Part shown: positions 1 through 64,000 of the stretch, piece after piece
Layout of the letters: every line of letters begins with the position of its first letter
Numbering within the stretch: the stretch's first letter is position 1
Assembly: GCA_020343615.1 (NCBI GenBank)
Contig: CP070803.1
Span: forward strand, 143,686 to 207,685
Origin: Candidatus Woesearchaeota archaeon
GTDB taxonomy: Archaea > Nanobdellota > Nanobdellia > UBA10117 > GCA-020343615
DNA length: 64,000 nucleotides
Reading direction: 5' to 3'
Position numbers and translations under genes: made by a program
The notes under the pieces: generated by a model
Told to the model about the DNA's origin: nothing
Seen by the model: the letters and a program-made list of their open reading frames with translations, nothing else
The model's database searches: none

Positions 1-541
1 TGTAATGGGTTCTGGTGAAGCTTACTCTGGACTAATCCTACCTATTGAAGCTGAAGTGACTACAGGTGGTAAAAAAGAGGAATTTATTGCTACTGGTAAA
101 CTCGGAGAAATAGCTAAGGAAGCTATATCCAATGTATCTGCAATCATTAAGAAACACTTCGGTAAAGACTTAAAAGAAAAATATGATGTTTACGTTCAGT
201 TCTTACAAACATACGAGGGGCTTGAAGGAGATTCTGCATCTATTGCTGTGGCAATAGCCATTTTATCTGCCTTAATGAAAGCACCTATAAAACAAGATAT
301 CGCTATGACTGGTTCTCTTTCAATTAGAGGGGAAGTCTTACCTGTTGGAGGCGTTAATGCAAAAGTAGAGGCAGCAGTTGAGGCTGGTATGCAGAAGATA
401 ATAATACCTGCTTCTAATAGAGAAGATATCACCTTAGATAGTAAAAAAATAGAAATTATACCTGTGAAAAACGTAAAAGAAGTTATAAAATATGCTTTTT
501 CCGGTAAGGAAAAGGAGAGGATATTAAATAAATTCAAATGA
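1..541 (+). CDS. lon: Archaeal Lon protease (LonB), C-terminal S16 proteolytic domain; 5'-partial, the gene continues upstream of the window
   Basis: The translation contains [16 protein letters not shown] (catalytic Ser motif of the Lon S16 domain) and the conserved downstream PVGGV...AG segment. The ORF is open to the window edge. Confidence 0.8.
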
Positions 542-732
542 AATTAGAGATAAACTTGGATGAAGAACAAGTGAATAGGATTAAAAAATATGTAGAAGAA
601 GAAAGATTCAAAGATATTGATGATTTCCTCGAAAAGGCTGTTAAGTTGATGATGTATGCTGAAGACAAGAAGGAAGAATTTGGGTTAATTCTTCCTAAAA
701 AGCCTGGGGAAGATCAAGAAAAAGAAGATTAA
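538..732 (+). CDS. Small acidic hypothetical protein (64 aa), possibly ribbon-helix-helix-like
   Basis: Its start (ATGA) overlaps the lon stop. The N-terminus has an amphipathic beta-alpha-alpha pattern. No catalytic motif recognised. Confidence 0.35.
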
Positions 733-750
733 AATTAAATAATTCTTTTT

Positions 751-1359
751 TTATTCTTTTATAACTGGACAAACATAATTCATAAAGCATAAAGCGATTA
801 AAGCAGTTCCGTATCTCTTTTTCGGCACGAAACTCTTTGTTATTAACTTTATATCTCCTAGATTATATTTATCCATAAACCCACTAACGTACAACTCTTG
901 CAAACTTTCTCTTAAGGAGGCTACTGCTTTTGTTTCTGTATAGTTTCCATTGTATTCACATACAATCCCTCCATATTTTTGATTTGTTTCTTTGTCATAC
1001 AGCCATCCAAAGATAATGCCTGCTGTTGCTCTTTTTCCTTTTTTTGCAGTTGAACAAGCTATTATTGTCTCAACTACAGAACCATGAACTAGCTCTTCAG
1101 GGTTTGGTTTTTCTACTTCTTGTGAAATTGCCGGTAATATTGAAGAATATGTAATTATATTGCATCTTTCTATACCTGCATCCTTTAAGGCAAGATGATA
1201 AGAACCAGCATGAACTGTTATGTTTGATTCACCAACTCCAGAAGTTATAAAGAAATCTTTTGGCACTCTATTGCCAATTAATACGGATTTATTTTGAAAT
1301 CCTATACTAAGGGCAATGGTACGTACCCTTTGTTTTTTTGGTATGAACGTGAAGGTCAT
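751..1359 (-). CDS. pdaD: Pyruvoyl-dependent arginine decarboxylase (PdaD)
   Basis: FITSGVGES...HAGSYHLALKDAGIERCNIITYSSILP matches the PdaD proenzyme family, including the Ser-Ser self-cleavage region. I trimmed the start to the internal Met (MTFTFIPKK) because the longer ORF overlaps the serS start. Confidence 0.75.
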   Translation of the reverse strand: MTFTFIPKKQRVRTIALSIGFQNKSVLIGNRVPKDFFITSGVGESNITVHAGSYHLALKDAGIERCNIITYSSILPAISQEVEKPNPEELVHGSVVETIIACSTAKKGKRATAGIIFGWLYDKETNQKYGGIVCEYNGNYTETKAVASLRESLQELYVSGFMDKYNLGDIKLITKSFVPKKRYGTALIALCFMNYVCPVIKE

Positions 1360-1462
1360 TCTTTCCGGTTTTACTCTCACCTCGCGAAATGCGAAAATTC
1401 TATAAAGGGTAATTTCATTGTTTATAAAGTTTTTTATAGCGGTAATTAATTCAATATATATT

Positions 1463-2707
1463 ATGTTAGCGATTGAATTATTCAGAGAAAACCCCAAACT
1501 AATAAAAGACTCTGAGAAGAAGAGATTTAAGGATCCTAAAGTAGTTGACCAAGTTATCGAATATGACAATAGATGGAGGACTGTTCTAAAGAAAGTTCAA
1601 GAACTTCAACACAAAAGAAATATTGTTTCTCAAGAAATTTCTGATTTAAAGAAGAAAAAGAAGCCTGCTAAAAGTAAAATACTTGAGATGAAAAAAGTCA
1701 GCAACGAGATAGCTAACTTAAATTCTAAAGCTGTAAAATTATTGAAAAAAAGAGATGAATTTCGATACAGGATAGGTAATATTCTGGATAAATCTGTTCC
1801 TGTTGGAAGAACTGATGATAAGAATAAGGTAATCAGAAAATGGGGCAAGATAAGTAAAAAGAAGGTAGGTCATGCTGATTTAATTAAAAGTTTAGCTAAT
1901 ATTGAAAAAGCGGCTGATGTTGCAGGAGCCAGATTTTATTATTTAGAAGGTAAGGGTGCTGTTCTGAATTTGGCATTAATTAATTATGCTTTTGATTATT
2001 TTGTAAAAAAGGGTTTTACACCAGTATGGCCACCATATGTGTTAAAAGAAAAAGCAATGGCTGGGGTTGCTGAATTAGCTGACTTTAAAGAGCAATTGTA
2101 TAAGTTAGAAGGAGAAGATTTGTACTTAATAGCAACTGCTGAACAACCTTTAATTGTTCTACATATGAATGAAGTTATAGGAAAAGTACCTAAAATCTAT
2201 GTCGGCTTTTCAACTAATTTCAGAAGAGAAGCTGGAGCTCATGGTAAAGACACTAAGGGAATTTTCAGAACTCATAGTTTTGATAAGGTAGAACAAATAG
2301 TAATTTGTGATCCTAAAGATTCTTGGAAGTGGCTTGAAAAAATGATTAAATATGCTGAAGAACTAATGAAGGGGCTGGAAATTCCATATAAAGTTACTAC
2401 TGTAGCTTCCGGGGAAATGAATGATAATGGTGCAAAAAAGTATGATATAGAAGCTTGGTTTCCTTCTCAGGGAAAGTATCGTGAGTTGATTTCAGGAACT
2501 AATTGTACGGATTATCAAGCTAGAAAGTTGAATATTAAATTTGGTAAAGTTGGCGGTGAGAAGCACTATGTTCATACCTTAAACTGTACGGGATTGGCTA
2601 CTGGGAGGACAATTTCTGCGCTAATAGAAAATCACCAACAAAAAGATGGTTCAATAAAAATACCTAAGAAATTACAGAAGTATACTGGTTTTAAGGAAAT
2701 AAAATGA
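1463..2707 (+). CDS. serS: Seryl-tRNA synthetase
   Basis: N-terminal coiled-coil (MLAIELFRENPKLIKD...) followed by class II motifs (FRRE..G..GIFRTHSFDKVE; GTNCTDYQARKL; GLATGRTISALIEN). Start taken at the Met that matches the usual SerS N-terminus. Confidence 0.9.
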   Translation: MLAIELFRENPKLIKDSEKKRFKDPKVVDQVIEYDNRWRTVLKKVQELQHKRNIVSQEISDLKKKKKPAKSKILEMKKVSNEIANLNSKAVKLLKKRDEFRYRIGNILDKSVPVGRTDDKNKVIRKWGKISKKKVGHADLIKSLANIEKAADVAGARFYYLEGKGAVLNLALINYAFDYFVKKGFTPVWPPYVLKEKAMAGVAELADFKEQLYKLEGEDLYLIATAEQPLIVLHMNEVIGKVPKIYVGFSTNFRREAGAHGKDTKGIFRTHSFDKVEQIVICDPKDSWKWLEKMIKYAEELMKGLEIPYKVTTVASGEMNDNGAKKYDIEAWFPSQGKYRELISGTNCTDYQARKLNIKFGKVGGEKHYVHTLNCTGLATGRTISALIENHQQKDGSIKIPKKLQKYTGFKEIK

Positions 2708-3306
2708 AGATATTATTTTTTGCTGATATTCATAATGATGAGTCTGCTGTTGATAATATAATTAATAGGGTAAAAAAAGAAAAGATTGATTTTTTAGTTT
2801 GTGCTGGTGATCTTTCTGAATTTGGTGTTGGTTTGAAAAAATTGGCAAAAAAATTAAGCGCTGTAGTTCCTCTTTATATAATCCCTGGGAATCATGAAGA
2901 TGAAGAAGAGATTGAAGAATTAGATTCTAAATTTAAAGACGTCTACAACATCCACCTTAAAGCTATAAAGATAAAAGACGTATTATTGCTTGGATGTGGA
3001 GGTGGTGGTTTCTCCCATAAGCTCGTTCCTTTTGAAGAGTCTAAGAAGCACTTTAAAGATGAGTTAAAGAAGTTTAAGGACCCTAAAAAAGCAGTATTAG
3101 TCACTCACGCTCCTCCTTATAAAACTAAAGTAGATATGGTATTTGGTGAACATACTGGAGTTATGTCAATAAGAAAATTCATAGAAAAAGAACAATTAGG
3201 GTTAGTGGTTTGTGGTCATTTACATGAGAACTCTGGAAAGGTAGATTACATTGGAAAAACAAAAATAGTGAATCCTGGTAAAAAAGGATTCATTTTTAAA
3301 GCCTAA
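2704..3306 (+). CDS. Calcineurin-like metallophosphoesterase
   Basis: DIHND...GDLSEFG...GNHED...GHLHE metal-binding motif series. Start overlaps the serS stop. Confidence 0.75.
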   Translation: MKILFFADIHNDESAVDNIINRVKKEKIDFLVCAGDLSEFGVGLKKLAKKLSAVVPLYIIPGNHEDEEEIEELDSKFKDVYNIHLKAIKIKDVLLLGCGGGGFSHKLVPFEESKKHFKDELKKFKDPKKAVLVTHAPPYKTKVDMVFGEHTGVMSIRKFIEKEQLGLVVCGHLHENSGKVDYIGKTKIVNPGKKGFIFKA

Positions 3307-3326
3307 AATAAAGTAATTTTCTGAAA

Positions 3327-3929
3327 ATGAAAATCTTAGCAGCTGGAGACATCCATGGGGATCAAAGGCAGTCAAATAGACTCGCTAAGAAAGCTGAGAA
3401 AGAAGGAGTAGACTTAGTTATACTTTCAGGAGATTTAACAATGGCTGAATCTTCTGTGGATGGATTAATAGGACCATTTAGAAAAGTTGGTAAAAGAGTT
3501 GTTCTGATTCCTGGGAATCATGAAACTATCGCCACTGCTGATTTTCTTGCTAATTTGTATGGTATGAAGAACCTGCATGGCTATTCTATGGAAATTGGAG
3601 ATTTGGGGATATTTGGATGCGGTTCTGCTAATATTGGACTCTTTCAACTATCTGAAAAAGAGATTTATGATTTATTAAAGAAAGGGTTTGATGAAGTTAA
3701 AAATAGAAGTAAAAAGATAATGGTGACTCATGTTCATCCAGATAGAACCTTAATGGAAAAGTTAACTAATATTTTTCCAGGGTCTTCTGCAGTAAGTAGG
3801 GCTATAAAGAAATTCGAGCCAGATATAGCAATTTGTTCACATGTACATGAAGCTGAAGGTATAGAAGAACAAATAGGAAAAACTAAATTAATTAACGTAG
3901 GGAAAGAAGGTAAAATTATTGAGATCTAA
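3327..3929 (+). CDS. Calcineurin-like metallophosphoesterase (tandem paralog of the previous gene)
   Basis: GDIHGD...GDLT...GNHET...HVHP...SHVHE motifs, the same architecture as the preceding ORF. Confidence 0.75.
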   Translation: MKILAAGDIHGDQRQSNRLAKKAEKEGVDLVILSGDLTMAESSVDGLIGPFRKVGKRVVLIPGNHETIATADFLANLYGMKNLHGYSMEIGDLGIFGCGSANIGLFQLSEKEIYDLLKKGFDEVKNRSKKIMVTHVHPDRTLMEKLTNIFPGSSAVSRAIKKFEPDIAICSHVHEAEGIEEQIGKTKLINVGKEGKIIEI

Positions 3930-4261
3930 ACGGCTCTGGCGTAGACTAGATCTACAGGTGTTCCTGGATTTACTAATATTCCCTTAAGGCCATTACTCTG
4001 CACGACTCCTTCTTCTACGTCTGTTGAAGGTACGTTAAGAATAACGAGCCAATCGGGCTTTTTGACCCCAATTTTTTTGAAGAAGTTTTCAATTCTATGA
4101 CCTCCCTGAAGCAATTTTTTCTCTAATCCAATATTACTCTGGAATGTAGGGACTTTAGAATTAGGATCTCTAGGATCTAGTAACTTATACGTACGTTTAA
4201 GATACTTATATTCATTTGTACTCATGGCCCTTCCTAATCTATAAGTTTGACTAGTGTTCAT
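3926..4261 (-). CDS. Hypothetical protein (111 aa)
   Basis: Clean ORF with an AT-rich promoter-like region upstream and a 4-nt overlap with the neighbouring gene. No family recognised from the sequence. Confidence 0.4.
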   Translation of the reverse strand: MNTSQTYRLGRAMSTNEYKYLKRTYKLLDPRDPNSKVPTFQSNIGLEKKLLQGGHRIENFFKKIGVKKPDWLVILNVPSTDVEEGVVQSNGLKGILVNPGTPVDLVYARAV

Positions 4262-4362
4262 TTTACCCTCTGTATTAACTATATAGTAGTTATATACTCT
4301 TATATAAAGATTTCGTTTTATAATAGTAAAAGTTTTTATTATAGGTTTAAATTTGTAAAACC

Positions 4363-6408
4363 ATGACTCAATTAATCATAGCGGAAAAACCGGCAGCAGC
4401 AAGTAGAATTGCGCAGGCCTTAGCAGAGAATAAAGTAGTAGCTAAAAAGAAATATCAAGTTACTTATTACAGTCTCAGAAACAAAGGTAAAGACATTATC
4501 GTTGCTCCTGCTGTAGGTCATTTATTTTCTCTAGCTCAAAAATCAGGTAGTCAAGGATACCCTGTTCTTGATCCTGAATGGAGGGCATCTTATGAAACAA
4601 ATAAATCTTCAGCTTTTACAAAGGCATATGTTAATTTACTGAAATTCCTCGCTAAAAGTGCTGATGAAGTCATTGTAGCTACTGATTACGATAGAGAAGG
4701 GAGCGTAATCGGTTATAATTGTGTAAGATTTCTTACTGGAAAAAAGGATGCTAAGAGAATGAAATTCTCTACACTTACTTACACTGATTTAAAATACGCT
4801 TATGATAATATGACGAATACGCTGGATTGGGGTCAGGTAAACTCAGGGATTGCAAGACACTACTTAGACTTTTTCTGGGGAATATCTCTATCTAAAGCGG
4901 CTATGTCTGCTGTTTCTCAAGCATCTCAGAAATTCATAAAACTAAGTATCGGAAGAGTTCAAGGCCCAGCTTTACATATTTTGACAGATAGGGAACTTGA
5001 AATAGAAAAATTCGTTCCTAAAGACTATTGGGAAATTTTAGCTTTAGTTAATTTAAAGGGTAAAGAATTTGAAGCTCTTCACAAGCAGGATAAATTCTGG
5101 GATGAAGCTAAAGCTAATGAGATTTATAAAAAAGTAAAAGACAAGGATGCTAAAGTATCTGCTTTGCAAATAGACATTAAACACTTATCTCCTCCTGTTC
5201 CTTTTGATTTAACTTCTTTACAAGTTGAAGCTTATGGAAAATTGAAGATAACTCCAAAACAGACATTAATGATCTCTCAAAGCCTATATACCAAGGCTCT
5301 AATTTCATATCCGAGAACTTCTTCTCAGAAACTACCTGCGAAATTAGGATTCAAAAAAATACTACAAAAATTATCTAAGAATCCTAGTTATTCAAAAATT
5401 GCATCTGAGGTTCTAAAAACAAGTTTAAAGCCTAATGAAGGTAAAAAAGACGACCCTGCTCATCCTGCAATATACCCTACAGGTGAACTTGCTAAGGGTC
5501 TAAAGCCTAAAGAAAGGAAACTATATGATCTAATCGTAAAAAGATTCTTTGCGGTATTTGGAGAAAAAGCTGAAGCTGAATTAACACATGTTGAGTTTGA
5601 TATAGAAAAGGAGATATTCGTACTTCACGGTCAACATATCATAAAAAAAGGTTGGATAGAGTGGTATTCTCCTTACTACATGGGTAAAGAAGTGGAGATA
5701 CCTAAATTGAAAACTGGAGAAATATATCATCAAAAAACAAGTATTATCAAGAAACAGACAAAGCCTCCTGCGAGATATACTGCTGCTTCTATAATTAAAG
5801 AACTAGAAAAAGAGGGTTTGGGAACTAAAGCTACTAGAGCAACAATTATAGACACTCTTTATTCTAGAGGGTATATTTCCGGAACTAGTATTAAAGTCAG
5901 TACATTGGGAAAAGAAATGGTATCTGTCTTTTCAAAGTATGCTCCTGAAATTCTAAGTAGAGCACTAACAAGCGAATTTGAGCAAGAGATGAAAGAAATA
6001 AGGACAGGTAAAGTAAAAAAGGAAGATATAATTGAAAGAGCTAAAAAACTTCTAATTAAAATCTGTAAAGATTTTGATAAGCATAAAGAGAAAATCGGTA
6101 AGGAGATAAGTGAAGCTGCTATTGAAACTCAGAAAGAAGAGAGTACTTTGATGAGATGTCCAAAATGTAACAAAGGTAATCTTAGAATGATATTCTCCAA
6201 GAAAACTAGAAAGAGATTCTTAGCATGTGATAAGTACCCTGACTGTAAAACAACTTGGCCTTTACCTCAGAGAGGTTTGATAAAGGTAACTACGCAGAAA
6301 TGCCCTGATTGTAACACTCCTAAAATTGGGATATATAGCAGAGGAAGAAGACCTTGGATAATTTGCCCAAATCCTGACTGTCCTTCTAAGAAATCTAAGA
6401 AAAATTAA
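4363..6408 (+). CDS. topA: DNA topoisomerase, type IA (TopA/Topo III-like) with C-terminal zinc ribbons
   Basis: N-terminal Toprim segment (LIIAEKP...VATDYDREGS), the catalytic Tyr region (LISYPRTSSQKLP), and C-terminal CPKCN...CDKYPDC...CPDCN...CPNPDC zinc-ribbon repeats. Confidence 0.9.
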   Translation: MTQLIIAEKPAAASRIAQALAENKVVAKKKYQVTYYSLRNKGKDIIVAPAVGHLFSLAQKSGSQGYPVLDPEWRASYETNKSSAFTKAYVNLLKFLAKSADEVIVATDYDREGSVIGYNCVRFLTGKKDAKRMKFSTLTYTDLKYAYDNMTNTLDWGQVNSGIARHYLDFFWGISLSKAAMSAVSQASQKFIKLSIGRVQGPALHILTDRELEIEKFVPKDYWEILALVNLKGKEFEALHKQDKFWDEAKANEIYKKVKDKDAKVSALQIDIKHLSPPVPFDLTSLQVEAYGKLKITPKQTLMISQSLYTKALISYPRTSSQKLPAKLGFKKILQKLSKNPSYSKIASEVLKTSLKPNEGKKDDPAHPAIYPTGELAKGLKPKERKLYDLIVKRFFAVFGEKAEAELTHVEFDIEKEIFVLHGQHIIKKGWIEWYSPYYMGKEVEIPKLKTGEIYHQKTSIIKKQTKPPARYTAASIIKELEKEGLGTKATRATIIDTLYSRGYISGTSIKVSTLGKEMVSVFSKYAPEILSRALTSEFEQEMKEIRTGKVKKEDIIERAKKLLIKICKDFDKHKEKIGKEISEAAIETQKEESTLMRCPKCNKGNLRMIFSKKTRKRFLACDKYPDCKTTWPLPQRGLIKVTTQKCPDCNTPKIGIYSRGRRPWIICPNPDCPSKKSKKN

Positions 6409-7004
6409 ATCAATTTTTTAATCTCTTTTACAGCAGGGATTTTATTAATTATATCATGTGCTAAACCATGATCTAAAGGTTTTGATAATAATGTTTCTTT
6501 AAGTTCTTCGTATTCTTCTCTACTAACCCAATTAATTCTGTCTGCATTTGACAGTTTTTGTGTACTACCTTGTATATCTGCTCTTAAATGATAATCAAAA
6601 CAAACAGCATAGCAATGTTTTTTATCCGTATTATTATCTGTGTTGAATGACTCTACTTCCTTTTCGATTATTTCTTGGAGAGAACCTTTTTTTTCTTTTC
6701 TCCCAGTTCTTAAATCAACAACTATCAAATCGAATTTATCTGATTCGGATAATTTTTCTCTAAAGGTATCTCTATCAAAATTGTTGGATTTTGAACTTAG
6801 TTCTAGCACATTTGTTATTTGATCCTTATAGGGCCAACCCTCTTTTTCCCAATAGTGTTGCATAATCTCGCAAATAATGGGACCATCTAAAAAAGGATAA
6901 ACCATCACAGTATCTTTAAGATTACAATTATTAAAATAGAATATTTTCTTCCCTAAACTTCTTATTGCATATACATATCTGTGAGATGACTCTATAGGTA
7001 CCAT
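6405..7004 (-). CDS. Hypothetical protein (199 aa)
   Basis: Clean ORF that overlaps the topA stop by 4 nt. No confidently recognisable motif; a Nudix box was tested and does not fit. Confidence 0.4.
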   Translation of the reverse strand: MVPIESSHRYVYAIRSLGKKIFYFNNCNLKDTVMVYPFLDGPIICEIMQHYWEKEGWPYKDQITNVLELSSKSNNFDRDTFREKLSESDKFDLIVVDLRTGRKEKKGSLQEIIEKEVESFNTDNNTDKKHCYAVCFDYHLRADIQGSTQKLSNADRINWVSREEYEELKETLLSKPLDHGLAHDIINKIPAVKEIKKLI

Positions 7005-7121
7005 CGTTTACAATCACTACTCACTGAAAAATATATAAAATTTCTGCTTAGAAGAGAATAGCTGGGGTGAAGAACTTAACTACAATCATTTTTATTCAAC
7101 AGCTCTAATTAATTCTTAGAG

Positions 7122-8264
7122 GTGGTACTTATGAGTTCAAACAATGCTAGCTTTAGCATCTTAAAAGAAACTGAACCTAAAAATGAATTATTCTTGGAGG
7201 CTGCGGAGAAACATCTAACAAAACTAGAAACAATTAAAGAAAATTTAGGAGGAGTTGGTGAAGGATTCGTACAACATTGGATGGATAATTTTAGTGAAGT
7301 AGGCTCTCCTTTGGTTATAAACTTGGATCACAATGCATCTGACGAAAACAACCTTGAAGAATATATTTCAAAATCTGAAGAAGTTACAGAACAATTAGAA
7401 GATATAGTAAGAAAAACTGCAGGTCATACTGCTGCTTATAAGATGAACAGTCAGTCTATGCTTACTTTCTTAGTAGCAAGAAAACCTAGATTTGTTCCAG
7501 AGGCTAAAAAAATATATCGTGATGAATGTGAGGATAAATTCGGTATTGCGATAGATCCTGTTTTCTGGATTGATGAAAAAATAAGAGACATTCCTTCAAC
7601 TAGTTATCAAGTAGGAAGATCAATATATCTTCTAGATTTCGATGCAATACATTGTATGCCTCAAATAGGTCCAGATGTTGCTGGAGCCCTACAAATAGCT
7701 GCGAGTGAATTGGGAAACAAAGGAGTTGTTCATGTTATTAATATGACGCATGAAGGTTACAAGTACGTAAAAAAGAATTACTTTAAGGATGAAAATGAAA
7801 CTGTTGAGCTGCTAAGAAAGAATGCATTAGGAAACTTAGAGTTTGAAGTAGATATAGGTAAAAAAAGAGAAAAAGTTAATCTAAGAACGACCGGATCAAT
7901 AGAACCGGCGAACAGGCCTTATGAAATTTTTAAGTCAATGGAAACTTATGGAGACAATGTTATGATTATCTCAATAGGTATAGGTCCGCAAGGGGCATTG
8001 CCTGGTTGTGCTTTATATGGAGGTGCTACGTGTGAGGGTATCGGAAGATTCATGTATTTAACTAAAGGAGAATTTGATCTTAAAAACATAAAAAGTAAAT
8101 CGAGGGCCTGCAAAAGAAGCCAGCTTTTAGCTCTTGATGCAAAGTATAACTCTAAACCTTATCCGTTAGATAATATACTTAGCGAGTTAAAAGATTTTAA
8201 TCCTAAATTAAAAGAAGAAACAAAATTGGGCTTATATAGAGTATATAGTGCAATGATTAAGTAG
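7122..8264 (+). CDS. Divergent OMP-decarboxylase-family-like protein (hypothetical), 380 aa
   Basis: Contains GIAIDP and a C-terminal IGIGPQGALPG segment resembling the GIDP and PG(I/V)GxQGG motifs of type-2 OMP decarboxylases. The canonical DxKxxDI catalytic motif is not conserved (DFDAIH). Sits next to the pyrimidine gene cluster. Confidence 0.45.
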   Translation: MVLMSSNNASFSILKETEPKNELFLEAAEKHLTKLETIKENLGGVGEGFVQHWMDNFSEVGSPLVINLDHNASDENNLEEYISKSEEVTEQLEDIVRKTAGHTAAYKMNSQSMLTFLVARKPRFVPEAKKIYRDECEDKFGIAIDPVFWIDEKIRDIPSTSYQVGRSIYLLDFDAIHCMPQIGPDVAGALQIAASELGNKGVVHVINMTHEGYKYVKKNYFKDENETVELLRKNALGNLEFEVDIGKKREKVNLRTTGSIEPANRPYEIFKSMETYGDNVMIISIGIGPQGALPGCALYGGATCEGIGRFMYLTKGEFDLKNIKSKSRACKRSQLLALDAKYNSKPYPLDNILSELKDFNPKLKEETKLGLYRVYSAMIK

Positions 8265-8266
8265 GT

Positions 8267-8285
8267 GTGGTGTATCCTCCACCAC
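8267..8285 (+). terminator. Stem-loop (GTGGTG-N7-CACCAC) immediately after the 7122..8264 stop; possible terminator
   Basis: A perfect 6-bp inverted repeat seen directly in the sequence. No long T tract follows, so this is a weak call. Confidence 0.25.
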
Positions 8286-8319
8286 AAGCTTTATATGCCT
8301 TTTCTTTTACTCCCTTTTT

Positions 8320-9039
8320 ATGGAAACACTCTTTTTAGAAGACCTAGGCATAACTAGCAAAGAATCAGCGATATACTTAGTACTATTAAAGTCTGGAAAA
8401 TCATTAGCAGGTGCTATCTCCCAGAAATCAGGAATTCATAGAAGAACTGTCTATGACGCTTTAGAAAGACTAATTGAAAAGGGCTTAGTTACATATATTA
8501 TTGAAGACAATAAGAAATACTTTCTTCCTACAGATCCTAATCGCCTAGTTAATTTTCTAAAGGAAAAAGAGCAGAACATCCAGTCAATCTTACCTACACT
8601 TTCTGCATTGTATGCTAGTAAAGAAGAAAAGGAAAAGGCTGAAGTTTACAGAGGTAAAGCAGCAATGATGTCGTTGCTTGACCAGCATATTCAGGATAAA
8701 AAAACAATACATATACTAGCTAGCATGAGCGGTGCTACCAATGTCTTAAAATATTATTGGCCGGGTTACTCTAAAGCTAAAGCAAAGGCTGGAGTTGTTA
8801 CAAAAGTAATATATGTAGACAAAATGCGAAGTAAGATCCCAAATGTGAATAAACTAACAAAGGTTAGATACCTGCCCAAAGGTTATGACTCTGATTTAAC
8901 CATAGTCACTTGGGGAAATAAAGTAGCTCTTCAATTATGGCACCCTGACAATCCTCTTGCCGTATTAATAAGAAGTGAAAGAGCAGCAAAAGGCTTTATG
9001 TTTTTATTTAATTTAATGTGGGGAATAGCTAAAGAGTAA
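8320..9039 (+). CDS. TrmB-family transcriptional regulator
   Basis: N-terminal winged HTH (LGITSKESAIYLVLLKSGKSLAGAISQKSGIHRRTVYDALERLIEKGLV) and a C-terminal domain of typical TrmB length. Confidence 0.7.
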   Translation: METLFLEDLGITSKESAIYLVLLKSGKSLAGAISQKSGIHRRTVYDALERLIEKGLVTYIIEDNKKYFLPTDPNRLVNFLKEKEQNIQSILPTLSALYASKEEKEKAEVYRGKAAMMSLLDQHIQDKKTIHILASMSGATNVLKYYWPGYSKAKAKAGVVTKVIYVDKMRSKIPNVNKLTKVRYLPKGYDSDLTIVTWGNKVALQLWHPDNPLAVLIRSERAAKGFMFLFNLMWGIAKE

Positions 9040-9141
9040 TCACTGAATTGTAGTTATTCTTAGTATTTAATGGATTTGTATACTGGTTTTTATAAATCCT
9101 TATATAGTGTGGTAAAGAAGTTTACCCCAAGGTGATATAAA

Positions 9142-10053
9142 ATGAGTTGGAATGATGATTTAGAGAAAGCTACAGAAGAATTCAAGAGTATTGTTTGTAT
9201 GGGTATTGACCCTGATCAAGAAAAAATAGAAAAATCGATGGGTTTAGAAAAAGGAAAATTAAACCCTAAAATTCACTTAGTTGAATTTTATGAAGATATC
9301 CTTGATGAGATGGAAAAAGAGGCAACTATGCCTGCTGCTGCTAAAACAAATTATGCTTTTTTTGCAAGATTTGGTCGTGATGGACTCCATGCTTTAGGAG
9401 AATTAAGTGATATTATTAACGGTAAGAAAATACCGTGGATCCTAGATGGAAAAAGAGGGGATATAAAAAATACAGGTATAGCATATGCAGAAGAAATGTT
9501 TAAAGTCTGGGGTGCGGGTGCTATCACTGTGAATCCTTATATGGGCACAGATAACGTTGAACCTTTTACTAAATGGGTTAATGAAGAGGATAAAGAAGAT
9601 AAAGGTGGTAGAGGTGTATATGTTCTTGTCAGAACTTCTAATCCTGGAGCTAAAGATTTCCAAGACCTTGTATTAAAAGATGGTAGAAAAGTTTATGAAG
9701 TAGTTCTAGAAAAAACGCTTGAATGGGGTAATAGCGTTCCTAATGATGTTGGTGGTGTTGTTGGAGCTACATCTGTACCTGAGCTTTACGATATAATGCA
9801 AAAGGTAGGTGAATACAATCCGAATATTCCTATATTAATACCTGGAGTTGGTAAGCAAGGTGGAACTGGTTATGAAGTAGCTAATGGAATAGTCAAATAT
9901 AAGTTAAACGCAAAGAAGCAAAGAGTTAACTCATCTAGAGCACTTAACTACGCTAAATTAGAGGATCCTGAGGCTAAAACATCTGGAGAAGCTTCTGTTA
10001 AAAATCTTAAAAAACTTAATACTGATATTGCAAAAGGTGGAGTGAAATTATAA
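9142..10053 (+). CDS. pyrF: Orotidine 5'-phosphate decarboxylase (type 2)
   Basis: GIDPD...ILDGKRGDIKNT (the DxKxxDIxNT catalytic motif)...IPGVGKQGG. Confidence 0.8.
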   Translation: MSWNDDLEKATEEFKSIVCMGIDPDQEKIEKSMGLEKGKLNPKIHLVEFYEDILDEMEKEATMPAAAKTNYAFFARFGRDGLHALGELSDIINGKKIPWILDGKRGDIKNTGIAYAEEMFKVWGAGAITVNPYMGTDNVEPFTKWVNEEDKEDKGGRGVYVLVRTSNPGAKDFQDLVLKDGRKVYEVVLEKTLEWGNSVPNDVGGVVGATSVPELYDIMQKVGEYNPNIPILIPGVGKQGGTGYEVANGIVKYKLNAKKQRVNSSRALNYAKLEDPEAKTSGEASVKNLKKLNTDIAKGGVKL

Positions 10054-10061
10054 TATAAAAG

Positions 10062-11003
10062 GTGAATAAAATGAAAAAAGAATTTAATCCAAATAATTTC
10101 TATCAACGTAGAAGCTTAGCTTCTGTTTTAGGACAGATGAATAAACGTTTATGGGAATTGCAACCTGACCTTCAAGGTAAACATGTTTTTGTTCCTGGAA
10201 ATCTTGAAGATGAAATGGCTTTGTTGTATGCTACTATAGATGTAGACAAAGAAAAGTATGGAGAATCAATATATCAAGTTCAAGAAACATATAGAGACAA
10301 AATAAACTCTATTTTAGATATTACAAACCCGTTCAGGAAAGTTGCTTCCGAAGCAGTAGCTTTAGTATTATGGAATACACCTGAAGCTTTTAGAGTTAAT
10401 ACTAAAGATGGGATAGAGCTTAACAGTGGAAATTTATCTGCAATTTACTTTAATGGTAGAAAAATACCTGCTTACCCTGATTTTATGAATCTTATAAGTT
10501 CTTTTTTACAAATAGAATACATAAGAACCACTGGTGGTGCAGATGTTATTGTTGGTGGTGAAAGTGCAGGGATACCTTATGGTACGTGGTTTGCAAAGGA
10601 TACTTTTATGCCGAATGGTTACGTGAGGAAAAAACCTAAGGGTTATGGTACTACAGATCAAATAGAAGGAACAGTAGGTCCTGGTGATGACGTAAAGTTA
10701 ATAGAAGATTTGATAACTGACGGTGGAAGTAAGCTGACTTTTATAAAGGGTATAAGAAATGAAGGTGGCACTATAGAAGATGTTTTTGTAGTTATTGACA
10801 GGCAACAGGGAGGCAAAGAAACATTAGAAAAAGTCGATGTTAATTTGCACTCTCTTACAACAATGGAAGATATTCTAAATGTAGGATTAGAGTATGAATA
10901 TATTAATGATGGAGAATTAAAAAGTATTAAAGAATATTTAAATGATCCTAAAGCTTGGCATGAAGCACGAACAGAGCGACCATGGAATCCTCCTAAAAAA
11001 TAA
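10062..11003 (+). CDS. pyrE: Orotate phosphoribosyltransferase with roughly 110-aa N-terminal and C-terminal extensions
   Basis: Type I PRTase motifs: ELNSGNLSAIYFNGRK (OPRT hood-like), VIVGGESAGIPYG, and the PRPP loop DVKLIEDLITDGGS. Confidence 0.7.
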   Translation: MNKMKKEFNPNNFYQRRSLASVLGQMNKRLWELQPDLQGKHVFVPGNLEDEMALLYATIDVDKEKYGESIYQVQETYRDKINSILDITNPFRKVASEAVALVLWNTPEAFRVNTKDGIELNSGNLSAIYFNGRKIPAYPDFMNLISSFLQIEYIRTTGGADVIVGGESAGIPYGTWFAKDTFMPNGYVRKKPKGYGTTDQIEGTVGPGDDVKLIEDLITDGGSKLTFIKGIRNEGGTIEDVFVVIDRQQGGKETLEKVDVNLHSLTTMEDILNVGLEYEYINDGELKSIKEYLNDPKAWHEARTERPWNPPKK

Positions 11004-11017
11004 ACTAAACCCTAAGG

Positions 11018-11806
11018 GTGAATAAAATGCTATTCACAAATAAAGAAAAGGTTTGTAAGGCAATATATGACTGTAATCCTGTAAACATGAATGGGGTTGA
11101 AAAGCCTGCTTTTGAATACGGTAAATTTATTTTTACTTCGGGTAAGATTCAAATCTTTAAAATTAATCATAGAGTCATAACGTCGGACCCTAAAAAAAGA
11201 AGGGATATAGTTGACGAACTAACATATGTTGCTAGAGATTGGAACGCAGATCATATAGTTTCTTCTGAATCTGCCGGTATTCCGTGGGGTACTCTTGTTG
11301 CATATGAACTGGGTGTTGGTTCTTCAGTAATAAGACAAAATGGAGAGTTAATGGGAGTTATACCTAAAGACGTAGAGCGAATATGTGGTGTTGATGATTT
11401 GAATACAACTTATAGAACACTCCTCTGTGTGGTAAAGGGTGTGAAATCTCTGGGAGCAGATATAAAGAATTATACTGTGATTGTTGATAGAGAAGAATAT
11501 ACACCTGAAAATGAAGCTGAGTTTAAAAAATTAGGAATTAAATTAATTCCTTTAGTTACGGGCGCAGAACTTATTGACTATGGACTTGAAAAAGGACTGG
11601 TAAGAAAAGATAAAATTGAACTAATTGAACAATATAAAAAGGATTCTGATGCAGTCGTTCTTAAAATTATTAAGGAAAATCCGGAATGGGTTCTTAATCA
11701 TAAAAGATTAGATAGAACATATGAATTTTATAAAAATAATGATAAGATTAAAAAGGCCTTAGAAGAACTTATAGAGTCAGATAACTCAAAAGAAAAAACT
11801 CATTAA
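11018..11806 (+). CDS. Second, divergent OPRT-like phosphoribosyltransferase paralog with a C-terminal extension
   Basis: GKFIFTSGKIQIFKINHRVI (OPRT-like N-terminal motif), VSSESAGIPWGT, and a degenerate PRPP loop VDDLNTTYRT that lacks the GG. Confidence 0.55.
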   Translation: MNKMLFTNKEKVCKAIYDCNPVNMNGVEKPAFEYGKFIFTSGKIQIFKINHRVITSDPKKRRDIVDELTYVARDWNADHIVSSESAGIPWGTLVAYELGVGSSVIRQNGELMGVIPKDVERICGVDDLNTTYRTLLCVVKGVKSLGADIKNYTVIVDREEYTPENEAEFKKLGIKLIPLVTGAELIDYGLEKGLVRKDKIELIEQYKKDSDAVVLKIIKENPEWVLNHKRLDRTYEFYKNNDKIKKALEELIESDNSKEKTH

Positions 11807-11883
11807 AATAAAGAACTTTATTTAATATATATATTTTTCTTCTTTTTTATACAAATTTTTTTAAAGTTAAGATAGAGATTACA

Positions 11884-11917
11884 GAGAGGTTTTCTGACCT
11901 CCCTGGAGGACAAGATG
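11884..11917 (+). promoter_or_regulatory. GC-rich 5'-leader element GAGGTTTTCTGACCTCCCTGGAGGACAAGATG; an anti-SD/SD hairpin (CCTCC..GGAGG) that overlaps the RBS and start codon
   Basis: Seen directly in the sequence. A near-identical motif recurs at 14238..14267. Confidence 0.45.
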
Positions 11918-12907
11918 AAAGAAGGATATAAACTCCCGAAAGATTTCTTTGAGAAGGAAAAAGCAGCTTTGGTTAAGATAGAATCTGGACTTATAGACGG
12001 TGCAGTAAATTACCTAAGAAAAAATGCCTTTACACAAGTTATACCGCCGCATCTAACTAGAGCAACTGGAGCTTGTGAAAATATAGACACGATGTTTGAG
12101 GTGGATTACTTTGGTAATAAATCATTCCTGTCTCAAACAGGACAACTATATTTAGAGTCTTTTATCTCGGAATTAGGAAATGTCTATTGTATTGGTCCTA
12201 GTTTTAGGAAAGAACCATCTGCAGATGCCAGACATCTTACAGAGTTTACATTGATAGAACTAGAGTTTCCTACAAAAAACGGATTGGAAGAACTTATGAC
12301 ACATGTTGAAGGAATAGTATCTTCGATGATAAACAATGTGGTAGAGAATAATCATGAAGATCTACAAACAGTAAATGCGAATATAGAAAGATTAGAAAAC
12401 CTAACAGTTCCTTTTGAGAAGATAACGTACAACAAAGCATTGAATATCTTAAATAATAATGGATCTAGCATGAAGTGGGGGAGTGACTTAAAGAACAAAC
12501 ATGAATTGTTTATAACAGAACACTCTGGTAAAAAACCAGTATTCATAACACATTATCCGCAAGAGATGAAATTCTTCAACATGGAGCCTAATGAAGAAAA
12601 TCCTAAGATAGTAAACAGTACCGACCTTATACTGCCAGATGCTGGAGAAGCAGTAGGCGCTGCTTGCAGAATATACAAACCAGACCAACTAATCAACAGG
12701 CTAGATGCTTCAAGTATGATGGGACAATTAAGAAAAAAAGGAGTGGAAATGGACGCCTTTAGCTGGTACGAAGACGTTGTGGCTAAACATGGTATGCCTC
12801 ATGCTGGCTTCGGAATGGGGCTTGGAAGAGTGATGAAGTATGTAACGGGAGCAGAGGACATTAGAGACTGCACTGCATTCCCAATAAATGCAGCAGTGAT
12901 ATATTAA
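11915..12907 (+). CDS. Asparagine synthetase A-like / AsnRS-paralog: a class II aaRS catalytic core with no anticodon-binding domain
   Basis: Class IIb motifs are present: motif 2 FRKEPSADARHLTEFTLIELE and motif 3 GFGMGLGRVMKYVTG. There is no N-terminal OB-fold, and the length (330 aa) corresponds to the catalytic core alone. Confidence 0.7.
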   Translation: MKEGYKLPKDFFEKEKAALVKIESGLIDGAVNYLRKNAFTQVIPPHLTRATGACENIDTMFEVDYFGNKSFLSQTGQLYLESFISELGNVYCIGPSFRKEPSADARHLTEFTLIELEFPTKNGLEELMTHVEGIVSSMINNVVENNHEDLQTVNANIERLENLTVPFEKITYNKALNILNNNGSSMKWGSDLKNKHELFITEHSGKKPVFITHYPQEMKFFNMEPNEENPKIVNSTDLILPDAGEAVGAACRIYKPDQLINRLDASSMMGQLRKKGVEMDAFSWYEDVVAKHGMPHAGFGMGLGRVMKYVTGAEDIRDCTAFPINAAVIY

Positions 12908-13219
12908 ATGAAGAAACAGTGGAAAAGTGAAAAGGGTACAATCCCTAAATCTAAGTTATTGGAAATAATTAATAGCTCTCTTCCAGGATCGTCCTCTTCG
13001 GAAGAGATAATTTCTAATTTTGAAGAAACAATAATCGACCTCGTAGCCAAAGGCTACAGAGTCAGAACCGGTTTAGGATCATTTTATCCTGTTCATTGGG
13101 AAACTAGGGAAGTCGAACTATCTGGAGAAAAAAGAACAGTTATTGGAAGAAATATAGTTATGTATAATGCTAGCAAAAATTTTAAAGACAGAGTTAAATC
13201 ATTAACTTATGAGAAGTAA
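12908..13219 (+). CDS. HU/IHF-family (bacterial-type) DNA-binding protein homolog
   Basis: The C-terminal half, GLGSFYPVHWETREVELSGEKRTVIGRNIVMYNASKNFKDRVK, follows the HU arm pattern (GFGxF...R..R.GRNP.TGE...I.A...V.F..GK.LKD). Confidence 0.55.
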   Translation: MKKQWKSEKGTIPKSKLLEIINSSLPGSSSSEEIISNFEETIIDLVAKGYRVRTGLGSFYPVHWETREVELSGEKRTVIGRNIVMYNASKNFKDRVKSLTYEK

Positions 13220-14162
13220 TATGGATCTAAGTACAAAGCTAGCTGGAATAACATTAAGGAATCCTACTATGAATGCATCAGGCGTACTCATAATTTTTCC
13301 TCCGATGATGAAAGCATTTGAAGATCACGGTATAGGCGCAGTAGTTGGTAAGTCTGTAACGAAAGAGCCTAGAGAAGGGAATAACGGACCTACTGTAATT
13401 CAACGCAGTGAAGATGTTTGTATGAATCGCATGGGCTTACCTAATCCAGGTGTAGAAGAATATATTGAAGAAATAAAAAAATATGAGTTTAATATACCTG
13501 TAATTATTAGCGTTGCTGGCTTTTCGTTAGAAGAATATGTGTCTAATGCTATAAAAGGTGTAGAAGTTGGAAAAATAATTGAAGTGAATCTATCTTGTCC
13601 TAATGTAGAGGGAGGGACTATCTGCTTTGCTATTGATCAAACATATAAAATATGTAGAGAAATCGTAGACAATGTGGATGTTCCTGTTTTTAGTAAGCTT
13701 TCTCCCTATACTAACCTTCTCGGATTAAATAAGACGATAGATGCTGTATATAAAAGTGGGGTAGACGGAATAACTTTAACTAACACTGCTCCTTCTTTAA
13801 GTATAATCTCTTTAGATATAGCTGTAAATGAGAGGCGTAATAATAACCTCTTTAAGGGAGGGTTATCTTCAAAGGCTCTTTTTCCAATTAGCCTAAGAAA
13901 CGTTTACGAAGCTAGTAAATACATTGAAAAAGAAGGTCTAGAATTAGATCTCATCGGGGTTGGAGGTATAGAAACACATGAAGAAATGATAAGTTATATT
14001 CTCTGTGGGGCTAAGGCAACTCAGTTTGGTTCTGCAGCAGCCTTACATTTTAATGAGAATTATAAAGAAATTCCTAGATCTCTATGCAATGGTTTGGAAG
14101 ATTTCATGAGAGATAATAATTACAAATCACTTGAAGATTTTAGAGGAGAGGTATATAGATAA
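13209..14162 (+). CDS. pyrD: Dihydroorotate dehydrogenase (class 1)
   Basis: NASGV...GAVVGKS...NLSCPNVEGG...TNT...GVGGI motif series. The true start may be the Met at 13221, which would avoid overlapping the upstream stop. Confidence 0.85.
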   Translation: MRSNMDLSTKLAGITLRNPTMNASGVLIIFPPMMKAFEDHGIGAVVGKSVTKEPREGNNGPTVIQRSEDVCMNRMGLPNPGVEEYIEEIKKYEFNIPVIISVAGFSLEEYVSNAIKGVEVGKIIEVNLSCPNVEGGTICFAIDQTYKICREIVDNVDVPVFSKLSPYTNLLGLNKTIDAVYKSGVDGITLTNTAPSLSIISLDIAVNERRNNNLFKGGLSSKALFPISLRNVYEASKYIEKEGLELDLIGVGGIETHEEMISYILCGAKATQFGSAAALHFNENYKEIPRSLCNGLEDFMRDNNYKSLEDFRGEVYR

Positions 14163-14237
14163 ATCGATAGAGTAAGGCTCTAAATATATTATTCTCTCTT
14201 ATATAAATCCTTTTAAAGCAAAATTATGTAATTTAAA

Positions 14238-14267
14238 GAGGGTTTCTCGCCTCCGCGGAGGATAATG
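14238..14267 (+). promoter_or_regulatory. Second copy of the GC-rich 5'-leader element GAGGGTTTCTCGCCTCCGCGGAGGATAATG
   Basis: Seen directly. Shares the GAGG(G)TTTCT..CCTCC-NN-GGAGGA..ATG architecture with 11884..11917. Confidence 0.45.
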
Positions 14268-14522
14268 ACATCGAATAGTACAAATGATGTAGAACCATCA
14301 AGGATTATAACTAATTTAGAAGGAAAGTTGGGGAAAGGGATAAGAGATGAAATATTAAGAATGTTAAAAGGTGGAAAAAAAGTGCATATAAATAAATTAG
14401 GATATTTCTATAGCCAAAATTGGTCGGGTAAAAAAATCATTGGCTTTTCACCGTATCCCTGCGCTTTAAGTAATTTAAACAACGGAAAAAACGTTTATAT
14501 AAATAACCAGAAAAGGTATTAG
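14265..14522 (+). CDS. Small hypothetical protein (85 aa), possibly a divergent HU-like fold
   Basis: Preceded by the conserved leader motif. The C-terminal GYFYSQNWSGKKIIGFSP segment loosely resembles an HU arm. Low confidence. Confidence 0.35.
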   Translation: MTSNSTNDVEPSRIITNLEGKLGKGIRDEILRMLKGGKKVHINKLGYFYSQNWSGKKIIGFSPYPCALSNLNNGKNVYINNQKRY

Positions 14523-15217
14523 ACCTGCTCCACTTTTCGCAGACCTTTGTTTCTGATCTCGAAGTACGCTGCCTTTCCAGAGGGAATACTTCTATGCTTT
14601 ACTACTGTTGCTTTCTTTATCGCATCAATACTTTCAAGTTTTACAATGCATTTTGACCAATACTTAAGCAGATCTCCTCCTACCATTTTAACATCCTGCT
14701 TCTTTTGAAAATCTGCATAAACTTGATTCATAACTAAAATGGGTAGTTCTTTCTTTCTAGCAATTTCTGCTAAGGTCCTTAACAGCCTTGCCATAGCCCT
14801 GTTTGTTTTTAATGCATCTTCTTTTTCTCCTAGCTCTAAACGATACAATAAAGCAATAGAATCGATGATTATCATCCCTATCCTAGATTCCGCATTAACT
14901 ATTTCCTTAACTTCATTTACTGCCTCTATCTGCTCCTGAAAAGAAGTTGGCTTAAGGAAAATGATATTGTCTATTATTTTTTCATAATCTTCTTCTATCT
15001 GATGAGCTCTGTCCTTTGAGAAGCTTCCTTCAGAGTCAATATAAACCACTTTTTTGCCCTGCCTTGCTAAGTTAACTGCTGATAGAATACCTATGTTGCT
15101 CTTGCCAGTTCCTGAGGCTCCGTAGATAGTTGTGATTATCCCTGACTCATATCCTCCATTCAAAAGCTCATCAAGAACTTTACTTCCACTAGAAACTTTT
15201 TTATGATTTAGTGCCAT
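14519..15217 (-). CDS. radB: RadB (archaeal RecA/RadA paralog)
   Basis: Walker A GASGTGKS. At 232 aa it is the RecA core only. It also has an IIDSIA Walker B-like motif. Confidence 0.8.
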   Translation of the reverse strand: MALNHKKVSSGSKVLDELLNGGYESGIITTIYGASGTGKSNIGILSAVNLARQGKKVVYIDSEGSFSKDRAHQIEEDYEKIIDNIIFLKPTSFQEQIEAVNEVKEIVNAESRIGMIIIDSIALLYRLELGEKEDALKTNRAMARLLRTLAEIARKKELPILVMNQVYADFQKKQDVKMVGGDLLKYWSKCIVKLESIDAIKKATVVKHRSIPSGKAAYFEIRNKGLRKVEQV

Positions 15218-15260
15218 ATAATAGTAATAAGAGGTAGTTAATTATATTAATCTTTTCAAA

Positions 15261-17525
15261 ATGGAAAATAAAAGATTTCGTTTAAAAGTTGCTGAAGCTG
15301 AGCAAGAAGATGTTAACAAGGGCATTGTTAGACTAGATAGGGAAGTACTAAAAGAACTAAAAATAAACGAGGGAGACGTTGTTGAGTTAGAGGGTGAGAG
15401 AAAAACTGGAGCTATTGCTGCTCGTGCTTTTCCAAGAGATATTGGATTGGGAATCATTCGTATGGATGGTTTAACAAGGAAGAATGCCGGTATTGGTGTA
15501 GGTGAAAGGGTAACTGTAGTAGCCATAGAAAAAAAAGAAGCCAAACAGATTACATTAGCTCCTGCTCAAAAAGGCATTAGCGTACAGATGAATCCTGAAA
15601 CTGCTAAGAATGCTCTACGTAATAGAATTCTTACTAAGGGAGATATTTTATCTTTAGGCGGGGTTCAAAGAAGATCCTCTGCTGGAGGTCCTTTTGATGA
15701 CCTATTCAAAGAAATGGAAATGGGTTTCGGTGGACTCGGTAATTTCGGATTTAGAGATATAAAATTTGTAGTAGTTAATACAAATCCTGCTGGTTCTGTG
15801 GTTATTGGGCCAATAACTAACATTGTTGTAAACCCTAAAGCTGTTCATATTGGAGAAGAAAGGATTCCTGAAGTTGCATATGAAGATATTGGTGGGTTAA
15901 AGGAAGAAACTAAGAAAGTTAGGGAAATGATCGAGGTTCCTCTAAAACATCCGGAAATTTTCAAGAGATTAGGTATTGTGCCTCCTAAAGGAGTTCTATT
16001 GTATGGTCCTCCTGGAACTGGTAAAACTCTGTTAGCTAAAGCTGTAGCTAATGAGTCTGAGGCTAATTTTATTTCAATTAATGGTCCTGAGATTATGAGT
16101 AAGTTTGTAGGTGAAGCAGAAAAGAAACTAAGACAATTATTTGAGGACGCTGAAAAAGGTGCTCCTTCAATTGTATTCATAGATGAATTAGACGCTATTG
16201 CTCCGAAAAGAGAAGAAAGTTATGGTGAAGTTGAAAGAAGAGTAGTAGCACAGTTGCTTGCATTAATGGATGGTCTAAAAGGCCGAGGTAAGGTAATTGT
16301 TATCGGAGCTACCAACAGACCTAATGCATTAGATCCTGCTCTAAGAAGAGGAGGCAGATTTGATAGAGAGGTTGAAATTGGCGTTCCTAATCAAAAAGGA
16401 AGATTAGAGATATTAAAGATTCACACAAGAAACATGCCTTTAGCTAAAGATGTAAACCTAAAGGAATTCGCTGCTGTAACTCATGGTTTTGTGGGTGCTG
16501 ACTTAGAAGGTTTATGTAAGGAAGCAGCTATGAATGTTATAAGAAGACTGCTACCTAAATTCAAATTTGAAGATTATGAGCATATTCCTAAGGAAGTTCT
16601 TGAAAAGTTAATTGTTAATAGAGCAGATTTCAAACAGGGTTTAAAGTTGGTCAGACCTTCTGGAATGAGAGAGATATTCATTGAAACACCTAAAGTTAAA
16701 TGGGAAGACATAGGTGGATTAGAGGACGTAAAACAAGAATTAAAAGAAGCTGTAGAATGGCCTCTAAAGAATCCGGAAGTATTTGACAGAATGGGAATTA
16801 AAGCACCTAGAGGCATTTTCCTTTATGGTCCTCCAGGATGTGGAAAGACCCTACTTGCTAAAGCTGTAGCTAATGAGTCTGAGGCTAATTTTATTTCAAT
16901 CAAAGGTCCAGAATTACTATCTAAATGGGTTGGCGAGTCTGAAAAAGCTGTAAGAGAGATTTTCAAGAAAGCTAGACAAGTTTCTCCAACTATTGTTTTA
17001 TTCGATGAAGTTGATGCTTTAGTTCCTAAAAGAGGAGCTGTTAATGAAGGAACTATGGTTGGGGAAAGAGTGGTTGACCAAATTCTTTCAGAAATTGATG
17101 GCTTAGAAGAACTAGCAGATGTTGTAGTTATTGCTGCCACTAACAGACCTGACCTAATAGACCCTGCATTAATCCGGGGAGGTAGATTAGATAGACATAT
17201 TCTCGTAACAGCCCCTGATGAAAAAGCAAGAGAAGTTATTCTCAAAATACATACAAAGAACATGCCTTTGGACAAGGATATAAACATAAAAGACCTTGCT
17301 AAGGAAATGATAAACTTTTCTGGGGCAGACATAGAAACAACTGCTAGAGAAGCTGCTATGCTAGCATTACGAGAGGATATGAAAGCGAATAAGGTATCAC
17401 TAAAACAATTCAGAAAAGCCATGCAAAAAATAAGTCCTTCAGTCTCTGAAAATGTAAAGGGAACCTATGATGATATGCTAGCTAAGAAAATTAAAGCTAG
17501 TTCAGCTCCTGACTACATGGGCTAA
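15261..17525 (+). CDS. cdc48: CDC48/VCP-like AAA+ ATPase (N-domain plus two AAA modules)
   Basis: Two Walker A motifs (GPPGTGKT and GPPGCGKT), two DE Walker B motifs and second-region-of-homology segments (ATNRP.. repeated). The N-terminal part looks like a double-psi barrel region. Confidence 0.9.
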
Positions 17526-17566
17526 TTTTCAAGAGTGATGAGTAATTGTTATAAATAGACACTCTT

Positions 17567-17971
17567 ATGTTTTTATTAGGGGTGTTAAACTTGGCAGACA
17601 GACCTCTTGGTGTAACAATAATTGCTGTTTTAGGTATACTTGGTGCTTTGATAACAATTCTTGGTGGACTTGGTGCGTCTGTAGGTGGAACATTTTTAAG
17701 TACATTCAGTGGCGGAACCGTAGCTGGCCTAATAAGTGGTGCTTTGTTAATAGCCCTTGGAATAGTATTAATCATAGTAGGTATAATTTGGTTAGTTTCT
17801 TATTATTGGTTATTTAAGATGAAGAAGCTAGGCTGGCAATTAGTAATTATATTTGGAATAATATCTCTAATACTAAACATAATTGGTTTCGCAGCAGCGT
17901 CTAAATTAGGTATAGTATTAACTGTAATAATAATCGTGTACCTATGGATAAAAAAAGACTTGTTTACTTAG
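17567..17971 (+). CDS. Gly-rich integral membrane protein (hypothetical)
   Basis: Three to four hydrophobic helices rich in G/A/L/I. No other motifs. Confidence 0.45.
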   Translation: MFLLGVLNLADRPLGVTIIAVLGILGALITILGGLGASVGGTFLSTFSGGTVAGLISGALLIALGIVLIIVGIIWLVSYYWLFKMKKLGWQLVIIFGIISLILNIIGFAAASKLGIVLTVIIIVYLWIKKDLFT

Positions 17972-17982
17972 TCCTTTATTTT

Positions 17983-18171
17983 TTATTTCTTAAAAGCTAA
18001 GTACATTGGTTTTATAGCTATTATTATTGCTATTATTAGTAATATCCAAGGATTTATTAGTAATTGTGGGAATAGGGCTGCTAAAAAAATACCAAAGACT
18101 AAGGAGCTTAGCTTCAACAAGCCTATATCAATAGGTTTTGCTCTTTTTAAGAAGTTGTCCCACATTTTCAT
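17983..18171 (-). CDS. Small membrane protein (hypothetical, 62 aa)
   Basis: Two predicted TM helices. Weak call. Confidence 0.3.
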   Translation of the reverse strand: MKMWDNFLKRAKPIDIGLLKLSSLVFGIFLAALFPQLLINPWILLIIAIIIAIKPMYLAFKK

Positions 18172-18223
18172 TGTACTTTAGAATTGGTATTAATTATATT
18201 AAAACGTTGCTAAAAAGTGCATA

Positions 18224-18322
18224 TGCAGGAGGCAGGGTTTGAACCTGCGAAGGCACTAAGCCACGTGGTTTCTCATAAGAAGAACTTGAGCCACGCCCTT
18301 TTGACCACTCAGGCACTCCTGC
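18224..18322 (-). tRNA. tRNA-Leu(CAA) with a 15-nt intron at the canonical 37/38 position
   Basis: Hand-folded as acceptor GCAGGAG/CTCCTGC, anticodon stem CGTGG/CCACG, loop CTCAAG-[TTCTTCTTATGAGAA]-A, a long variable arm (GGC-TTAGT-GCC) and T-arm GCAGG-TTCAAAC-CCTGC. Confidence 0.7.
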
Positions 18323-18365
18323 ATAAATAATACTATTCTAAAAATGCATATAAAAAAGTTTAGAA

Positions 18366-18494
18366 TTAGGCAGCTTTCTTCTTCTGGTACTTCCTTCTAC
18401 GTTTTTTCTCGTTAATCTTCTTACGTCTCCACTTCCATCTACTTCTCTTTCCTGCTCTGTTCTTCTTCTTCCAAGCTCTACTACTTCTTTTCAT
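18366..18494 (-). CDS. Unlisted small, highly basic protein (42 aa, MKRSSRAWKKKNRAGKRSRWKWRRKKINEKKRRRKYQKKKAA); possibly a small ribosomal protein
   Basis: Found by translating the minus strand between tRNA-Leu and argS. It is below the 60-aa cut-off of the ORF track. Extreme K/R content is typical of tiny r-proteins such as eL41. Confidence 0.35.
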   Translation of the reverse strand: MKRSSRAWKKKNRAGKRSRWKWRRKKINEKKRRRKYQKKKAA

Positions 18495-18531
18495 GGTTAT
18501 TAAAGATTGATAAAAGCCTTTAAAAAGCTTA

Positions 18532-20214
18532 TTACATTAGCTCAACTTCTTTAATTCCTAATAAATTCAAACTATTTTTCAGTGTTTGAGTAAAGGTGGA
18601 TACTAATGCTAATCTTGCTTTTTTTATCTTATCTTTAGCCTTAATTACTGGACATTTTTCATAGAAATTAGAGAACAATTTAGACAAATCATAAGCATAA
18701 TTAGCTATTAAATGAGGTGAATAGGATTCTGCTGCTTTTTCTATGATTAATGGAAAGTTGGATATTTTCTTAATTAGTTCATATTCCGAATCAGAGTTTA
18801 ACAACTCTAAATTTGTAAAACTTGGCTTAACTTTGGCTTTTTTTAGTATCTTTTTAGCCCTAACTAATGCATACTGTAGATAAGGACCTGTATCTCCTTC
18901 ATAAGATAATGCTTTGTCTAGATCAAATGGTATTCTTTTTTTATTGGATTTATTTAACATCATATAAATCATTGCTCCAACTGCTATTTTATCTGCTATT
19001 TCTTTTTGTTTTTTAGTAGATAATTTTGGATTTTTCTTCTTAACTTGCTTTGATGCTTTTTCCTTAGCTTTATTTGCTAACATTGAGTAAAGCGGTGCAT
19101 CTCCTAATCTAGAAGAGAACTTCTTCATGTTCTTATCTAAAACTAGTTCATAACTCAGATGATATAGTTGTTTTGCTTTATCAAAACCTAATATTTTCAG
19201 TGTTTTGAAAAGTTGCTTAAAATAGAAGTCCTGTTCTGCACCTACAACGTAAATGCTTCTATCTAACTTGTAATCTTTGAATTTCCTCTGAGCCATTGCT
19301 AGGTCTTTAGTAATGTATAAAGCAGTTCCGTCAGCTCTTAGGAGAGGTTTTTTACCTAATTGATATTTTTCAAGATTTATTATTGGTGCTTTGTCTTCAT
19401 ACTCTACTAAATGGTGTTTTTCTAGTTTCTTCACAACGTCTTTTCCAGAAACAATAAAGTCTTTGTCATAATAAATATAATCAAATTTTGCACCTAGTTC
19501 TCTATAAATCCTATTAAATTCTTTAACGCTCCAGTTATTTAATTTATTAAGAAGAGATACCCACTCTTTGTTTTTTTTATCTATCTTCTTCTGTATCTCT
19601 AGAACTTCCTTTTCATAATTTGGTTTTTCCTTTAGCTTAAAGACAGCTTCAGAATAGATCTTGCCAACCCACTCTCCTTTATTTTCAACTTTTGACTCTT
19701 TTTTCTTAAAGAACTTCTTGTAAGCCCACAAAGTCTTAGCAACATGGCTTCCTGTGTTATTATAGTAATTAGCTTTAATCACCTTATAGCCATCTTTTTC
19801 TAAGATTCTATAGAGAGCTGCTCCTAAAGCAGTATTTCTTAGGTGACCTACATGAAAGCCTTTTAGCGGATTAGGATTAGAATATTCGACTATTATTGTC
19901 TTCTTCTTGTTGCTTGCTTTGCCATATTTGTCTTTTTCTTTGTTTACTTGTTTTATAACAGACTCTGCTAATTTACCTTTATCAAAGTAAAAATTAAGAT
20001 AGGGTCCTGCTGTTTTTATCTCTTTTACTATAGATTTTTGAGGTATTTTTATCTTAGATTTTAAATCATCTGCTAATTTCTTGGGATTTTTTGAAAGATT
20101 AAAACAGGGCAAGGATAAGTCTCCTAACTTAGGATCTGGAGGAACTTCTAGTAATTTATCTGCTCCTTTTACACCTTTTAGAAGTTTTACAACTTCTTTT
20201 TTTGCTTCTTGCAT
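18532..20214 (-). CDS. argS: Arginyl-tRNA synthetase
   Basis: Class I HIGH-like motif (PNPLKGFHVGHLRNTALG), a DALR-type anticodon-binding C-terminus, and the typical C-terminal ...LLGIKEVELM ending. Confidence 0.9.
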   Translation of the reverse strand: MQEAKKEVVKLLKGVKGADKLLEVPPDPKLGDLSLPCFNLSKNPKKLADDLKSKIKIPQKSIVKEIKTAGPYLNFYFDKGKLAESVIKQVNKEKDKYGKASNKKKTIIVEYSNPNPLKGFHVGHLRNTALGAALYRILEKDGYKVIKANYYNNTGSHVAKTLWAYKKFFKKKESKVENKGEWVGKIYSEAVFKLKEKPNYEKEVLEIQKKIDKKNKEWVSLLNKLNNWSVKEFNRIYRELGAKFDYIYYDKDFIVSGKDVVKKLEKHHLVEYEDKAPIINLEKYQLGKKPLLRADGTALYITKDLAMAQRKFKDYKLDRSIYVVGAEQDFYFKQLFKTLKILGFDKAKQLYHLSYELVLDKNMKKFSSRLGDAPLYSMLANKAKEKASKQVKKKNPKLSTKKQKEIADKIAVGAMIYMMLNKSNKKRIPFDLDKALSYEGDTGPYLQYALVRAKKILKKAKVKPSFTNLELLNSDSEYELIKKISNFPLIIEKAAESYSPHLIANYAYDLSKLFSNFYEKCPVIKAKDKIKKARLALVSTFTQTLKNSLNLLGIKEVELM

Positions 20215-20257
20215 ACTTATTTCTAAATACTAAGATTATTTAATGTTTTTGAAAAGG

Positions 20258-20284
20258 AGGTGCTCACTAATCTAAGGAGCACCT
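20258..20284 (-). terminator. 8-bp stem-loop (AGGTGCTC-N11-GAGCACCT) overlapping the stop of the 120-aa gene; possible terminator or 5'-leader structure for argS
   Basis: A perfect inverted repeat seen directly in the sequence. Confidence 0.3.
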
Positions 20285-20634
20285 AATGCCTTTTCTAATT
20301 CTTTTACATTTGGGGCATTTGTATTTACTCGCATCGCATATTCTCCGCAAATAATATATCCCTTATCTTTTTCAGTTATATCCTTTGTATCTTTGATATT
20401 TATTCCTATTGCGTACTTTTCGTCTCCAAGTAATACTTTACCGACCATCGTTGCGTTCTCTGAGTTGTATGTGAAGACCCCTTCAAGATATGCTTCAGTT
20501 CCATCACTTAAAGGCAACGTCTTTTGTATTGCTGTAGGTTGTATTGGCTCAAGTGTTCCAACCATCGTCACATCTGTCACGTTAATTCCGTCTTCTAAAT
20601 CCTTTTCAAGATTTTTCTGTTTCATTTTTTTCAC
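20272..20634 (-). CDS. Hypothetical protein (120 aa)
   Basis: Clean ORF with an AAAGGTGA RBS-like sequence upstream. No family recognised. Confidence 0.45.
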   Translation of the reverse strand: MKKMKQKNLEKDLEDGINVTDVTMVGTLEPIQPTAIQKTLPLSDGTEAYLEGVFTYNSENATMVGKVLLGDEKYAIGINIKDTKDITEKDKGYIICGEYAMRVNTNAPNVKELEKALGAP

Positions 20635-20899
20635 CTTTTTAAGTTATCTGACATTTGTCAGAAATGCGTAAGAGGGGAGTCGAACCCAAAAGAAATCCAA
20701 TAGAGTCTTACGTCATTGGATTAAAACTCAAGCGCAGAATTACAACATCTTAATTAAAGATGTTTTGTAAAGAAAGTCTTTCTCCGATAAGGAGGTGTAA
20801 GGAGAGTATAGTCTACTTTGATTAATTCTAAAACTTCTAAAGTAATCTCTTTTTGCATAAGTTCTTATTGTGTAATATGATTATTTATAAAATTTATTG

Positions 20900-21160
20900 T
20901 CACTTTAACTGTATTACTTGAAAACCGTATTTATATATATCTTCTTTTTTCCAGAATTCACAATCTTTAGTTTTTAGAACAAAGGATACTTCTTTCTTTA
21001 ATTCTCTGCCAGTATATTCTTTTGTTTTAGGGTCCCATTCTTTGAGTAGTAGAATATCGCCCTCCTTACAATCAAAATCTGCTAACCTAACATCAAAATT
21101 CTTTTTACCTTCTTTTACAAGTTCAAATAATTCAGGCCAAGCTTTCTTTTTTATTATCAT
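20900..21160 (-). CDS. Small PUA/ASCH-like beta-barrel protein (hypothetical)
   Basis: 86 aa with a pattern (WPELFELVKEGKK.FDVRL....KEGDILLLKEWD) reminiscent of ASCH/PUA-like domains. Low confidence. Confidence 0.35.
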   Translation of the reverse strand: MIIKKKAWPELFELVKEGKKNFDVRLADFDCKEGDILLLKEWDPKTKEYTGRELKKEVSFVLKTKDCEFWKKEDIYKYGFQVIQLK

Positions 21161-21710
21161 CTAATTTGTACTCCCAACCGGGTTCCCACTCTTTAGGTTG
21201 TTTTAAGCGCCAGTCTTCTCTGATTGCTTGTTCCCAGGTTTTCCCTTTAAGTATCACATCTAGTGCTAATTGTGGAGTTCTATGAGCTACTATTGCAGTA
21301 TTTTTTTTAGGATATTTTTCCAATAAGTCGCTTAGAAAGCTACGTACTCTTTTTTCTACATCCTTATAGCTTTCTCCATTAGGGAAAGGTTCTTCGATTT
21401 TATTAAAATCTATAGAATAAATTTCTTTTGAACTGCGTCTTTCTAGATCTCCGTAATTACACTCTCTTAATCTTTTATCTTGAATAATCGGAATTCCTCT
21501 TTTTTTGAAGGTTAATTCAGCTGAGTCTATTGCTCTCTTTAGATCTGAACAGAAAACAACATCAAATTGTTTATATTTAATTAATCCTTCTAATTTAATC
21601 GATTGTTTTTTCCCTAAATTTGATAATTCGGCAGGAGACCATCCTGTAGCTAGATTCTTTTTATTATCTTTAGTGGTTCCGTGCACAAAGTAAGTGATAT
21701 TAACTACCAT
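21132..21710 (-). CDS. Histidine phosphatase superfamily (phosphoglycerate mutase-like) protein
   Basis: A VHGTT motif (RHG-type phospho-His motif) near the N-terminus, and a conserved His later (AIVAHRT). The start was trimmed to the Met at 21710 because the longer ORF runs through the tRNA-Glu gene. Confidence 0.6.
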   Translation of the reverse strand: MVVNITYFVHGTTKDNKKNLATGWSPAELSNLGKKQSIKLEGLIKYKQFDVVFCSDLKRAIDSAELTFKKRGIPIIQDKRLRECNYGDLERRSSKEIYSIDFNKIEEPFPNGESYKDVEKRVRSFLSDLLEKYPKKNTAIVAHRTPQLALDVILKGKTWEQAIREDWRLKQPKEWEPGWEYKLDDNKKESLA

Positions 21711-21721
21711 ATTAACATAAA

Positions 21722-21828
21722 TGCCCCCGACGGGATTCGAACCCGTGTCCATGGCTCGAAAGGCCATAATGACTTGCCCTCCTTTCAATTTCTCGAAAAA
21801 GAGTTTGGCCGGACTACACCACAGGGGC
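21722..21828 (-). tRNA. tRNA-Glu(TTC) with an intron of about 33 nt at a non-canonical position in the D-loop/D-stem
   Basis: Hand-folded as acceptor GCCCCTG/CGGGGGC, anticodon arm ATGGC-CTTTCGA-GCCAT, variable loop GGAC and T-arm ACGGG-TTCGAAT-CCCGT. The 5' part TGGTGTAGTCCGGCCAA...CATT matches an archaeal tRNA-Glu D-arm only after removing an internal insert. Confidence 0.6.
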
Positions 21829-21880
21829 ATTAAAGTTACTATTATTTATCGGGTTTTTAAATGTTTTGAAAAGCAAAAAG

Positions 21881-22023
21881 TGGGCGAGCGGAGATTTGAA
21901 CTCCGGACTTCCAGCATTTACTGTCTCTGGTTAGCTTAGACCTTCTCTAGCGAGAACAGGTCATATAAGACTTACGCGGAGTTTAAGCTCCTCAGCGCTC
22001 TAACCAGACTAAGCTACCCGCCC
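21881..22023 (-). tRNA. Intron-containing tRNA, isotype unresolved (143 nt; probably two or more introns)
   Basis: The ends are clear: acceptor GGGCGGG/CTCGCCC, D-arm TA-GCTT-AGTCTGGTTA-GAGC, T-arm CGGAG-TTCAAAT-CTCCG. The interior has long-range complementarity (GTCTGGTTAG with CTAACCAGAGAC), and I could not place the anticodon loop by hand. Confidence 0.5.
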
Positions 22024-23310
22024 ATATATTGCTTTATTTATCTCATCAGCTAAGTTATCCTTTTTAAAGGTTACGACATAATAATCACTGTACTTAAAAC
22101 ATAAATTTTTAGGTTTATTATTAGAAAAAGCAGTAGCTGTACTACTATAATCAAATATAATAGACATTATTTTAACATTAGAGCTTCTCTTTAGAATATA
22201 TGCATAAGTAGCATGTTTATATAATTGATAAAGTAAGGACCCTCTAGAGTTACAATACGATACTAAAACGGCAATATCTGTATTATTTATTCTAAATAGA
22301 TTATCACTTACATAATAAAACCCGAATGGAGATTTGAATACCTCTTTACCTAGGGGAGATAATCCTAACTTAAATAATATAGAATTTACAAATTGTTCGT
22401 AGTCATTTATTAATCCTTTTTCTTTATATGCTTGTGTTTTAGATATCTCGCTCTTTATTTTTAATTCTTTTCTTACGTCTGAAAATAATTTTTCCTTTAA
22501 TTTTTTTACTGTATTTTTATTTAATATGTCTAAAAAGTATTTTCTTCTTTGTTGTAAATTTGTTAATATAAATATATTATTTTCTAATAAAAACGCTGCT
22601 AAATCCTTTAATCTTTTTTTAGATCTTACAGTGACAATAAATGGAAAGTCTTTACCGTATTTTTTATCTAAAAAATTTCTTTTTTCTAAAAAATCTGTAA
22701 ATCCTCTAAAAGCATTAATTGTTGTTTCTTCTACAGCAATAGGTTTATTTTTATAAAAATAAACGAAATCAAAGTTATAATCTTTGGATAAAAAGTAGTT
22801 GGTTTTAAAATTAAGTTCTAGTTCTGTGTTTTGATTCGCTACTTCTCTTTCTTGTTCTGTAAAATATTCTATATTTTTTACTTTTTTGTTTCCGCCTTTC
22901 TTTCCATTACTACTCTGTTTTATTCTTCTTTCTAAAGTCCACATTTTGTTTGTAATTTTTGCTCCTTTGAGGCCTATTTTAGAGAAGAAATTATTTCCAT
23001 ATTTTTTATATAAGGTATCTACCGCTTTATTCCTATTAGAATTTTTAAAATTAGATTTAGAATATCTTCTGTCTTTTATTATTCTCCCTTGCCTTAATAG
23101 TTCCTGCTTTTTATCTTTTGATAATTCTGCTGTTAATTTATCAAAAATGTACATTTTAAGGCTTAGTCTACCATTACGATAAGAGGATCTTAATGTAGAT
23201 TCACCAATATTTAATTCTCTTGATAATTCTTTCCAAGATAAGCTTTTTTTGTTCTTGTAATGTTCAATTAATGATTTTTGAATCTCTTTAGGAAGTTTTA
23301 TTCTTTTCAT
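22009..23310 (-). CDS. Lys-rich hypothetical protein (433 aa) with an N-terminal HTH
   Basis: N-terminal SLSWKELSRELNIGESTLRSSYRNGR looks like an HTH. The stop codon lies within the first 15 nt of the adjacent tRNA gene. No catalytic motif recognised. Confidence 0.5.
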   Translation of the reverse strand: MKRIKLPKEIQKSLIEHYKNKKSLSWKELSRELNIGESTLRSSYRNGRLSLKMYIFDKLTAELSKDKKQELLRQGRIIKDRRYSKSNFKNSNRNKAVDTLYKKYGNNFFSKIGLKGAKITNKMWTLERRIKQSSNGKKGGNKKVKNIEYFTEQEREVANQNTELELNFKTNYFLSKDYNFDFVYFYKNKPIAVEETTINAFRGFTDFLEKRNFLDKKYGKDFPFIVTVRSKKRLKDLAAFLLENNIFILTNLQQRRKYFLDILNKNTVKKLKEKLFSDVRKELKIKSEISKTQAYKEKGLINDYEQFVNSILFKLGLSPLGKEVFKSPFGFYYVSDNLFRINNTDIAVLVSYCNSRGSLLYQLYKHATYAYILKRSSNVKIMSIIFDYSSTATAFSNNKPKNLCFKYSDYYVVTFKKDNLADEINKAIYGRVA

Positions 23311-23392
23311 TAATTATACCGACGCTCTAATAATTTAAAAGGTTTACTTTCAGAATAATTTATAAAGATATACTAATTTTAAGTTGTAAACA

Positions 23393-24481
23393 ATGAATCA
23401 AACAACTGAAGACATAGTTAACCCTATCCTAGCATGTCCTGATTGCAAGGCTCCTTTAATTTCTAAAATTGGGAATATGTATGAATGCGAAGCAGGTAAA
23501 GAAAGAGGGAGGTACAATAGTACTTTTGGCATACCTAATTTACTCCCTTACGGGAAATCTAGGAAATCTATAAATCTTAGTCAAATCGGCTCTGAGAGAA
23601 TAAATTATAAATTATCTAAGAATGAACCATTTGAAATAACAATTAATAAAGAAACAGTTAATAACTTATTAGAAGACATAGTGGGAAAAAATATAAGATG
23701 TGCTGATGGACACATACTTGATCTTCTAAAGAATCTTTATTATAAAAACGGAAAACTGCAGGAGGAAAGCGTATATCTTATGACTGGAGCTTTCTCGGAA
23801 TTATTTGATAAATACTATAATTCCTTACCCGAGGAATCGCGTACTGATTTGTTCCAGATAGTTTCATTAGCGAGATATGAAGCAGAAATGCAACACATGA
23901 AGGATTATGCTGGGAACTTTATCCTCCCTAAGAGTATTATTCATCATATCCCAGATGATTCGGTTGTTTTAGAGGTTGGAATGGGTAATGGTGCTACTTT
24001 AAGAAGGGTGGATAATTTAAAAAAGTGCAAATCAGCCATAGGCTTAGATTTTTGTTATGGCATGGTTGAGGCTGCGGTTAAGAATACTACTCCCAGAAAT
24101 AATTGTTTTTATGCTATGGGTGATGTACACGCAATCCCTTTAATTGATAATTCAGCAGATGCAGTGATAATGTGTAATACTTTGGATAGGCTCCAAAATC
24201 CTAAGCTAGCCTTAGACGAAATCCACAGAGTAGCAAAAGACGGTTCTATTATCATTCTAGCAAACTGTATGCCTCTGCAGTATGATATTAAAGTAAATGG
24301 TATGAAAATAGGTTTTGCCCCTGAAAATAGTAGATTTAATTCGGTGAACGACGCTATTGATTATATCCCTAATGTTGAGATACTAGAAGAGAAAAACGCT
24401 ATTGAGTGGCATCCTGAAACTGTAACACAAGGTGTAGAAAAACTATTTGTGGATGTTTTTGTGGGTAAGCTGAATAAATAA
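23393..24481 (+). CDS. Trm112-like zinc-ribbon fused to a class I SAM-dependent methyltransferase
   Basis: N-terminal ILACPDCKAPL...YECEAG...GIPNLLP (Trm112/DUF343-like) followed by VLEVGMGNGATL (SAM motif I) and DAVIMCNTLDRL (motif II/III region). Confidence 0.7.
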   Translation: MNQTTEDIVNPILACPDCKAPLISKIGNMYECEAGKERGRYNSTFGIPNLLPYGKSRKSINLSQIGSERINYKLSKNEPFEITINKETVNNLLEDIVGKNIRCADGHILDLLKNLYYKNGKLQEESVYLMTGAFSELFDKYYNSLPEESRTDLFQIVSLARYEAEMQHMKDYAGNFILPKSIIHHIPDDSVVLEVGMGNGATLRRVDNLKKCKSAIGLDFCYGMVEAAVKNTTPRNNCFYAMGDVHAIPLIDNSADAVIMCNTLDRLQNPKLALDEIHRVAKDGSIIILANCMPLQYDIKVNGMKIGFAPENSRFNSVNDAIDYIPNVEILEEKNAIEWHPETVTQGVEKLFVDVFVGKLNK

Positions 24482-24482
24482 C

Positions 24483-24884
24483 TTATTCTAAAAATCTAAT
24501 AGATATAAAGTAAATGATGCTTAGACATAAAAAGAAAATCGCGAGTAAAAGCCATGGATTCATTAATCTTAGCCAGTTTATGAAATTAAAAACAACAGCT
24601 ATAAGTAAAGAAGAGGTGAAGGTGAAGAGACCTCTTCTTACTTCTCTTTGGGCTGTAGTTCGAGTGTAATACTGTGTTCCTCTTTTAGTTAATTCTAGGT
24701 TCTTCTTTTTTTCAGCGATTAGTCCTTGTTCTTTAAGGAACGATAGTTTTAATGCTAAATCTCTATCATTAACGTTTAGTTGTTTAGCTAATCTAGCAGT
24801 ATTGAGCTTACTAGCTCTTTTTTGCTTAGCTAATTCTGGGTCATTTCTATAAATCTCACGTAACACTAGCTCCCAGTCTTCCAT
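24483..24884 (-). CDS. Membrane-anchored winged-HTH protein (hypothetical regulator)
   Basis: N-terminal wHTH-like region (LAKQLNVNDRDLALKLSFLKEQGLI) plus two C-terminal hydrophobic helices. Confidence 0.45.
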   Translation of the reverse strand: MEDWELVLREIYRNDPELAKQKRASKLNTARLAKQLNVNDRDLALKLSFLKEQGLIAEKKKNLELTKRGTQYYTRTTAQREVRRGLFTFTSSLLIAVVFNFINWLRLMNPWLLLAIFFLCLSIIYFISIRFLE

Positions 24885-25168
24885 AGTGATACTATTTTAT
24901 AGTAATAACTTTATAAATATTTCTATTGTGCTCTTTCCAATAAATATTTAAGTTTTGTTTCTTTTATTTAGTGGTATGGGTAAGGAAAATCAAGTACTAG
25001 AGGACAAATTAAAAACAGTATTAGTTAATATAAAATCAGAACTAGAAAAAAAAGGAGTTTGAAGAAAGGCAGTATAGTAAGTTTGTTTTCGATCAATTAT
25101 CTTCTCAAGAAATTATAAAAGGAGATTATAGTAAAAATGTTGAACGTGTTGGTGGTTATATTGCTTTA

Positions 25169-25549
25169 TTGAGCAACAAGCTAAATATTAAAAGTGCCGA
25201 AGGAATATATTATGATTATCTTACGTTAGGTTCTACACCATTATCTAAAGATGCAAAGAATGATATTCAGATACTTGAAAATCTTAAAAATGAGTGTTTT
25301 GAATACCTAAAAAATGAACTTGGTACTGAAAAGGTTAAAAGAGGTCATTTTATAACATTAATTCGTGATTTTATTAATGATAGAATAGATGAAGGATTTG
25401 AACCTTCCAGAAAAGGGCATATACTTGGTCTTTTCTATACCACTTATGAAAAAGAGTTTAATGTTGTTAAGGATAAACATTTTAACACTTTGAATGAATT
25501 ACATGACATGGAGACTGCTAGAGAACTTATAGATAGAATAGAATTATAG
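25169..25549 (+). CDS. Hypothetical protein; the listed ORF begins at a TTG codon, and the reading frame is open upstream to a 28-codon ATG ORF in the +2 frame
   Basis: There is no in-frame ATG between the stop at 25043 and 25169. The upstream mini-ORF 24976..25062 and this frame are joined by an A8 homopolymer (25046..25053). Confidence 0.4.
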   Translation: MSNKLNIKSAEGIYYDYLTLGSTPLSKDAKNDIQILENLKNECFEYLKNELGTEKVKRGHFITLIRDFINDRIDEGFEPSRKGHILGLFYTTYEKEFNVVKDKHFNTLNELHDMETARELIDRIEL

Positions 25550-25553
25550 AAAT

Positions 25554-25766
25554 TTATTCGGTTTTTTCAGTATTTAGAGAGAACTCAAGCAGTATTTTTC
25601 TTCCTTTTTCCGTCACAGGATTACCGCAATATGGACATAAATTAGCATGAACAGGTATGTATTTCTTGCATATAATGCAGTATTTCTTTTTTGGTCCTTC
25701 AGAACCTGTACCGCTCCTAAGATCTTCTAGTGCCTTAAGGGTAGAATCTTTCCAATCTTCTTCCAT
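25554..25766 (-). CDS. Small zinc-ribbon protein (CxxC...CxxC), hypothetical
   Basis: CIICKK...CPYCGNP motif pair. Confidence 0.45.
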   Translation of the reverse strand: MEEDWKDSTLKALEDLRSGTGSEGPKKKYCIICKKYIPVHANLCPYCGNPVTEKGRKILLEFSLNTEKTE

Positions 25767-25831
25767 CTATAAATACTCTATAGAATTCATTTTTTAAATA
25801 TCTTGTTTACTCCTTTAATAGTAAAAATTAG

Positions 25832-25903
25832 CGCCCAGGGGAGGGGTCGAACCTCCGGCCTCGTGGTTAACAGCCACGCGCTCTACCACTAAGCTACCTG
25901 GGC
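25832..25903 (-). tRNA. tRNA-Asn(GTT)
   Basis: Hand-folded as acceptor GCCCAGG/CCTGGGC, D-arm GCTT-AGTGGTA-GAGC, anticodon arm CGTGG-CTGTTAA-CCACG and T-arm GGAGG-TTCGACC-CCTCC. No intron. Confidence 0.85.
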
Positions 25904-25941
25904 ATAACTAGAAAGTGCAAAATAACCATTTTAAAAGGTTT

Positions 25942-27060
25942 CTAATCTAAGAATAGCTTATTTTCGATCTTATGAGGCAAATACTCTTTAGCAGTAAACT
26001 CTATTTTCTTAGCAACTAATGCATCTGATTCTATTTTGTATCCAAATTCTTTAATTTTCTTTAATTCGTCCTGCCACTCTTTCTTCTTGAACCAGTCATA
26101 CTTAGATACTTCGCTTAGTCTTTTAATATCGTGCTTATCTAATTTGATCCATGAACTCCTAGGTATATCAAATCTTTTTACATCGTCTATCGCAAATCCT
26201 AAGTATTTTGCTTGAGGAGTTCCTGCTTTTTCTGAAAAGAATGCTAAATTAATAGAACCTTGCTTGTAAACTGAGTATATATAGTATCCATAGACATCCA
26301 TATCACAGAAACAATAAATAGGAATCTTTAACTCCTTACCGAATCTTGCAAGTAATCTTCTTTCTGCTCTAGCTGGCTGTCCTTTTCCTGTTAATAGAAT
26401 GCAGTTATTCTTTTTCCAGTACTTTTGCTGATTCAATAGGTTCCATACTGCGAACTTCTCTACTACTAAAACATAATCTGCTGAACAGTCTTTTATTTGC
26501 AATACATCTTTCTCTACACTTGGTGGAACTGCCCCACCAGCAGTACCCATTTTAGTATAATCTATAACATCGTCTGTTTTCATATCTTTTATAGTTATAG
26601 GTCCGGACATGACTCCTTTAGGTACTGCAACTAGATTTAATTGTTCTCTAAGATAATCAATCATTACTTCTATGTCTTCAATTACCGGATCTGATTCTGT
26701 TGACTGATCATCAAATGTATTTTCCTTTAAACCTGGGATTGAGTGCTTTAAAATATAGTAAAGCTGTCTTGTACTTAATGCTGGCTGATTCTGTTCAAGC
26801 AGCTCCTTGATTTGTGCTGCCATCAACATAGTCTGCATGAATTTTTTCGACTGACCCGCATTAAAGAAAGCTCTTTTCTGTTTTTTGTTTCCTAATTTAA
26901 TTAATTGGTCTGAATCATCAAAATAAACATTAGATAAAGTTCTCAATGGGATTGAAACGCTAGGATTATCTCCTTTGTTTAATTCATCTAAAATCGTGTT
27001 TCCTGTTCCTTTTAGACTTTTAATTATACTTTCTCTATTTTCATTGGTAGTTGTTGCCAT
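25942..27060 (-). CDS. top6A: DNA topoisomerase VI subunit A (Spo11-like)
   Basis: Toprim region with the conserved [13 protein letters not shown] segment, typical of Top6A/Spo11. Co-oriented with and overlapping top6B. Confidence 0.9.
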
Positions 27061-28702
27061 TTTGTTCTACCTCCTCGCTTTCTTCCTCTTCTTCTAATTC
27101 TTCTTTAGGTTTAACTTTTGATTTTTCTTCCATTTCATCTAGTTCTTCCTCAAACTTTGAGAATTTTGTGTCTGCAATTTCTGTTATTTTTTTGTGAATT
27201 TCTTCCATTGGTTTTCCAGTGAGTTTTGATAAAGCTATTGCTAATTCTTGAGCATAACCTTTGAATTTCTCTTTTTTAGCAGCCTCAAATGCTGCTTTTT
27301 TCTTCTTGGAAACATATCTTTGTAGGAATCTTCCACATTCCTGAACTGCTAATTTTATTTCTTTGATTATTGCAGGATAGCTTGCTATAGCTTCTTTACC
27401 TTCTGATGTATATGGGACCCATACCGAAGCCATATGTACTAAAATAACTGCTGGTCCATTTGGTAATGAACCTGAGCTTTGTTGTAATCCGTATGACTTC
27501 CAGTTAACATCACTTACTGCTTTTGATATAGCACATGCTCCTTGCTGATAAAGTAATGGGACTTTATTTGCGAATCTCATCAAGCCTACTCTTCCTTCTG
27601 GATTTAATGATCCTCCATAACCAATAGCACATTCTATTTGGAACGGCATTCCTCTATATACTGTCGTTGGTCTTGTAATAGCATGTACAAAATCAATATC
27701 ATATTCTGCCTCAACACTATTTTTCAATATCTCAGCTCCAATTGGAGATAGACAATCCATGCTCGGATTCATTATTTTTGTATCTTGAACTGCATTAAGC
27801 AATTGCTCCATTTGTTCTCCAGTTAATAGTCTTGGTAAAATCTTGGGATCTAATTCTGATTTTTTTACAATTTCATTTGCTGTTCCCGAGCCTACTTTAT
27901 CAAATTCTTTTGTTAAGAATGATTTTAGGGATCTCGCTGTTGTGGCTTTTAACATTCTTTTTAGAATTCCTAGTTCAACTCCATGTGGATGTGGTCTTAT
28001 CTTCTTTGCTTTTTTTGGTAGCTTTTCACTTACTCTTGGAAATTCTAATTTCTTGTTATCAGGACCAACATACGTTATTTTTGCATGTGGATTTATTACA
28101 GCTGTTTCTTTAATATATTCAGGAACTGATTGTTTTGATTCTTGATATTTTGCTTCTATTTCAAATTCAATTTTTGTTCCATGGTCTTTCATCCACTCAG
28201 AGGTCTCAGCATTTACAATTTCTGGTTCATTTGTTTTTGTGTCTATGTGTATTTTGAATTTGTGAGCTTCATCTTTTGGTGAAGTTTTGGAAATAACAAT
28301 TGTTGGTTTACCAGTTGTTAGTTGTGCGTATAATACAACTGAACTGATTCCTATACCTTGCTGTCCTCTTGATTGCTTTCCACCAATACTCTCGAACTTA
28401 GAACCATACAAGAACTTACCAAATATTGGAGCAATTTGTTTTTTGACTATCCCGGGGCCATTATCCTCTATTATTAATTTAAATCTATTCTTTTTTACTT
28501 CCTTTAATTCTACATTTATATCTGGTAGAACATTTGCCTCTTCACAGGCGTCTAGACTATTATCTACTGCCTCTTTTACTGAGGTTAACAAAGACTGAGC
28601 TTTATTTGCAAAACCTAGTAAGTGTCTATTCTTTTCAAAAAACTCAGCTACTGAAATAGCTCTTTGTCCTTTAGCCAACTCCTTAGCAATACTTGATGTC
28701 AT
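27041..28702 (-). CDS. top6B: DNA topoisomerase VI subunit B (GHKL ATPase)
   Basis: GHKL Bergerat-fold motifs: VDNSLDA (N-box), DNGPGI (G1), and a GxxGxG-like G2 ([10 protein letters not shown]). Has the C-terminal acidic tail typical of Top6B. Confidence 0.9.
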
Positions 28703-29205
28703 TTTAATTGATCATTAAGGAAGAGATAAGCTGTAGAATGTCTGGCTCCGGATAATAACATTTCAATTGTTTTCCTTGCGAGCTCAGCATCTTCATATTC
28801 GCCTATTATTCCTATGGTTTTTCCATATATTGAAATTTTTGTATTTGTTAAATCTTGTATCTTCTTTTTACACATCCCGTGTCTTCCAATTACTCTGCTC
28901 TTAAGACGTGTTTGTTGTTTCTTGTTTTTTCCACCAAAATCTCGGAGGTGTAATTGAATATATTGCATTTCTGGATTAAAAAGTTTTTCAGCATCTTTGA
29001 CACTAAAACCTCTCGCAACGGCACCAATTACTTCTTTACCTGTCCAACAAGATGTAGCATTGTCAGATTTTATCTTGACTAAATTTTCTTCCTCATCAAT
29101 TTCTAATTTTATATTTCCTATATTTTCAATTTCTTTTTTTAGTGCAAATATTTTCTTTAATTTTCTTTCTGGAACTAAGATTTCCTCTTCGAATTTTTTT
29201 TCCAT
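28699..29205 (-). CDS. KH-domain RNA-binding protein (archaeal Dim2/Pno1-like)
   Basis: Two KH-like segments with GxxG-type loops ([12 protein letters not shown]; IGAVARGFS). Lies in a conserved neighbourhood with aIF-1A. Confidence 0.6.
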
Positions 29206-29208
29206 TTT

Positions 29209-29547
29209 CTAGAATTCTTCTTCAAATAAACCTTCCAGATAGCCTCTATTTTTTAACCAATTTACTTGATTATCTCTGTACTGATAGATTATATCTCCTT
29301 TTTCATCTCCTTGTATTTTCCAAGGTTGTACTAAAACAAAGATTCCTGGTCTTATTTTTAAGTATCTTCTTTTAGCTCCAGGGACTCTACACATTCTTAT
29401 TTTTCCATCAGCGCATTTAATAGTGCTTTTAGCATAACCGTGTCTAGTTATTACCTTACCTATAACTTGGTTGCCTTTAGGAGTCTGTACTCTAAATACT
29501 TCTTGATTATTCTTACCCTTTGACCATGATTTTTTGTTATTATACAT
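29209..29547 (-). CDS. eif1a: Translation initiation factor 1A (aIF-1A/eIF-1A)
   Basis: S1-like OB fold with the typical GKVI.RHGYAKSTIKCADGKIRMCRVPGAKRR..I.PGIFVLV sequence. Confidence 0.8.
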   Translation of the reverse strand: MYNNKKSWSKGKNNQEVFRVQTPKGNQVIGKVITRHGYAKSTIKCADGKIRMCRVPGAKRRYLKIRPGIFVLVQPWKIQGDEKGDIIYQYRDNQVNWLKNRGYLEGLFEEEF

Positions 29548-29591
29548 ATTAAATAGGAATAATTTACCCTTTATAAAGCTTTAAGTCCGAC

Positions 29592-30278
29592 CTAATCCGA
29601 TTTGAGTAAAATAACTGGTAATTTATGAGAAGTGTTCTTTAATCTATCCCACCCCCTCTGTTCAAAGCTACTCTTACTTTTTAAGTTATAATTGCTCTTT
29701 ACTTTCTTTGCAAAAGACTTTCCTTTGTCTTTGTCTGAGAAATAAATATCAACACCATTTGTGACTGGTTTAATTCTTATAACATATTTTTTGGGTAAAA
29801 GTTTCAGAATTTTTTTTATTAACTTATCATCTGTTCTTAGTTGAATTTTTGAATTCCATTGTTTGCTTTTCTTAATATTGCATGTGCTACACATCTTTTC
29901 TCTCACTATTATAGAAATTCTTCTAGATTCTGTAAAAACTTCATCGTTTATTGCTAACCACAATCTTACTTTCCCTTCTTCACCAGTTTCTACTACTTTG
30001 ATATTGTCTAAGATAACTTCCTTAGGTAATTTTATTCTCTTCGTTAATTCTTCTGTTAAATAAAGCTTCCAAGAATCTGTTTTAATCCATTTACCTTTAG
30101 ACAAAATCGAATTGCATTTTTTACAGATGGTCAATACTATCTCTTTTGGAACTCTAATTTGATTGTCTTGATAGTAACATTTAGCGCATAATCCGTTGTT
30201 AAGTTCTTTGGCTTCATGACCGCATTTTGGACAGAATTTATTTTTTAAACTCATTCGTAAATATTTTAAATTTAACAT
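29592..30278 (-). CDS. NMD3-family protein (ribosomal export/assembly factor homolog)
   Basis: N-terminal CPKCG...CAKC...CKKCN... zinc clusters followed by the Nmd3-type OB region. The true start may be the Met at MSLKNKFCPKCG. Confidence 0.6.
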   Translation of the reverse strand: MLNLKYLRMSLKNKFCPKCGHEAKELNNGLCAKCYYQDNQIRVPKEIVLTICKKCNSILSKGKWIKTDSWKLYLTEELTKRIKLPKEVILDNIKVVETGEEGKVRLWLAINDEVFTESRRISIIVREKMCSTCNIKKSKQWNSKIQLRTDDKLIKKILKLLPKKYVIRIKPVTNGVDIYFSDKDKGKSFAKKVKSNYNLKSKSSFEQRGWDRLKNTSHKLPVILLKSD

Positions 30279-30292
30279 ACAATATAAAAATT

Positions 30293-30673
30293 ATGGCTGA
30301 ATGTGAAATCTGTGGTAAATCTTCTTATGATTTAAGTTATGTTAAAGTAGAGGGTACTCTATTCAAGGTTTGCTTAAACTGTGCTTCTTTAGGTAATAAA
30401 GTTGAGGGTTATGTAGATAAACCTATGAAGAAGATTCCTCCGTCTATTAAAAGACGTGAAGATAATCAAGTAATTGTTAGTGATTACGGGCGTAGAGTTA
30501 GTGTTGGTAGACAGCATGCCGGGTTGAAACAAGAAGACTTAGCTAAAAAAATAAATGAAAGATTATCTCACATTAAAGCAGTTGAATCTGGAAAAAGAAC
30601 CCCTAGTTTAAAGTTGGCTAGAAAATTAGAAAATGCTCTTAATATTGTATTAATAGAAAGAGGGGAAATATAA
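30293..30673 (+). CDS. mbf1: Multiprotein bridging factor 1 (MBF1): zinc ribbon plus XRE-type HTH
   Basis: MAECEICGK...CLNC zinc ribbon, then an HTH (RQHAGLKQEDLAKKINERLSHIKAVESGKRTPSLKLARKLENAL). Start placed at ATG 30293, not the longer listed ORF. Confidence 0.7.
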   Translation: MAECEICGKSSYDLSYVKVEGTLFKVCLNCASLGNKVEGYVDKPMKKIPPSIKRREDNQVIVSDYGRRVSVGRQHAGLKQEDLAKKINERLSHIKAVESGKRTPSLKLARKLENALNIVLIERGEI

Positions 30674-30684
30674 AAAATAAAAAT

Positions 30685-32769
30685 TTATTCTTCCTCGTCT
30701 TCAAGTAGTTCTCTTATTTTTTTTACTAATTTTTTCTTCTTTTTCTTTTTCTTTTTTTCTTCTTTAACAGGTTCTTCCTCTGCCTCCTCCTCTTCTTCCT
30801 CTTCTTCCGGTTCTTCTTTTTTCTTAATATTCGATTTTTTTGGTGTTTCTTTAGTTCCTTGCCAAAGTAAGATTAATATCAATATAACTATTATCGCTCC
30901 AACTATGTATTTCCAATTATCTTTTATTATAGAGATTCCTGTAACTCCTGAAAATGCTCCAGTTATTTTGTCGCCTGTTGAAGACAGTGCTTCGGTTATT
31001 CTAGATAAAATACCTTCTTCCTCGTCTTCAGTTACTTCTGATTCATTTACTTCTTCTTCAACTTCTTCCATGTCTTCCTCTTCTCCGACGCTCTCAATGT
31101 CAACTCCTTTCCCGACCTCCACAACATTAACTTCAATCGCCTCTGATGCTTGAATTGTTCCTTCTTCTAATCTCGCTGAAACAGATAATGTGTAATGGTC
31201 TCTTTCGGCTTCTTCTGGAATTGCAATGTATAAATACGCTACATCTGTTTCTCCAGCCTCAACAGTTACTGTTGATGGATTTAGCTGAGCAAAGGAAGTA
31301 CCTGCTCCTGAAATTTCTAAAGAATAGGTTGCTTCTTCTTTACCTTTATTTTCTATATTTATTGGAATTAATGCTCCTTCACCTATAGCAATATCTATTT
31401 CATCTAATTCTGCTGATAATGCTATAGCGAAGCAAATATCTTTACTAATTACTTCGAGTTCTAGAGTATCTTCACCAGAAGTTTCACTTGGTTCTTGTGA
31501 TTTGGCTATTACTTTAATATTATACGTATCGACTGTTTCTGGGGCATCTACTATAAGACTTAGTGTTTCGCTTTCCCCTTCGTCAAGTTCTACAAAGTTT
31601 TTATCTAATCTAGCCCACTCCGGGCCTTCGATAAAGATACTATACGGTTCTTTGAATTTTCCTAAATTTGTTAAAGATACTTCATAAGTTTTTGAACTTT
31701 GAGCACAAATCGTGTCTTGATTAGCAGCTAATTTTAATTCTGTAATAAAACAAGGTCTTATTGTTATGTCTATTTCCTTCTTCTGAGATACCTTTCCAGT
31801 TTCACTTTCAGCGTTTATCTCTATACTAAAGTCTCCAGTTTCATAGTAATCTGGAAAAATTGTTAAATTTACTACTTCTTCGTCTCCTTCTGCTATGAAT
31901 ACTTCAGTATCATCTAAAGTAGCCCAATCAGGTCCTGTAACACTCAGATCGTACGTGTTATCTATGATGCCTTCGTTCTTTATTAAAACAGGTATTTTTG
32001 CATGTGTATGATCACAAAAAGAATAAACATCTTTAGGGGAATCTATAGAGTATTCATAACATTCTTCTATAACTATTTGTATGTCTTTACTACTAACAGC
32101 ATCGCTATCTTCTGAAGATGCTGTTACAGTTAATCCGTATTCTCCTAAATCATCTGGTGGTGCTCTTATTCCGAGTGTAACTTCTTCTTCTTCATTTTTA
32201 TCTAGTCTTAGGGTATCTTGAGATAGAACTGCCCAATCTTCAGCTACTCCACTTAGAGATAAGGTGAAATCTTCAGTATATTCTCCAATATTCTTAATTG
32301 TAAGTTCATAACTTACTAACTCTCCTGGACATGCTGTCTTAGAATCATCATCAACTGTAATTTCTACACCATGACATGGTTCAATTATTATGTCGTAAGA
32401 AAGTTCTTCTTCTCCTGCGCTTCCACCATCTATTTTTATATTCAAATCATAAGCTCCTATTAATGCTTTGCTAGATGGTGTGATCCATACATAAACGCTT
32501 TTAGTTTTTCCAGGTTCTAAAGAGAATCCTGTTGGTGCAGCTACAGCCCATTTTTGAGCGGTGCCGGATAAAGAAACAGTAAAACTTATTGTCTCATCTC
32601 CTTTATTTTCAATAGGTATATTTATTGTTTCTGTGTGTGTTGGACATAATCTTTTTTCTCCACCCATTGCTCCTACTTCGAAGTCTTCTAATGAAAAAGC
32701 AATTGGTGTAATTAATAATAGAACTCCTATAATAAAAAATGGAATTATTTTATTCTTCATTATTATCAA
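30685..32769 (-). CDS. Secreted/cell-surface protein with repeated Ig-like domains, a C-terminal TM anchor and a poly-E/poly-K cytoplasmic tail
   Basis: N-terminal signal/anchor (IIPFFIIGVLLLITPIAFS). About five repeated units of roughly 100 aa (e.g. VSLSGTAQKWAV.., TLSLSGVAEDWAVL.., VTGPDWATL.., FIEGPEWARL..). C-terminal TM (IVGAIIVILILILLW) followed by EEPEEEEEEEEAEEEP...KKKKKKKKK. Confidence 0.6.
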   Translation of the reverse strand: MIIMKNKIIPFFIIGVLLLITPIAFSLEDFEVGAMGGEKRLCPTHTETINIPIENKGDETISFTVSLSGTAQKWAVAAPTGFSLEPGKTKSVYVWITPSSKALIGAYDLNIKIDGGSAGEEELSYDIIIEPCHGVEITVDDDSKTACPGELVSYELTIKNIGEYTEDFTLSLSGVAEDWAVLSQDTLRLDKNEEEEVTLGIRAPPDDLGEYGLTVTASSEDSDAVSSKDIQIVIEECYEYSIDSPKDVYSFCDHTHAKIPVLIKNEGIIDNTYDLSVTGPDWATLDDTEVFIAEGDEEVVNLTIFPDYYETGDFSIEINAESETGKVSQKKEIDITIRPCFITELKLAANQDTICAQSSKTYEVSLTNLGKFKEPYSIFIEGPEWARLDKNFVELDEGESETLSLIVDAPETVDTYNIKVIAKSQEPSETSGEDTLELEVISKDICFAIALSAELDEIDIAIGEGALIPINIENKGKEEATYSLEISGAGTSFAQLNPSTVTVEAGETDVAYLYIAIPEEAERDHYTLSVSARLEEGTIQASEAIEVNVVEVGKGVDIESVGEEEDMEEVEEEVNESEVTEDEEEGILSRITEALSSTGDKITGAFSGVTGISIIKDNWKYIVGAIIVILILILLWQGTKETPKKSNIKKKEEPEEEEEEEEAEEEPVKEEKKKKKKKKKLVKKIRELLEDEEE

Positions 32770-32892
32770 CCTCTAGAGTTGTTACTTAAATTTAGTATAG
32801 ATGGTTATTACTTTAAGTAAGTAATTCACATATAAATAGTTTTTGATTTCTTGTCTCCCTTAAATGTTTTTATTTTTAATGAGTAGTAACAA

Positions 32893-34341
32893 CTAGTATT
32901 GTTTTGCTATGTAGACTACATGACTGGCTTTCTTACCACAAATTACACATTTACTTCCTGGCTTGATTTTTTCTCTTTTATCAATTCTTTCTCCTCTAAC
33001 TTCTGCTTGTAATTCTTCTTTTATTTTTTCTGCACACTTTTCACCGTTTAAATCTATAGAACAAAAATTAACTTTTATGAACCCCCCTTTTCTTATCTTA
33101 TTCTTTAATTCAGAGTATGTATTCGCTGAGCGTATATTTTGTTTTAAGTTCTTTTCAGCTCTAGTTCTTAAAGTATCTAGAATCTCTTTTTCAAGTTTTT
33201 TAATGTGTTTTAGTAAATCTTTTTGTTTGATTGCATGCTTCTTAGAAGTGTCTCTTCTGACAACAACTGCTTGCTTTTTCTTTATATCCTGTGGTCCTAT
33301 CTCTATCCTTACAGGTACTCCTTTGATCTCCCAATCATGGTATTTAGAACCTGCTGTGTACTCAGGTCTATCATCAATATGAACTCTATACTTTTTTAAT
33401 AGCTTGGCTACCTTTTTGCATTCTTTTAAAACTCCTTTTTCTTTACCTTTAAAGAAAATCGGAATTATTACAATCTGATAGGGAGCTAAACTAAATGGCA
33501 AAATAAGTCCTTTATTATCTCCATGTATGCTGATAATGCTAGCCATAAATCTCCATGGAGCAGGACCGTAAGTGGTTTGCCAACCGTATTTATCTTTTTT
33601 CTTCTCGTCTTTGAATTTTATACCAAATGCTTTAGAGAAATTCTGTCCGTAGAAATGCGAACTAGGTTGCTGCAATGCTCTTCCATCTGGACTTAAAGTA
33701 TCCGCAGCACAAGTATAAACAGATCCTGCAAATTTATCCCATTGTGGTCTCTTAAAACCTAAAAAAGGCATTCCTAATTCTTTATACAAAACATTTTTAC
33801 TCATTTCCATATCTTCGAGAATCTGTGCTTCTGCCTCTTCTTTGGTTTCGAAGACGTTATGTGCTTCTAAAAAGAAAAATTCTCTACCTCTTAAAAAAGG
33901 CCTTGTTGTAGGCTCGTATCTATAAACATTGGCTTCTTGGTATCTTTTAAACGGTAGGTCTCTCCACGATCTAATCCAATAAGAGTACATCGTATACATC
34001 GCTGTTTCAGAAGTCGGCCTTATTCCTAATGGTTCTTCTAGTTTCTTGTGCCTTGTACCAGCTTCTGTAACCCAAAAAACTTGTGCACCAAATCCTTCAG
34101 CATGATCTGCTTCTTTTACAAAATTAGATTTTGGGATTAATAGAGGAAACATAACTTCTTTATGGCCTGTCCTTTCAAATTCTTTCTTATACATTTCAAA
34201 CATTTTTTTCATAATAAACGTAGACCACCAGCGGTGAACTAAAAATCCTTGAACATTATATCTAAGGTCGGCTAGTTCTGCCTTCTTTATTATTTCAGAA
34301 TACCATTCTGAAAAATTATCACCTTTTTTATTCTCTAACAT
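32893..34341 (-). CDS. proS: Prolyl-tRNA synthetase (archaeal/eukaryotic type)
   Basis: Class II motifs (FRYEPTTRPFLRGREFFFLEAH; GWQTTYG). The C-terminal zinc-binding domain ends in ...CVICGKKASHVVYIAKQY, with the conserved terminal Tyr. Confidence 0.9.
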   Translation of the reverse strand: MLENKKGDNFSEWYSEIIKKAELADLRYNVQGFLVHRWWSTFIMKKMFEMYKKEFERTGHKEVMFPLLIPKSNFVKEADHAEGFGAQVFWVTEAGTRHKKLEEPLGIRPTSETAMYTMYSYWIRSWRDLPFKRYQEANVYRYEPTTRPFLRGREFFFLEAHNVFETKEEAEAQILEDMEMSKNVLYKELGMPFLGFKRPQWDKFAGSVYTCAADTLSPDGRALQQPSSHFYGQNFSKAFGIKFKDEKKKDKYGWQTTYGPAPWRFMASIISIHGDNKGLILPFSLAPYQIVIIPIFFKGKEKGVLKECKKVAKLLKKYRVHIDDRPEYTAGSKYHDWEIKGVPVRIEIGPQDIKKKQAVVVRRDTSKKHAIKQKDLLKHIKKLEKEILDTLRTRAEKNLKQNIRSANTYSELKNKIRKGGFIKVNFCSIDLNGEKCAEKIKEELQAEVRGERIDKREKIKPGSKCVICGKKASHVVYIAKQY

Positions 34342-34396
34342 ACTTTTTAAGAGAAATACAAAGTATTTAAAATATTTCTTATTAATTATTTCCTAT

Positions 34397-35623
34397 ATGG
34401 TAAAAATAGCTGTTATTTCAGACCTACACTTAGGTTTCAGTCCTGATTTTGAAAGAGAGAAGGATTGTTATGAACAGGCTGCTAATGCCTTCAATAAGGC
34501 TCTATCTGAAGACCCAAATCTGATTATTTTGATTGGAGATATATTCCATAAAAAAATACCTGCTCAAGAGACATTAGGTAATGCCATTACATTCTTCTCC
34601 GAAGTTAATAAACGAATGGGTAAAGAAGTCAGAGTATTAGAAAAAGAGGGGGGAAAGAAGGAAGTAGATAAAATACCTGCAATTATTACTATATACGGAA
34701 CTCATGAGAGACGGAACGCTGGAAAAATGAATCCAGTACACATTCTTGAAAAAGCTAAGCTATTATATTGCTTGCATAAGGAATCAATCTTAGCTCAATT
34801 TGATGGGGTGAGAATAGGTATACATGGTTTATCAGGAGTTCATGATAAATTTGCAAGGACAGAATTAGAAAATTGGAGACCTAAACCATTTGAAAGAGCT
34901 GTAAATTTATTCCTCATACATCAAACATTTAATGACATTATCCCTACTCAGGATGAGGACTTACTAGAATTTAATGATCTACCTACTGGTTTTGATTTAT
35001 ATTTACTAGGTCATATTCACTGGAATTTAGAGGACAAGCATCCGGTCTCTAAGGCTCCAATCTTAGTCCCGGGTTCTACTATCGCAACTCAGTTGAGGGG
35101 CATTGAGAGCAAGAAAGAAAAAGGATTCTACCTCTTGAATATAATACATGGTCAAACAAAGATAAAATTTATTCCTATTAAAACAAGACCCTTTATATTT
35201 GAAAAAATAGATGTGGGTGATAAAAAACCTTCAGAAATATTAACTCTTCTTTCTGAGAAAATTTCCTCATTTCTAAAAGAAGATTATAGAAAAAAACCAA
35301 TATTCAGGTTTAAATTAGAAGGCAAGCTGGCTGAAGGTTTTTCACCTGTAGATTTACAATTAAAACCGGTAATTGATAGGTATAGTAATAAAGCTATTTT
35401 AAAGATAGATAAATCTTCTCTGACATCCTCAGAATTAGAAAAAAGAAAAAGCTTCCTTCAAGGACTTATTGATGAGAAGGAGTCTGTAAATAAAATCGGG
35501 CTAAATATATTAATGAAATCCTTGGATTTTTCAGATCCTAAATTAGAGGAACTTTTCGATTGCCTATCTGAAGGGGATATTGAAAGTGCTGAAGAGGTTA
35601 TTAGTAAATTAAAATTAGAATGA
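34397..35623 (+). CDS. mre11: Mre11 DNA double-strand-break repair nuclease
   Basis: Phosphoesterase motifs DLHLG, GDIFH, GTHER, GHIHW. Confidence 0.85.
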   Translation: MVKIAVISDLHLGFSPDFEREKDCYEQAANAFNKALSEDPNLIILIGDIFHKKIPAQETLGNAITFFSEVNKRMGKEVRVLEKEGGKKEVDKIPAIITIYGTHERRNAGKMNPVHILEKAKLLYCLHKESILAQFDGVRIGIHGLSGVHDKFARTELENWRPKPFERAVNLFLIHQTFNDIIPTQDEDLLEFNDLPTGFDLYLLGHIHWNLEDKHPVSKAPILVPGSTIATQLRGIESKKEKGFYLLNIIHGQTKIKFIPIKTRPFIFEKIDVGDKKPSEILTLLSEKISSFLKEDYRKKPIFRFKLEGKLAEGFSPVDLQLKPVIDRYSNKAILKIDKSSLTSSELEKRKSFLQGLIDEKESVNKIGLNILMKSLDFSDPKLEELFDCLSEGDIESAEEVISKLKLE

Positions 35624-37887
35624 TAACTAAATTAGATCTTAAAAATTGGAAGAATCATAGGAGTATTGAGCTAGAATTCTATCCTGGTATTAATTCAATA
35701 GTAGGGGACATGGGTTCTGGAAAATCCTCAATATTGCAAGCTATTAGTTTCGCATTATTTGGTACTTTTTCTGAATTGAAAAGTAAGGAAATAAAGACTA
35801 CTGATTTAATAACTAGAAATGTAGCTGATTCTTCTAAGGTTTTTCTAGAGTTTAAAAATAGTAGGGATAATCTTGTTATTGAAAGAAAGGTTCATAGGGA
35901 TAAGACATCTGAGGCTACTCTAAAGAGGAAGGGAAAATTAATTTCTGGTCCTCAAGTACAAGAAGTTACTGCTAGTGTAGAAAAAATTATTGGGGTAAAT
36001 CAAAACCTCTGGCTTAGAACAGTATATGCTAAACAAAATGAGATAGATTATTTTCTCAATATTCCTCCACTAAGAAGAAAGAAAGAACTTGATGAACTTA
36101 TGAACTTAGATAAATTTGAGAAAGCAAGAGAAAATTCTGTTAAGTTAATTAATATATTAAAAAACAGAATAAAAGAGAAATCTAGTGTTTTAGAAGATTT
36201 TGATTTAGAAACAATAGAAGAAAAAATACACGAATTATCTTCAAGCCTTAAAGGACTTAAAGAAGAAGCATCTGTAATTGAGTCTAAAATAAAAACAGCT
36301 GAAAAAGAAAAAGAAAAGGTTAAGGAGACTCTTGAAGAAGTAAAGGAAAAGGTTAATGAAATCAATAAAATAACAGAACGCTATTCTCTACTCAAGGAAG
36401 AATTAGAAGAACTGAAAGAAGAGATTGAAGAGATTGAAGTAAAGGATAGACATGAATTTGAACAGGAGCTACAATTAATTAAAAAAAGTATATCTGATAA
36501 TCAAATAAAAAAACAAAAATTAAAAGAAGTTGCTGATGAAAAAAGAGAACTTCTTATAGATCTTGAAAAACAACTTAGTGTTATAAAAGAAAAAATAAAA
36601 GAAATTAGGGAAGACAATGAACGTATATTAAAATTAAAGGAAGACTATTCTAAATATAAAGAAATTGGAGAAGAGTTTTCTCATTTAAGCAAAGAAATTG
36701 AAGATAAAAAATCTCTAATTGACAATAGAAAAGGATTCCTAAGTAATTTAAAATATCATGTTGAACAGCTAAAAAAGGCTGAAAGTGTATGCCCTGTTTG
36801 TTCTACAAGATTAGACCCTCAAACTAAACAGCGATTAATTATGCTAAGAGAACAAAAAATTGCTTCCGAAGAAAGAGAGATTCAATTAATGGAGCGCGCA
36901 TTAAAAGAATTACAGGGTGATGAAGATACTCTTAAAGAAAAAGATGAAGAAAGAAAGAGAATTATAAATCAATTGAAATCTTACAAAGAGACATTGGGGG
37001 ATAAAAAAGAACTAATAGAGGAATTCAAAAAATTAGATACTGATAAATCTGATTTAAAAGAAAGTATAGAAATTGGTGAGGGTACTATTAGTGAAATTGA
37101 AAAGAAATTAGAAGAATTATCTGAAGAATATGTTGATTTACAAAATGAAAGGAATCTTCAAGAAAAAATTGATAGAAAAAATAAATTAGAAAAGGAAATT
37201 GAAGAGATTTCGTGTAAAAAAGTAAATGAAAAGAAGGTATTTGATGATTTAGAAAAAGTTGAAGAGCTGTATGAAAAATTAATACAGAAAGTTCAGGAAA
37301 TAAAAACAAGAAAGGAATATATTTCTCCGCTTATAGAAGAACGGAAAGCTCGCTTAGAAGAACTTAGTAGCAGTAAAGAAGAAATAGCTAAAATAAACAA
37401 AGAAATTCAAAAGATAAAAATGCAATCTGAATTCTTAAATAAATTCAAGAATTCTTTAATCCAAGCTCAAGGAGAATTAAGAAGTGAGCTAATTCTCGCT
37501 GTAAATGAAATTATGGGTAATATTTGGCAGGATATATACCCTTATGAAAAGTGGAGCGGTATAAGATTAGAAGCTACAGAAGAAGATTATATTTTACAAC
37601 TTAAAGAAGTAGATGGTGACTGGCTCTCTATTGCTGGCTTTGCTTCTGGTGGTGAGAGAATGATTGCTTCTCTAGCATTAAGAATTGCTTTTGCTAAAAT
37701 TCTAGCTCCGAAATTAGATCTATTAATTCTAGACGAACCTACTCATAATTTAGATAAAAATACTATCGACAAGCTTACACAAGTAATTGAAGATAGATTA
37801 TCGAACTTGTTAAATCAAACTTTCATAGTAACTCATGAAGAAAAGTTGGCAGAATCTGCCTCAAATTTAATAAAAATAAAAGAATAA
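35620..37887 (+). CDS. rad50: Rad50 ATPase
   Basis: N-terminal Walker A (GDMGSGKSS), a long coiled coil with a CPVC zinc hook, and a C-terminal signature/Walker B (SGGERMIASLALRIAF...LLILDEPT). Start overlaps the mre11 stop. Confidence 0.9.
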   Translation: MITKLDLKNWKNHRSIELEFYPGINSIVGDMGSGKSSILQAISFALFGTFSELKSKEIKTTDLITRNVADSSKVFLEFKNSRDNLVIERKVHRDKTSEATLKRKGKLISGPQVQEVTASVEKIIGVNQNLWLRTVYAKQNEIDYFLNIPPLRRKKELDELMNLDKFEKARENSVKLINILKNRIKEKSSVLEDFDLETIEEKIHELSSSLKGLKEEASVIESKIKTAEKEKEKVKETLEEVKEKVNEINKITERYSLLKEELEELKEEIEEIEVKDRHEFEQELQLIKKSISDNQIKKQKLKEVADEKRELLIDLEKQLSVIKEKIKEIREDNERILKLKEDYSKYKEIGEEFSHLSKEIEDKKSLIDNRKGFLSNLKYHVEQLKKAESVCPVCSTRLDPQTKQRLIMLREQKIASEEREIQLMERALKELQGDEDTLKEKDEERKRIINQLKSYKETLGDKKELIEEFKKLDTDKSDLKESIEIGEGTISEIEKKLEELSEEYVDLQNERNLQEKIDRKNKLEKEIEEISCKKVNEKKVFDDLEKVEELYEKLIQKVQEIKTRKEYISPLIEERKARLEELSSSKEEIAKINKEIQKIKMQSEFLNKFKNSLIQAQGELRSELILAVNEIMGNIWQDIYPYEKWSGIRLEATEEDYILQLKEVDGDWLSIAGFASGGERMIASLALRIAFAKILAPKLDLLILDEPTHNLDKNTIDKLTQVIEDRLSNLLNQTFIVTHEEKLAESASNLIKIKE

Positions 37888-37889
37888 GA

Positions 37890-38795
37890 TTAATTCTTTT
37901 TTTCTTTCGATAAGTCTAATAATTTTTGTCGTTTTTTTTCTTTTTTAGCCGCGTCTTTTTCTTTTTTCATTGATTCCTCAAGTGCGTCTTTAAAAACTGA
38001 TCTGTAATGTTCATATTGATCTTTAGGAAGTAATTCTTTCATCTTTTCAAGAAAAGGTTCTGGCTCAGCCACATCTGCTAATTTTTTTACTAATTCCTCA
38101 TATGTTCTTTTACGTATCCTTCTTTCTATTATATCTTTTTCTTCTTTTAAGGAAATAACATGCATTAAATCATCGCCTAAATCATAAAGCCCTTTTTCTA
38201 AATCTTTATACTCTTTATTTTTTATTCTTAATTTATCTCTCGCTGCTATAATTTCTTTTAATTGAGCTTCGGTTTGTGCATAGTCTAGTGCATATTCTAC
38301 TTTATCTTTTATATATGCAAAATCATCTCTAAGGTTATTAATATCCACCTGAGTATTTTCTATTCTTTCAGTTAGGCTCCTTATATATAGGTCTGCTTTT
38401 CTACGCTCATCTTTTACAAGTACGTTTACCTTTGCAATGGTAGTAGGAACGAGTCTATAGAATTCATATATATTCTCTCCAGTTAATTTGTTAACTTCAG
38501 TTAAGTTTTTACGTTTATCATAAACATTAAAAAACGTAAATATTTCATTACCATGCCTATCTAAAATGCTTATACCTTGTTCTGCAATAATATCTTTATC
38601 ATCATATTTCGCCGTTTTTATAAATGATTTAGCTTCCATAGGAAACATATGCCTTTCAATTCCTACTGGAAATTCTTCTTTAGTTGAGTCATCAGGACAG
38701 TCATAACGTAATATGGGAATTTCTATAACTGAATCATTAGGAAACTTATATGCTATACTTAGTGGTTTTTTACTTTTATTAGATTCACTTGCCAT
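37890..38795 (-). CDS. Hypothetical protein with a C-terminal coiled coil and K/E-rich tail
   Basis: Clean 301-aa ORF, convergent with rad50. No family recognised. Confidence 0.45.
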   Translation of the reverse strand: MASESNKSKKPLSIAYKFPNDSVIEIPILRYDCPDDSTKEEFPVGIERHMFPMEAKSFIKTAKYDDKDIIAEQGISILDRHGNEIFTFFNVYDKRKNLTEVNKLTGENIYEFYRLVPTTIAKVNVLVKDERRKADLYIRSLTERIENTQVDINNLRDDFAYIKDKVEYALDYAQTEAQLKEIIAARDKLRIKNKEYKDLEKGLYDLGDDLMHVISLKEEKDIIERRIRKRTYEELVKKLADVAEPEPFLEKMKELLPKDQYEHYRSVFKDALEESMKKEKDAAKKEKKRQKLLDLSKEKKN

Positions 38796-38874
38796 TTTAC
38801 TTCATTAATATGACCTTTTTTAGGTAACGAAATTATTTAAAAGGTATTTATAAATTTTACTATAAAAAGGGCTT

Positions 38875-38925
38875 TGCACATAAATACAATTCTGCACATA
38901 AATAGAAGTGAATTGCACATAAATT
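38875..38925. promoter_or_regulatory. Three direct repeats of TGCACATAAAT(A), spaced 18 and 21 nt, in the promoter region of the 37890..38795 gene
   Basis: Seen directly in the sequence: TGCACATAAATAcaattcTGCACATAAATAgaagtgaatTGCACATAAATTaac. Confidence 0.4.
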
Positions 38926-39032
38926 AACTACCAATAGTGATTTTTTTAGAATTAAATGAAGGTTAATTTTATATAAAAAGAATTAGAAAAAAGAGTACTA
39001 TATTATAAAAATTTAATCATTACTTACTATTC

Positions 39033-39263
39033 TTATACCTTGTCTAGTGCTTTTGTTATTTTTTTGATTAAATCTGCTTCCGCAGGTAAGGATACGTTTC
39101 TTTTCTTATATCGTTTATTTCCGTCAGGAAGGTAAAATCCTCTAGAAATAGATATAAATTCGTTTTCTCCTTCTTCTGTAACTGCTACTTTTCGAGCAAT
39201 TTCTATAAAGCTATTTCTTCCAAATTCGATTTCTTCTACTTTTTTGTCTTTGAATTCTACCAT
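39033..39263 (-). CDS. PC4-like (transcriptional coactivator p15-like) ssDNA-binding protein homolog
   Basis: A 76-aa protein with a pattern (FGRNSFIEIARKV....EFISISRGFYLPDGNKRYKKRNVSLP...DL) that matches the PC4 beta-beta-beta-beta-alpha fold signature. Confidence 0.5.
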   Translation of the reverse strand: MVEFKDKKVEEIEFGRNSFIEIARKVAVTEEGENEFISISRGFYLPDGNKRYKKRNVSLPAEADLIKKITKALDKV

Positions 39264-39368
39264 TTTTGGTACCTCTTGTGTTTGTGTGTAATTATTGCAT
39301 AATAGAAACTATTTATAAAGGTTTTGTATATGAAAAAATATATATTCAGTAAGGACTTGAGGTGAAAA

Positions 39369-41288
39369 ATGGTCAAATTTTACGTCACCACAGCCATTGA
39401 TTATGTAAATGCATCGCCACACATAGGTCATGCTTACCAAAAAATAGCTGCAGATATCTTAGCAAGGTATCATAAATTAAAAGGTGATCAGGTATTCTTC
39501 CTTACAGGAACAGACGAGCATGGTTCTAAAATCCTAAAATCAGCTAACCAGCAGAATATTCCGGTTAAAAAATTCGTGGATAAGCTAGCTATACAGTTCA
39601 AAAATGCATGGAAATTCTTGGACATAGATATGGATCGTTTTATTAGAACAACTGATGCAGATCATGAAAAAGCTGTCCAGGAGTTCATAAAATTAGTGAA
39701 TAAAAAAGGGGATATCTATAAGAGCGAATATGAAGGCTTATACTGTGAGGGTTGTGAAAGATACCTAACTGAGAGGGATCTAGTTGACGGAAAATGTCCT
39801 TTTCATAATATAGAACCTCAAATTCTAAAAGAAGAAGCTTATTTTTTCAAACTTTCTAAATATCAAAATAAGTTATTAGAGCTCTATAAAAAGCATCCAG
39901 AGTATATTTCTCCTAAACAAAGAAGGCAGGAAGTAATAAACCGGGTTAAAGAAGGACTTAAAGACTTATGTATCACTAGAACTAGTTTTAAGTGGGGCAT
40001 TCCGTTCCCTCTTGAAAAAGGTCATATAATTTATGTTTGGTATGAAGCGCTATTGAATTATATAACTGGAATTGGTTGGCCTAATAAAAAATATGAGAAG
40101 TTTTGGCCTGCAGATGTAGAGTTATTAGGCAAGGATAACGCATGGTTCCATTGTGTAATCTGGCCAGCAATGTTAATGTCTGCTGGAATAAAGCCTGCTA
40201 AGAAGATATTTGTTCATGGTTTTTTGACATTTAATGGTCAGAAGATATCTAAAAGTTTAGGTAATGTGATAAGTCCAGAATATCTTGTAAAGAGGTATGG
40301 TTCTGATGCTGTTAGATATTTTTCAATGAGGGACGTTGCTTTTGGAGAAGATGGTGATTTCTCGGAAAAGAGTTTAGTTGAGAGATACAATACTGAGCTG
40401 GCAAATGAACTTGGAAACCTACTAAGTAGATCCATTACCATGATAGAAAAATACGCTAATAAGACGGTTCCTAGAGGAACCTTTGATAAGAAATTGGAGA
40501 CTCTCTCTAAAAAAACAATAAAAAGCGTTGAAAAAAATATGAATGATCTAGAATTCCATGTAGCTCTTAAGAACACATGGAAATTTATTAGTGAAACTAA
40601 TAAACACATTCAGGATAAAAAACCATGGGAAAAGCCTAAGAATTTGAATGATATCCTATATACTATTGCTGAATCTCTAAGGATTATTTCATATTTAACA
40701 TACCCATTTATTCCAAAAGCCAGCAAGGAAATAGCAAAACAATTAGGAATCAAAGACGTTACTAGAAAGATTAAACCTGGAACTAAAGTAAAGAGAGGGG
40801 GTATTTTATTCAAAAAGATAGAATACGCTGCAGAGGATCCTTTCTCTAAATTAGACTTAAAAGTTGCTGAAATTAAAAAGGTTGAAGACATAGCTGGTGC
40901 TGATAAATTATTAAAATTAAAGCTAAATGATAGACAAATCGTAGCAGGGATAAAGCAATATTACTCAAAAAAAGAGCTATTGGGTAAGAAAATTGTTATT
41001 GTTGCTAACTTAAAACCTGCTAAGTTATGCGGGGAGCTTTCTCAAGGAATGTTACTAGCTGCTGAGAAAAAAGGTAAAGTTGAGCTTATATTCACTAGAG
41101 CTAGGGTTGGTGAAGATATTATTGCAGAGAACTTAGATAAAAAACCTGAAAAGGAGATTAAATTCGAGGACTTTATGAAAATTAAAATAAGAACAAATAA
41201 TGACGGGTATGTTGTTTATGGTAAAAAAAGACTAAAAGCTGGAAAAGAATGTTTAAAAGTTACGTTAAAAAATGCAAAAGTAAGATGA
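39369..41288 (+). CDS. metG: Methionyl-tRNA synthetase with a C-terminal tRNA-binding (EMAP/Trbp111-like) domain
   Basis: HIGH motif (ASPHIGHAY), CxxC...CPFH zinc knuckle, KMSKS motif (KISKSLGN), and a C-terminal OB-fold (LKVAEIKKVEDIAGADKLLKLKL). Confidence 0.9.
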   Translation: MVKFYVTTAIDYVNASPHIGHAYQKIAADILARYHKLKGDQVFFLTGTDEHGSKILKSANQQNIPVKKFVDKLAIQFKNAWKFLDIDMDRFIRTTDADHEKAVQEFIKLVNKKGDIYKSEYEGLYCEGCERYLTERDLVDGKCPFHNIEPQILKEEAYFFKLSKYQNKLLELYKKHPEYISPKQRRQEVINRVKEGLKDLCITRTSFKWGIPFPLEKGHIIYVWYEALLNYITGIGWPNKKYEKFWPADVELLGKDNAWFHCVIWPAMLMSAGIKPAKKIFVHGFLTFNGQKISKSLGNVISPEYLVKRYGSDAVRYFSMRDVAFGEDGDFSEKSLVERYNTELANELGNLLSRSITMIEKYANKTVPRGTFDKKLETLSKKTIKSVEKNMNDLEFHVALKNTWKFISETNKHIQDKKPWEKPKNLNDILYTIAESLRIISYLTYPFIPKASKEIAKQLGIKDVTRKIKPGTKVKRGGILFKKIEYAAEDPFSKLDLKVAEIKKVEDIAGADKLLKLKLNDRQIVAGIKQYYSKKELLGKKIVIVANLKPAKLCGELSQGMLLAAEKKGKVELIFTRARVGEDIIAENLDKKPEKEIKFEDFMKIKIRTNNDGYVVYGKKRLKAGKECLKVTLKNAKVR

Positions 41289-42538
41289 GTAAAATAAAGA
41301 ATTCTTCATTAGCTGAAAAGGGAAGACTAAAGATAGACTGGGCTGAATCAAGAATGCCTGTTATGATAACTCTAAGAGAAAAATACTCAAAAACTAAACC
41401 TCTTAGCGGACAGAGAATAGCTGGCTGTCTTCATGTTACAAAGGAAACTGCAGTTTTGGTTAAAACTTTAGTTGCTGCTGGTGCTAAAGTTTATTGGAGT
41501 GGTTGTAACCCTCTGAGTACTCAGGATGACGTTGCTGCAGCTCTTGCAGAAGAAGAAGGTGTAGAAATATATGCTTGGCATGGGCAAAATACAGAAGAAT
41601 TCTACTGGTCAATAGAACAAACAATTAAAGCTAAACCTACTTTAACTTTAGACGACGGCGCTGATCTAATATTTACTTTACATAGCAAGCATCCAGAGCT
41701 GGCTAAAGAAGTTCTTGGTGGAACTGAAGAAACAACTACAGGAGTGCACAGATTACGAGCCATGGGTAAGGACGGAAAATTAAAGTATCCTATTATCGCT
41801 GTAAATGATGCTGAGACTAAGTGGGATTTTGATAATGTTTACGGTACTGGACAAAGTTCTATTGATGGAATACTAAGAGCCACTTCTGTACTATTAGCTG
41901 GAAAGAATTTTGTTGTTGCAGGCTACGGACATTGTGGTAGAGGAACTGCTATGCGAGCAAAAGGTATGGGTGCTAATGTAGTAATTACAGAGGTGAATCC
42001 CATTCATGCCTTAAAGGCGACCTTGGAGGGATTTAGAGTTATGAAAATGGATGAGGCTGCTAGGATTGGGGATATATTCATAACAGCAACTGGTATGAAG
42101 GATATTATTGTTAGTAGACACTTTAAGTCAATGAAGGACGGGGCTATTGTTTGTAATACTGGGCATTATGATTGTGAAATCAAGATAGGTGATCTTGAAA
42201 ATTTAAAGGAAGGTAAAAGAGAAATAAGAGCTGACAATGAAGAATACACTCTAAAAGATGGAAAAAGGATATATCTTCTTGCTAAGGGACGATTGATAAA
42301 CCTAGCATCTGCTGAAGGTCATCCTTCAGAAGTCATGGATATGAGCTTTGCTAATCAATTTTTATCCATGATTAGACTTTCAAAGGAAGGTAAAAACATG
42401 GATAATAATGTATACGATGTATCTGAGGAGCAGGATGCTGAAATAGCTAAAATAAAATTAAAAACGCAGGACATTGATATTGATAAGCTAACTAAAGATC
42501 AAAAGAAATACATTAATGATTATTCAGCAGGGACTTAA
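41285..42538 (+). CDS. ahcY: S-adenosyl-L-homocysteine hydrolase
   Basis: GCLHVTKETAVL, the Rossmann NAD motif (VAGYGHCGRG), and a conserved C-terminus. Start placed at ATG 41285, overlapping the metG stop. Confidence 0.9.
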   Translation: MSKIKNSSLAEKGRLKIDWAESRMPVMITLREKYSKTKPLSGQRIAGCLHVTKETAVLVKTLVAAGAKVYWSGCNPLSTQDDVAAALAEEEGVEIYAWHGQNTEEFYWSIEQTIKAKPTLTLDDGADLIFTLHSKHPELAKEVLGGTEETTTGVHRLRAMGKDGKLKYPIIAVNDAETKWDFDNVYGTGQSSIDGILRATSVLLAGKNFVVAGYGHCGRGTAMRAKGMGANVVITEVNPIHALKATLEGFRVMKMDEAARIGDIFITATGMKDIIVSRHFKSMKDGAIVCNTGHYDCEIKIGDLENLKEGKREIRADNEEYTLKDGKRIYLLAKGRLINLASAEGHPSEVMDMSFANQFLSMIRLSKEGKNMDNNVYDVSEEQDAEIAKIKLKTQDIDIDKLTKDQKKYINDYSAGT

Positions 42539-43390
42539 ATGGAACTTTGGTTAATACTTGCAATCTTAGCTTTTACTTCGTATGCTACTTCTATTTCAAT
42601 TGATAAATACTTAATGAGTCACAAATACGGAATACTTAGAACTAATACTCTAAAAATGTTCTTTGATGGAGCCATACTATTAATAATTGGTCTGTTATTT
42701 TTTGATTTGAATTTTAGTTCTAATGTGCTTTTTTGGTCCATACCTTTAGGGATTATATACAGTCTTGCTGGTATCGTTTATTTTACTGCTCTAAAATTAA
42801 AAGATGTAGAACAAGTAATTCCTACTTGGCAATCTTTAGGTATATTATTGCTCTTTATTTTTTCTATTATTATATTCAATGAATTCGTTACCTTGTTTAA
42901 TTACTTAGGTGTTGCGTTAATACTTGTAGGTGTTTATATGATATTATCTAAAACTGGATTTCAAATGCCTGTCTTGGATAAAGGATTTTGTATTATCCTA
43001 GCTGTTGTTTTTCTTGATGTTACTTACGCATTATTAGTAAAGTATTTAGTATCTAGTATATCTCCAATAACTCTAGCAATAATGATGTATTTTGTTGCTA
43101 CATTAGTTTTAGTTGTTTATAACTTCTCTTTCAATAAAAAGGTAAAGATTATAGATTCTACATCAAAGACTCTAAAGATTCTTGTTGCTGCCTTTTTTGG
43201 AGCTATGGGAACCTTATTAATTTATTCTGCTTTATCTATAGGAAATGCTTCTAAAATCTATCCAATCTCTGGATTACAGTGTGTATTTATATTTATTATA
43301 GCATCAATATTCTTAAAGGAAAAATTCTATTTGCATAGGTTAGCAGGAACAATAGCAGTTGTTTTCGGTATTTTCCTTGTTTCAATCTAA
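42539..43390 (+). CDS. EamA/DMT-family membrane transporter
   Basis: About 10 TM helices arranged as two repeated 5-TM halves. Confidence 0.65.
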   Translation: MELWLILAILAFTSYATSISIDKYLMSHKYGILRTNTLKMFFDGAILLIIGLLFFDLNFSSNVLFWSIPLGIIYSLAGIVYFTALKLKDVEQVIPTWQSLGILLLFIFSIIIFNEFVTLFNYLGVALILVGVYMILSKTGFQMPVLDKGFCIILAVVFLDVTYALLVKYLVSSISPITLAIMMYFVATLVLVVYNFSFNKKVKIIDSTSKTLKILVAAFFGAMGTLLIYSALSIGNASKIYPISGLQCVFIFIIASIFLKEKFYLHRLAGTIAVVFGIFLVSI

Positions 43391-44497
43391 TTATTTATTA
43401 TATAACTTTCTTATTGCTCTTTCATTAGGTTTACAAACTCCTTTATCTGTTATTAAACCTGTTATAAGATAAGGCGGAGTTACGTCAAAAGCATAATTTG
43501 CAGCTTTAGCATTTTTTGGAGTTAAAAGAACTTTGGTGTATTTTCCTACTGATTCGTCCCATCCTCTTGCGTATTTGACTTCTTCACCGCCTCTTTCTTC
43601 AATAATTATTTCTTTAGGTGTTCTTCTTTTCCAATCAAATGTTGAAGAAGGTAATGCTACATAAAACGGAACATTGTTATCTTTTGCTGCTAGTGCTTTT
43701 AAGTATGTACCAATCTTATTAGCAACATAACCTGTGTATAGTGTTCTATCTGTACCTACAATAACTATATCTACTAATTCTTTTTGCATTAAGTGTCCGC
43801 CAGTATTATCTGCAACAAGAGTATACGAAATATTATTATGTTCGAATTCCCATGCTGTTAATCTAGCTCCTTGATTCCTGGGTCCAGTTACATCTACATA
43901 AACGTGTACTGCAATTCCTGCTTCCTGAGCAGCATAGATTGGTGCTGTAGCAGAACCATAATCAACAAAAGCAAGCCATCCAGCATTGCAATGTGTAAGA
44001 ATATTAACCAGTTTTCCCTTTTTTTCCTCACTTATTTTTTTAATTATATCTAATCCATGTTGACCAATGCTTTTACAAAATTCTGCATCTTCATCAGCAA
44101 TAGCGGTAGCCTCTTTAAATGCCTCTTCCTGTGCTTCTTTTAAAGAAACTCGCTTAAGGGATTCAAGCATTCTATCCACAGCCCATTTAAGATTAACTGC
44201 TGTTGGTCTTGTTGCAATTAATTGTTGTGCAGCATTGTTTAAATATTCAGTAAATTCTCCAGGATTGGTTTTTGGTGCTTTCAAAACAGCTATATACATA
44301 GCATACCCTGCTGTTGCTCCAATTAAGCCTGCACCTCTAACGTGCATATCTTTAATAGCAGTTGCAAAATCATCAACAGTTTTAAGATCTTCAATTATAA
44401 TTTTATGTGGTAACCATCTTTGATCTATTATTTTTATAATTTCATTGTTATCTGGATCCGGCCAAATAGTCCTACAGGTCTTTCCATTTACTATCAT
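43391..44497 (-). CDS. eIF-2B alpha/beta/delta-family protein (methylthioribose-1-phosphate isomerase / ribose-1,5-bisphosphate isomerase type)
   Basis: Family-typical segments (RGAGLIGATAGYAMYIA; VVGTDR; TPPYLITGLITDKG). Start placed at the MIVNGK Met. Confidence 0.7.
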   Translation of the reverse strand: MIVNGKTCRTIWPDPDNNEIIKIIDQRWLPHKIIIEDLKTVDDFATAIKDMHVRGAGLIGATAGYAMYIAVLKAPKTNPGEFTEYLNNAAQQLIATRPTAVNLKWAVDRMLESLKRVSLKEAQEEAFKEATAIADEDAEFCKSIGQHGLDIIKKISEEKKGKLVNILTHCNAGWLAFVDYGSATAPIYAAQEAGIAVHVYVDVTGPRNQGARLTAWEFEHNNISYTLVADNTGGHLMQKELVDIVIVGTDRTLYTGYVANKIGTYLKALAAKDNNVPFYVALPSSTFDWKRRTPKEIIIEERGGEEVKYARGWDESVGKYTKVLLTPKNAKAANYAFDVTPPYLITGLITDKGVCKPNERAIRKLYNK

Positions 44498-44594
44498 CTT
44501 GGTTCTTCTAAAATGGTAAAAAGTTAAAAAAGTTTGTATGCTGGCCACGTATCGAACGGAAAAGCTTATAGAGATTTCATTTTCAATAAATAAT

Positions 44595-45164
44595 ATGGCA
44601 AAACGATTCCATCATTTCAAAGGTAATGAATTATCCCGTTCTGAGAAGATTGAAAGAAAAGTAATCCAGATGCTTTTAGATAGCAATCTTCCAGACTCTA
44701 AAAGAGATAGTTCTATTATATGGGAAATAAAACACATTAGTGGTTGTATATCTCTTGGTAGGATACTTGCCTTAAAGCGTAATTTGGACCTTGAAATTTG
44801 TGACATAATCTCGTCTTTACATGACTCTTCCTTAATCGTAAGTGGGTCTTACAAAGAACACGCTAAGAAGAGCGCGGATGTTGCAAAGAAAATCCTGCAA
44901 GAATCTGGAGAGTTCACCAATAAAGAAATCCAATTAATTATAACAGCAATAGCTAATCATAGCGCAAAGAACCAAATAGACGATCCTTACTCTGAATTCA
45001 TTAAAGATGTAGATGTACTTGATTGTTCATTATACCAGAATTCATTAGATGAATATACTTTAACGAAGTCACCAGATATGCTTAAGGCTTATGAGAATCG
45101 TCTTAAAAATGTAAGGAAAGAGTTAGGTTTACCAGTTGATAATCCATGGAGAGGATCAGAGTAG
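44595..45164 (+). CDS. HD-domain phosphohydrolase
   Basis: H...HD...D arrangement (IKHISGCISLGRILA; SLHDSSL; DVDVLD). Confidence 0.55.
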   Translation: MAKRFHHFKGNELSRSEKIERKVIQMLLDSNLPDSKRDSSIIWEIKHISGCISLGRILALKRNLDLEICDIISSLHDSSLIVSGSYKEHAKKSADVAKKILQESGEFTNKEIQLIITAIANHSAKNQIDDPYSEFIKDVDVLDCSLYQNSLDEYTLTKSPDMLKAYENRLKNVRKELGLPVDNPWRGSE

Positions 45165-46523
45165 TTATTTTAATTTTTTAATAATGCCTTTATCTGCATC
45201 TACACTAATTAAATCGCCATTCTTTAACACTTTAGTAGCTTTTTCAGTGCCAACTACGCAAGGGATATTCATCTCTCTCGCAACTATGGCTGCATGGCTT
45301 AAGGCTCCACCTTCGTCTGTAACTATTGCAGCAGCCTTTTGCATGGCAATCACATAATCTGGATGAGTTATAACTGCTACTAGTATATCTCCGTTATTCA
45401 CTTTAGAAATATCATGAATGGTTCTAACAATCTTAACAGGTCCTGTTGCTTGGCCCTTACAACCGATTGTACCTTTTAATTCAACAGGTAACTCTTCAGT
45501 TTCTATACCTATCCTCTTGAGATCTGCGTCAACATTACCTTCCTTACATATTATCTCACTATTTTTAGAGTATAGTAAAAATCCTTTACGACGCTCTGCT
45601 ATTTTTGACTTTGGTATTATTTTACTGTCTAAAAATTCAATTATTTCATTTTCAGTTAAATAAGCAACTTCTTTCAGAGTTACGTCTGCACGCTTACCAA
45701 TTTCCTTAAATAGCTCCTGAGCATAGAATATTGCTTGTCTTCGATAGTCATCACGTGCGTCCCGTATATATGCTAACTCGCGGATCATATCAAACATATC
45801 TCGTTTAGCCTCTAATCCTGCGCTAGCTAGTGCTTTGTCAAAAGGTAGATATGTTAGTTCTACTTGTTTGGCACTACGTACAATCTCTTCTACATCCTTT
45901 AAGTTCCATGGTTCCTTGTGGATATCTAAACAAGGTAGCCATTTATATTCATCCCATAACTTTGTTACTGCTTCTTTATTTTTATAGTCAGTATTAGCAG
46001 CTTTTTCATTTAAAGTGATTACAGAGTTTTTCTTTATTGGTCGGAATAATGCTGCCCGTACCTTATCATCGATACCATCTACAAGTTTGTCTGCTTCCTT
46101 AAACCAATAGCCTGCAAGTACAAATGCTACAAAAGCACCAATACAAGAGTATTCAACAGCTATCTGTTGATATTGTGCATATCTCTCCTTAAGCTCCGAA
46201 TTACTAAGATTAGGCAGATCTAACTTAGAGAGGTTCTTAGCGTAATCTAAATATCTTGTTCCGAATTTATTGAATAGCTCTACGAATTCATCAAATTTTT
46301 TCTTGCTGCTTGTAAATTCATCAACACATGCAGAAATAAACTGATGCATGGCACTTTCTTCCATATAGCATACTTCGTTCATATTTTCAGGAACAAATAT
46401 AATATGCTGCTCAAAATTATATGGAAAAACGTTCTTTACTCGCGATCCGAGTGTCCTAATGGCTATTTCACAGTACTGTACGCTATATTCCCTTGCAAAC
46501 CAGCGAACCCACGTTTTAACCAT
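45165..46523 (-). CDS. Protein with a C-terminal PEP-utilising-enzyme mobile (phosphohistidine) domain; the roughly 330-aa N-terminal region is unassigned
   Basis: The C-terminus GDILVAVITHPDYVIAMQKAAAIVTDEGGALSHAAIVAREMNIPCVVG is the classic PEP-utilizer swivel domain of PEP synthase / PPDK / rifampin-phosphotransferase-like enzymes. Confidence 0.6.
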   Translation of the reverse strand: MVKTWVRWFAREYSVQYCEIAIRTLGSRVKNVFPYNFEQHIIFVPENMNEVCYMEESAMHQFISACVDEFTSSKKKFDEFVELFNKFGTRYLDYAKNLSKLDLPNLSNSELKERYAQYQQIAVEYSCIGAFVAFVLAGYWFKEADKLVDGIDDKVRAALFRPIKKNSVITLNEKAANTDYKNKEAVTKLWDEYKWLPCLDIHKEPWNLKDVEEIVRSAKQVELTYLPFDKALASAGLEAKRDMFDMIRELAYIRDARDDYRRQAIFYAQELFKEIGKRADVTLKEVAYLTENEIIEFLDSKIIPKSKIAERRKGFLLYSKNSEIICKEGNVDADLKRIGIETEELPVELKGTIGCKGQATGPVKIVRTIHDISKVNNGDILVAVITHPDYVIAMQKAAAIVTDEGGALSHAAIVAREMNIPCVVGTEKATKVLKNGDLISVDADKGIIKKLK

Positions 46524-46534
46524 TGTAAGACGAA

Positions 46535-46605
46535 TGCGGCTGCCGGGACTCGAACCCGGGTTACAAGCTTGGCAAGCTTGTGTCCTACCATTAGACTACA
46601 ACCGC
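46535..46605 (-). tRNA. tRNA-Gly(GCC)
   Basis: Hand-folded as acceptor GCGGTTG/CAGCCGC, anticodon arm CAAGC-TTGCCAA-GCTTG and T-arm CCGGG-TTCGAGT-CCCGG. Confidence 0.85.
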
Positions 46606-46695
46606 ATAAATTTTGATTTAAAAAATCACCTTATAAAGTTTTTCAATAAAAAAATAAGAAAAAGGGGGATAAGCACCTCCACCAAAAACGTTAAA

Positions 46696-46983
46696 CTAAA
46701 GGTGTTTTATACCTTTTTTCTTTACATTGGATTGCCAAATTGATCCAGGCATCCATCTTGGTCTATTACTTGGAGCGGACACTTTCTTTCTGGATCCTAC
46801 GTATATGTGTAGTTTCTTGGTTCCTCGTTCTCTTAGAATGATGTTTGTAAATCCTCTTGTTGCTGCCTTTAATGCAGCTGCTCTTGGTTGTTTTCCTGTA
46901 AATACGTGGTTTGTGTCTTTACCGTTCTTTTGAAATACAAAATATCTTTTATCTCCTTTCTTTTTTGCCATGGCATTCACCAC
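46696..46983 (-). CDS. Chromosomal protein MC1
   Basis: FTGKQPRAAALKAATRGFTNIILRERGTKKLHIYVG...NRPRWMP closely matches the Methanosarcina MC1 architectural protein. The true start is probably the Met at 46971. Confidence 0.7.
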   Translation of the reverse strand: MVNAMAKKKGDKRYFVFQKNGKDTNHVFTGKQPRAAALKAATRGFTNIILRERGTKKLHIYVGSRKKVSAPSNRPRWMPGSIWQSNVKKKGIKHL

Positions 46984-47051
46984 GTGTCAAATAATCGCAC
47001 ACTGTCTTTATAAAAATTTCTATTTTGTAGAGTAGTATATTGAATTTTAAA

Positions 47052-47126
47052 TGGGGCCGGAGAGATTCGAACTCCCGTCGCCGGCTCCCAAAGCCGGAAG
47101 GATAAACCAAGCTACCCTACGGCCCC
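47052..47126 (-). tRNA. tRNA-Pro(TGG)
   Basis: Hand-folded as acceptor GGGGCCG/CGGCCCC, anticodon arm CCGGC-TTTGGGA-GCCGG and T-arm GGGAG-TTCGAAT-CTCTC. Confidence 0.8.
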
Positions 47127-47225
47127 AAATAAAGTTCTATACCGATAGCTTTAAAAACCTTTCACTGTAACCACCTGCGTCTAATTACTTAATTATTTAA
47201 ACATCCTTTAGTATTTTTATATGGA

Positions 47226-47480
47226 ATGGTTAAACATAATCTAAAGCATTATGAGTTAATGGGTCTTTTTCTATTATTTGTAGGAGCTACGTGGTTAGGC
47301 ATTGGTATATACGCTACTATTCTAGCGGCTAATAATGCCCTGTTCTGTCCGGTATTTGTCGGACAGGAGTTACTAATATTTCCATTGTTTTATGGTTTTG
47401 GTGCTGTTTTAATAGCACTTGGTAGAATTGAGTTAAAGGGGGTTTTACCTGGGAAAGGTAGGAGGCAAAATGGCAAATAA
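47226..47480 (+). CDS. Small membrane protein (hypothetical)
   Basis: Two hydrophobic helices and a basic C-terminus. Confidence 0.35.
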   Translation: MVKHNLKHYELMGLFLLFVGATWLGIGIYATILAANNALFCPVFVGQELLIFPLFYGFGAVLIALGRIELKGVLPGKGRRQNGK

Positions 47481-47625
47481 ATCAAAAGCTGATTTAATGA
47501 AGAAATTGAGAAAACAGCTAGCAGAAGAAAGAGAAGCTGAAATAGAATATGGTTTAAAAGAGCTTATACAGGGATTAATTTTAGGTTTTATTATCGGCTT
47601 TATAGTTGCTATGCAATTAGTATAA
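47470..47625 (+). CDS. Unlisted 51-aa tail-anchored protein (MANKSKADLMKKLRKQLAEEREAEIEYGLKELIQGLILGFIIGFIVAMQLV)
   Basis: Found by translation and is below the ORF-track cut-off. A charged N-terminus with a single C-terminal TM is reminiscent of small Sec-translocon accessory subunits, but the call is speculative. Confidence 0.3.
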   Translation: MANKSKADLMKKLRKQLAEEREAEIEYGLKELIQGLILGFIIGFIVAMQLV

Positions 47626-47683
47626 TTTTATCTTTTTTTAATTAGAAAGAGTTATAAAATAACTAGATTTATCTATTTTTGTT

Positions 47684-47758
47684 GGGCCCGTAGCTCAGTC
47701 TGGCCAGAGCACTTGGCTCTTAACCAAGGAGTCGCGGGTTCGAATCCCGTCGGGCCCA
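47684..47758 (+). tRNA. tRNA-Lys(CTT)
   Basis: Hand-folded as acceptor GGGCCCG/CGGGCCC, anticodon arm CTTGG-CTCTTAA-CCAAG and T-arm GCGGG-TTCGAAT-CCCGT. Confidence 0.9.
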
Positions 47759-47762
47759 CTCC

Positions 47763-47834
47763 GGGCCGGTAGATCAGCGGTAGATCGCCACCTTGGCATG
47801 GTGGAGGCCCTGGGTTCGATTCCCAGCCGGTCCA
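47763..47834 (+). tRNA. tRNA-Ala(GGC)
   Basis: Hand-folded as acceptor GGGCCGG/CCGGTCC, with the G3:U70 alanine identity pair. Anticodon arm CCACC-TTGGCAT-GGTGG and T-arm CTGGG-TTCGATT-CCCAG. Confidence 0.9.
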
Positions 47835-47850
47835 CTTATAATTCTAGAAA

Positions 47851-49235
<1,385 letters not shown>

Positions 49236-49281
49236 TTAAACTTAAAAACATTTATTTCATTTAAAATATAGAATAAAAGAA

Positions 49282-50277
49282 ATGAAAGCCCTAGCTTTAT
49301 TTTCAGGAGGTTTGGACTCTATTCTAGCGATTAAACTATTACAAGAACAAGGTGTTGGGGTAATAGCTTATCACTTTACTTCTCCAGTTTTAACTGAGGA
49401 TCTTAAAGACATTAAAAAAACAGCTAAGGAATTAGGAGTTAAGCTAATTATTGAAGAAGCTGACTCAGATTACTTCAGAATGTTAAGAAAGCCTAAACAT
49501 GGCTACGGAAGTGCTATTAACCCTTGTATTGACTGTAGGATATTTGTATTTAAAAAAGCAAAGAAGGTAGCTAAAAAAGAAGGTGCTAAATTCATTGCTA
49601 CAGGAGAAGTTCTTGGAGAAAGGCCCATGACACAGGTTAAACGGTCTTTAGAGCTGATTGAAGAGGAAGCTGGCTTAAAAAACAAGCTATTAAGGCCCTT
49701 ATCTGCGAAATTGCTTCTAGAAACTGAAGCTGAGAGTAAGAAGTGGGTCAATAGAAAAGGATTTTTAGATATAGAAGGTAGAAATAGAAAAAAGCAGTTA
49801 GAATTAGCCAAAAAATACAAATTAAAGGACTATCCTACGCCTGCTGGTGGCTGTTTACTAACTGATAAAGATTTTGCACCTCGAGTAGCTGATTTATTTA
49901 AGAATAATAAAAGAATTACTAATAAGGATTTTCTTTTGATAAAATTCGGGAGACATTTTAGGTATAAAAACAGTAAAATCATTGTAGGTCGTGATGAAAA
50001 AGATAATGAACAATTAATAAATCTTAAGAATAAAACAGACTTTATCCTTGAAGTCTCTAATTATGGGAGCCCAATAACTATTTTACAGGGAAAAGATATA
50101 GAATTCGCAGCTAAATTAACCGCAAGATATTCTGATGCTAAAGGAAAGAAAATAGAGGTTAAATACGGAAAACAGAAACCTATTAAAAGCTTATTTGTCT
50201 CTCCTGCAACACAAGAACAGGTAGATAAATACATGATACGCCGAGATAGCTCAGTTGGTAGAGCGCCAGTCTCATAA
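49282..50277 (+). CDS. PP-loop ATPase of the MnmA/ThiI tRNA-thiolation family
   Basis: SGGLDS PP-loop. NPCIDCRIFVFKK resembles the MnmA/ThiI catalytic-Cys motif NPxxxCNxxIKF. A second Cys lies in PAGGCLLTD. The 3' end overlaps the tRNA-Met gene by 38 nt. Confidence 0.55.
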   Translation: MKALALFSGGLDSILAIKLLQEQGVGVIAYHFTSPVLTEDLKDIKKTAKELGVKLIIEEADSDYFRMLRKPKHGYGSAINPCIDCRIFVFKKAKKVAKKEGAKFIATGEVLGERPMTQVKRSLELIEEEAGLKNKLLRPLSAKLLLETEAESKKWVNRKGFLDIEGRNRKKQLELAKKYKLKDYPTPAGGCLLTDKDFAPRVADLFKNNKRITNKDFLLIKFGRHFRYKNSKIIVGRDEKDNEQLINLKNKTDFILEVSNYGSPITILQGKDIEFAAKLTARYSDAKGKKIEVKYGKQKPIKSLFVSPATQEQVDKYMIRRDSSVGRAPVS

Positions 50278-50312
50278 GCTGGATGTCGCGGGTTCAAATC
50301 CCGCTCTCGGCA
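50240..50312 (+). tRNA. tRNA-Met(CAT), elongator type
   Basis: Hand-folded as acceptor GCCGAGA/TCTCGGC (G1:C72, so not an initiator), anticodon arm CCAGT-CTCATAA-GCTGG and T-arm GCGGG-TTCAAAT-CCCGC. Confidence 0.85.
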
Positions 50313-50319
50313 TTTTAAG

Positions 50320-50655
50320 ATGATAGTTAAGAAAAATTCAAGAATCGAGCATGAAAATAGTAAAAAGTGTATTGCTTATGAGTATCCTATGGGTGACAAA
50401 GATATCAATGTTGCTTTGATAAAAATAAATGGGAGATATCCTAATGAAGGTGAAGTTACAAACGAGGTTGTTAAAGAATTAAGTTTTGTTGCAAAAGGTT
50501 TTGGTAAAGTTGTTATTGATAAAAAAGAGTATACTTTAGAAGAGGGGGACGCTATATTAATTTTACCTAAACAAAAATACTTCTTTGAAGGAGACCTGGA
50601 ACTTGTTATTTCCTGTAACCCTGCTTGGTATCCTGAACAACACAAACAAGTTTAG
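50320..50655 (+). CDS. Cupin-fold protein (hypothetical)
   Basis: Small beta-barrel pattern with a G(x)5..E..GD..I..P segment typical of cupin_2. Confidence 0.5.
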   Translation: MIVKKNSRIEHENSKKCIAYEYPMGDKDINVALIKINGRYPNEGEVTNEVVKELSFVAKGFGKVVIDKKEYTLEEGDAILILPKQKYFFEGDLELVISCNPAWYPEQHKQV

Positions 50656-50690
50656 AAATTATTTTAACTAATCACTACATTATAACAATC

Positions 50691-51878
50691 ATGCCTGAAA
50701 GTATTCTAAAGAAAGCTGGTGGATTTGTAAAAGACTCTGTTCTACTTTTAAGACCTTTACGTAAAAAAGAAAAATGGGATATTGGGAGATTGGATACATA
50801 TCTTTCTCCGGAAGAATATAGGAAAGTAAAGGGGGCATTAAAACAAGGTAAGGTTAAAATTGAACTATTAAAGTTGGGTTTTTCATTTTTAATCTCTGGA
50901 AAAGATGTTTTGCCTCGCTTAGTTTCTGAAGTTGAGTTTTTTCAAAAAATAAATAACAAGATAGAAAAAAAGTACTATGATAAATTATTTGAAGAATTTT
51001 CTCCACGAGCTTATGATGTTCTATTTCATTATTTGGCTTCAGATGTCATGTATCTCGCTGATCTAAAAAGAGCAGCAATACTTCAGTTATTCACAGAATT
51101 TCCTCTTCATGTTCTCATTATTGGTGAGTCAGATAGTGGAAAGTCTAAAATTCTGAATTCTGTCCGAACATTAGCGCCAAAATCAACTTATGGTATTGGA
51201 TCTTCAATATCTAGCAGCGGTCTAACACTATCTGTACAGGGGAAGAATGTGAAACCTGGTATTCTTCCTAGAGCTGATCAGGGTGTTTGCTGTATTTCTG
51301 AATTAAATCTAATTAAGAAGAATGAACTTTCGCAGCTTGTTTCTGTCATGGATAAAGGTTACATTAAATATGATAAAGGCGGTGCGAGTATTAAAAAAGA
51401 TGCTAGAACTAAAATACTAGCTACAGCTGAGACTAAAAAAGGTGATTTTAAATCATATTCTCTTTCACAGATAAAGAAACAGATACCGTTTAACTCTTCG
51501 TTTTTATCTAAATTTCATTTAATATTCATTACTAAAAAGCCTAGTAAAAATGAATTTAGAATTATTGCTGATACAATCATAGATGAGTCTGTTAAAAAGG
51601 ATATAAGTAAAGATGAAATTGAATTTATTAAACGATATATTGACTATAGTTCTGGAATTAGAGTAAAACTTCCTAAGAAATTAGCTAAACAAGTAGATGA
51701 ATTCGTTGTTGGTTTAAAAGATATGGAAAAAAAGTTACCTTATAACATTTCCTCTAAAACAGTTGAAGGGATTGTTTCCTTAATCAAGGCATCTGCAAGG
51801 TCTGAATTTAGAGGAGAAGTAGAAAATAAGGACTTAGAAAGAGTTTTTTCAATAGTCCGGAGCGCACTTCAAATATAA
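50691..51878 (+). CDS. Short, degenerate MCM-like AAA+ protein (395 aa) lacking the MCM N-terminal domain
   Basis: Walker A IIGESDSGKSKIL. The segment GVCCISELNLIKKNELSQLVSVMDKGYIKYDKGGASIKKDARTKILATAE aligns with the MCM Walker B/sensor/arginine-finger block (GVCCIDEFDKM...AIHEAMEQQTISIAKAGI...SARCSVLAAAN), but the Walker B Asp is replaced by Ser. Confidence 0.5.
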   Translation: MPESILKKAGGFVKDSVLLLRPLRKKEKWDIGRLDTYLSPEEYRKVKGALKQGKVKIELLKLGFSFLISGKDVLPRLVSEVEFFQKINNKIEKKYYDKLFEEFSPRAYDVLFHYLASDVMYLADLKRAAILQLFTEFPLHVLIIGESDSGKSKILNSVRTLAPKSTYGIGSSISSSGLTLSVQGKNVKPGILPRADQGVCCISELNLIKKNELSQLVSVMDKGYIKYDKGGASIKKDARTKILATAETKKGDFKSYSLSQIKKQIPFNSSFLSKFHLIFITKKPSKNEFRIIADTIIDESVKKDISKDEIEFIKRYIDYSSGIRVKLPKKLAKQVDEFVVGLKDMEKKLPYNISSKTVEGIVSLIKASARSEFRGEVENKDLERVFSIVRSALQI

Positions 51879-51913
51879 AAGTTTATAAATGCAAAAAATA
51901 CATTAATTTTTAA

Positions 51914-52659
51914 GCCTCGGTAGCTCAGTCGGCAAGAGCGACGGAGGGTGAAAGTTGATATGATACAACTTAATGAACGCGTTGCAGAAGAAACTGGTAT
52001 TCACATTGGTGATGGTAGCATGAGCATATATAACGGTATACCTTGTTATACTGTTGCATGTAATGCTAACAAAGAAAGAGAATACGTTGAAAAATATATA
52101 GCTCCATTAATAAAAGAAGTATATGGAATAAAACCGAAGTTAAGAATGTGGTCAGAAGGAGCATATGGATTTAGGATTGTTTCTAGAGAAGTGATAGAAT
52201 TTAAAAATAAAGAATTGGGTCTTCCATTAGGACCTAAAAAAGAAATAGAAATACCTTTTAAAATAATAAAAAATATGAACTTAGCTAAAAAATGTATACG
52301 TGGACTCTTTGATACAGATGGTTGTGTCTATATTGAAGAAAAGAAAACAGGTCCTTACCCTAGAATAGAATTACACCTAAGTTCAAAAAAAGTAGTAAAG
52401 CAGGTTAGTGAAATATTAAAGGATCTAGGATTAACTTGTTCAATTTGGGAACATAAATATCCTAATAAAAAGAATTGGTCAAACACGTATACAGTGTGTA
52501 CTCGAGGAACAAAAAATTTAAACATTTGGATGAAACAAATAGGATTCAAAAATCCTAAAAACATAAAAAAAGTATTAGCTTTCACCGGTCGAATCTTGTA
52601 TGCCGAAAGGAGTTTGGCCAAGTAAACCGTAGGTCGTGGGTTCGATTCCCACCCGGGGC
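51914..52659 (+). tRNA. tRNA gene (Thr-like D-arm and U73; isotype unresolved) interrupted by an intron of roughly 0.67 kb that encodes a LAGLIDADG endonuclease
   Basis: 5' exon GCCTCGG-TA-GCTC-AGTCGGCAA-GAGC-G-ACGGA.. and 3' exon ..GTAA-ACCGT-AGGTC-GTGGG-TTCGATT-CCCAC-CCGGGGC-T pair into a 7-bp acceptor stem (GCCTCGG/CCGGGGC) with a canonical T-arm. An oligo-T tract follows. I could not define the exact splice junctions or anticodon by hand. Confidence 0.55.
51948..52625 (+). CDS. LAGLIDADG homing endonuclease (double-motif, monomeric type) encoded inside the tRNA intron
   Basis: Two LAGLIDADG motifs: GIHIGDGSMSI and IRGLFDTDGCVYI. The ORF runs from the 5' splice region into the 3' exon, as is typical of intron-encoded HEs. 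Confidence 0.75.
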   Translation: MKVDMIQLNERVAEETGIHIGDGSMSIYNGIPCYTVACNANKEREYVEKYIAPLIKEVYGIKPKLRMWSEGAYGFRIVSREVIEFKNKELGLPLGPKKEIEIPFKIIKNMNLAKKCIRGLFDTDGCVYIEEKKTGPYPRIELHLSSKKVVKQVSEILKDLGLTCSIWEHKYPNKKNWSNTYTVCTRGTKNLNIWMKQIGFKNPKNIKKVLAFTGRILYAERSLAK

Positions 52660-52749
52660 TTTTTATAGTATTTTAAAAATAAAGGATATGTTCCTAAATC
52701 TAAAGAAATAGAAAGATTTTTTAAGGCTACTAAAATCTGAAGATGTAGT

Positions 52750-52877
52750 GGGCCGGTGGTCTAGCTGGTTAACTCTTCCAGAACTTTTGTGGGAGAGGCC
52801 AAATGACGCAGCCCTTACATGTTCTTAAAAAGGGCTAAGATAGGCTGAGGTCGGGAGTTCGAATCTCCCCTGGCCCA
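52750..52877 (+). tRNA. tRNA-Val(TAC) with two introns: a 22-nt canonical 37/38 intron and an intron of about 33 nt in the D-loop
   Basis: Hand-folded as acceptor GGGCCGG/CTGGCCC, anticodon stem CAGCC/GGCTG with loop CTTACA-[TGTTCTTAAAAAGGGCTAAGAT]-A, and T-arm GGGAG-TTCGAAT-CTCCC. The D-arm GTCT...TGAC-G closes only if an internal insert of about 33 nt is removed. Confidence 0.65.
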
Positions 52878-52934
52878 CTTGTATACTGCTGTAAAGAAAT
52901 TTTTATTATAATACTATCACTATTTGATAGATAT

Positions 52935-53219
52935 ATGAAAACTGAAACAAAGCTACATATAAATAACGCTGGTCGAGGAGCCTCTTTTTTAGTTGCAACA
53001 TATGGATACTTAAGGGGAACAGGAGAGTATTTTATTCAACTATCTCAAAATATACTTGCTACTGCTTCTTATTTTATTTTAACTGGGAGGTCTAAAATAT
53101 TAGAAAGGAGCTTGGTAACGACTGACACTCTAGAAAAATCAAAATCCTATAAAAAATATGAGCTTCAAATAGAAAAAGAGATTGAGGAATCTATTAAAAA
53201 AGATGAAGTTGCTAAATAA
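52935..53219 (+). CDS. Hypothetical protein (94 aa)
   Basis: ORF only; no motifs. Confidence 0.3.
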   Translation: MKTETKLHINNAGRGASFLVATYGYLRGTGEYFIQLSQNILATASYFILTGRSKILERSLVTTDTLEKSKSYKKYELQIEKEIEESIKKDEVAK

Positions 53220-53245
53220 ATTATACTTTTATATTATACTTGATA

Positions 53246-56200
53246 CTAATCGCTTAAAGGAAGATAATCCGTGTTAGCAGAACAGTTGGAAATGATTCGG
53301 GTGTGCATTAAATCTGTGTTATTGTACCATGAAATTGACACATCTGAATCTGAAGTTGAATCTACTAGTCTTCCTTTCTTTACTGCTAAGTTTCTTCCAT
53401 TAGGATATCCTAACCAAGTAGAACCTGCATTTGCTAATTTTACACATGACCAACTACCTGCAGAATTATAACAGTATCTTAAATCATCATTTGTAGCATC
53501 ATAATGAGATATATATACAACATCATTGGAGTCTATTGCTATGCTTGTATCCCATCCAACGTCACCAGTGGTTTCTACATTCTCGCAGGTCCAAGAACCT
53601 CCAGAGTTGTTGCAGTATGATAGTGAACCATTATTCGAAGATACGTGGACAACATCATTGGAGTCTATTGCTATGCTAGTATGTTTACCACCATCTCCTA
53701 TTTGCTTGCAAGTCCAGGTTCCTCCAGAGTTGTTGCAGTATCTTAAATCATCATTACCAGCATCAGTATGAGAGATATGAACTACATTATTGGAATCTAT
53801 TGCTATGCTTGAACAGTCTCCGACCATACCTCCTAGGTCTACATTCTCGCAGGTCCAAGAACCTCCAGAGTTGTTGCAGTATCCTAACGAATAAACTACA
53901 GTAGCATTTTTGTGAGATATATGGACAACATCATTGGAGTCTATTGCTATGCTTGAAAATTCTCCGACAACACCATTAGTTGCTACATTATCGCAAGTCC
54001 AGGTTCCTCCAGAGTTGTTGCAGTATCCTAGATTACCTCCGGTTTCATTATAATATGATATATGAACAACATTAGTAGAGTCTATGGCTATGCTTGAATC
54101 GTATCCGACATTACCAGTAGTTTTTAAGTTCTTACATTCCCAATTTCCGTATGTTCCGTTACAGTACCCTAAATCATCATTTGTATCATTAAAGTAAGAT
54201 ATATGAATCATTCCGTTATAGTCTATTGCTATGCTTGAATACCTTCCTGTATCATTTTTTGACTCTACTGTTTCTGTACTACTTCCTAGCTGACACGCTC
54301 TGTCATTATACACATCATAAGCCTCATCACAGAAGCCATCATTATCATCATCGGTACAGTCATAATAATATCCGTCTCCAGAACCATTAATCCAAACATT
54401 ACCTCCTATATTGGTTCCAGAACCATAAATCCTATTTCCTGTTTTGTTTGTTGTATTAAAGTAATTAGGAGGGTTTGGGGGAGTTCCAGTAAAGCGTACA
54501 TTATCATAAGTTCCAGAATTATTTAGTAGACAATTGTATATTTGATTGTATTCAGGATAATCCGAACCACTTGGATCGAAATAGATTCCAGCCAAAGAAT
54601 TGCCTTTTATTGTTGAATTAGCTATAATATTATTGTCCGAATTGGAAGATAACCTAACTCCATAACTATTTGAATTGGTAATACTCTCTGAAATAATATT
54701 AGAATTTGAGTTATATAAAAAAATTCCATGTTGTGAATTTGAATTTGCAGTTACGTTTATGAAGTTATTGGAGTCTGAAGAATACATTTGAATTCCATAA
54801 CTATTTGAATTTGCGGTTATATTTGTGAAGTTATTGGAGTCTGAAGAAGACATATAAATCCCTACATATGATGAATATGAAGTTATATTAATAAATGTAT
54901 TGGAATTAGAATACATTAACATTATGTACTCATTATTTGAGTTATTTATATTTTCAAAATGTGCTCCATCTGTTTGAGCTATAATAATACCATTATTATC
55001 TATACTATCAGAACCTCTTATTGTTATATTATTTAAGTAAGAGTTACTTGCATTACATAAAATTATATGACTTATATTACCCTCCCAGTTTTGGATATTC
55101 ACAGTATCTTTATAGTACTTAATTGGTCTGTTCCCTGAACCTGTTATGTTTTCTATATGATTTTCACAATGATTATCTGTAGTAGTAGAAACGTATAAAT
55201 CCAGTTCGTTTTCTAAGAGTTTTGAATTAGTAATAGAACTACTATATGAATTTCGCAGATAAAATCCATATTGATTTGAATTTGCAGTTATATTTGTGAT
55301 ATTGTTGTAATCTGACATTATATAGACTCCATGTTGTGAATTTGAATTTGCAGTTACGTTTATGAAGTTACTGGAATCTGAATAAATAAAATAAATTCCT
55401 CGCCAATTTGAATTTGTGATTGTATCTTTAATAGTATTTTTGTCAGATGCACTAGTACTATAAATTCCATTAAAAAAGTCTGTGATTTTACAATTTAATA
55501 CAGTATTATTATCAGAACCTCCATTTGAATTATTTAACCAAATTCCATAATCTGTTGTTCCTGAATCATCTCCAGTAATATTATGCCCTTGACAGTCAAA
55601 TGTTACATCATCTGTTCCGTTAAAGTCTATACATCTTCCAGTTGTGGAGATATTATCAACCAAATAAATAGTATCTCCTGAACTTGCTTGACCAATCTCT
55701 GCGGTGCAGTTATCACAACTATAACAAAGAGCTCCTGCTAATTCAATAGTACAGGTAGCAGAGCAGCCATCTCCCCCTGTAGTACCTCCATCGTCACATT
55801 CTTCTCCACATTCTACTACATCATTTCCACAGAATTGGTCTAAACTGCAATCTCCATTACATCCTGGGTAAGGATCACAATCTACATTATTACCATCATC
55901 ACATTGCTCATCCCCTTCAGGATTATTATCACCACATATAGTAAGAAATACTACTTCAGTATCATATTCTCCTGTAGCTGATGTTGCTGATGAAAAATGA
56001 ATAGTATAGAAATATGTGGTTGACGCCTTTATATTACAAATAAAAGGATTTATTCGTATATATAAGGATACTGTTCCTCTAGCACTTAAATATTTTTCAG
56101 AGATATTCGCTTCAAAGGCTCCACCTGGTGAGAGATATTCGCTTTGACAAACTACTTCTCCACTTGGTTTATATATCTCTAACAACATATTTGACTCATT

Positions 56201-56440
56201 TAGTTTCATTCTTCTACTTCCTTTGTTTTTTATGTCTACTCTTAAGACATTATTTTTATACGACTCTGATAGAATTACAGGATTATATGATGTTAATGTT
56301 GTTGTTATGTCTCTTATTGCTTCCACTTCTCTTTCAGATGGTTGTATAGTCTTAACATAAAACAGAATTGATATAGATATTAATACTGTGAATATTGCTA
56401 GGATGATAATAGAGAGTATAGGGGTTAATCCTTTTTTCAT
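53246..56440 (-). CDS. Giant (1064 aa) membrane-anchored surface protein: Cys-rich module, right-handed parallel beta-helix repeats, and seven C-terminal propeller-like repeats of about 42 aa
   Basis: N-terminal anchor (LTPILSIIILAIFTVLISISILF); a Cys-rich DDGNNVDCDPYPGCNGDC..CGEECDDGG module; PbH1-like repeats (NITANSNSQHGVYI / NITANSNQYGFYL / NITANSNSYGIQM...); then 7x [SSIAIDSNDVVHISHxDAxNDDLRYCNNSGG(S/T)W(T/S)C] repeats. Confidence 0.7.
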   Translation of the reverse strand: MKKGLTPILSIIILAIFTVLISISILFYVKTIQPSEREVEAIRDITTTLTSYNPVILSESYKNNVLRVDIKNKGSRRMKLNESNMLLEIYKPSGEVVCQSEYLSPGGAFEANISEKYLSARGTVSLYIRINPFICNIKASTTYFYTIHFSSATSATGEYDTEVVFLTICGDNNPEGDEQCDDGNNVDCDPYPGCNGDCSLDQFCGNDVVECGEECDDGGTTGGDGCSATCTIELAGALCYSCDNCTAEIGQASSGDTIYLVDNISTTGRCIDFNGTDDVTFDCQGHNITGDDSGTTDYGIWLNNSNGGSDNNTVLNCKITDFFNGIYSTSASDKNTIKDTITNSNWRGIYFIYSDSSNFINVTANSNSQHGVYIMSDYNNITNITANSNQYGFYLRNSYSSSITNSKLLENELDLYVSTTTDNHCENHIENITGSGNRPIKYYKDTVNIQNWEGNISHIILCNASNSYLNNITIRGSDSIDNNGIIIAQTDGAHFENINNSNNEYIMLMYSNSNTFINITSYSSYVGIYMSSSDSNNFTNITANSNSYGIQMYSSDSNNFINVTANSNSQHGIFLYNSNSNIISESITNSNSYGVRLSSNSDNNIIANSTIKGNSLAGIYFDPSGSDYPEYNQIYNCLLNNSGTYDNVRFTGTPPNPPNYFNTTNKTGNRIYGSGTNIGGNVWINGSGDGYYYDCTDDDNDGFCDEAYDVYNDRACQLGSSTETVESKNDTGRYSSIAIDYNGMIHISYFNDTNDDLGYCNGTYGNWECKNLKTTGNVGYDSSIAIDSTNVVHISYYNETGGNLGYCNNSGGTWTCDNVATNGVVGEFSSIAIDSNDVVHISHKNATVVYSLGYCNNSGGSWTCENVDLGGMVGDCSSIAIDSNNVVHISHTDAGNDDLRYCNNSGGTWTCKQIGDGGKHTSIAIDSNDVVHVSSNNGSLSYCNNSGGSWTCENVETTGDVGWDTSIAIDSNDVVYISHYDATNDDLRYCYNSAGSWSCVKLANAGSTWLGYPNGRNLAVKKGRLVDSTSDSDVSISWYNNTDLMHTRIISNCSANTDYLPLSD

Positions 56441-56481
56441 TAATATTAATTAAAAATATAATAATATATAAATATTAGTTA

Positions 56482-56790
56482 TCACTCTATGACTTCTATT
56501 TCTATGTTAACGTCTTTTGGGATTGGTACTCTCATAATGAGATGCAGTGCTCTTTCATCAGCAGAGATATCAATTAATCTTTTATGAATTCTCATTTCAT
56601 ATCTTTCCCACGTTTCAGAACCCTCTCCATCGGGAGCTCTTCTTACAGGAACTTTTAATTTTTTTGTAGGTAAATTAATGGGTCCCTTGTAAGCTACGCC
56701 TACTTTTTTAGCTATGTCTACAATTTGAGAGCATATGCTATCTACTTTCTTTACTTCAGTGCTGTATAGGTTTATTCTTGCCTTTGGCAT
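56482..56790 (-). CDS. rpsJ: 30S ribosomal protein S10 (uS10)
   Basis: [50 protein letters not shown]...HKRLIDI matches uS10. Start placed at the MPKARI Met. Confidence 0.85.
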
Positions 56791-56888
56791 AGTAAGAATA
56801 AGTGAAATCAATCCCTTTAAAAAGCTTTAGTTGAACATATTTTTGTATTAGCAACCTTTTAAAGTATTAATTATTAATATATAACATA

Positions 56889-57227
56889 ATGGCTTGGTTT
56901 CATAAAAGTTTAAAGGATATGAAAGTTGCTATTGAGAAAGAAGACTGGAAGGAAGTTATCAAAATATTAAAACAGCATAATTCTCCCCGTGAAGATAGAA
57001 GAATAAGAAGTGATATTGGTGAAATAAGCCACACAATATCTGATTATCGCGAGCATATTCAACAGATATATGCAGCAATATATCAATATGCTGAAGGGAA
57101 AAGAACTTACGTAGAAAAATATGAGAAAGATCATATGCTACTAAAAGTCAATGCAGCTATTCGGTGTGCACTAAAATTTGAAGAAGTTATAAAACACCTT
57201 ATTAAAGAAGGGAAGTTTCTAGAATAA
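56889..57227 (+). CDS. Hypothetical small helical protein (112 aa)
   Basis: ORF only. Sits immediately upstream of the 1408-aa surface protein gene on the same strand. Confidence 0.4.
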   Translation: MAWFHKSLKDMKVAIEKEDWKEVIKILKQHNSPREDRRIRSDIGEISHTISDYREHIQQIYAAIYQYAEGKRTYVEKYEKDHMLLKVNAAIRCALKFEEVIKHLIKEGKFLE

Positions 57228-57258
57228 TTATTTAAGATTAGAACTGCTATATTATATA

Positions 57259-60200
57259 TTGATGTATCGTAGAGCTAACTTCAGTGTATTTATACTTGTA
57301 TCTATATTTATCTTTATACTTTTACTTCCATCTTTTTTTATACTCTTAAAATTTGATGGTTTTACATTATATCAAAGATTTCAAGAATATGAACCATGGA
57401 TTAGTATTACGGGTGTTACTGTTGCTGAAGATGTTATGATTATTAAAAAAAATTTTGAAGAGCCATTCTTATTTCCTATAACTTTAGAAAATCAGGAATT
57501 TATGGTGGTAGAACTGACAAACTGTATCTCTGTTGGTGAAGTCGGTGAACCAAGCCTTCCAGTATGTCCTGTTCATATTTTAATTTCGCAAAGTAAGGTA
57601 ATATCTAATGTTGATGTGGATTATTTTGATGAAACTAGGATAGATTATGACTTATCTAATAAACCAATAGTTCCTGCCCAAAAAGAAATTCCTATTAGTT
57701 GTGAAGATGTGCCTGACTTCGCCTTGAATCAGGAAATTTATAATTCGGATCAACCCGTCCCAGAACTAATTTATGAAAACAAGGGTACTGGGCTTATGGT
57801 TGGTTTTAACATCTTGACGATAAATTTGAATCCAGTTAGATACATACCTAAAAATGGAGAATTATATTATTATCCTAAAATGGAGATAAGTGTTACTTTA
57901 GCAGACGGGTTTGGTGCTGTTAGTGAACAAGAGAACAAATTTTTAAGATTAAAAGAAAGTGATGTTGATCGTGTTAGTTCTTTGATAGAAAACCCTTCCA
58001 CTATTTCTTCTTATTCTGTGCCTGTTGAATTTGGAACATTGGATGCTCCTCTGAATGGAAGTTGTACTTGTGATCCTACTAAAACATATGAATATGTGAT
58101 AATAACTGATGAGTCTCTATTAAATTCTAGTGGCTACAATTACAGTTGGTATGATTTAATAAATCACCGGAGAAACTATAGTGGTTTAAATGGAACAATA
58201 GTAACTGTACAACAAATTGAGAATTGTTCTGATTATCAAAACAATACTTATCCTTTCAATGATTCTGCTCATAGTATACGTGAATTCATTAAAGATGCTT
58301 ATCAAAATTGGGGTACTGAATACGTTGTATTAGGTGGGAAGTGGAGAGATGACACCCCTGCTGAAAAAATGGTTCAATATCGTTTATTCACAGATATTTA
58401 TGAAACGGGTACTTATGATACTATGCCTTGTGACTTGTACTACAGCAATCTTGACGGTGATTGGTGGTATTCTAATTATAGTGTATGGGGTGGCGGTAAG
58501 AACAGTCCAGTTAATGATAAGTTCTCAGAGATTTATGTAGGTCGTATAACTGCTTACGATACTGAACATGTTTCAAATGCTGTACGTAAAATAATTTGGT
58601 ATGATATTAACAATCATAGTGAGGAATGGTTAGTAACTGTTACATTTGCTGGTGCTAATCTAGGTTGGGCTGTCACTTCAAAACAATACATGGAAGAATT
58701 ACGTATAGGTAACGGATCGTATTCTGAAAATATTGGTTTTGAAGAATGGAACTCTAAACATTCATATTATCCATTTTATACGTTAGAAAATAGATATTAT
58801 CATGCTGATGATACGTGGAGTGATTTCTTAGAGTCTATAGAAAATGATACTAGTTCTATTGTAAATCATATCGGACATTCGAGTTGGAATACTCCTTTTA
58901 GTCTTACTAATTGGCAATTTAGAAATAATACTTTGCCCTTTTTTGGTTACTCACAAGGTTGTCTGGCGGGTAGATTTTCTAGTGGTTTCTCTGGTTGTGA
59001 ACAAACGATGTGCAGACATCCTGAAAAACACGCCTTTGCTGTAGTTCTGAACACAGGATACGGTTATGGTAGTTTTAGTTCTACTCACGGCGCGAGTCAG
59101 CAACTGCATAAGATATTTTGGGCTTATTTTTTTAATGAAGCAGAAAATAATTTAAGTGAGTGGGAATTAGGAAGAGCTCAGTCCTATTCTAAAGATGAAT
59201 TCTCTGCATATATTGATTCTAATCATGCAAAATGTTATGTGTGGTATAGTTCACATTTATTTGGCGATCCTGCACAAAAGCTAGAAATTGCTAGTGTAAT
59301 AAAATCGAATGGTGAATCTTGTTCTTACGAATATGAATGCCTGTCTGGATACTGTGAAGATAGAGTTTGTTGTTCATCTTCATGCGGTGTTTGTCAAGCA
59401 TGTAATATAAATGGTAGTAAAGGTAATTGTTCTAATTACACACAAGGTTCTGACCCAGATAATGAGTGCTCTACAGCTGAGTGTGGTATCGGATACTGTA
59501 ACGGTTTTGGTACTTGTGAAGTATATAGTGATGGTCTAAGACATAATTGTAGTAGTTGTTATTATTGTACCGACTTGGATGAGAGTTGTGATTTAGTACC
59601 TGATGGACAAGATCCTAACAATAACTGCGCTGGAGGAAATGGCACCTCAAATGGTTGTGCGGGAGATTACTGCGACGGTTCTGGCTCCTGTCAAATTATT
59701 AGTTCTGGGGAAGGTAACTGCCCTATTTGTACATTATGTCTAGATAATGATACTGAATGTGAATATTACTCTAATAACACCCAAGATAATGTGGGTAATT
59801 TAACTTGTTTTGGTATTTGTAAGAAATGTGATGGTCTAGGTCAGTGTATCAACCAAACCGCTGGAGAGGATATATTTGACCAATGTGATGCTAATCTAGA
59901 ATGCCATATTGGTATCTGTAATGGTCTTGGAGAATGTGATGTCTATTCTAATGGTGAAAAAGGCTCTTGTGGACCTTGTAAGTATTGTAATGATAGTGAC
60001 TCTAATTGTGAATATGTTCCTTCTGGGCAAGACTTATTTAGTGAGTGTGTTGGTTTGCAGTGTGATGGAGACGCTATAACTCCATATTATTGGGGTTGGG
60101 ACTCATTAACATGTTACTATAGTTCAAATATCTTTTCTAGAGATCACTATTGTGACGGTTCTGGCTCTTGTTATGCTGCTGAAGATTTATGTCCTTCACA

Positions 60201-61485
60201 AGGAAAGGATGGCTCTACGAATATTACTTGTAATTGTGCTGAAGCACTAACTGGTTGTAATGGAACTGTTGTTGGAAGCTGTCTAAATTGTGCTCCTCTG
60301 AATAATTCCGCCCCAACAGCCCCTATCCTTTTGTATCCTGCAGATGAAACTAATAATACTAATAATTCTGTAGATTTTGATTGGGATGATTCTATAGATA
60401 TAGATGGGGATAATATCTCCTATTATTTAGCAATAAATTCGTCGGTAAACTCTACTCAAATTACTTATAGTGTTATGGAATCAAGTTATTCTTCATATTC
60501 TACTATTGATAACGTAACATATTATTGGAGAGTAAAAGCTAGTGATGGTTTAGATAACAGTTCTTGGTCATCTACTTATAAATTTATAGAAATAATTGAA
60601 GTAGAAGAAGAACCTGAAGAGGAAGAAGATCAGACTCCTAGCGGAGGCAGCGGCTCTTCAGGAGGAGGTGGAGGTGGTAGTCCCTCTCCTATTCTCAGTA
60701 GTGCTTCAACAATAACCCCGCCCTCTATTAATTACGACTTATCTGAAACAAATGAAGAAGAGATTAAAGAAGTTGTTAAGTCTAAGCTTAGTGAAATAAG
60801 CAGCAACACTAAAGAAGTTTACAAAGATGTTTCAGTTGATGTGTCTGTTAATCATCCTAGCTCTGAAAGTACCTCTCTTGATTTTAGTTTTAAGTATGGT
60901 AAAGGTACGCCTCTAAAAAAAGTGATGATATTCATTGAAGTTCCTAAATCCTTTGCTGAATCTGCAGAAGATATAACTTTTGAGTCTAGTGTCCCTTATA
61001 GTAAAATGGAAGTTGTTGAAAATGATCCTGTTTATTATTTCTACTATGAAAATCTGGAATCTGAGAATATATCTTATTCTTTCCATAATAATGAATATAG
61101 TATAGGAAGCAAGGTCATTGAAGATGTAAGTCAACCATGGGTTTTCTTTGAAACTGAAGAAGAAGTTGTTCCAGAATGTGGTAATAATGTAATAGAAAAA
61201 GGGGAAGAATGTGATAGTGTTAGTGGACTAATTGAAGGTTATAGATGCTCTGCTGAATGCAAACTAGTTCCTATCCTTCAATGCATTGATGATGGGGATT
61301 GTACTCAAGAAGAAACAGAATTAGGTGAGTGTAATGACTGTTTAATTAGTACTCCTGCACCTACTAGTGCTTATGTTATATTATATCAAAAGTGGTTTGT
61401 TGTATTACTTATTATCTTTATAATATGTACTCTCATATTAGGACTTAAACTAGAAATTAAGAATAAGAAAAAAAGGAAGAAATAG
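57259..61485 (+). CDS. Giant (1408 aa) surface protein: N-terminal anchor, putative clan-CD (gingipain/C25-like) cysteine peptidase domain, Cys-rich EGF-like repeats, FN3 domain, Gly/Ser linker, and a C-terminal TM anchor with a basic tail
   Basis: N-terminal TM (FSVFILVSIFIFILLLPSFFILL). Candidate His/Cys dyad: VNHIGHSSW ... FFGYSQGCLAG, about 27 aa apart. Repeated CxxC..C..NC..GxGxCE modules. FN3-like APTAPILLYPAD...YYWRVKASDG. SGGSGSSGGGGGGSPSP linker. C-terminal WFVVLLIIFIICTLILGL-KLEIKNKKKRKK. Confidence 0.7.
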   Translation: MMYRRANFSVFILVSIFIFILLLPSFFILLKFDGFTLYQRFQEYEPWISITGVTVAEDVMIIKKNFEEPFLFPITLENQEFMVVELTNCISVGEVGEPSLPVCPVHILISQSKVISNVDVDYFDETRIDYDLSNKPIVPAQKEIPISCEDVPDFALNQEIYNSDQPVPELIYENKGTGLMVGFNILTINLNPVRYIPKNGELYYYPKMEISVTLADGFGAVSEQENKFLRLKESDVDRVSSLIENPSTISSYSVPVEFGTLDAPLNGSCTCDPTKTYEYVIITDESLLNSSGYNYSWYDLINHRRNYSGLNGTIVTVQQIENCSDYQNNTYPFNDSAHSIREFIKDAYQNWGTEYVVLGGKWRDDTPAEKMVQYRLFTDIYETGTYDTMPCDLYYSNLDGDWWYSNYSVWGGGKNSPVNDKFSEIYVGRITAYDTEHVSNAVRKIIWYDINNHSEEWLVTVTFAGANLGWAVTSKQYMEELRIGNGSYSENIGFEEWNSKHSYYPFYTLENRYYHADDTWSDFLESIENDTSSIVNHIGHSSWNTPFSLTNWQFRNNTLPFFGYSQGCLAGRFSSGFSGCEQTMCRHPEKHAFAVVLNTGYGYGSFSSTHGASQQLHKIFWAYFFNEAENNLSEWELGRAQSYSKDEFSAYIDSNHAKCYVWYSSHLFGDPAQKLEIASVIKSNGESCSYEYECLSGYCEDRVCCSSSCGVCQACNINGSKGNCSNYTQGSDPDNECSTAECGIGYCNGFGTCEVYSDGLRHNCSSCYYCTDLDESCDLVPDGQDPNNNCAGGNGTSNGCAGDYCDGSGSCQIISSGEGNCPICTLCLDNDTECEYYSNNTQDNVGNLTCFGICKKCDGLGQCINQTAGEDIFDQCDANLECHIGICNGLGECDVYSNGEKGSCGPCKYCNDSDSNCEYVPSGQDLFSECVGLQCDGDAITPYYWGWDSLTCYYSSNIFSRDHYCDGSGSCYAAEDLCPSQGKDGSTNITCNCAEALTGCNGTVVGSCLNCAPLNNSAPTAPILLYPADETNNTNNSVDFDWDDSIDIDGDNISYYLAINSSVNSTQITYSVMESSYSSYSTIDNVTYYWRVKASDGLDNSSWSSTYKFIEIIEVEEEPEEEEDQTPSGGSGSSGGGGGGSPSPILSSASTITPPSINYDLSETNEEEIKEVVKSKLSEISSNTKEVYKDVSVDVSVNHPSSESTSLDFSFKYGKGTPLKKVMIFIEVPKSFAESAEDITFESSVPYSKMEVVENDPVYYFYYENLESENISYSFHNNEYSIGSKVIEDVSQPWVFFETEEEVVPECGNNVIEKGEECDSVSGLIEGYRCSAECKLVPILQCIDDGDCTQEETELGECNDCLISTPAPTSAYVILYQKWFVVLLIIFIICTLILGLKLEIKNKKKRKK

Positions 61486-61488
61486 GTT

Positions 61489-62757
61489 TTATTTAGGTAC
61501 AACTTTAATACATCTTCCTGCAGCTACTGTTCTACCCATGTCTCTGATAGCTAACTTTGACATTTGTGGTACTTTGTCAGCTTCTTCTATGATTAATGGT
61601 CTTGTTGGTTCAACAGTAATTATTGCTGCGTCTCCAGGTTTAAGGAAATCTGGGTTTTCTTGTACAGTTGCTCCAGTTCTTGGATCAATCTTCTTATCTA
61701 GCTTCTTTATTGTACAAGATACCTGTGCAGTATTTACATGGAATACTGGACAGTAACCTGCGGTAACAACAGTTGGGTGACTTAGCACAATTATTTGTGC
61801 TTGGAATTCCTTAACTGGTTTAGGTGGGTTGTCAGCAGGTCCTAGAACATCTCCTCTTCTAACGTCTTCTTTACCTATACCTCTTACATTAATTCCAACG
61901 TTATCTCCTGGTTCTGCTTGCTGCATTTGTTCATGATGCATTTCTATGGATTTAATTTCTCCAGGTTTTCCAGAAGGCATTACTACAACTTTTTGGTTTA
62001 CTTTCATTATACCAGTTTCGATTCTACCTACTGGAACTGCGCCTATACCTTTAATTGTGTAAACATCTTGAATTGGCATTCTTAATGGTAAGTTTGTTGG
62101 TTTTTCTCCAGGCTTGAAGTCATCTAGTGCTTCAAGTAGGATTGGACCCGTATACCAACTCATGTTCTCTGATTTCTTAGCTACATTGTCTCCTTTTAAT
62201 GCAGCTGTAGGTATAAATTTAACTTCGTCTGCTTTATATCCAACGCTACCTAGTAATTTGACCATATCATCTTTTACTGCATTGAATTTTCCTTGATCAT
62301 ATTTTACTATATCCATTTTTGTGATAGCAATCATTATCTGAGGAATTCCCAGAGTCTTTGCTAGGAATAAGTGCTCCCTAGTCTGCTCCATAACTCCATC
62401 ATTAGCAGCTACACAAAGAACTGCAGCGTCTGCTTGTGATGTTCCTGTAATCATGTTTTTAATGAAATCTTTGTGTCCTGGTGCATCAATGATTGTAAAG
62501 TAATTTTTTTGAGTTTCAAATCTCTTATAGGCTAGGTTAATTGTAACTCCTCTTTCTCTTTCTTCTTTTACTTTATCCATTACGAAAGCGAATTCAAAGC
62601 CTGCTTTACCTAACTCTTGTGCTTCTTTTTTGTGCTTCTCTAACTCTGTTGCTTCAATTGACCCTGTGTCGAATAGTAATCTACCTACTGTTGTACTCTT
62701 TCCATGGTCTACATGACCTATGAATACTAAATTTATGTGTGGTTTTTTGTCAGCCAT
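61489..62757 (-). CDS. tuf: Elongation factor 1-alpha (aEF-1alpha)
   Basis: G1-G4 GTPase motifs (GHVDHGKST; DAPGH; NKMD) and overall EF-1alpha architecture. Confidence 0.95.
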
Positions 62758-62829
62758 TTTTATTTACCTCTATTACTTGAATAGGATATTTCCTAAGTAA
62801 AAGTTATATTTAAAAAGCTTTTCTTTTTT

Positions 62830-64000
62830 TTATTCTTCTGCTGTGTCTCCCTTCAATCCTTTTCTTTCTCTGATTTTATTAACAACTTCTATTTGCAATG
62901 AAGCTGGTAATGGTTCAAATTTCTGATCAATTAAGGAGTGGGAACCTCTACCTTCTGTAGCTGACCTTAGTGTGTTTGTAAATCCTAGCATTTCAGCTAC
63001 AGGTAGCTTTGCCTTTATTAACATGTTTTCTCCTTCTTGTTCAGTATCTATTAATTGTCCTCTTTTACTTGAGATTATCTTTGTTAAATCCCCGAAATAT
63101 TCGTTAGGTGCGTCTATTCTAATTATTTGTTTTGGTTCGTATAGTTCTTCTCCACCTTGTTCAATTGCTCCTTTCATAGACATCCTCATTGCTGGAATAA
63201 TCTGTGCTGGGCCTCTATGTATTGAATCTTCATGTAATTTACAGTCCATTAACTTAACTTTTAACTTCATACATGGTTCTCTTGCAATAGGTCCTGCTTT
63301 TACTATCTCTTCAAAAGCATCTATTACAAGTTCTATAATTTCACCAATATGCACAATTCCTCTAGTAGCATCAACTAAAACACAACCTCCTTTAATGTCT
63401 TTAACTTTTCTTGCTTCTTCTTTATCCATTCCTGCATTTACAAGAGCTTCTTCTATTTCTGGTTTTCTTTTCTTTATCTTTACTTCAGGTATCTCTCCTT
63501 CCTTTATCGCATCGTAAACGCTTTGTTCTAATGGTTCAATTTCTACGTAAAGTTTGTTGTGTTTATTTGGTGACTTTCCTTCAACAGGTCCTCCGTGTTT
63601 CTTTATGGATTCTCTATAAACAACAATAGGATTTGAAGACACTATCTCTATTCCTTTGTCTTTAATTATTCTGTATTTCCAGATTTCTAAGTGAAGTTCT
63701 CCTAATCCTGAAATCAGGTTCTCTCCAGTCTGTTCATTGATATCTACAGAAATGGTAGGATCTTCTTTCACAATGTTCTTTAGAACTTCTATTAATTTTG
63801 GTAATTCTTTAGGATTCTTAGCTTCAATAGCCTCAGTAACTACTGGTTCAAATAGGTGCTTTATTTGTTCAAATGATGTAATTTCTTCTTTAGACATTGT
63901 TTCTCCAGAAATAGCATCCTTTAAACCTACAACTCCTATTATATTTCCTGCTGGGACTACTGGAACTATAACTCTTTTAGGGCCTCTGTATATTGAAACT
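62830..64000 (-). CDS. fusA: Elongation factor 2 (aEF-2), C-terminal portion; the gene continues past the window end
   Basis: Domains III-V of EF-2 (e.g. GELHLEI, the diphthamide-region HRGPAQIIPA sequence), and the reading frame is open to position 64000. Confidence 0.9.
   Translation of the reverse strand, partial: VSIYRGPKRVIVPVVPAGNIIGVVGLKDAISGETMSKEEITSFEQIKHLFEPVVTEAIEAKNPKELPKLIEVLKNIVKEDPTISVDINEQTGENLISGLGELHLEIWKYRIIKDKGIEIVSSNPIVVYRESIKKHGGPVEGKSPNKHNKLYVEIEPLEQSVYDAIKEGEIPEVKIKKRKPEIEEALVNAGMDKEEARKVKDIKGGCVLVDATRGIVHIGEIIELVIDAFEEIVKAGPIAREPCMKLKVKLMDCKLHEDSIHRGPAQIIPAMRMSMKGAIEQGGEELYEPKQIIRIDAPNEYFGDLTKIISSKRGQLIDTEQEGENMLIKAKLPVAEMLGFTNTLRSATEGRGSHSLIDQKFEPLPASLQIEVVNKIRERKGLKGDTAEE

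Follow-up and report, generated by a model that had tools for sequence, protein, structure and literature searches.

The archaeal streptomycin-operon-like cluster runs S12-S7-EF-2-EF-1alpha-S10 (as in Methanococcus vannielii), and its order is disturbed in the 64,000-nucleotide stretch of a Candidatus Woesearchaeota archaeon analysed here (the window), raising the question of whether genes for two large surface proteins arrived recently among these translation genes, are held there by selection, or belong to an older arrangement. As in that cluster, fusA and tuf are neighbours with the same orientation (72 bp apart), and rpsJ still follows tuf on their strand, but tuf and rpsJ are split by 4.7 kb of opposite-strand genes. 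The order given in a preliminary description of the locus, namely fusA, tuf, a reverse-oriented block of orf112 and a putative C25 peptidase gene, rpsJ and the gene for a 1064-aa protein, was found as described, as were all of its open reading frame positions:

62830..64000, minus strand: fusA (EF-2), C-terminal part; the gene continues past the window end
61489..62757, minus strand: tuf (EF-1alpha), 422 aa; TIGR00483, 664 bits
57262..61485, plus strand: gene for the predicted C25 peptidase, 1407 aa (1408 aa when the open reading frame is begun at TTG 57259)
56889..57227, plus strand: orf112, 112 aa, divergent from rpsJ
56482..56790, minus strand: rpsJ (ribosomal protein uS10), 102 aa; TIGR01046, 146.5 bits
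53246..56440, minus strand: gene for the 1064-aa surface protein, beginning 41 bp past rpsJ

In profile searches the fusA fragment matched TIGR00490 (aEF-2, 442 bits, model positions 374-718), with further Pfam matches to EFG_III, EFG_IV and EFG_C, and the best identity of the window's tuf among GTDB species representatives was 74%. The C25 gene is convergent with tuf, the two stop codons lying 3 bp apart; for its start we follow NCBI (ATG 57262, giving the 1407-aa protein P0001), the open reading frame list having used TTG 57259.

Looking for this arrangement in relatives, we found the same junctions in two independent metagenome assemblies, L081 (JGI 3300041075) and L162 (Logan SRR21285571), which are 72-88% identical to the window in nucleotide sequence. 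L081 has C25 convergent with tuf at the same 3-bp spacing, and L162 has the order C25, 91 bp, rpsJ (94% identical to the window copy), ~40 bp, beta-helix gene, MCM. Because these two relatives share the junctions at a dS of ~0.8-1.4, the arrangement is older than their divergence. Across ~150 informative Woesearchaeota/Nanoarchaeota (DPANN) loci, rpsJ lies at most 300 bp downstream of tuf in 113 (75%) and the pair is broken in ~25%, with heterogeneous, unrelated gap contents, while fusA directly precedes tuf in no more than 58 of 129; as some loci probably occur in both the genome and the metagenome set, the counts are partly dependent. The premise that EF-2, EF-1alpha and S10 are adjacent in most archaea thus stands only in part for this group, the cluster being often eroded here, and judged from these gene orders the tuf-rpsJ split is derived relative to most relatives.

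Taken as a whole, we consider it probable that the locus is an old, vertically inherited order variant whose genes have their own promoters and encode a surface protease and a glycan-binding protein. It would be a clade-level variant, and no operon fusion, in a Woesearchaeota archaeon with a small genome (contig of ~0.92 Mb), and the position beside translation genes would most likely stem from the group's fluid gene order, not from selection.

The 1407-aa protein (identical to NCBI JSW73_01220) is, by its sequence, a membrane-anchored cysteine peptidase of the gingipain family (C25), scoring 147.7 bits to Pfam Peptidase_C25 and 45.9 bits to Propeptide_C25, and matching structures of the Kgp pro-domain (5mun, 1e-19) and of RgpB (1cvr, 4e-12) in profile comparisons. 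Its parts are:

57439..57933, plus strand: pro-domain, aa 61-225 (Pfam PF08126)
58093..59283, plus strand: catalytic domain, aa 279-675 (Pfam PF01364)
59299..60291, plus strand: Cys-rich stalk of about five tandem 8-Cys repeats
60292..60573, plus strand: Ig/FN3-like domain, recognized via homologous repeats in P0256
61366..61482, plus strand: C-terminal transmembrane helix and Lys/Arg-rich tail (KNKKKRKK)

The pro-domain aligns by profile to those of gingipains K and R. A catalytic dyad is formed by His540, within 'NHIGHSS', and Cys568, within 'SQGCLAG', which line up with RgpB 'YTGHGS' and 'DVACVNG'; all 27 homologues compared keep the Cys, and nearly all the His. The stalk repeats (~57-60 aa each, with the Cys spacings C-x2-C-x2-C and C-x-G-x-G-x-C) matched no Pfam family and gave no confident structure model (pLDDT 31); giant metagenomic proteins contain up to 35-38 stretches that match the module. 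All 48 stalk Cys are kept in P0002, the only full-length match (74% identity, one JGI contig). In the Ig/FN3-like region the window protein itself has only a weak DUF4962 match, the homologous repeats of P0256 matching Big_13, fn3 and the N-terminal part of DUF4962. The C-terminal hydrophobic segment spans aa 1369-1387 and beyond, and profile searches found neither a T9SS C-terminal domain nor a PGF-CTERM match.

Like the gingipains RgpB and Kgp of Porphyromonas gingivalis (C25; PDB 1cvr, 4ief, 5mun, 4rbm), the window protein has a pro-domain followed by a caspase-like C25 domain, a His/Cys dyad in homologous motifs and, as a prediction, the character of a secreted zymogen retained at the cell surface. 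It differs in being archaeal, with a homology that profile searches alone revealed (phmmer gave no match in the PDB), in having a C-terminal transmembrane helix and Lys-rich tail in place of the T9SS sorting domain, and in having the 8-Cys repeats and Ig-like domain where gingipains have haemagglutinin/adhesin domains. Closer counterparts are the C25 proteins of sediment archaea (Thermoprofundales/MBG-D and other Thermoplasmatota), which share the pro-domain and C25 core at 40-50% identity over the N-terminal half and are interpreted as extracellular protein-degrading enzymes (PMC6461988). Most of them have PKD or FN3 tails, whereas the window protein has a Cys-rich stalk and membrane anchor, and its host is a DPANN Woesearchaeote, from a group reported with few extracellular peptidases (PMC8359207). 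Taxonomy is assigned for a minority of the nearest homologues, and the contigs of the closest relatives are rich in secreted peptidases (S8, M14, C1 and a second C25). We think it probable that the C25 module is an old acquisition, with the pool of peptide-degrading sediment archaea as the candidate source.

The 1064-aa protein is ordered as a pilin-like signal, an Ig-like region, Cys-rich acidic repeats, a parallel beta-helix and a beta-propeller, with family scores of 73.8 bits (NosD), 56.8 bits (Beta_helix) and 39.7 bits (myxo_disulf_rpt). Its own N-terminus falls below the Pfam pilin/archaellin threshold, but that of its same-genome paralogue (P0113, 41% identity over the full length) matches Arch_flagellin at 30.5 bits; a Pfam scan of the window's open reading frames of at least 150 aa detected neither a prepilin peptidase nor a pilus ATPase. 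The propeller corresponds to one repeat array:

53249..54301, minus strand: C-terminal array of about seven 44-48-aa repeats, a predicted beta-propeller

The array follows the pattern 'SSIAIDSN.VVHISH...YCNNSGG.W.C', contains the direct repeat families D1, D2 and D5, and was modelled by AlphaFold at a pLDDT of 74 and pTM of 0.81. In the PDB it best matches the seven-bladed Photorhabdus lectins PLL/PHL (E 5e-14, TM 0.67-0.76), a likeness at fold level only, at 11-14% identity, in a fold whose members match each other promiscuously; from the model, this domain is predicted to be a lectin-like beta-propeller. The L162 orthologue has 595 aa and no propeller domain.

Both proteins have the attributes of large, membrane-anchored, multi-domain surface proteins, as the preliminary description had proposed: beyond their domains they carry hydrophobic anchor segments, N-glycosylation sequon densities of 3.5 and 2.6 per 100 aa (vs ~0.4 in neighbours), Cys contents of 3.6% and 4.8% and net charges of -72 and -122. 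Their genes evolve faster at the protein level than the neighbours (dN 0.14-0.35 vs 0.03-0.10), yet under purifying selection (dN/dS of 0.18 for C25 against L081 and 0.25 for the beta-helix gene against L162). The further suggestion that both are plausible cell-contact or host-interaction factors can be refined, one being a putative C25 enzyme and the other a protein with a pilin-like signal, beta-helix and propeller.

As to what they do there, a host-interaction or peptide-scavenging role is plausible. The known DPANN beta-helix surface proteins resemble the 1064-aa protein in features (~0.9-1.3 kaa, many sequons, a parallel beta-helix), and action on a glycosylated host envelope is proposed for both; Nanobdella has surface proteins of a pectin-lyase-like beta-helix type and of a protease-like type, for which action on the envelope of the host has been suggested, an analogy that makes host interaction plausible for the window proteins (bioRxiv 10.1101/2023.10.27.564410). 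The window protein differs from these in its added pilin-like N-terminus, Cys-rich acidic repeats and lectin-like propeller, and in its full-length paralogue in the same genome. With the same genomics, the biology might instead be free-living scavenging of detrital protein or glycoprotein, or a structural envelope, and not host contact, which we regard as possible but rather unlikely. The closest C25 relatives sit in contigs crowded with secreted peptidases, Thermoprofundales encode and express extracellular C25 peptidases that have been read as degraders of detrital protein (PMC6461988), and in incubations with 13C/15N-labelled protein the Woesearchaeota, whose MAGs encoded those few extracellular peptidases, took up the label and were the most active taxa (PMC8359207). 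However, a C-terminal membrane tether would retain the enzyme on the cell and not release it, and a pilin-like signal and lectin-like propeller suit attachment. Host dependence is also general in DPANN archaea with genomes of ~0.9 Mb.

The candidate signals for transcription bear on whether the surface genes are tied to their neighbours:

61468..61474, minus strand: T7 tract, 14-20 nt past the tuf stop codon, read from the sequence
57228..57261, plus strand: promoter-like spacer before C25 ('AATAATTATTTAAGATTAGA...'), kept in L162 despite the absence of orf112
56791..56888, no strand assigned: putative divergent promoter region with two TATA-like boxes, on the rpsJ side and the orf112 side
56441..56481, minus strand: 41 bp separating rpsJ from the beta-helix gene and containing a 'TTTATATA' box ~30 nt before the ATG

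A conserved TATA-like box precedes the start codons of rpsJ, the beta-helix gene and C25 by ~30 nt in each case; L162 has the identical rpsJ-side element 'CAACTAAAGCTTTTTAAAG' and also the 'TTTATATA' box at the same spacing, and all three spacers may function as promoters. The T7 tract is antisense to the Lys-tail codons of C25, is kept in L081 and is likely the archaeal oligo-T terminator of tuf, a run of at least five T usually following tuf in this group (132 of 158 related loci). These promoter and terminator calls are sequence motifs, of kinds common in a genome of 33% GC. Given a box for each gene and an oligo-T after tuf, co-transcription is not required; tuf would terminate at the oligo-T overlapping the end of C25, and the genes would be transcribed from their own TATA-box promoters.

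Selected coupling would instead have the surface genes kept by rpsJ and tuf for expression in step with growth-rate-controlled translation genes, by rpsJ transcripts that extend into the beta-helix gene and by a bidirectional promoter region common to rpsJ and C25, and we judge it improbable. The ~40-bp rpsJ/beta-helix gap and the 91-98-bp divergent spacer are kept in L162 where the proteins are only 55-68% identical, in L162 rpsJ is not followed by a strong oligo-T tract, and selection on the arrangement might account for the spacings that two or three genomes keep on either side of rpsJ. Against this, C25 lies on the opposite strand, convergent with tuf, and so is not co-transcribed with it, each gene has its separate conserved box, and the oligo-T after tuf is typical of relatives whether rpsJ adjoins or not. 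Large surface-protein genes near tuf are moreover rare and unrelated in other loci, and for an arrangement limited to three genomes of one clade common ancestry suffices.

The recent insertion suggested by the preliminary description, in which the C25/orf112 block and the beta-helix gene would form a new island in the translation locus, is very unlikely and, for the two large genes, largely refuted. It is favoured by the absence of any C25 or beta-helix homologue near tuf in 160 other related loci, by tRNA genes and a LAGLIDADG gene ~370 bp past the end of the beta-helix gene, and by a C25 domain that resembles its counterpart in a distant archaeon more than a housekeeping gene does: with an archaeon of 52.6% GC the window shares 45% identity in the C25 half and only 28% in Topo VI-A. 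The deviation in GC or codon usage that such an island might show is not there: GC, GC3 (0.215 and 0.205 for the two genes) and synonymous codon usage are typical of the window, and the synonymous-codon divergences (0.071 and 0.063) are like those of its other long genes. We found no flanking direct or inverted repeats and, in Pfam and profile searches, no integrase, transposase or mobility genes; an ISLre2 match was noise, at 15.7 bits where the cut-off is 200. The junctions common to two relatives also speak against it, this shared order being established at clade level only. On the side of recent change there is orf112, absent in L162 and located elsewhere in L165. Its product is small and helical, without a family match in Pfam and profile searches, and a word-index search of 5.8 billion proteins, which distant relatives can escape, returned two homologues besides the window copy, the one in L165 in an unrelated context; with a 380-bp segment (56843..57222) missing from L162, orf112 on its own is likely a recent gain or loss. 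That a chimeric assembly or binning join placed unrelated genes beside the translation genes has negligible probability, for although the source is a metagenome-assembled genome and both large genes contain internal repeats, the tuf/C25 junction recurs in a JGI contig, the C25/rpsJ/beta-helix/MCM order recurs in a Logan contig from a different sample, and both frames are intact and under purifying selection.

Returning to the old, vertically inherited arrangement, the roles we propose for its two proteins draw on homology and composition. The C25 protein would be exported as a zymogen through its N-terminal hydrophobic signal, its pro-domain holding the His540/Cys568 site inactive until removal, as in gingipains, and the enzyme would be tethered by the C-terminal helix with its Lys-rich tail, the glycosylated Cys-rich stalk and Ig-like domain keeping the catalytic part off the membrane. 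The 1064-aa protein would be anchored or assembled through its type-IV-pilin-like N-terminus, and its pectate-lyase-like beta-helix and lectin-like propeller would bind, and possibly cut, glycans. As a pair they may represent the surface kit of an amino-acid-dependent DPANN cell that would grip glycosylated envelopes or detritus and release peptides from them.

The preliminary description of this window held that two giant surface-protein genes interrupt a conserved fusA-tuf-rpsJ cluster, and the arrangement itself is confirmed by our ORF map, which agrees with that description for a metagenome-assembled genome labelled by NCBI as Candidatus Woesearchaeota archaeon (919,475-bp contig; window GC 33%). 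The genes of the locus, with unambiguous family matches for the three translation genes, are:

62830 to beyond 64000, minus strand: EF-2 (fusA)
61489..62757, minus strand: EF-1alpha (tuf)
57259..61485, plus strand: 1408-aa ORF, 1407 aa from the NCBI start (ATG at 57262; JSW73_01220), here the C25 protein
56889..57227, plus strand: 112-aa ORF from the ORF map, here orf112
56482..56790, minus strand: uS10 (rpsJ)
53246..56440, minus strand: 1064-aa ORF beginning 41 bp after rpsJ, here the beta-helix protein

While fusA and tuf are contiguous (72 bp), tuf and rpsJ, though on the same strand, are separated by 4.7 kb that holds two genes of the opposite strand, such that the three genes do not form a contiguous unit. 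Housekeeping genes of ordinary kinds make up the rest of the window (aminoacyl-tRNA synthetases, Topo VI, Topo I, Rad50/Mre11, pyrBI, CDC48, MCM and others).

Linkage of EF-2, EF-1alpha and S10 is classical in archaea. We assessed how far it extends to relatives of this organism across 160 tuf loci, all of Woesearchaeota/Nanoarchaeota type, with a best EF-1alpha identity to the window of 74%.

Position of rpsJ at 160 tuf loci (GTDB species representatives and metagenomes gave 80 each; some overlap of these sets is probable, and the counts are not fully independent)
At most 300 bp downstream of tuf, same strand: 113 loci
300-1000 bp from tuf: 11 loci
More than 1 kb from tuf, same strand: 14 loci
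Inverted relative to tuf: 1 locus
Missing from the available flank (at least 0.5 kb) of tuf: 11 loci
Uninformative because of contig ends: 10 loci

The premise of a conserved cluster is thus borne out only in part: tuf and rpsJ lie within 300 bp of each other in most loci, and fusA immediately precedes tuf in just 58 of 129. From these counts the tuf-rpsJ split is derived and specific to one clade, and the 4.7-kb gap stands at the large end of a common phenomenon in a group whose "conserved cluster" is loose, so that an interruption is a poor sign of recent insertion. Gap cargo elsewhere, as read from ORF translations only, is mixed (kinases, transporters, radical-SAM-like and toxin-antitoxin-like genes), and none of the 160 related tuf loci carries a C25 or beta-helix homologue. 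A recurring association of large ORFs with tuf was also considered and rejected; elsewhere RNR and LeuRS account for most such ORFs, a few encode surface proteins of unrelated kinds, and some others are probably long fusA genes. Two ORFs directly upstream of tuf on the same strand, of 1193 aa (L056 5900..9481) and 1238 aa (L115 252..3968), lie at the expected fusA position and may be intein-containing EF-2 genes. Nor does rpsJ have a conserved right-hand neighbour: MCM, the ThiI-like gene and pyrBI are not near rpsJ in other relatives, so these genes do not define its ancestral neighbour.

The recent insertion that had been proposed to explain the interruption is not borne out by comparison with two relatives, which carry the same junctions. 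In L081 (JGI 3300041075 contig), a C25 orthologue (74% aa identity) converges on tuf with the same 3-bp spacing, and in L162 (Logan SRR21285571 contig) the order is C25 gene, 91 bp, rpsJ (94% aa identity), ~40 bp and beta-helix gene, followed by MCM and the ThiI-like gene as in the window. Synonymous divergence between the window and these contigs is 0.5-1.4. No codon-usage deviation was seen at the locus, with GC3 and synonymous codon usage of the C25 and beta-helix genes equal to those of other long window genes, and the locus has neither integrase or transposase genes nor flanking repeats that would mark a genomic island. Most simply, the placement represents a neutral, clade-level rearrangement. 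orf112 alone looks recently gained or lost: the 380-bp segment bearing it is missing in L162, and a word-index search, which can miss distant relatives, returned just two homologues besides the window's own protein. One of them, the only distant homologue on a long contig (L165 10001..10336), lies between Lon and SerRS in a neighbourhood syntenic with the window start (1..4000; Lon_C 5..541, SerRS 1418..2707 and two metallophosphoesterases), so this small gene has moved between relatives. As a further observation on the shared neighbours, the MCM homologue (50691..51878, plus strand) has only 395 aa, the same length as in L162 (83% identity), and with Pfam matches to the AAA+ and lid domains only it is too short for a full N-terminal domain.

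Evaluating the products themselves, we found that the surface-protein claim for the 1407-aa protein needed refinement, since beyond its surface-type features it belongs to an enzyme family, with a C25 (gingipain) domain and a conserved His/Cys dyad. Pfam places Peptidase_C25 (PF01364) at aa 279-675 with 147.7 bits against a cut-off of 23 and Propeptide_C25 (PF08126) at aa 61-225 with 45.9 bits against a cut-off of 22. A phmmer search of the C25 and beta-helix proteins against PDB gave no matches, and the gingipains there were reached by the C25 protein only through a profile from an alignment of 27 sequences (the window protein and 26 homologues), which matched the RgpB catalytic domain (1cvr, E 4e-12), the Kgp pro-domain (5mun, 1.3e-19) and the RgpB pro-domain (4ief_A, 6e-8). 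In this alignment C568 is invariant, H540 is at least 90% conserved and the two His within 'NHIGHSS' are nearly invariant, and the profile match aligns H540 and C568 with 'GHG' and 'aCvnG' of RgpB, motifs in which we take the catalytic His and Cys to lie. The PorU model NF033707 reaches only 34 bits against a cut-off of 420. Domain-model searches of the C25 protein returned no Por_Secre_tail/CTD match and hence no T9SS C-terminal sorting domain, which is typical of Bacteroidota members and marks a bacterial mode of secretion rather than the C25 family; the C-terminus here is a transmembrane helix with a KNKKKRKK tail.

Between catalytic domain and tail, Cys spacing delineates about five 8-Cys repeats, the Cys-rich stalk, followed in order by an Ig/FN3-like domain, a Gly/Ser/Glu linker, a domain without Pfam match and, by eye, one 'myxo_disulf'-like Cys repeat that precedes the transmembrane helix. 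All 48 Cys are kept in P0002, a homologue on a JGI contig (74% identity) that was the sole full-length match to aa 681-1408 in an exhaustive HMMER search. The same query gave 3385 matches at E<=1e-3, and its Cys and Ig-like modules recur many times in giant metagenomic proteins. The 8-Cys module (59299..60291) is without a Pfam family even at permissive thresholds, and shows up to 35-38 matched stretches in giant proteins of 1.3-5 kaa (P0248, P0249, P0258-P0261). An AlphaFold model of the stalk and Ig-like domain, made with a two-sequence alignment, had a pLDDT of 31 and supports no structural conclusion. Taken on sequence features, the 1407-aa protein is a predicted tethered gingipain-family (C25) peptidase. 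An older horizontal origin of the C25 module is likely: the protease half shares 45% identity with its counterpart in an archaeon of 52.6% GC, and the Topo VI-A proteins of that archaeon and the window are only 28% identical. The named relatives of the C25 protein are Thermoplasmatota-type MAGs, with the taxonomy of the nearest homologues loosely drawn from the contexts of two contigs.

The beta-helix protein opens with 'MKKG-LTPILSIIILAIFTVLISI', which resembles an archaeal class III (prepilin-type) signal. Pfam pilin/archaellin models did not match this N-terminus even at E<1, while its same-genome paralogue P0113 (41% identical over the full length) scores 30.5 bits on Arch_flagellin (PF01917) against a cut-off of 29.5. 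Cys-rich acidic repeats (TIGR02232) precede a parallel beta-helix, which is recognized by both the NosD-fold (PF05048, 73.8 bits) and Beta_helix (PF13229, 56.8 bits) models; the protein shares just this generic fold with NosD of N2O-reductase maturation, orthology being rejected by TIGR04247 (24.5 bits against a cut-off of 300). At the C-terminus are about seven repeats of 44-48 aa, for which Pfam gave nothing usable at permissive thresholds and which AlphaFold models as a beta-propeller (pLDDT 74, pTM 0.81). The best structural matches of the model are the seven-bladed fucose-binding Photorhabdus lectins PLL/PHL (TM 0.67-0.76), and at an identity of only 11-14% the modelled likeness is one of fold only. 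The L162 orthologue has 595 aa and no propeller, so the architecture is modular. Compared with P0113, the beta-helix protein is ~30-40% identical in its N-terminal half and 64% in the propeller, and the last ~55 aa (window 53246..53420) are nearly identical, a pattern suggesting that the C-terminal part has recently recombined or undergone gene conversion between the paralogues.

Both products carry the composition expected from the original surface-protein claim. Sequons per 100 aa number 3.5 in the beta-helix protein and 2.6 in the C25 protein against ~0.4 in other window proteins, Cys content is 3.6% and 4.8% against ~1%, and net charge is -72 and -122 against mostly ~-20 to +50. A separate 694-aa acidic surface-type protein (30685..32769, minus strand; net charge -91) has hydrophobic segments at its N- and C-terminus and carries FixG_C/NPCBM-associated Ig-like domains. 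Relative to L081, dN/dS of the C25 gene is 0.18, and relative to L162 that of the beta-helix gene is 0.25, compared with 0.06 for rpsJ and ~0.13 for MCM and the ThiI-like gene, so the C25 and beta-helix genes are both real genes that evolve faster than their neighbours yet under constraint. Together the two proteins look extracellular and functional. Synonymous divergence from L081, ~0.8 over the C25 gene, falls to 0.27 in its last 37 codons and only 0.07 in the adjoining 65 tuf codons (61366..61690 region), a drop for which constraint on codon bias in tuf, or else a recombination boundary, could be responsible.

As for transcription, here read from sequence motifs, conserved TATA-like boxes lie ~30 nt upstream of the rpsJ, beta-helix and C25 start codons in both the window and L162. 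Thirteen nt past the tuf stop codon is a T7 run, antisense of the C25 Lys-tail codons and kept in L081. Because T-runs of at least 5 after tuf are common at adjacent (92/113) and interrupted (40/45) loci alike, tuf and rpsJ would often seem to be independent units among these archaea in any case. Co-transcription of the C25 gene with tuf is impossible, and transcripts of rpsJ may run on into the beta-helix gene, though this is not required. Nor is co-expression with the translation genes, the other possibility raised in the preliminary description, needed for the arrangement. A scan with bacterial-type promoter and terminator models, which are not applicable to archaea, gave counts equal to the shuffled expectation.

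Several tRNA genes deserve separate mention. A tRNA-like gene (51914..52660, plus strand), which ARAGORN detects only when long introns are permitted, is interrupted by an insert of 675 nt holding a whole LAGLIDADG homing-endonuclease ORF (51948..52625); its 5' part comprises the acceptor stem, D-arm and start of the anticodon stem, and its 3' part the anticodon-stem 3' strand, T-arm and acceptor stem. At the corresponding position in L162 lies a tRNA-Thr(TGT) without interruption. Splicing at any single junction fails to give a canonical anticodon loop with U33, so the insert may be an intron of non-canonical type, or the gene a disrupted pseudogene; Rfam found no group I intron match in it. 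A tRNA-Val(TAC) homologue (52750..52877, plus strand), which neither ARAGORN with default settings nor Rfam at the gathering score picked up, has two extra inserts relative to the uninterrupted L162 copy (one of ~31 nt in the D-loop region, the other of ~22 nt following the anticodon). A different LAGLIDADG gene (L162 6630..7364, minus strand) has tRNA-Lys on one side and on the other a tRNA carrying an intron of 30 nt, at a place where the window has tRNA-Lys and tRNA-Ala only 3 bp apart (47759/47763), so LAGLIDADG genes sit at different tRNA loci in the two genomes. Further intron-containing tRNA genes lie at 21722..21828 and 18223..18323 (both minus strand); a 107-nt Rfam tRNA match overlaps the 5' end of ORF 21132..21830, and ARAGORN with introns allowed gives a tRNA-Leu(CAA) with a 15-nt intron among these genes.

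The C25 and beta-helix proteins both belong to known kinds of protein, and the best-supported functional reading is that they form a predicted cell-surface pair, in which a tethered zymogen protease of gingipain type would act alongside a putatively pilin-anchored protein binding and perhaps cleaving glycans. Either detrital protein or a host envelope could be the target. Thermoprofundales are known to encode and express extracellular C25 peptidases (PMC6461988), and large surface proteins of beta-helix and protease-like type in Nanobdella, a DPANN archaeon in culture, are suggested to act upon the host's envelope (bioRxiv 10.1101/2023.10.27.564410). A stronger version, which we regard as improbable, would make the C25 protease, rpsJ and the beta-helix/lectin protein a conserved, one-clade surface attack module wired to ribosome synthesis. 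Such wiring would run through a shared rpsJ promoter region and read-through from rpsJ, the protease Lys-tail codons would double as the tuf terminator, and machinery that binds host envelopes and cuts protein would be deployed in proportion to growth; if true, DPANN archaea would gain their first gingipain-type host-interaction factor.

The gene order matters less than the predicted surface pair. If that functional reading is true, this Woesearchaeote has a cell-tethered gingipain-type protease and a glycan-directed adhesin, which would be concrete candidates for peptide supply or host-envelope opening by an amino-acid-dependent DPANN cell. Incubations amended with protein gave the strongest labelling in Woesearchaeota, while their MAGs had few extracellular peptidases (PMC8359207), and such proteins could help explain how labelled protein was nonetheless taken up.

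Follow-up and report, generated by a model that had tools for sequence, protein, structure and literature searches.

The 64-kb stretch of DNA analysed here (the window) encodes a 1064-residue protein of a very small, probably symbiotic archaeon of the DPANN type (Candidatus Woesearchaeota). With moderate confidence, we interpret this protein as a modular, pilin-like, glycan-binding adhesin on the cell surface. From the N- to the C-terminus, the protein is composed of a charged segment with Gly and a hydrophobic helix, a beta-sandwich, Cys-rich repeats, a beta-helix, a linker, a propeller, and a short tail (Table 1). The folds of these domains and their context suggest that the protein would bind or cleave glycans. 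The overall reading of an initial annotation of this DNA, in which a parallel beta-helix and a propeller were combined in one glycan-directed adhesin, was supported. Repeat detection, Pfam matching, and structure prediction, the checks that it had proposed, gave positive results, and nothing that it had named as contrary was found.

The coding sequence is a single intact ORF, as had been stated earlier with the strand left unspecified; it lies on the minus strand. Its product is 100% identical to an NCBI entry (P0001) from Candidatus Woesearchaeota on a 919,475-bp contig, which is annotated merely as 'right-handed parallel beta-helix repeat-containing protein'. A pseudogene or a chance ORF was rejected on the basis of this exact entry together with the paralog P0002 and the syntenic ortholog P0003, both of which are intact; a frameshifted pseudogene in related genomes, one of the contrary outcomes considered earlier, was thus not observed. 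A TATA-box-like element (TTTATATA) is located 25–32 nt upstream of the ATG, inside the 41-bp spacer that follows rpS10. Judged from its sequence in this AT-rich genome, it may be the gene's own promoter, which would imply a leaderless mRNA. The neighboring genes encode rpS10, a C25 peptidase, MCM, and EF-1alpha, with no nos genes nearby. About 40 ORFs of the 64 kb were scanned and revealed no type IV pilus genes, and the idea of a pilus locus of this kind in the window was rejected on that basis.

Table 1. Features of the gene and its product, in window coordinates. The slash marks the putative processing site.
Feature	Residues	Window positions	Strand	Basis or remark
Whole coding sequence, 1064 aa plus stop	1-1064	53246..56440	(-)	100% match to P0001
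TATA-box-like element, TTTATATA		56465..56472	(-)	Read directly from the sequence
Class III (prepilin-type)-like signal, MKKG/LTPILSIIILAIFTVLISISILFY	1-32	56345..56440	(-)	Motif rules and AF2
Short helix, then eight-strand beta-sandwich	33-167	55940..56344	(-)	AF2 and paralog matches
Two acidic Cys-rich repeats, 9 Cys	169-233	55742..55936	(-)	TIGR02232 match
Right-handed parallel beta-helix, NosD/CASH type	237-690	54371..55732	(-)	Pfam and AF2
Acidic linker, YDCTDDDNDGFCDEAYDVYNDRAC	691-716	54293..54370	(-)	Kept in the paralog and the ortholog
Seven-bladed, 28-strand beta-propeller	717-1053	53282..54292	(-)	Repeats, AF2, and Foldseek
C-terminal tail, SANTDYLPLSD	1054-1064	53249..53281	(-)	Conserved

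An N-terminal membrane anchor had been proposed for the protein. The hydrophobic N-terminus was confirmed, and we assign it more specifically to a putative class III (prepilin-like) signal followed by a pilin/archaellin-like domain. Class III signals have a charged residue at position −2 and Gly, Ala, or Ser at position −1, and their site of processing lies ahead of the H-domain (PMC4371748). The window protein conforms to these rules, with Lys at −2, Gly at −1, and a hydrophobic H-domain next, and AF2 predicted a long helix over residues 6–32. The corresponding N-termini are MKRG/ITP in the ortholog and MKKG/IVS in the paralog. The following globular domain, modeled with a pLDDT of about 75–87 across most of residues 50–150, is predicted to be pilin/archaellin/ArlF-G-like on the basis of the AF2 model, the paralog, and PDB profile matches. 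The N-domain of the paralog, which is homologous to that of the window protein (E 1e-16), passes the Pfam Arch_flagellin model (30.5 bits; cutoff, 29.5) and matches ArlG (E 2.8e-8, 33.9 bits; below the equivalog cutoff of 110 bits) as well as ArlF, again under its cutoff. The best three PDB profile matches of the N-domain are chains deposited as flagellin, and they are weak (E 0.05–0.45). When the full protein and its residues 1–168 were scanned against NCBIfam and Pfam, TIGR02537 (arch_flag_Nterm), Pilin_N, and Arch_flagellin were unmatched, and the window protein scored 15.5 bits for the ArlF equivalog, below the NCBIfam cutoff of 110 bits. Because TIGR02537 and Pilin_N were unmatched, the pilin-like assignment rests on the motif rules, the model, and the paralog. 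A word-index homology search with the first 168 residues retrieved no sequence, the protein itself included. A similar N-terminus serves as an uncleaved anchor in ArlF/ArlG-like proteins, which speaks against the pilin-like reading.

The Cys/Asp-rich module described earlier matches TIGR02232 (myxo_disulf_rpt/DUF4215, 'Myxococcus cysteine-rich repeat'; 3.1e-10, 39.7 bits; cutoff, 20.8) in two stretches, the better of which covers residues 203–233. The AF2 confidence is low in this module, which probably forms a disulfide-knotted stalk. The parallel beta-helix, also proposed earlier, was recovered with both NosD (PF05048; 1.8e-20, 73.8 bits; gathering threshold, 23.6) and Beta_helix (PF13229; 2.7e-15, 56.8 bits; gathering threshold, 25.9), and it was modeled with a pLDDT of 92–98 across approximately residues 240–620. 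It opens with a CxxCxxC cap and contains about 18 coils with a period of 22 residues, the lag at which self-identity is maximal. A 66-bp tandem duplication is present at 54740–54904 inside its coding region. Comparison of the beta-helix with a viral library gave only a generic likeness to tailspikes and the pectin-lyase fold. The linker that follows has a DxDxDG-like loop and three Cys residues (695, 704, and 716), and its AF2 confidence is low. There are 37 N-x-S/T sequons in the whole protein (27.6 ± 4.6 in shuffled sequences), 23 of them in the beta-helix, and 38 Cys residues; the sequon excess and the Cys content argue for an extracellular character.

The C-terminal region had been described as seven highly regular 42-residue repeats, each with two Cys residues, forming a 7-bladed propeller. 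The regularity is far beyond chance, and the two Cys residues are present in six canonical repeats; however, these are 44–48 residues long, and a seventh, degenerate repeat (approximately residues 1018–1050) lacks the Cys pair. The canonical repeats share the signature [ST]SIAIDSNDVVHISH..NDDLRYCNNSGG[ST]WTC. Their starts, taken from the pattern [ST]SIAID...YC..W.C, are residues 735, 782, 829, 877, 921, and 965, with spacings of 47, 47, 48, 44, and 44 residues. Their mean pairwise identity is 57%, and individual blades are 43–74% identical to each other. The repeats were recovered by TRF in the DNA (period, 141–144 bp), by a repeat HMM, and by a search with one repeat, which retrieved four of the other five (E 3e-13 to 8e-9 for a nominal database of 1e8 residues). 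The degenerate repeat was not significant with the HMM (i-E 0.71) and is recognised chiefly from the four final strands in the AF2 model. This model (pLDDT 85.4, pTM 0.84) has 28 strands, which we read as seven blades of four, the ring closure being taken from fold matches. The closest solved folds in Foldseek are seven-bladed propellers that bind or cleave sugars, namely the PLL/PHL lectins, GH145 BT3686, PL42 FoRham1, and CV39L (TM 0.6–0.74), in line with the predicted 7-bladed architecture; PL24 and sialidase propellers are also among the neighbors. Propeller matches dominated again when the full-length protein was compared with the PDB. No solved sequence relative of the propeller or the helix was found in the PDB by phmmer and profile searches with the full protein, profiles A1 and A2, and the homologue P0132; a marginal NosD match (E 0.067) was the sole trace. 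The propeller family comprises 15,673 clusters at 50% identity and is without an adequate Pfam model.

These folds bear on the alternative that the protein is a surface-anchored polysaccharide depolymerase, in which the beta-helix and/or the propeller, the latter in the manner of PL42, GH145, PL24/25, or sialidases, would cleave host-envelope glycans or environmental polysaccharides, either for feeding or for breaching a host S-layer. The beta-helix, a fold also used by pectate lyases and tailspikes, falls into the CASH/pectin-lyase fold class, and GH145, PL42, PL24, and sialidase propellers are structural neighbors of the C-terminal domain. Moreover, 10 of the 45 propeller homologues reach Pfam BNR_4 (PF15892; best, 8.5e-11), the family of the PL42 lyase FoRham1 (PMC8377490), and the same role was proposed for pectin-lyase-like proteins of Nanobdella (bioRxiv 10.1101/2023.10.27.564410). 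However, the window protein itself matched neither BNR_4, at E ≤ 1, nor CAZy-linked Pfam families, and its top structural matches are lectins, not enzymes. Very regular blades are typical of multivalent binders, whereas Asp-box glycosidase propellers are characteristically irregular (PMC2716378). The catalytic residues of this type of enzyme are His48 in GH145 and His85/Arg166 in FoRham1, but catalytic residues could not be mapped, with no His or Arg in the window propeller assignable to such a role. Helices of the NosD type, which are common among archaeal surface proteins, are not known to have demonstrated lyase activity. We regard a depolymerase as unlikely and prefer a glycan-binding adhesin.

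One CX8C pair is present in each canonical blade (760/769, 807/816, 855/864, 902/911, 943/952, and 990/999). Strands 3 and 4 are joined by the segment YCNNSGG[TS]W, at the location of the Asp-box loop, X-X-(S/t)-X-(D/n)-X-G-X-(T/s)-(W/f/y) (PMC2716378), and the segment fits this consensus at N5, G7, T/S9, and W10. Position 3 is Ser/Thr in Asp-box propellers and Ala in 73% of the present family, whereas the window propeller has Cys there and its blades are unusually regular. Most members of the family lack the pair. The second-site Cys is found in 160 of 182 repeats with the first-site Cys and in 42 of 2431 otherwise. Proteins of this CC type retain the pair in nearly all canonical blades, while some bacterial homologues have just one of the two Cys residues in every blade. 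From the conservation of the pair and the strand positions, we infer at most six blade disulfides, because six repeats are regular and one is degenerate. Two further residues, C716 and C1053, flank the propeller domain.

The geometry of the hairpin complicates this assignment. In the canonical Asp-box, positions 3 and 12 would be about 8 Å apart, as argued from published geometry (PMC2716378), and a disulfide therefore needs a shifted hairpin register. The Cys pairs could instead be metal ligands or redox-active thiols, so that the propeller would be a metal-binding or redox module; this distance, too great for a disulfide, fits such a role, as do the two Cys residues per blade in seven-fold pseudo-symmetry and the single-Cys variants in other lineages. 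The probably anaerobic nature of the organism agrees with it as well. Anoxic settings are where Woesearchaeota are chiefly known to occur, and extracellular disulfides are less certain there. Nevertheless, the Cys residues are located in the two outer strands of each blade and are far apart between blades, making multi-Cys metal sites unlikely; the pair is strictly co-retained; and the same protein bears a repeat that is named and modeled as disulfide-rich (TIGR02232). A metal or redox function is thus very improbable, and we retain disulfides as the preferred interpretation.

The propeller is an optional cassette, which is absent from the ortholog and present in the paralog. The ortholog P0003, found in the same rpS10-gene-MCM order, aligns to residues 1–424 and 499–715 of the window protein and to its tail. 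The paralog P0002 has the propeller and lacks the Cys-rich module. The closest relatives of the propeller are found on pilin-like proteins in archaeal type IV pilus operons, with varied carriers across genomes. Two of these propellers, in P0125 and P0145, are 49–53% identical to that of the window protein and carry the CC pair, and both proteins have class III-like N-termini. Their genes adjoin those for a T2SSE ATPase and for pilins passing TIGR02537, along with two T2SSF genes, and the cassette is on different pilin-like carrier genes in the two loci.

The distribution of these domains also helps in judging whether the protein is a structural part of the envelope, that is, an S-layer-associated or ArlF/ArlG-like membrane-anchored protein that braces the wall without a specific ligand or incorporation into a pilus. 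Such a role would agree with the sub-cutoff ArlG and ArlF matches of the paralog N-domain. The gene directly follows rpS10 amid housekeeping genes in two genomes, and its product has many sequons and is rich in Asn, Ser, and Thr, resembling S-layer glycoproteins. However, no S-layer family was matched, and the related propeller proteins are encoded in pilus operons, not beside S-layer genes. The dispensability of the propeller in the ortholog and of the Cys-rich module in the paralog is more in keeping with an accessory adhesin than with a lattice protein. We consider a purely structural role quite improbable.

For the preferred adhesin, the following mechanism can be envisaged. Export of the protein would be through Sec, and a prepilin peptidase would probably cut it behind Gly4. 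Its N-terminal helix would keep it either in the membrane or, as a minor or tip subunit, in a filament resembling a type IV pilus. The beta-helix, which would be glycosylated, may serve as a rigid spacer or a glycan-binding rod, and the distal propeller may act as a multivalent lectin for sugars on the envelope of a host or partner cell or on a polysaccharide. In six blades, the CX8C disulfide would staple the Asp-box-like hairpin between strands 3 and 4, and a C716–C1053 bond may clamp the base of the inserted propeller.

More tentatively, a wider hypothesis can be put forward. The propeller domain would belong to an unnamed and very large family of seven-bladed propellers of the lectin type, and its disulfide-stapled archaeal branch would be a mobile cassette that DPANN-type archaea plug into varied pilin-like carriers, producing type IV pilus tips for host recognition. 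These could be an independent archaeal counterpart of the bacterial PilX2 and PilY1, with the window protein, equipped with a beta-helix rod, as the most elaborate example. DPANN archaea are presumed to live attached to other cells, and hardly any of their host-recognition molecules are known; the window protein, together with the related proteins encoded in pilus operons, offers concrete candidates. Its lectin-like cassette sits on a pilin-type carrier, and the gain and loss of the cassette and its movement from gene to gene form the pattern expected of a host-range determinant. The huge propeller repeat family is barely captured by domain databases and could be a major class of carbohydrate-binding microbial proteins that has gone unrecognised, because its nearest structures are lectins and glycan-cleaving enzymes.

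Among known systems, the solved structures that match best are those of the Photorhabdus lectins PLL and PHL (PDB 8Q83, 8Q81, 6RGR, 5MXF, and 5C9L), with a Foldseek E of 2e-14 and a TM of 0.61–0.74. Repeats of about 47–50 residues make up the seven four-stranded blades of these lectins, and multivalent sugar sites are located between the blades (PMC5584973). However, the identity in structural alignments is 10–14%, and membership of the PLL/PHL family was rejected because PDB phmmer and profile searches gave no sequence match. Each inter-blade fucose site of PLL/PHL has two Trp residues (PMC5584973), whereas the consensus of the window repeats has one Trp per blade, in a GxW motif. PLL and PHL are free soluble lectins and the one disulfide of PHL is intermolecular, whereas the window propeller is a cassette in an anchored protein with predicted intrablade bonds. 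The BNR_4/PL42 (formerly GH145) propellers of FoRham1 (7ESN) and BT3686 (5MUL) are likewise structural neighbors. The NosD/CASH and TIGR02232 domain thresholds are passed, yet NosD orthology, which would imply a role in nitrous-oxide reductase maturation, was rejected (TIGR04247, 24.5 bits; cutoff, 300; no nos context).

Two pilus-associated proteins, PilX2 from Saccharibacteria (TM7x) and PilY1 from Pseudomonas, likewise bear a hepta-bladed propeller. In episymbiotic Saccharibacteria, the host-tethering pilus T4P-2 requires PilX2, alone among the minor pilins, in order to function, and PilX2 is the proposed adhesin of this pilus in an ultrasmall episymbiont (PMC12206443). Both proteins are bacterial and have no sequence relationship to the window propeller, and PilX2 has RCC1 repeats and no PilD signal; the window gene, in contrast, lies outside any type IV pilus locus, and its product adds a beta-helix and a Cys-rich stalk. 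The principle of grafting a functional module onto a pilin-type N-terminal module is the same in modular type IV pilins such as PilB of Streptococcus sanguinis and in archaeal class III signal-peptide proteins (PMC8179133, PMC4858521). The PilB cargo is far smaller than the approximately 900 residues carried here, and the window protein fails the pilin HMMs. A part in host interaction was proposed for surface proteins of the pectin-lyase-like and lectin-like types in Nanobdella, a DPANN archaeon in culture (bioRxiv 10.1101/2023.10.27.564410). The beta-helix proteins among them, of 908–1320 residues with 36–52 sequons, were proposed to recognise or degrade the host envelope. They pair the helix with Ig-like folds, the lectin-like protein of Nanobdella is a concanavalin-type sandwich and not a propeller, and the pilin-like N-terminus predicted here is unmentioned in that preprint. 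The window protein is a new variant of known adhesin designs, and the system type itself is not new.

The ORF proposed at 53246-56440 in the initial annotation exists; it lies on the minus strand, which had not been given, and encodes a protein of 1064 residues. NCBI holds an identical protein on a 919,475-bp contig, entitled 'MAG: right-handed parallel beta-helix repeat-containing protein [Candidatus Woesearchaeota archaeon]'. Thus the protein has a database entry, although with only a generic annotation. The window has a G+C content of 33% and carries archaeal housekeeping genes (topo VI, CDC48, aIF-2B, EF-1alpha, EF-2, MCM and tRNA synthetases). The adhesin gene starts 41 bp 3' of rpS10 on the same strand, and a TTTATATA element is located 25-32 nt 5' of its ATG. 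The order of rpS10, a spacer of about 40 bp and the adhesin gene is found in two different genomes (window 56441-56481; L001, a related contig, 1658-1697), so that the placement of a large surface protein gene next to a ribosomal protein gene is conserved.

Several neighbours deserve description. In archaea, EF-1alpha and rpS10 are normally expected side by side. Here, a gene on the strand opposite to the adhesin is placed between them (57259-61485, plus strand) and encodes a 1408-residue Peptidase_C25 (gingipain-like) protein with a hydrophobic N-terminal segment, a C-terminal TM helix and a KKKRKK tail. This protein is possibly another surface effector, encoded beside the adhesin. The MCM ORF (50691-51878, plus strand) encodes only 395 residues, comprising the P-loop and lid and lacking the N-terminal domain, and behind it in the window lies an ORF for a free-standing LAGLIDADG endonuclease (51948-52625, plus strand). 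An equally short MCM is present in L001 (4267-5454). A 694-residue predicted surface protein (30685-32769, minus strand) combines Ig-like domains (FixG_C and NPCBM_assoc) with a long C-terminal tail of poly-Glu/poly-Lys.

The full-length AF2 model of the adhesin has a mean pLDDT of 81.7 and is divided into the segments listed in the table. The protein is not a NosD ortholog because it scores 24.5 bits against the TIGR04247 equivalog, whose cutoff is 300.

Segments of the 1064-residue protein and the evidence for each
Segment	Residues	Evidence
Long helix, short helix	6-32, 36-46	AF2 full-length model
Eight-strand beta-sandwich	54-167	AF2 pLDDT about 75-87 for most of 50-150
Cys-rich acidic repeats	169-233	TIGR02232 3.1e-10; AF2 low confidence at 172-232
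Beta-helix	237-690	Pfam NosD 1.8e-20, Beta_helix 2.7e-15; pLDDT 92-98 over about 240-620
Linker, low confidence	663-717	AF2 full-length model
Propeller	719-1050	AF2 full-length model

The C-terminal region had been described as seven regular 42-residue repeats. This observation is confirmed in part: the repeats exist, but the stated count and period are wrong. The [ST]SIAID anchor occurs six times (residues 735, 782, 829, 877, 921 and 965), at spacings of 47, 47, 48, 44 and 44 residues. The seventh unit (about residues 1018-1050) lacks the Cys pair and has diverged so far that the repeat HMM gives no significant match to it (i-E 0.71). The region therefore consists of six regular repeats of 44-48 residues and one degenerate unit. 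The six share 43-74% pairwise identity (mean 57%), and one repeat used as a query recovers four of the other five with E-values of 3e-13 to 8e-9 (nominal database of 1e8 residues). At the DNA level, TRF detected a period of 141-144 bp, equal to one blade, in 2.8-2.9 copies (53708-54122). A second tandem repeat (54740-54904) has a 66-bp unit, equal to one 22-residue coil of the helix, in 2.5 copies with 79% match. Both point to fairly recent internal duplications.

When the C-terminal domain was modelled alone with 45 homologues, AF2 returned 28 strands (pLDDT 85.4, pTM 0.84), which we read as seven blades of four in the predicted fold. A Foldseek search of the PDB placed the Photorhabdus PLL/PHL seven-bladed lectins at the top (E 2e-14, TM 0.61-0.74, 10-14% identity), followed by GH145 BT3686, PL42 FoRham1, the CV39L and AofleA lectins, and sialidases. 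Sequence and profile searches of the PDB found no solved structure related by sequence, and no Pfam family matched the propeller region of the query. BNR_4, to which the PL42 lyase FoRham1 belongs (PMC8377490), was reached by 10 of the 45 homologues, and DUF7253 or RCC1_2 by a few via summed weak matches. Between strands 3 and 4 lies YCNNSGG[TS]W, a motif that departs from the Asp-box consensus (PMC2716378) at position 3 and agrees with it at positions 5, 7, 9 and 10. Based on this partial fit, the lectin neighbours and the BNR_4 matches, we regard the domain as a lectin-like propeller with Asp-box-like features, belonging to a family that is essentially undescribed. The enzymes among the structural neighbours speak for a depolymerase and the lectins ranked above them against it; we consider that reading unlikely. 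Among 1.84 billion cluster representatives, the domain alone matches 15,673 at E<=1e-3 and 2,829 at E<=1e-30. These relatives occur in bacteria and archaea, are mostly 'hypothetical', often lie within giant multidomain proteins, and share the repeat consensus tSIAlDSndkvHISYyDxtNxDLKYAtnxsGsW.

The Cys pair of the blades was surveyed in 2,613 repeats taken from 270 proteins. Ala is the residue at the first site in 73% of the repeats, and Cys in 7%. Cys occupies the second site in 160 of the 182 repeats with a first-site Cys versus 42 of the other 2,431, although these repeats are not independent observations because the proteins are phylogenetically related. In the 24 proteins of the CC type, whose blades carry the pair, it is kept in nearly all canonical blades (24 of 26 in P0241, for example, and all 11 in P0246). 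This pattern is consistent with a single disulfide per blade in six blades. However, some bacterial homologues (P0150 and P0165; '222222-' and '-11111-') have a single-Cys pattern in nearly every blade, which the disulfide idea leaves without explanation, and the distance between positions 3 and 12 would be too great for a disulfide in canonical Asp-box geometry. Because of these two points and the common descent of the repeats, we only infer the blade disulfides. A non-disulfide role of the Cys residues, for which the single-Cys lineages speak and against which the paired retention speaks, seems very improbable. Another pair, C716 and C1053, flanks the propeller. In P0003, a 595-residue ortholog without the propeller, the equivalent two Cys are four residues apart (C-DSNN-C), which suggests that C716 and C1053 may clamp the base of an inserted domain.

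The N-terminal sequence MKKG|LTPILSIIILAIFTVLISISILFY satisfies the published class III (prepilin-type) signal criteria (PMC4371748). The N-domain is homologous (E 1e-16) to that of P0002, a 1037-residue paralog, whose N-domain passes Pfam Arch_flagellin and weakly matches ArlG and ArlF. The top three PDB profile matches of the N-domain are chains deposited as flagellin, with non-significant E-values. Neither TIGR02537 nor Pilin_N was listed in NCBIfam/Pfam scans of the full query and residues 1-168. The closest propellers (P0121-P0127 and P0145) are 47-54% identical and of the CC type, and reside in carrier proteins of about 500-575 residues, most of which have class III-like N-termini (KG|Q or KG|L). 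By a crude rule, such N-termini were found in 10 of 20 Met-initiated CC-type proteins versus 16 of 222 Met-initiated others. The genes of P0125 and P0145 are located within type IV pilus loci, in which a T2SSE ATPase carrying a PilB3_C domain is accompanied by two T2SSF genes and by small pilins passing TIGR02537. The propeller cassette sits on different pilin-like genes in two archaeal type IV pilus loci: in L002 (9606-11644), one such gene carries it as an insertion (between residues 129 and 481); in L003 (10001-12180), the first gene has no propeller, and its upstream pilin-like neighbour carries the cassette as a fusion. DUF2341, which Makarova et al. tied to predicted pilus-tip adhesins (PMC4858521), is also present on some CC-type relatives.

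P0003 comes from another assembly with an identical rpS10-gene-MCM context. It aligns with query residues 1-424 and 499-715 and with the DYLPLSD tail; the propeller and some 75 residues of the helix are missing. P0002, encoded on the same contig outside the window, has the propeller but no Cys-rich module. Therefore, the comparison indicates that the gene is intact and has evolved by module gain and loss. A purely structural envelope protein, against which both the dispensable propeller and the pilus-linked relatives speak, is in our judgment distinctly unlikely.

The evidence best supports a modular, pilin-like adhesin on the cell surface, a reading in which we have somewhat better than even confidence. 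The N-terminal helix would anchor the protein either to the membrane or within a type IV filament. The propeller, which would be pushed outward by the Cys-rich stalk and a glycosylated beta-helix, may be a multivalent glycan binder. The interpretation first read from the sequence is thus supported as regards fold and plausible role. Only the two paralogs of this genome were found to unite, at full length, a pilin-like carrier, a Cys stalk, a CASH helix and a putatively stapled Asp-box-like propeller, and we therefore count it as a new variant of a known adhesin design. The DPANN archaeon Nanobdella offers a parallel in its pectin-lyase-like and lectin-like surface proteins (bioRxiv 10.1101/2023.10.27.564410). 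In episymbiotic Saccharibacteria, PilX2 is a propeller-bearing adhesin candidate, and PilY1 is likewise a parallel (PMC12206443). The modular pilins of bacteria (PMC8179133) provide a further parallel.

Follow-up and report, generated by a model that had tools for sequence, protein, structure and literature searches.

A probable membrane-tethered C25 cysteine endopeptidase of the gingipain family in a Woesearchaeota archaeon

The gingipains RgpB and Kgp of Porphyromonas gingivalis (MEROPS family C25; structures 1cvr, 4ief, 4rbm and 5mun) are exported surface enzymes in which a prodomain precedes the catalytic domain. C25 proteases are also already well known from sediment archaea, where exported forms are abundant and expressed (PMC6461988, PMC6752024). 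The gene product described here is very likely a zymogenic, membrane-tethered, extracellular C25 (gingipain family, clan CD) cysteine endopeptidase of a Woesearchaeota (DPANN) archaeon. It resembles the gingipains in domain order, in fold and in the positions of the His/Cys dyad (H540/C568, equivalent to H211/C244 of RgpB and H444/C477 of Kgp), and its sequence suggests that it is likewise exported to the surface and probably made as a zymogen. However, the target is only about 15% identical to the gingipain structures. The S1 residues Asp163 (Arg specificity) and Asp516 (Lys specificity) have no conserved counterpart in it, and the inhibitory Arg/Lys of the gingipain prodomain is replaced by Ile. 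The IgSF domain, the haemagglutinin/adhesin domains and the T9SS C-terminal domain are missing, anchoring is by a transmembrane (TM) helix instead of A-LPS, and the host is an archaeon.

The closest relatives of the prodomain plus catalytic domain (37–51% identity) are exported C25 proteins of Thermoplasmatota, among them Thermoprofundales / Marine Benthic Group D (PMC6461988, PMC6752024), for which a role in extracellular protein degradation is presumed, as we propose for the target. The preliminary description of this locus considered the size unusual for a membrane-tethered protease, which was mistaken: large TM-anchored forms are common in Thermoplasmatota, many homologs being 1200–1900 aa long and ending, like the target, in a TM helix with a basic tail. 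Their tails are otherwise different, with dockerin-like or PKD/FN3 modules plus TM, and neither the 8-Cys repeats nor the alpha/beta domain with Cys cassette of the target occurred in the complete homologs examined (0/29). Furthermore, the Woesearchaeote host has a much smaller genome than the Thermoplasmatota hosts. PorU, the type IX secretion sortase (C25; 6za2), shares family, fold and a prodomain-like N-terminal part, and is detected with the target by profile (E 1.3e-16) and Foldseek (2e-6) searches, but the target is closer to the gingipains and has no T9SS context. The main novelty lies in the Woesearchaeota host lineage and in the unannotated cysteine-rich stalk.

The gene (Table 1) was found in a 64-kb window, the whole stretch of DNA analysed, from a 919-kb contig of a Candidatus Woesearchaeota MAG, whose genome measures about 0.9 Mb. 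The 1408-aa open reading frame noted earlier is real, the true start probably being the ATG at 57262 (codon 2). The resulting 1407-aa product is identical to GenBank UCD04242.1 (JSW73_01220, Candidatus Woesearchaeota archaeon), which is annotated only as "hypothetical protein". Purifying selection acts on every domain, as indicated by dN/dS values of 0.13–0.41 against ortholog L054 from another metagenome.

Table 1 Features of the C25 gene, with positions in the window and residues counted from the TTG codon
Feature	Residues	Position	Strand	Basis
Whole gene		57259..61485	+	1408 aa counted from TTG at 57259
Basic n-region MYRRAN and 23-residue hydrophobic helix	1-33	57259..57357	+	hydropathy
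Gingipain-type prodomain	~47-262	57397..58044	+	Pfam, profile, Foldseek matches
Peptidase_C25 catalytic domain, alpha/beta fold	279-675	58093..59283	+	Pfam, profile, fold
Catalytic His540 codon (second His of VNHIGHSSW)	540	58876..58878	+	conservation, alignment
Catalytic Cys568 codon (YSQGCLAG)	568	58960..58962	+	conservation, alignment
Cys-rich stalk, 48 Cys	686-1012	59314..60294	+	sequence pattern counts
FN3/Ig-like beta-sandwich module	1015-1112	60301..60594	+	weak profile matches, AF2 fold
Acidic (EEEPEEEED) and Gly/Ser-rich flexible linker	1113-1155	60595..60723	+	sequence; low pLDDT
Alpha/beta domain	1156-1300	60724..61158	+	AF2 pLDDT ~90
Acidic Cys cassette	1301-1368	61159..61362	+	weak TIGR02232 match
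TM helix; basic tail KNKKKRKK, predicted to be cytoplasmic	1378-1400; 1401-1408	61390..61482	+	hydropathy

A gingipain-like protease domain of clan CD had been proposed for the N-terminal region, and both profile and structure searches place this region in the C25 fold and nowhere else. The Pfam match to Peptidase_C25 (E 7.2e-43) spans the complete model (positions 1–374 of 374), and that to Propeptide_C25 covers aa 61–225 (E 4.8e-12), the scores of 147.7 and 45.9 bits being well above the curated cut-offs of 23 and 22 bits. A profile of 52 homologs matched RgpB (1cvr, E 1.6e-29), Kgp (E 1e-22), both gingipain prodomains and PorU (1e-16). With the AF2 model (pLDDT 88, pTM 0.88), the Foldseek matches at E<=0.001 were confined to prodomains and catalytic domains of gingipains and to PorU, for example 1.3e-12 for the catalytic domain with RgpB 1cvr. 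The prodomain matched that of Kgp (5mun, E 2.7e-21) and of RgpB (4ief_A, E 2.4e-8) in profile searches, and 4ief_C in Foldseek with a TM-score of 0.74, normalised to the target.

The two motifs in which a catalytic dyad had been suspected, VNHIGHSSW (aa 535–543) and FFGYSQGCLAG (aa 561–571), are present as described, although the residues are 28 positions apart instead of about 27. The dyad is conserved as well: H540 is kept in 52/52 homologs and C568 in 51/52, the remaining one having a gap. His540 coincides with His211 of RgpB and His444 of Kgp when the alignment is counted by hand. Cys568 aligns with Cys244 and Cys477 of these enzymes. Modelled beta-strands (534–538 and 561–565) precede His540 and Cys568, respectively, an arrangement as in clan CD. 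As to substrate preference, Asp163 of RgpB aligns to Ser487, Asp516 of Kgp lands in an insertion after Tyr601-Gly602, and Ile146 stands where the gingipain prodomains have the inhibitory Arg/Lys. Since the acidic S1 residues are not conserved and the inhibitory position is Ile146, the P1 specificity cannot be derived from the alignment, but it probably differs from the Arg/Lys specificity of the gingipains.

In the non-enzymatic stalk of some 700 aa, 8-Cys repeats are followed by an FN3-like sandwich and a linker, and then by the alpha/beta domain and the acidic Cys cassette. The presence of Cys-rich repeats could be confirmed, with five occurrences of C-[DN]-G-x-G-x-C and four of C-x2-C-x2-C between aa 709 and 971. 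They define an 8-Cys unit of about 45–70 aa (C-x2-C-x2-C ... C-[DN]-G-x-G-x-C) in four full and one or two partial copies, and 48 Cys were counted within aa 677–1012. The designation EGF-like, however, finds no support, as the region gave no Pfam or NCBIfam match even at E<=10 and is mostly modelled by AF2 with low confidence. In giant proteins the same unit is repeated as many as 28 times. The module that follows had been called FN3, which is supported only in the sense of a generic FN3/Ig-like beta-sandwich. It is all-beta in the AF2 model (pLDDT >90) and gave sub-threshold Pfam matches to DUF4962 (E 1.4e-4) and Pur_ac_phosph_N, a match to the chitinase FnIII domain 1k85 (E 0.003) and, in Foldseek, similarity to sandwiches of chitinases and CBMs; homologous modules in protein P0093 match fn3, Big_13 and Ig_Rha78A_N. 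The Gly/Ser linker noted previously corresponds to aa 1127–1140. There are 35 NxS/T sequons, as compared to 16.4 +/- 3.7 in shuffled sequences, which favours the topology proposed below.

The alpha/beta domain, for which Pfam and NCBIfam gave no family match, is 85% identical in the ortholog (dN/dS 0.19). With it begins a C-terminal cassette common to other archaeal surface proteins, with homologous stretches in P0137, P0140, P0151, P0158 and P0165. The acidic Cys cassette (CGNNVIEKGEECD...C..EC.L, then CIDDGDCTQEETELGECNDC) matched TIGR02232 myxo_disulf_rpt with an E of 0.0035, under the curated cut-off, and gave a weak disintegrin-like match. Its motif CGNNVIEKGEECD...C..EC (aa 1307–1340) is similar to TIGR02232, a cysteine-rich acidic repeat of secreted proteins from myxobacteria and elsewhere, and resembles the disintegrin N-terminus (CGN..E.GEECD motifs), but in the target it belongs to a larger conserved pre-TM cassette. 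This motif is kept in five other proteins, directly ahead of their TM helix. The hydrophobic C-terminal helix and basic tail reported before are indeed present and are conserved in orthologs P0084 and L058. In agreement with the view that neither PGF-CTERM nor an LPXTG type signal is present, the C-terminus matched none of the sorting-signal HMMs of NCBIfam, PGF-CTERM included, at E<=10.

These features suggest how the enzyme might function. The N-terminal segment is predicted to serve as a Sec signal peptide or, if it is not cleaved, as a signal anchor; it is helical in the AF2 model (aa 4–29) and conserved in ortholog L054. Export would proceed via Sec, and according to the positive-inside rule both basic termini would be cytoplasmic and the bulk of the protein outside, where it may be N-glycosylated and disulfide-bonded. 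By analogy with RgpB and Kgp, the prodomain would fill the active-site cleft and keep the enzyme latent. Its removal would free the N-terminal anchor and leave an active protease at the end of a long stalk, with the C-terminal helix keeping it in the membrane. Such a surface protease could cut external proteins, either detrital or from a neighbouring or host cell, to peptides that would be taken up by an organism of limited biosynthesis and a genome of about 0.9 Mb.

It is possible, though on balance unlikely, that the protease serves chiefly in the interaction with a host or partner, cutting or remodelling the S-layer or surface proteins of an attached cell from an adhesive stalk, with the opening or maintenance of a contact site as its purpose rather than general nutrition. 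Many DPANN are episymbionts, and a genome of about 0.9 Mb would fit such a lifestyle. The recurrence of the Cys-repeat and FN3-like modules, up to 28–29 times in giant surface proteins that also bear lectin, CBM, beta-helix or FG-GAP domains, is typical of adhesins and points in the same direction, as does the large beta-helix surface protein encoded next to the gene. On the other hand, the lineages with the closest catalytic relatives are sediment Thermoplasmatota, which the literature ties to detrital protein degradation (PMC6461988, PMC6752024), and Woesearchaeota take up label from added protein, more strongly than any other group in protein-SIP incubations (PMC8359207). One role does not preclude the other. 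The membership of PorU in C25, its detection by both profile and fold searches, and the sharing of the C-terminal cassette by several unrelated surface proteins of related small archaeal genomes could also suggest a processing peptidase or sortase. Such an enzyme would remove a C-terminal signal, for example the alpha/beta domain, Cys cassette and TM region, from other surface proteins of its own cell and perhaps attach these anew, as PorU does in bacterial type IX secretion. This is improbable in view of the score with the NCBIfam equivalog model T9SS_sortase (34 bits against a cut-off of 420), the higher similarity to gingipains (106 bits) than to PorU (63 bits), and the bacterial nature of type IX secretion. 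Moreover, the cassette is present on the protease itself and on no other ORF within the 64-kb window, and in close Thermoplasmatota homologs the tail is dockerin-like or a plain TM, with no partners that bear the cassette.

The loss from the prodomain of the motif G-Y-C-R-G-Y, missing in target and ortholog but kept in the rest of the clade, together with the absent S1 acidic residues and the very large adhesin-like tail, could be taken as signs of an inactive pseudo-protease with a purely adhesive or structural function. That is very improbable, considering that the dyad His and Cys are kept in the target and in both orthologs for which that region is available, that the Pfam match spans the entire Peptidase_C25 model, and that the dN/dS of the catalytic domain (0.14) is nearly the lowest of all domains. 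Even less credible is an assembly or binning artefact, by which a Thermoplasmatota gene was misjoined to a Woesearchaeota contig, although the closest taxon-labelled relatives of the catalytic domain are all Thermoplasmatota. The gene lies inside the 919-kb contig between EF-1alpha and S10, on the opposite strand. The EF-1alpha next to it shows 100% identity with a protein of a Woesearchaeota MAG encoded on the same contig as UCD04242.1, and each of its named close matches (65–74% identity) carries the label Woesearchaeota, Nanoarchaeota or "archaeon". The junction with EF-1alpha recurs in two independent metagenome contigs, the GC content of the gene (34.5%) fits that of the window (33.2%), and the tail is common to proteins of small-genome archaea and absent from the Thermoplasmatota homologs.

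For the surface protease of this Woesearchaeote, an origin outside DPANN is probable. In a simple NJ tree, with taxon labels as assigned by the MAG depositors, target and ortholog nest within 29 Thermoplasmatota-labelled sequences (bootstrap 79/87/100 for the enclosing clades), which suggests horizontal acquisition of the protease module from Thermoplasmatota. The acquired module would then have been joined to the kind of surface-anchoring tail that is typical of small-genome archaea, the tail modules being common to other surface proteins of such organisms. The gene seems rare in DPANN on the evidence of a pattern-limited scan, in which none of the other DPANN genomes among 185,579 species genomes matched; a word-indexed homolog search missed the target's self match and the 74% ortholog. 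Three syntenic orthologs were obtained from independent metagenomes, which speaks for a functional gene. The EF-1alpha/S10 junction carries other cargo in relatives, in line with a horizontal origin. The neighbouring gene encodes another large surface protein, of the beta-helix type, with a clear TIGR02232 copy (E 3e-10).

The open reading frame put forward in the preliminary description is present with its full 1408 codons when counted from TTG; an ATG follows directly at 57262, and translation from this codon gives a product of 1407 aa that is identical to GenBank UCD04242.1, which was deposited from a contig of 919,475 bp under the name "hypothetical protein". An A/T-rich stretch, TTATTTAA, precedes the ATG by about 30 nt and could be a TATA box. 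A sigma-70 promoter scan, which uses a bacterial model that is not applicable to an archaeon, found 26 sites against 26.0 expected, which is chance level. A small ORF of 112 aa upstream of the gene gave no significant match in Pfam/NCBIfam-type family scans.

Comparison with known members of family C25 allows the deposited protein to be confidently renamed a cysteine peptidase precursor of this family, for which catalytic activity is predicted and the catalytic residues can be named. The Pfam family Peptidase_C25 (PF01364) is matched over the whole model (model positions 1-374 of 374; E 7.2e-43; score 147.7 bits, curated cut-off 23), and Propeptide_C25 (PF08126) is matched nearer to the N-terminus (E 4.8e-12; score 45.9 bits, curated cut-off 22). 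A word-indexed search with aa 1-690 yielded 83 homologs that have the same two domains. Since this search missed both the protein's own entry and P0084, a 74%-identical ortholog, which are both present in the collection, absence from its output is weak evidence. Detection in the PDB required a profile, built from an alignment of 52 diverse homologs, as phmmer with the full protein gave chance matches only (linkers and one weak disintegrin-like match). The profile matched the gingipains RgpB (1cvr, E 1.6e-29) and Kgp (E ~1e-22) of Porphyromonas gingivalis and the type IX secretion sortase PorU (E 1.3e-16), and also the prodomains of Kgp and RgpB. With an AlphaFold2 model of aa 1-690 (pLDDT 88.3, pTM 0.88) as Foldseek query, all 13 matches at E <= 0.001 were to PorU, to prodomains of gingipains (with target-normalised TM-scores of 0.74-0.76) or to their catalytic domains (1cvr, 4ief, 4rbm and 6i9a, E ~1e-12), and no other fold was significant; the catalytic domain is accordingly predicted to have a caspase-like alpha/beta fold. 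Profile and structure searches, which had been proposed as a check, thus place the N-terminal region in the C25 gingipain fold and not in a non-peptidase fold, and the suspected resemblance to gingipain-type enzymes is borne out by the agreement of the whole-model Pfam match, the dyad alignment and the predicted fold.

The two motifs on which a catalytic dyad had been postulated, VNHIGHSSW and FFGYSQGCLAG, were found at aa 535-543 and aa 561-571. Counting along the printed alignments, His540 aligns with His211 of RgpB and His444 of Kgp, and Cys568 with Cys244 of RgpB and Cys477 of Kgp. Because of this alignment, the catalytic His is the second one of VNHIGHSSW; the His/Cys pair is present as described, and its spacing is 28 residues instead of about 27. 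The proposed check on conservation also turned out in favour of the dyad, since His540 is invariant in the alignment of diverse homologs (52/52) and Cys568 occurs in 51/52, with a gap in the remaining sequence. In the AlphaFold2 model, the two residues are preceded by beta-strands (534-538 and 561-565, respectively), an arrangement in keeping with clan CD.

Features of the protease gene and its product, and of other elements of the window (nucleotide positions refer to the window, aa positions to the protease)
Feature	Position	Strand	Remarks
Protease ORF	57259-61485	+	1408 aa counted from TTG
Prodomain (Propeptide_C25)	aa 61-225	+	
Catalytic domain (Peptidase_C25)	aa 279-675	+	
8-Cys repeat	59314-60294	+	unit ~45-70 aa; four full and one or two partial copies
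FN3/Ig-like sandwich	aa 1015-1112	+	probable; sub-threshold Pfam, P0093 modules, AlphaFold2
Acidic and Gly/Ser linker	aa 1113-1155	+	
Alpha/beta domain	aa 1156-1300	+	AlphaFold2 pLDDT ~90
Acidic Cys cassette	aa 1301-1368	+	weak likeness to TIGR02232, E 0.0035
TM helix, then poly-Lys tail	aa 1378-1400 and tail	+	
Upstream ORF, 112 aa	56889-57227	+	same strand as the protease gene, 31 nt in front of it
Surface protein, 1064 aa	53246-56440	-	adjoining gene
tRNA match, 107 nt	21722-21828	-	Rfam, 50.5 bits

The acidic S1 residue of the gingipains proper and the matching Arg or Lys of their prodomains are not conserved in the target, as far as provisional loop alignments indicate. In the profile alignment, which is provisional in these loop regions, Asp163 of RgpB falls on Ser487 of the target and Asp516 of Kgp in an insertion after Tyr601-Gly602. 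A prodomain-only profile brings the Arg of the RgpB sequence ISRAEN and the Lys of the Kgp sequence MSKSDD into one column, where the target has Ile146 and its clade mostly Ile, Leu, Phe or Tyr; by offset counting, these residues are probably the published inhibitory Arg126 and Lys129. This suggests that the P1 preference may be for residues other than Arg or Lys, a suggestion that is weak because it is drawn from loop alignments and not from a superposition of coordinates. Almost all members of the Thermoplasmatota clade have the prodomain motif G-[IV]-G-Y-C-R-G-[YF], for which the two gingipain prodomains show an Arg in the alignment; the corresponding site (window 57790-57810, aa ~178-184) reads GLMVGF in the target and GFMNGF in P0084.

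The tail that follows the protease module begins with a region containing 48 Cys within aa 677-1012, in which the pattern C-x2-C-x2-C occurs four times and C-[DN]-G-x-G-x-C five times, in accordance with the at least five Cys-rich repeats noted previously. The EGF-like label given to them is unsupported, because no Pfam or NCBIfam family matches aa 676-1015 even at E <= 10; moreover, the unit has eight Cys and starts with C-x2-C-x2-C, as compared to six Cys in EGF. AlphaFold2 models this region with low confidence. The adjacent domain (aa 1015-1112) is probably a generic FN3/Ig-like sandwich, and the FN3-like assignment may stand in this general sense, although the Pfam matches of the target itself are sub-threshold (the N-terminus of DUF4962, E 1.4e-4, and Pur_ac_phosph_N). 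It is modelled as all-beta with pLDDT >90, profile and Foldseek searches of the PDB matched it weakly with FnIII domains of chitinases and with CBM sandwiches, and the homologous modules of P0093, a protein found with the tail as query, do match fn3, Big_13 and Ig_Rha78A_N. For the alpha/beta domain, no informative structural match was obtained with Foldseek, which returned only generic beta-sandwiches for the tail, and when a profile of the tail was run against the PDB, most matches were artefacts from the Gly/Ser linkers of scFv chains. A hydrophobic segment is present at each terminus, together with the KNKKKRKK tail. An archaeosortase or sortase substrate was considered and rejected: the C-terminal sequence STPAPTSAYVILYQKWFVV has neither PGF nor LPXTG, and NCBIfam models run on aa 1300-1408 gave, at E <= 10, only myxo_disulf_rpt and one chance match, without a PGF-CTERM-type signal, which upholds the earlier statement on sorting signals. 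The target has 35 NxS/T sequons, about twice the 16.4 +/- 3.7 of shuffled sequences, which fits a glycosylated archaeal surface protein.

With the tail as query, the word-indexed search yielded no more than two bacterial FN3 proteins, and much more was learned from an exhaustive search with HMMER. This retrieved P0084 as a full-length ortholog that shares the architecture of the target and has kept the dyad. Among the best 150 tail matches, the Cys repeat occurs in 54, with up to 28 copies per protein, and the FN3-like module in 92, with up to 29 copies, while five others have the arrangement of alpha/beta domain, Cys cassette and TM helix. Two of these five are beta-helix proteins encoded by tandem genes on a 1.17-Mb archaeal contig (L057, 5663-14272) that also carries Alba and ATP-dependent DNA ligase, and another, P0165, is a second C25 peptidase. 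The shared cassette (window 60724-61482 in the target) consists of the alpha/beta domain, the motif CGN..E.GEECD, the motif C[VI]DDG.C..EE..L.C.DC once or twice, the TM helix and the basic tail. Its carriers, which are beta-helix, FG-GAP and C25 proteins, are otherwise unrelated, and the cassette may be a lineage-specific anchoring module. The proteins with the 8-Cys repeat (among P0085-P0233) reach several thousand residues and also contain Laminin_G_3, CBM96, FG-GAP or Lcl_C; the repeat is a candidate for a new domain family. Both the repeat and the anchoring cassette are widespread, uncurated and definable as new families.

Exported C25 gingipain-like peptidases have been documented, and found to be expressed, in Thermoprofundales/MBG-D; they were also reported from Bathyarchaeota and, in some sediments, dominate the genes for exported peptidases (PMC6461988; PMC6752024). 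Exported archaeal C25 enzymes as such are thus already known. The preliminary description considered a membrane-tethered protease of this size to be unusual, which does not hold because the Thermoplasmatota homologs are often large and TM-anchored: many have 1200-1900 aa, and their tails are dockerin-like or consist of a TM helix with a basic tail. Unlike the target, none of the Thermoplasmatota homologs examined has the Cys repeats or the cassette. What is particular to the target is its host lineage and its tail, which is lineage-specific and uncurated; a horizontal origin is plausible. The gingipains proper have a T9SS C-terminal domain and belong to the bacterial outer membrane, whereas the target is archaeal and has no match to Por_Secre_tail or to T9SS. 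As far as checked, the literature on Woesearchaeota and gingipains describes no C25 peptidase from this group. Woesearchaeota were the most strongly labelled group in protein-amended stable-isotope incubations, although their MAGs were reported to encode few extracellular peptidases (PMC8359207).

The labelled relatives of the protease module are all Thermoplasmatota (31 loci with 37-51% identity); next come Cloacimonadota, with 25-28%. In a neighbour-joining tree rooted with Cloacimonadota the target and P0084 nest within Thermoplasmatota, the enclosing clades having bootstrap values of 79, 87 and 100. Such an affiliation might be expected if the gene had been mis-binned. The window, however, is core archaeal chromosome, with Rad50/Mre11, MetRS, SAHH, aIF-2B, MCM, tRNAs, EF-2, EF-1alpha and S10; the EF-1alpha encoded in it shares 100% identity with a protein from a MAG of Woesearchaeota, and the named next-best matches are all labelled Woesearchaeota, Nanoarchaeota or "archaeon". 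The protease gene, together with the small ORF upstream of it, is located between EF-1alpha and S10 but on the other strand, and a C25 ortholog occurs at the same junction in two independent metagenome contigs of close relatives: L058, of which the EF-1alpha is 93% identical, and L054, of which the sequence begins inside the protease gene. The GC content of the gene (34.5%) matches that of the window (33.2%). A dead adhesin, which would keep the surface architecture and have lost the enzyme, is another rival; dN/dS between target and L054 is 0.13-0.41 in every domain. The gene is a functional, resident one and not an assembly artefact. A tblastn search of 53 related loci with the window neighbours and the tail found neither synteny nor a shared tail. 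The simplest reading is that a C25 module of Thermoplasmatota type was gained horizontally by a narrow Woesearchaeal lineage and then fused to a local surface-anchoring tail; the catalytic module would thus be borrowed from Thermoplasmatota and carried by a kind of tail that is typical of archaea with small genomes.

With domain order, dyad, fold, conservation and topology signals established, a mode of action can be envisaged. The protein would be exported through Sec, with both basic termini remaining inside the cell, and the prodomain may hold the enzyme latent, by analogy with RgpB and Kgp. Its removal would also take away the N-terminal anchor, leaving the active enzyme on a long, disulfide-rich and glycosylated stalk held by the C-terminal helix, where it could cleave external proteins to supply peptides. 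A surface-tethered protease of the gingipain family in a Woesearchaeote of ~0.9 Mb is a concrete candidate for direct access to protein by some Woesearchaeota, and none of these results overturns current understanding. Two rivals of this feeding role assign other substrates to the enzyme. Remodelling of a host surface, which had been suggested at the outset, would use the same stalk-mounted protease against a partner. Processing of cassette-bearing proteins, in the manner of PorU, would be in line with the structural matches to this sortase and with the presence of the cassette in other proteins; as a PorU equivalog the target was rejected (NF033707, 34 bits against a cut-off of 420). We consider it improbable that the enzyme does not serve feeding at all, the cassette being a mark of DPANN surface proteins that the stalk-mounted protease processes, or the enzyme cutting the envelope of a partner at the contact site. 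If true, however, the enzyme would serve episymbiosis by maturation and attack, in the manner of PorU or the gingipains, within a hitherto unrecognised archaeal surface-protein system, and would have come from Thermoplasmatota by horizontal transfer. Feeding on external protein is the role that we prefer.

In this lineage, the junction between EF-1alpha and S10 in the archaeal str cluster (window 56482-62757) serves as an insertion site of variable content; more distant Woesearchaeota, with EF-1alpha 73-74% identical, have two small ORFs (L059) or an opposite-strand MFS transporter (L060) there. The adjoining gene encodes a surface protein with an N-terminus, MKKGLTPILSIIILAIF, that resembles an archaeal class III (pilin-like) signal. 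Acidic Cys repeats are clearly present in this protein (TIGR02232, E 3e-10), which also has a NosD/right-handed beta-helix region and ends with at least four tandem repeats of ~47 aa (found by a search for SSIAID), to which two or three divergent ones can be added by eye; their pattern, G..SSIAIDSN.VVHISY......LGYCNNSGG.WTC, is without an assigned family. Elsewhere in the window, the tRNA match obtained with Rfam, which is absent from the ARAGORN output, is probably an intron-containing archaeal tRNA.
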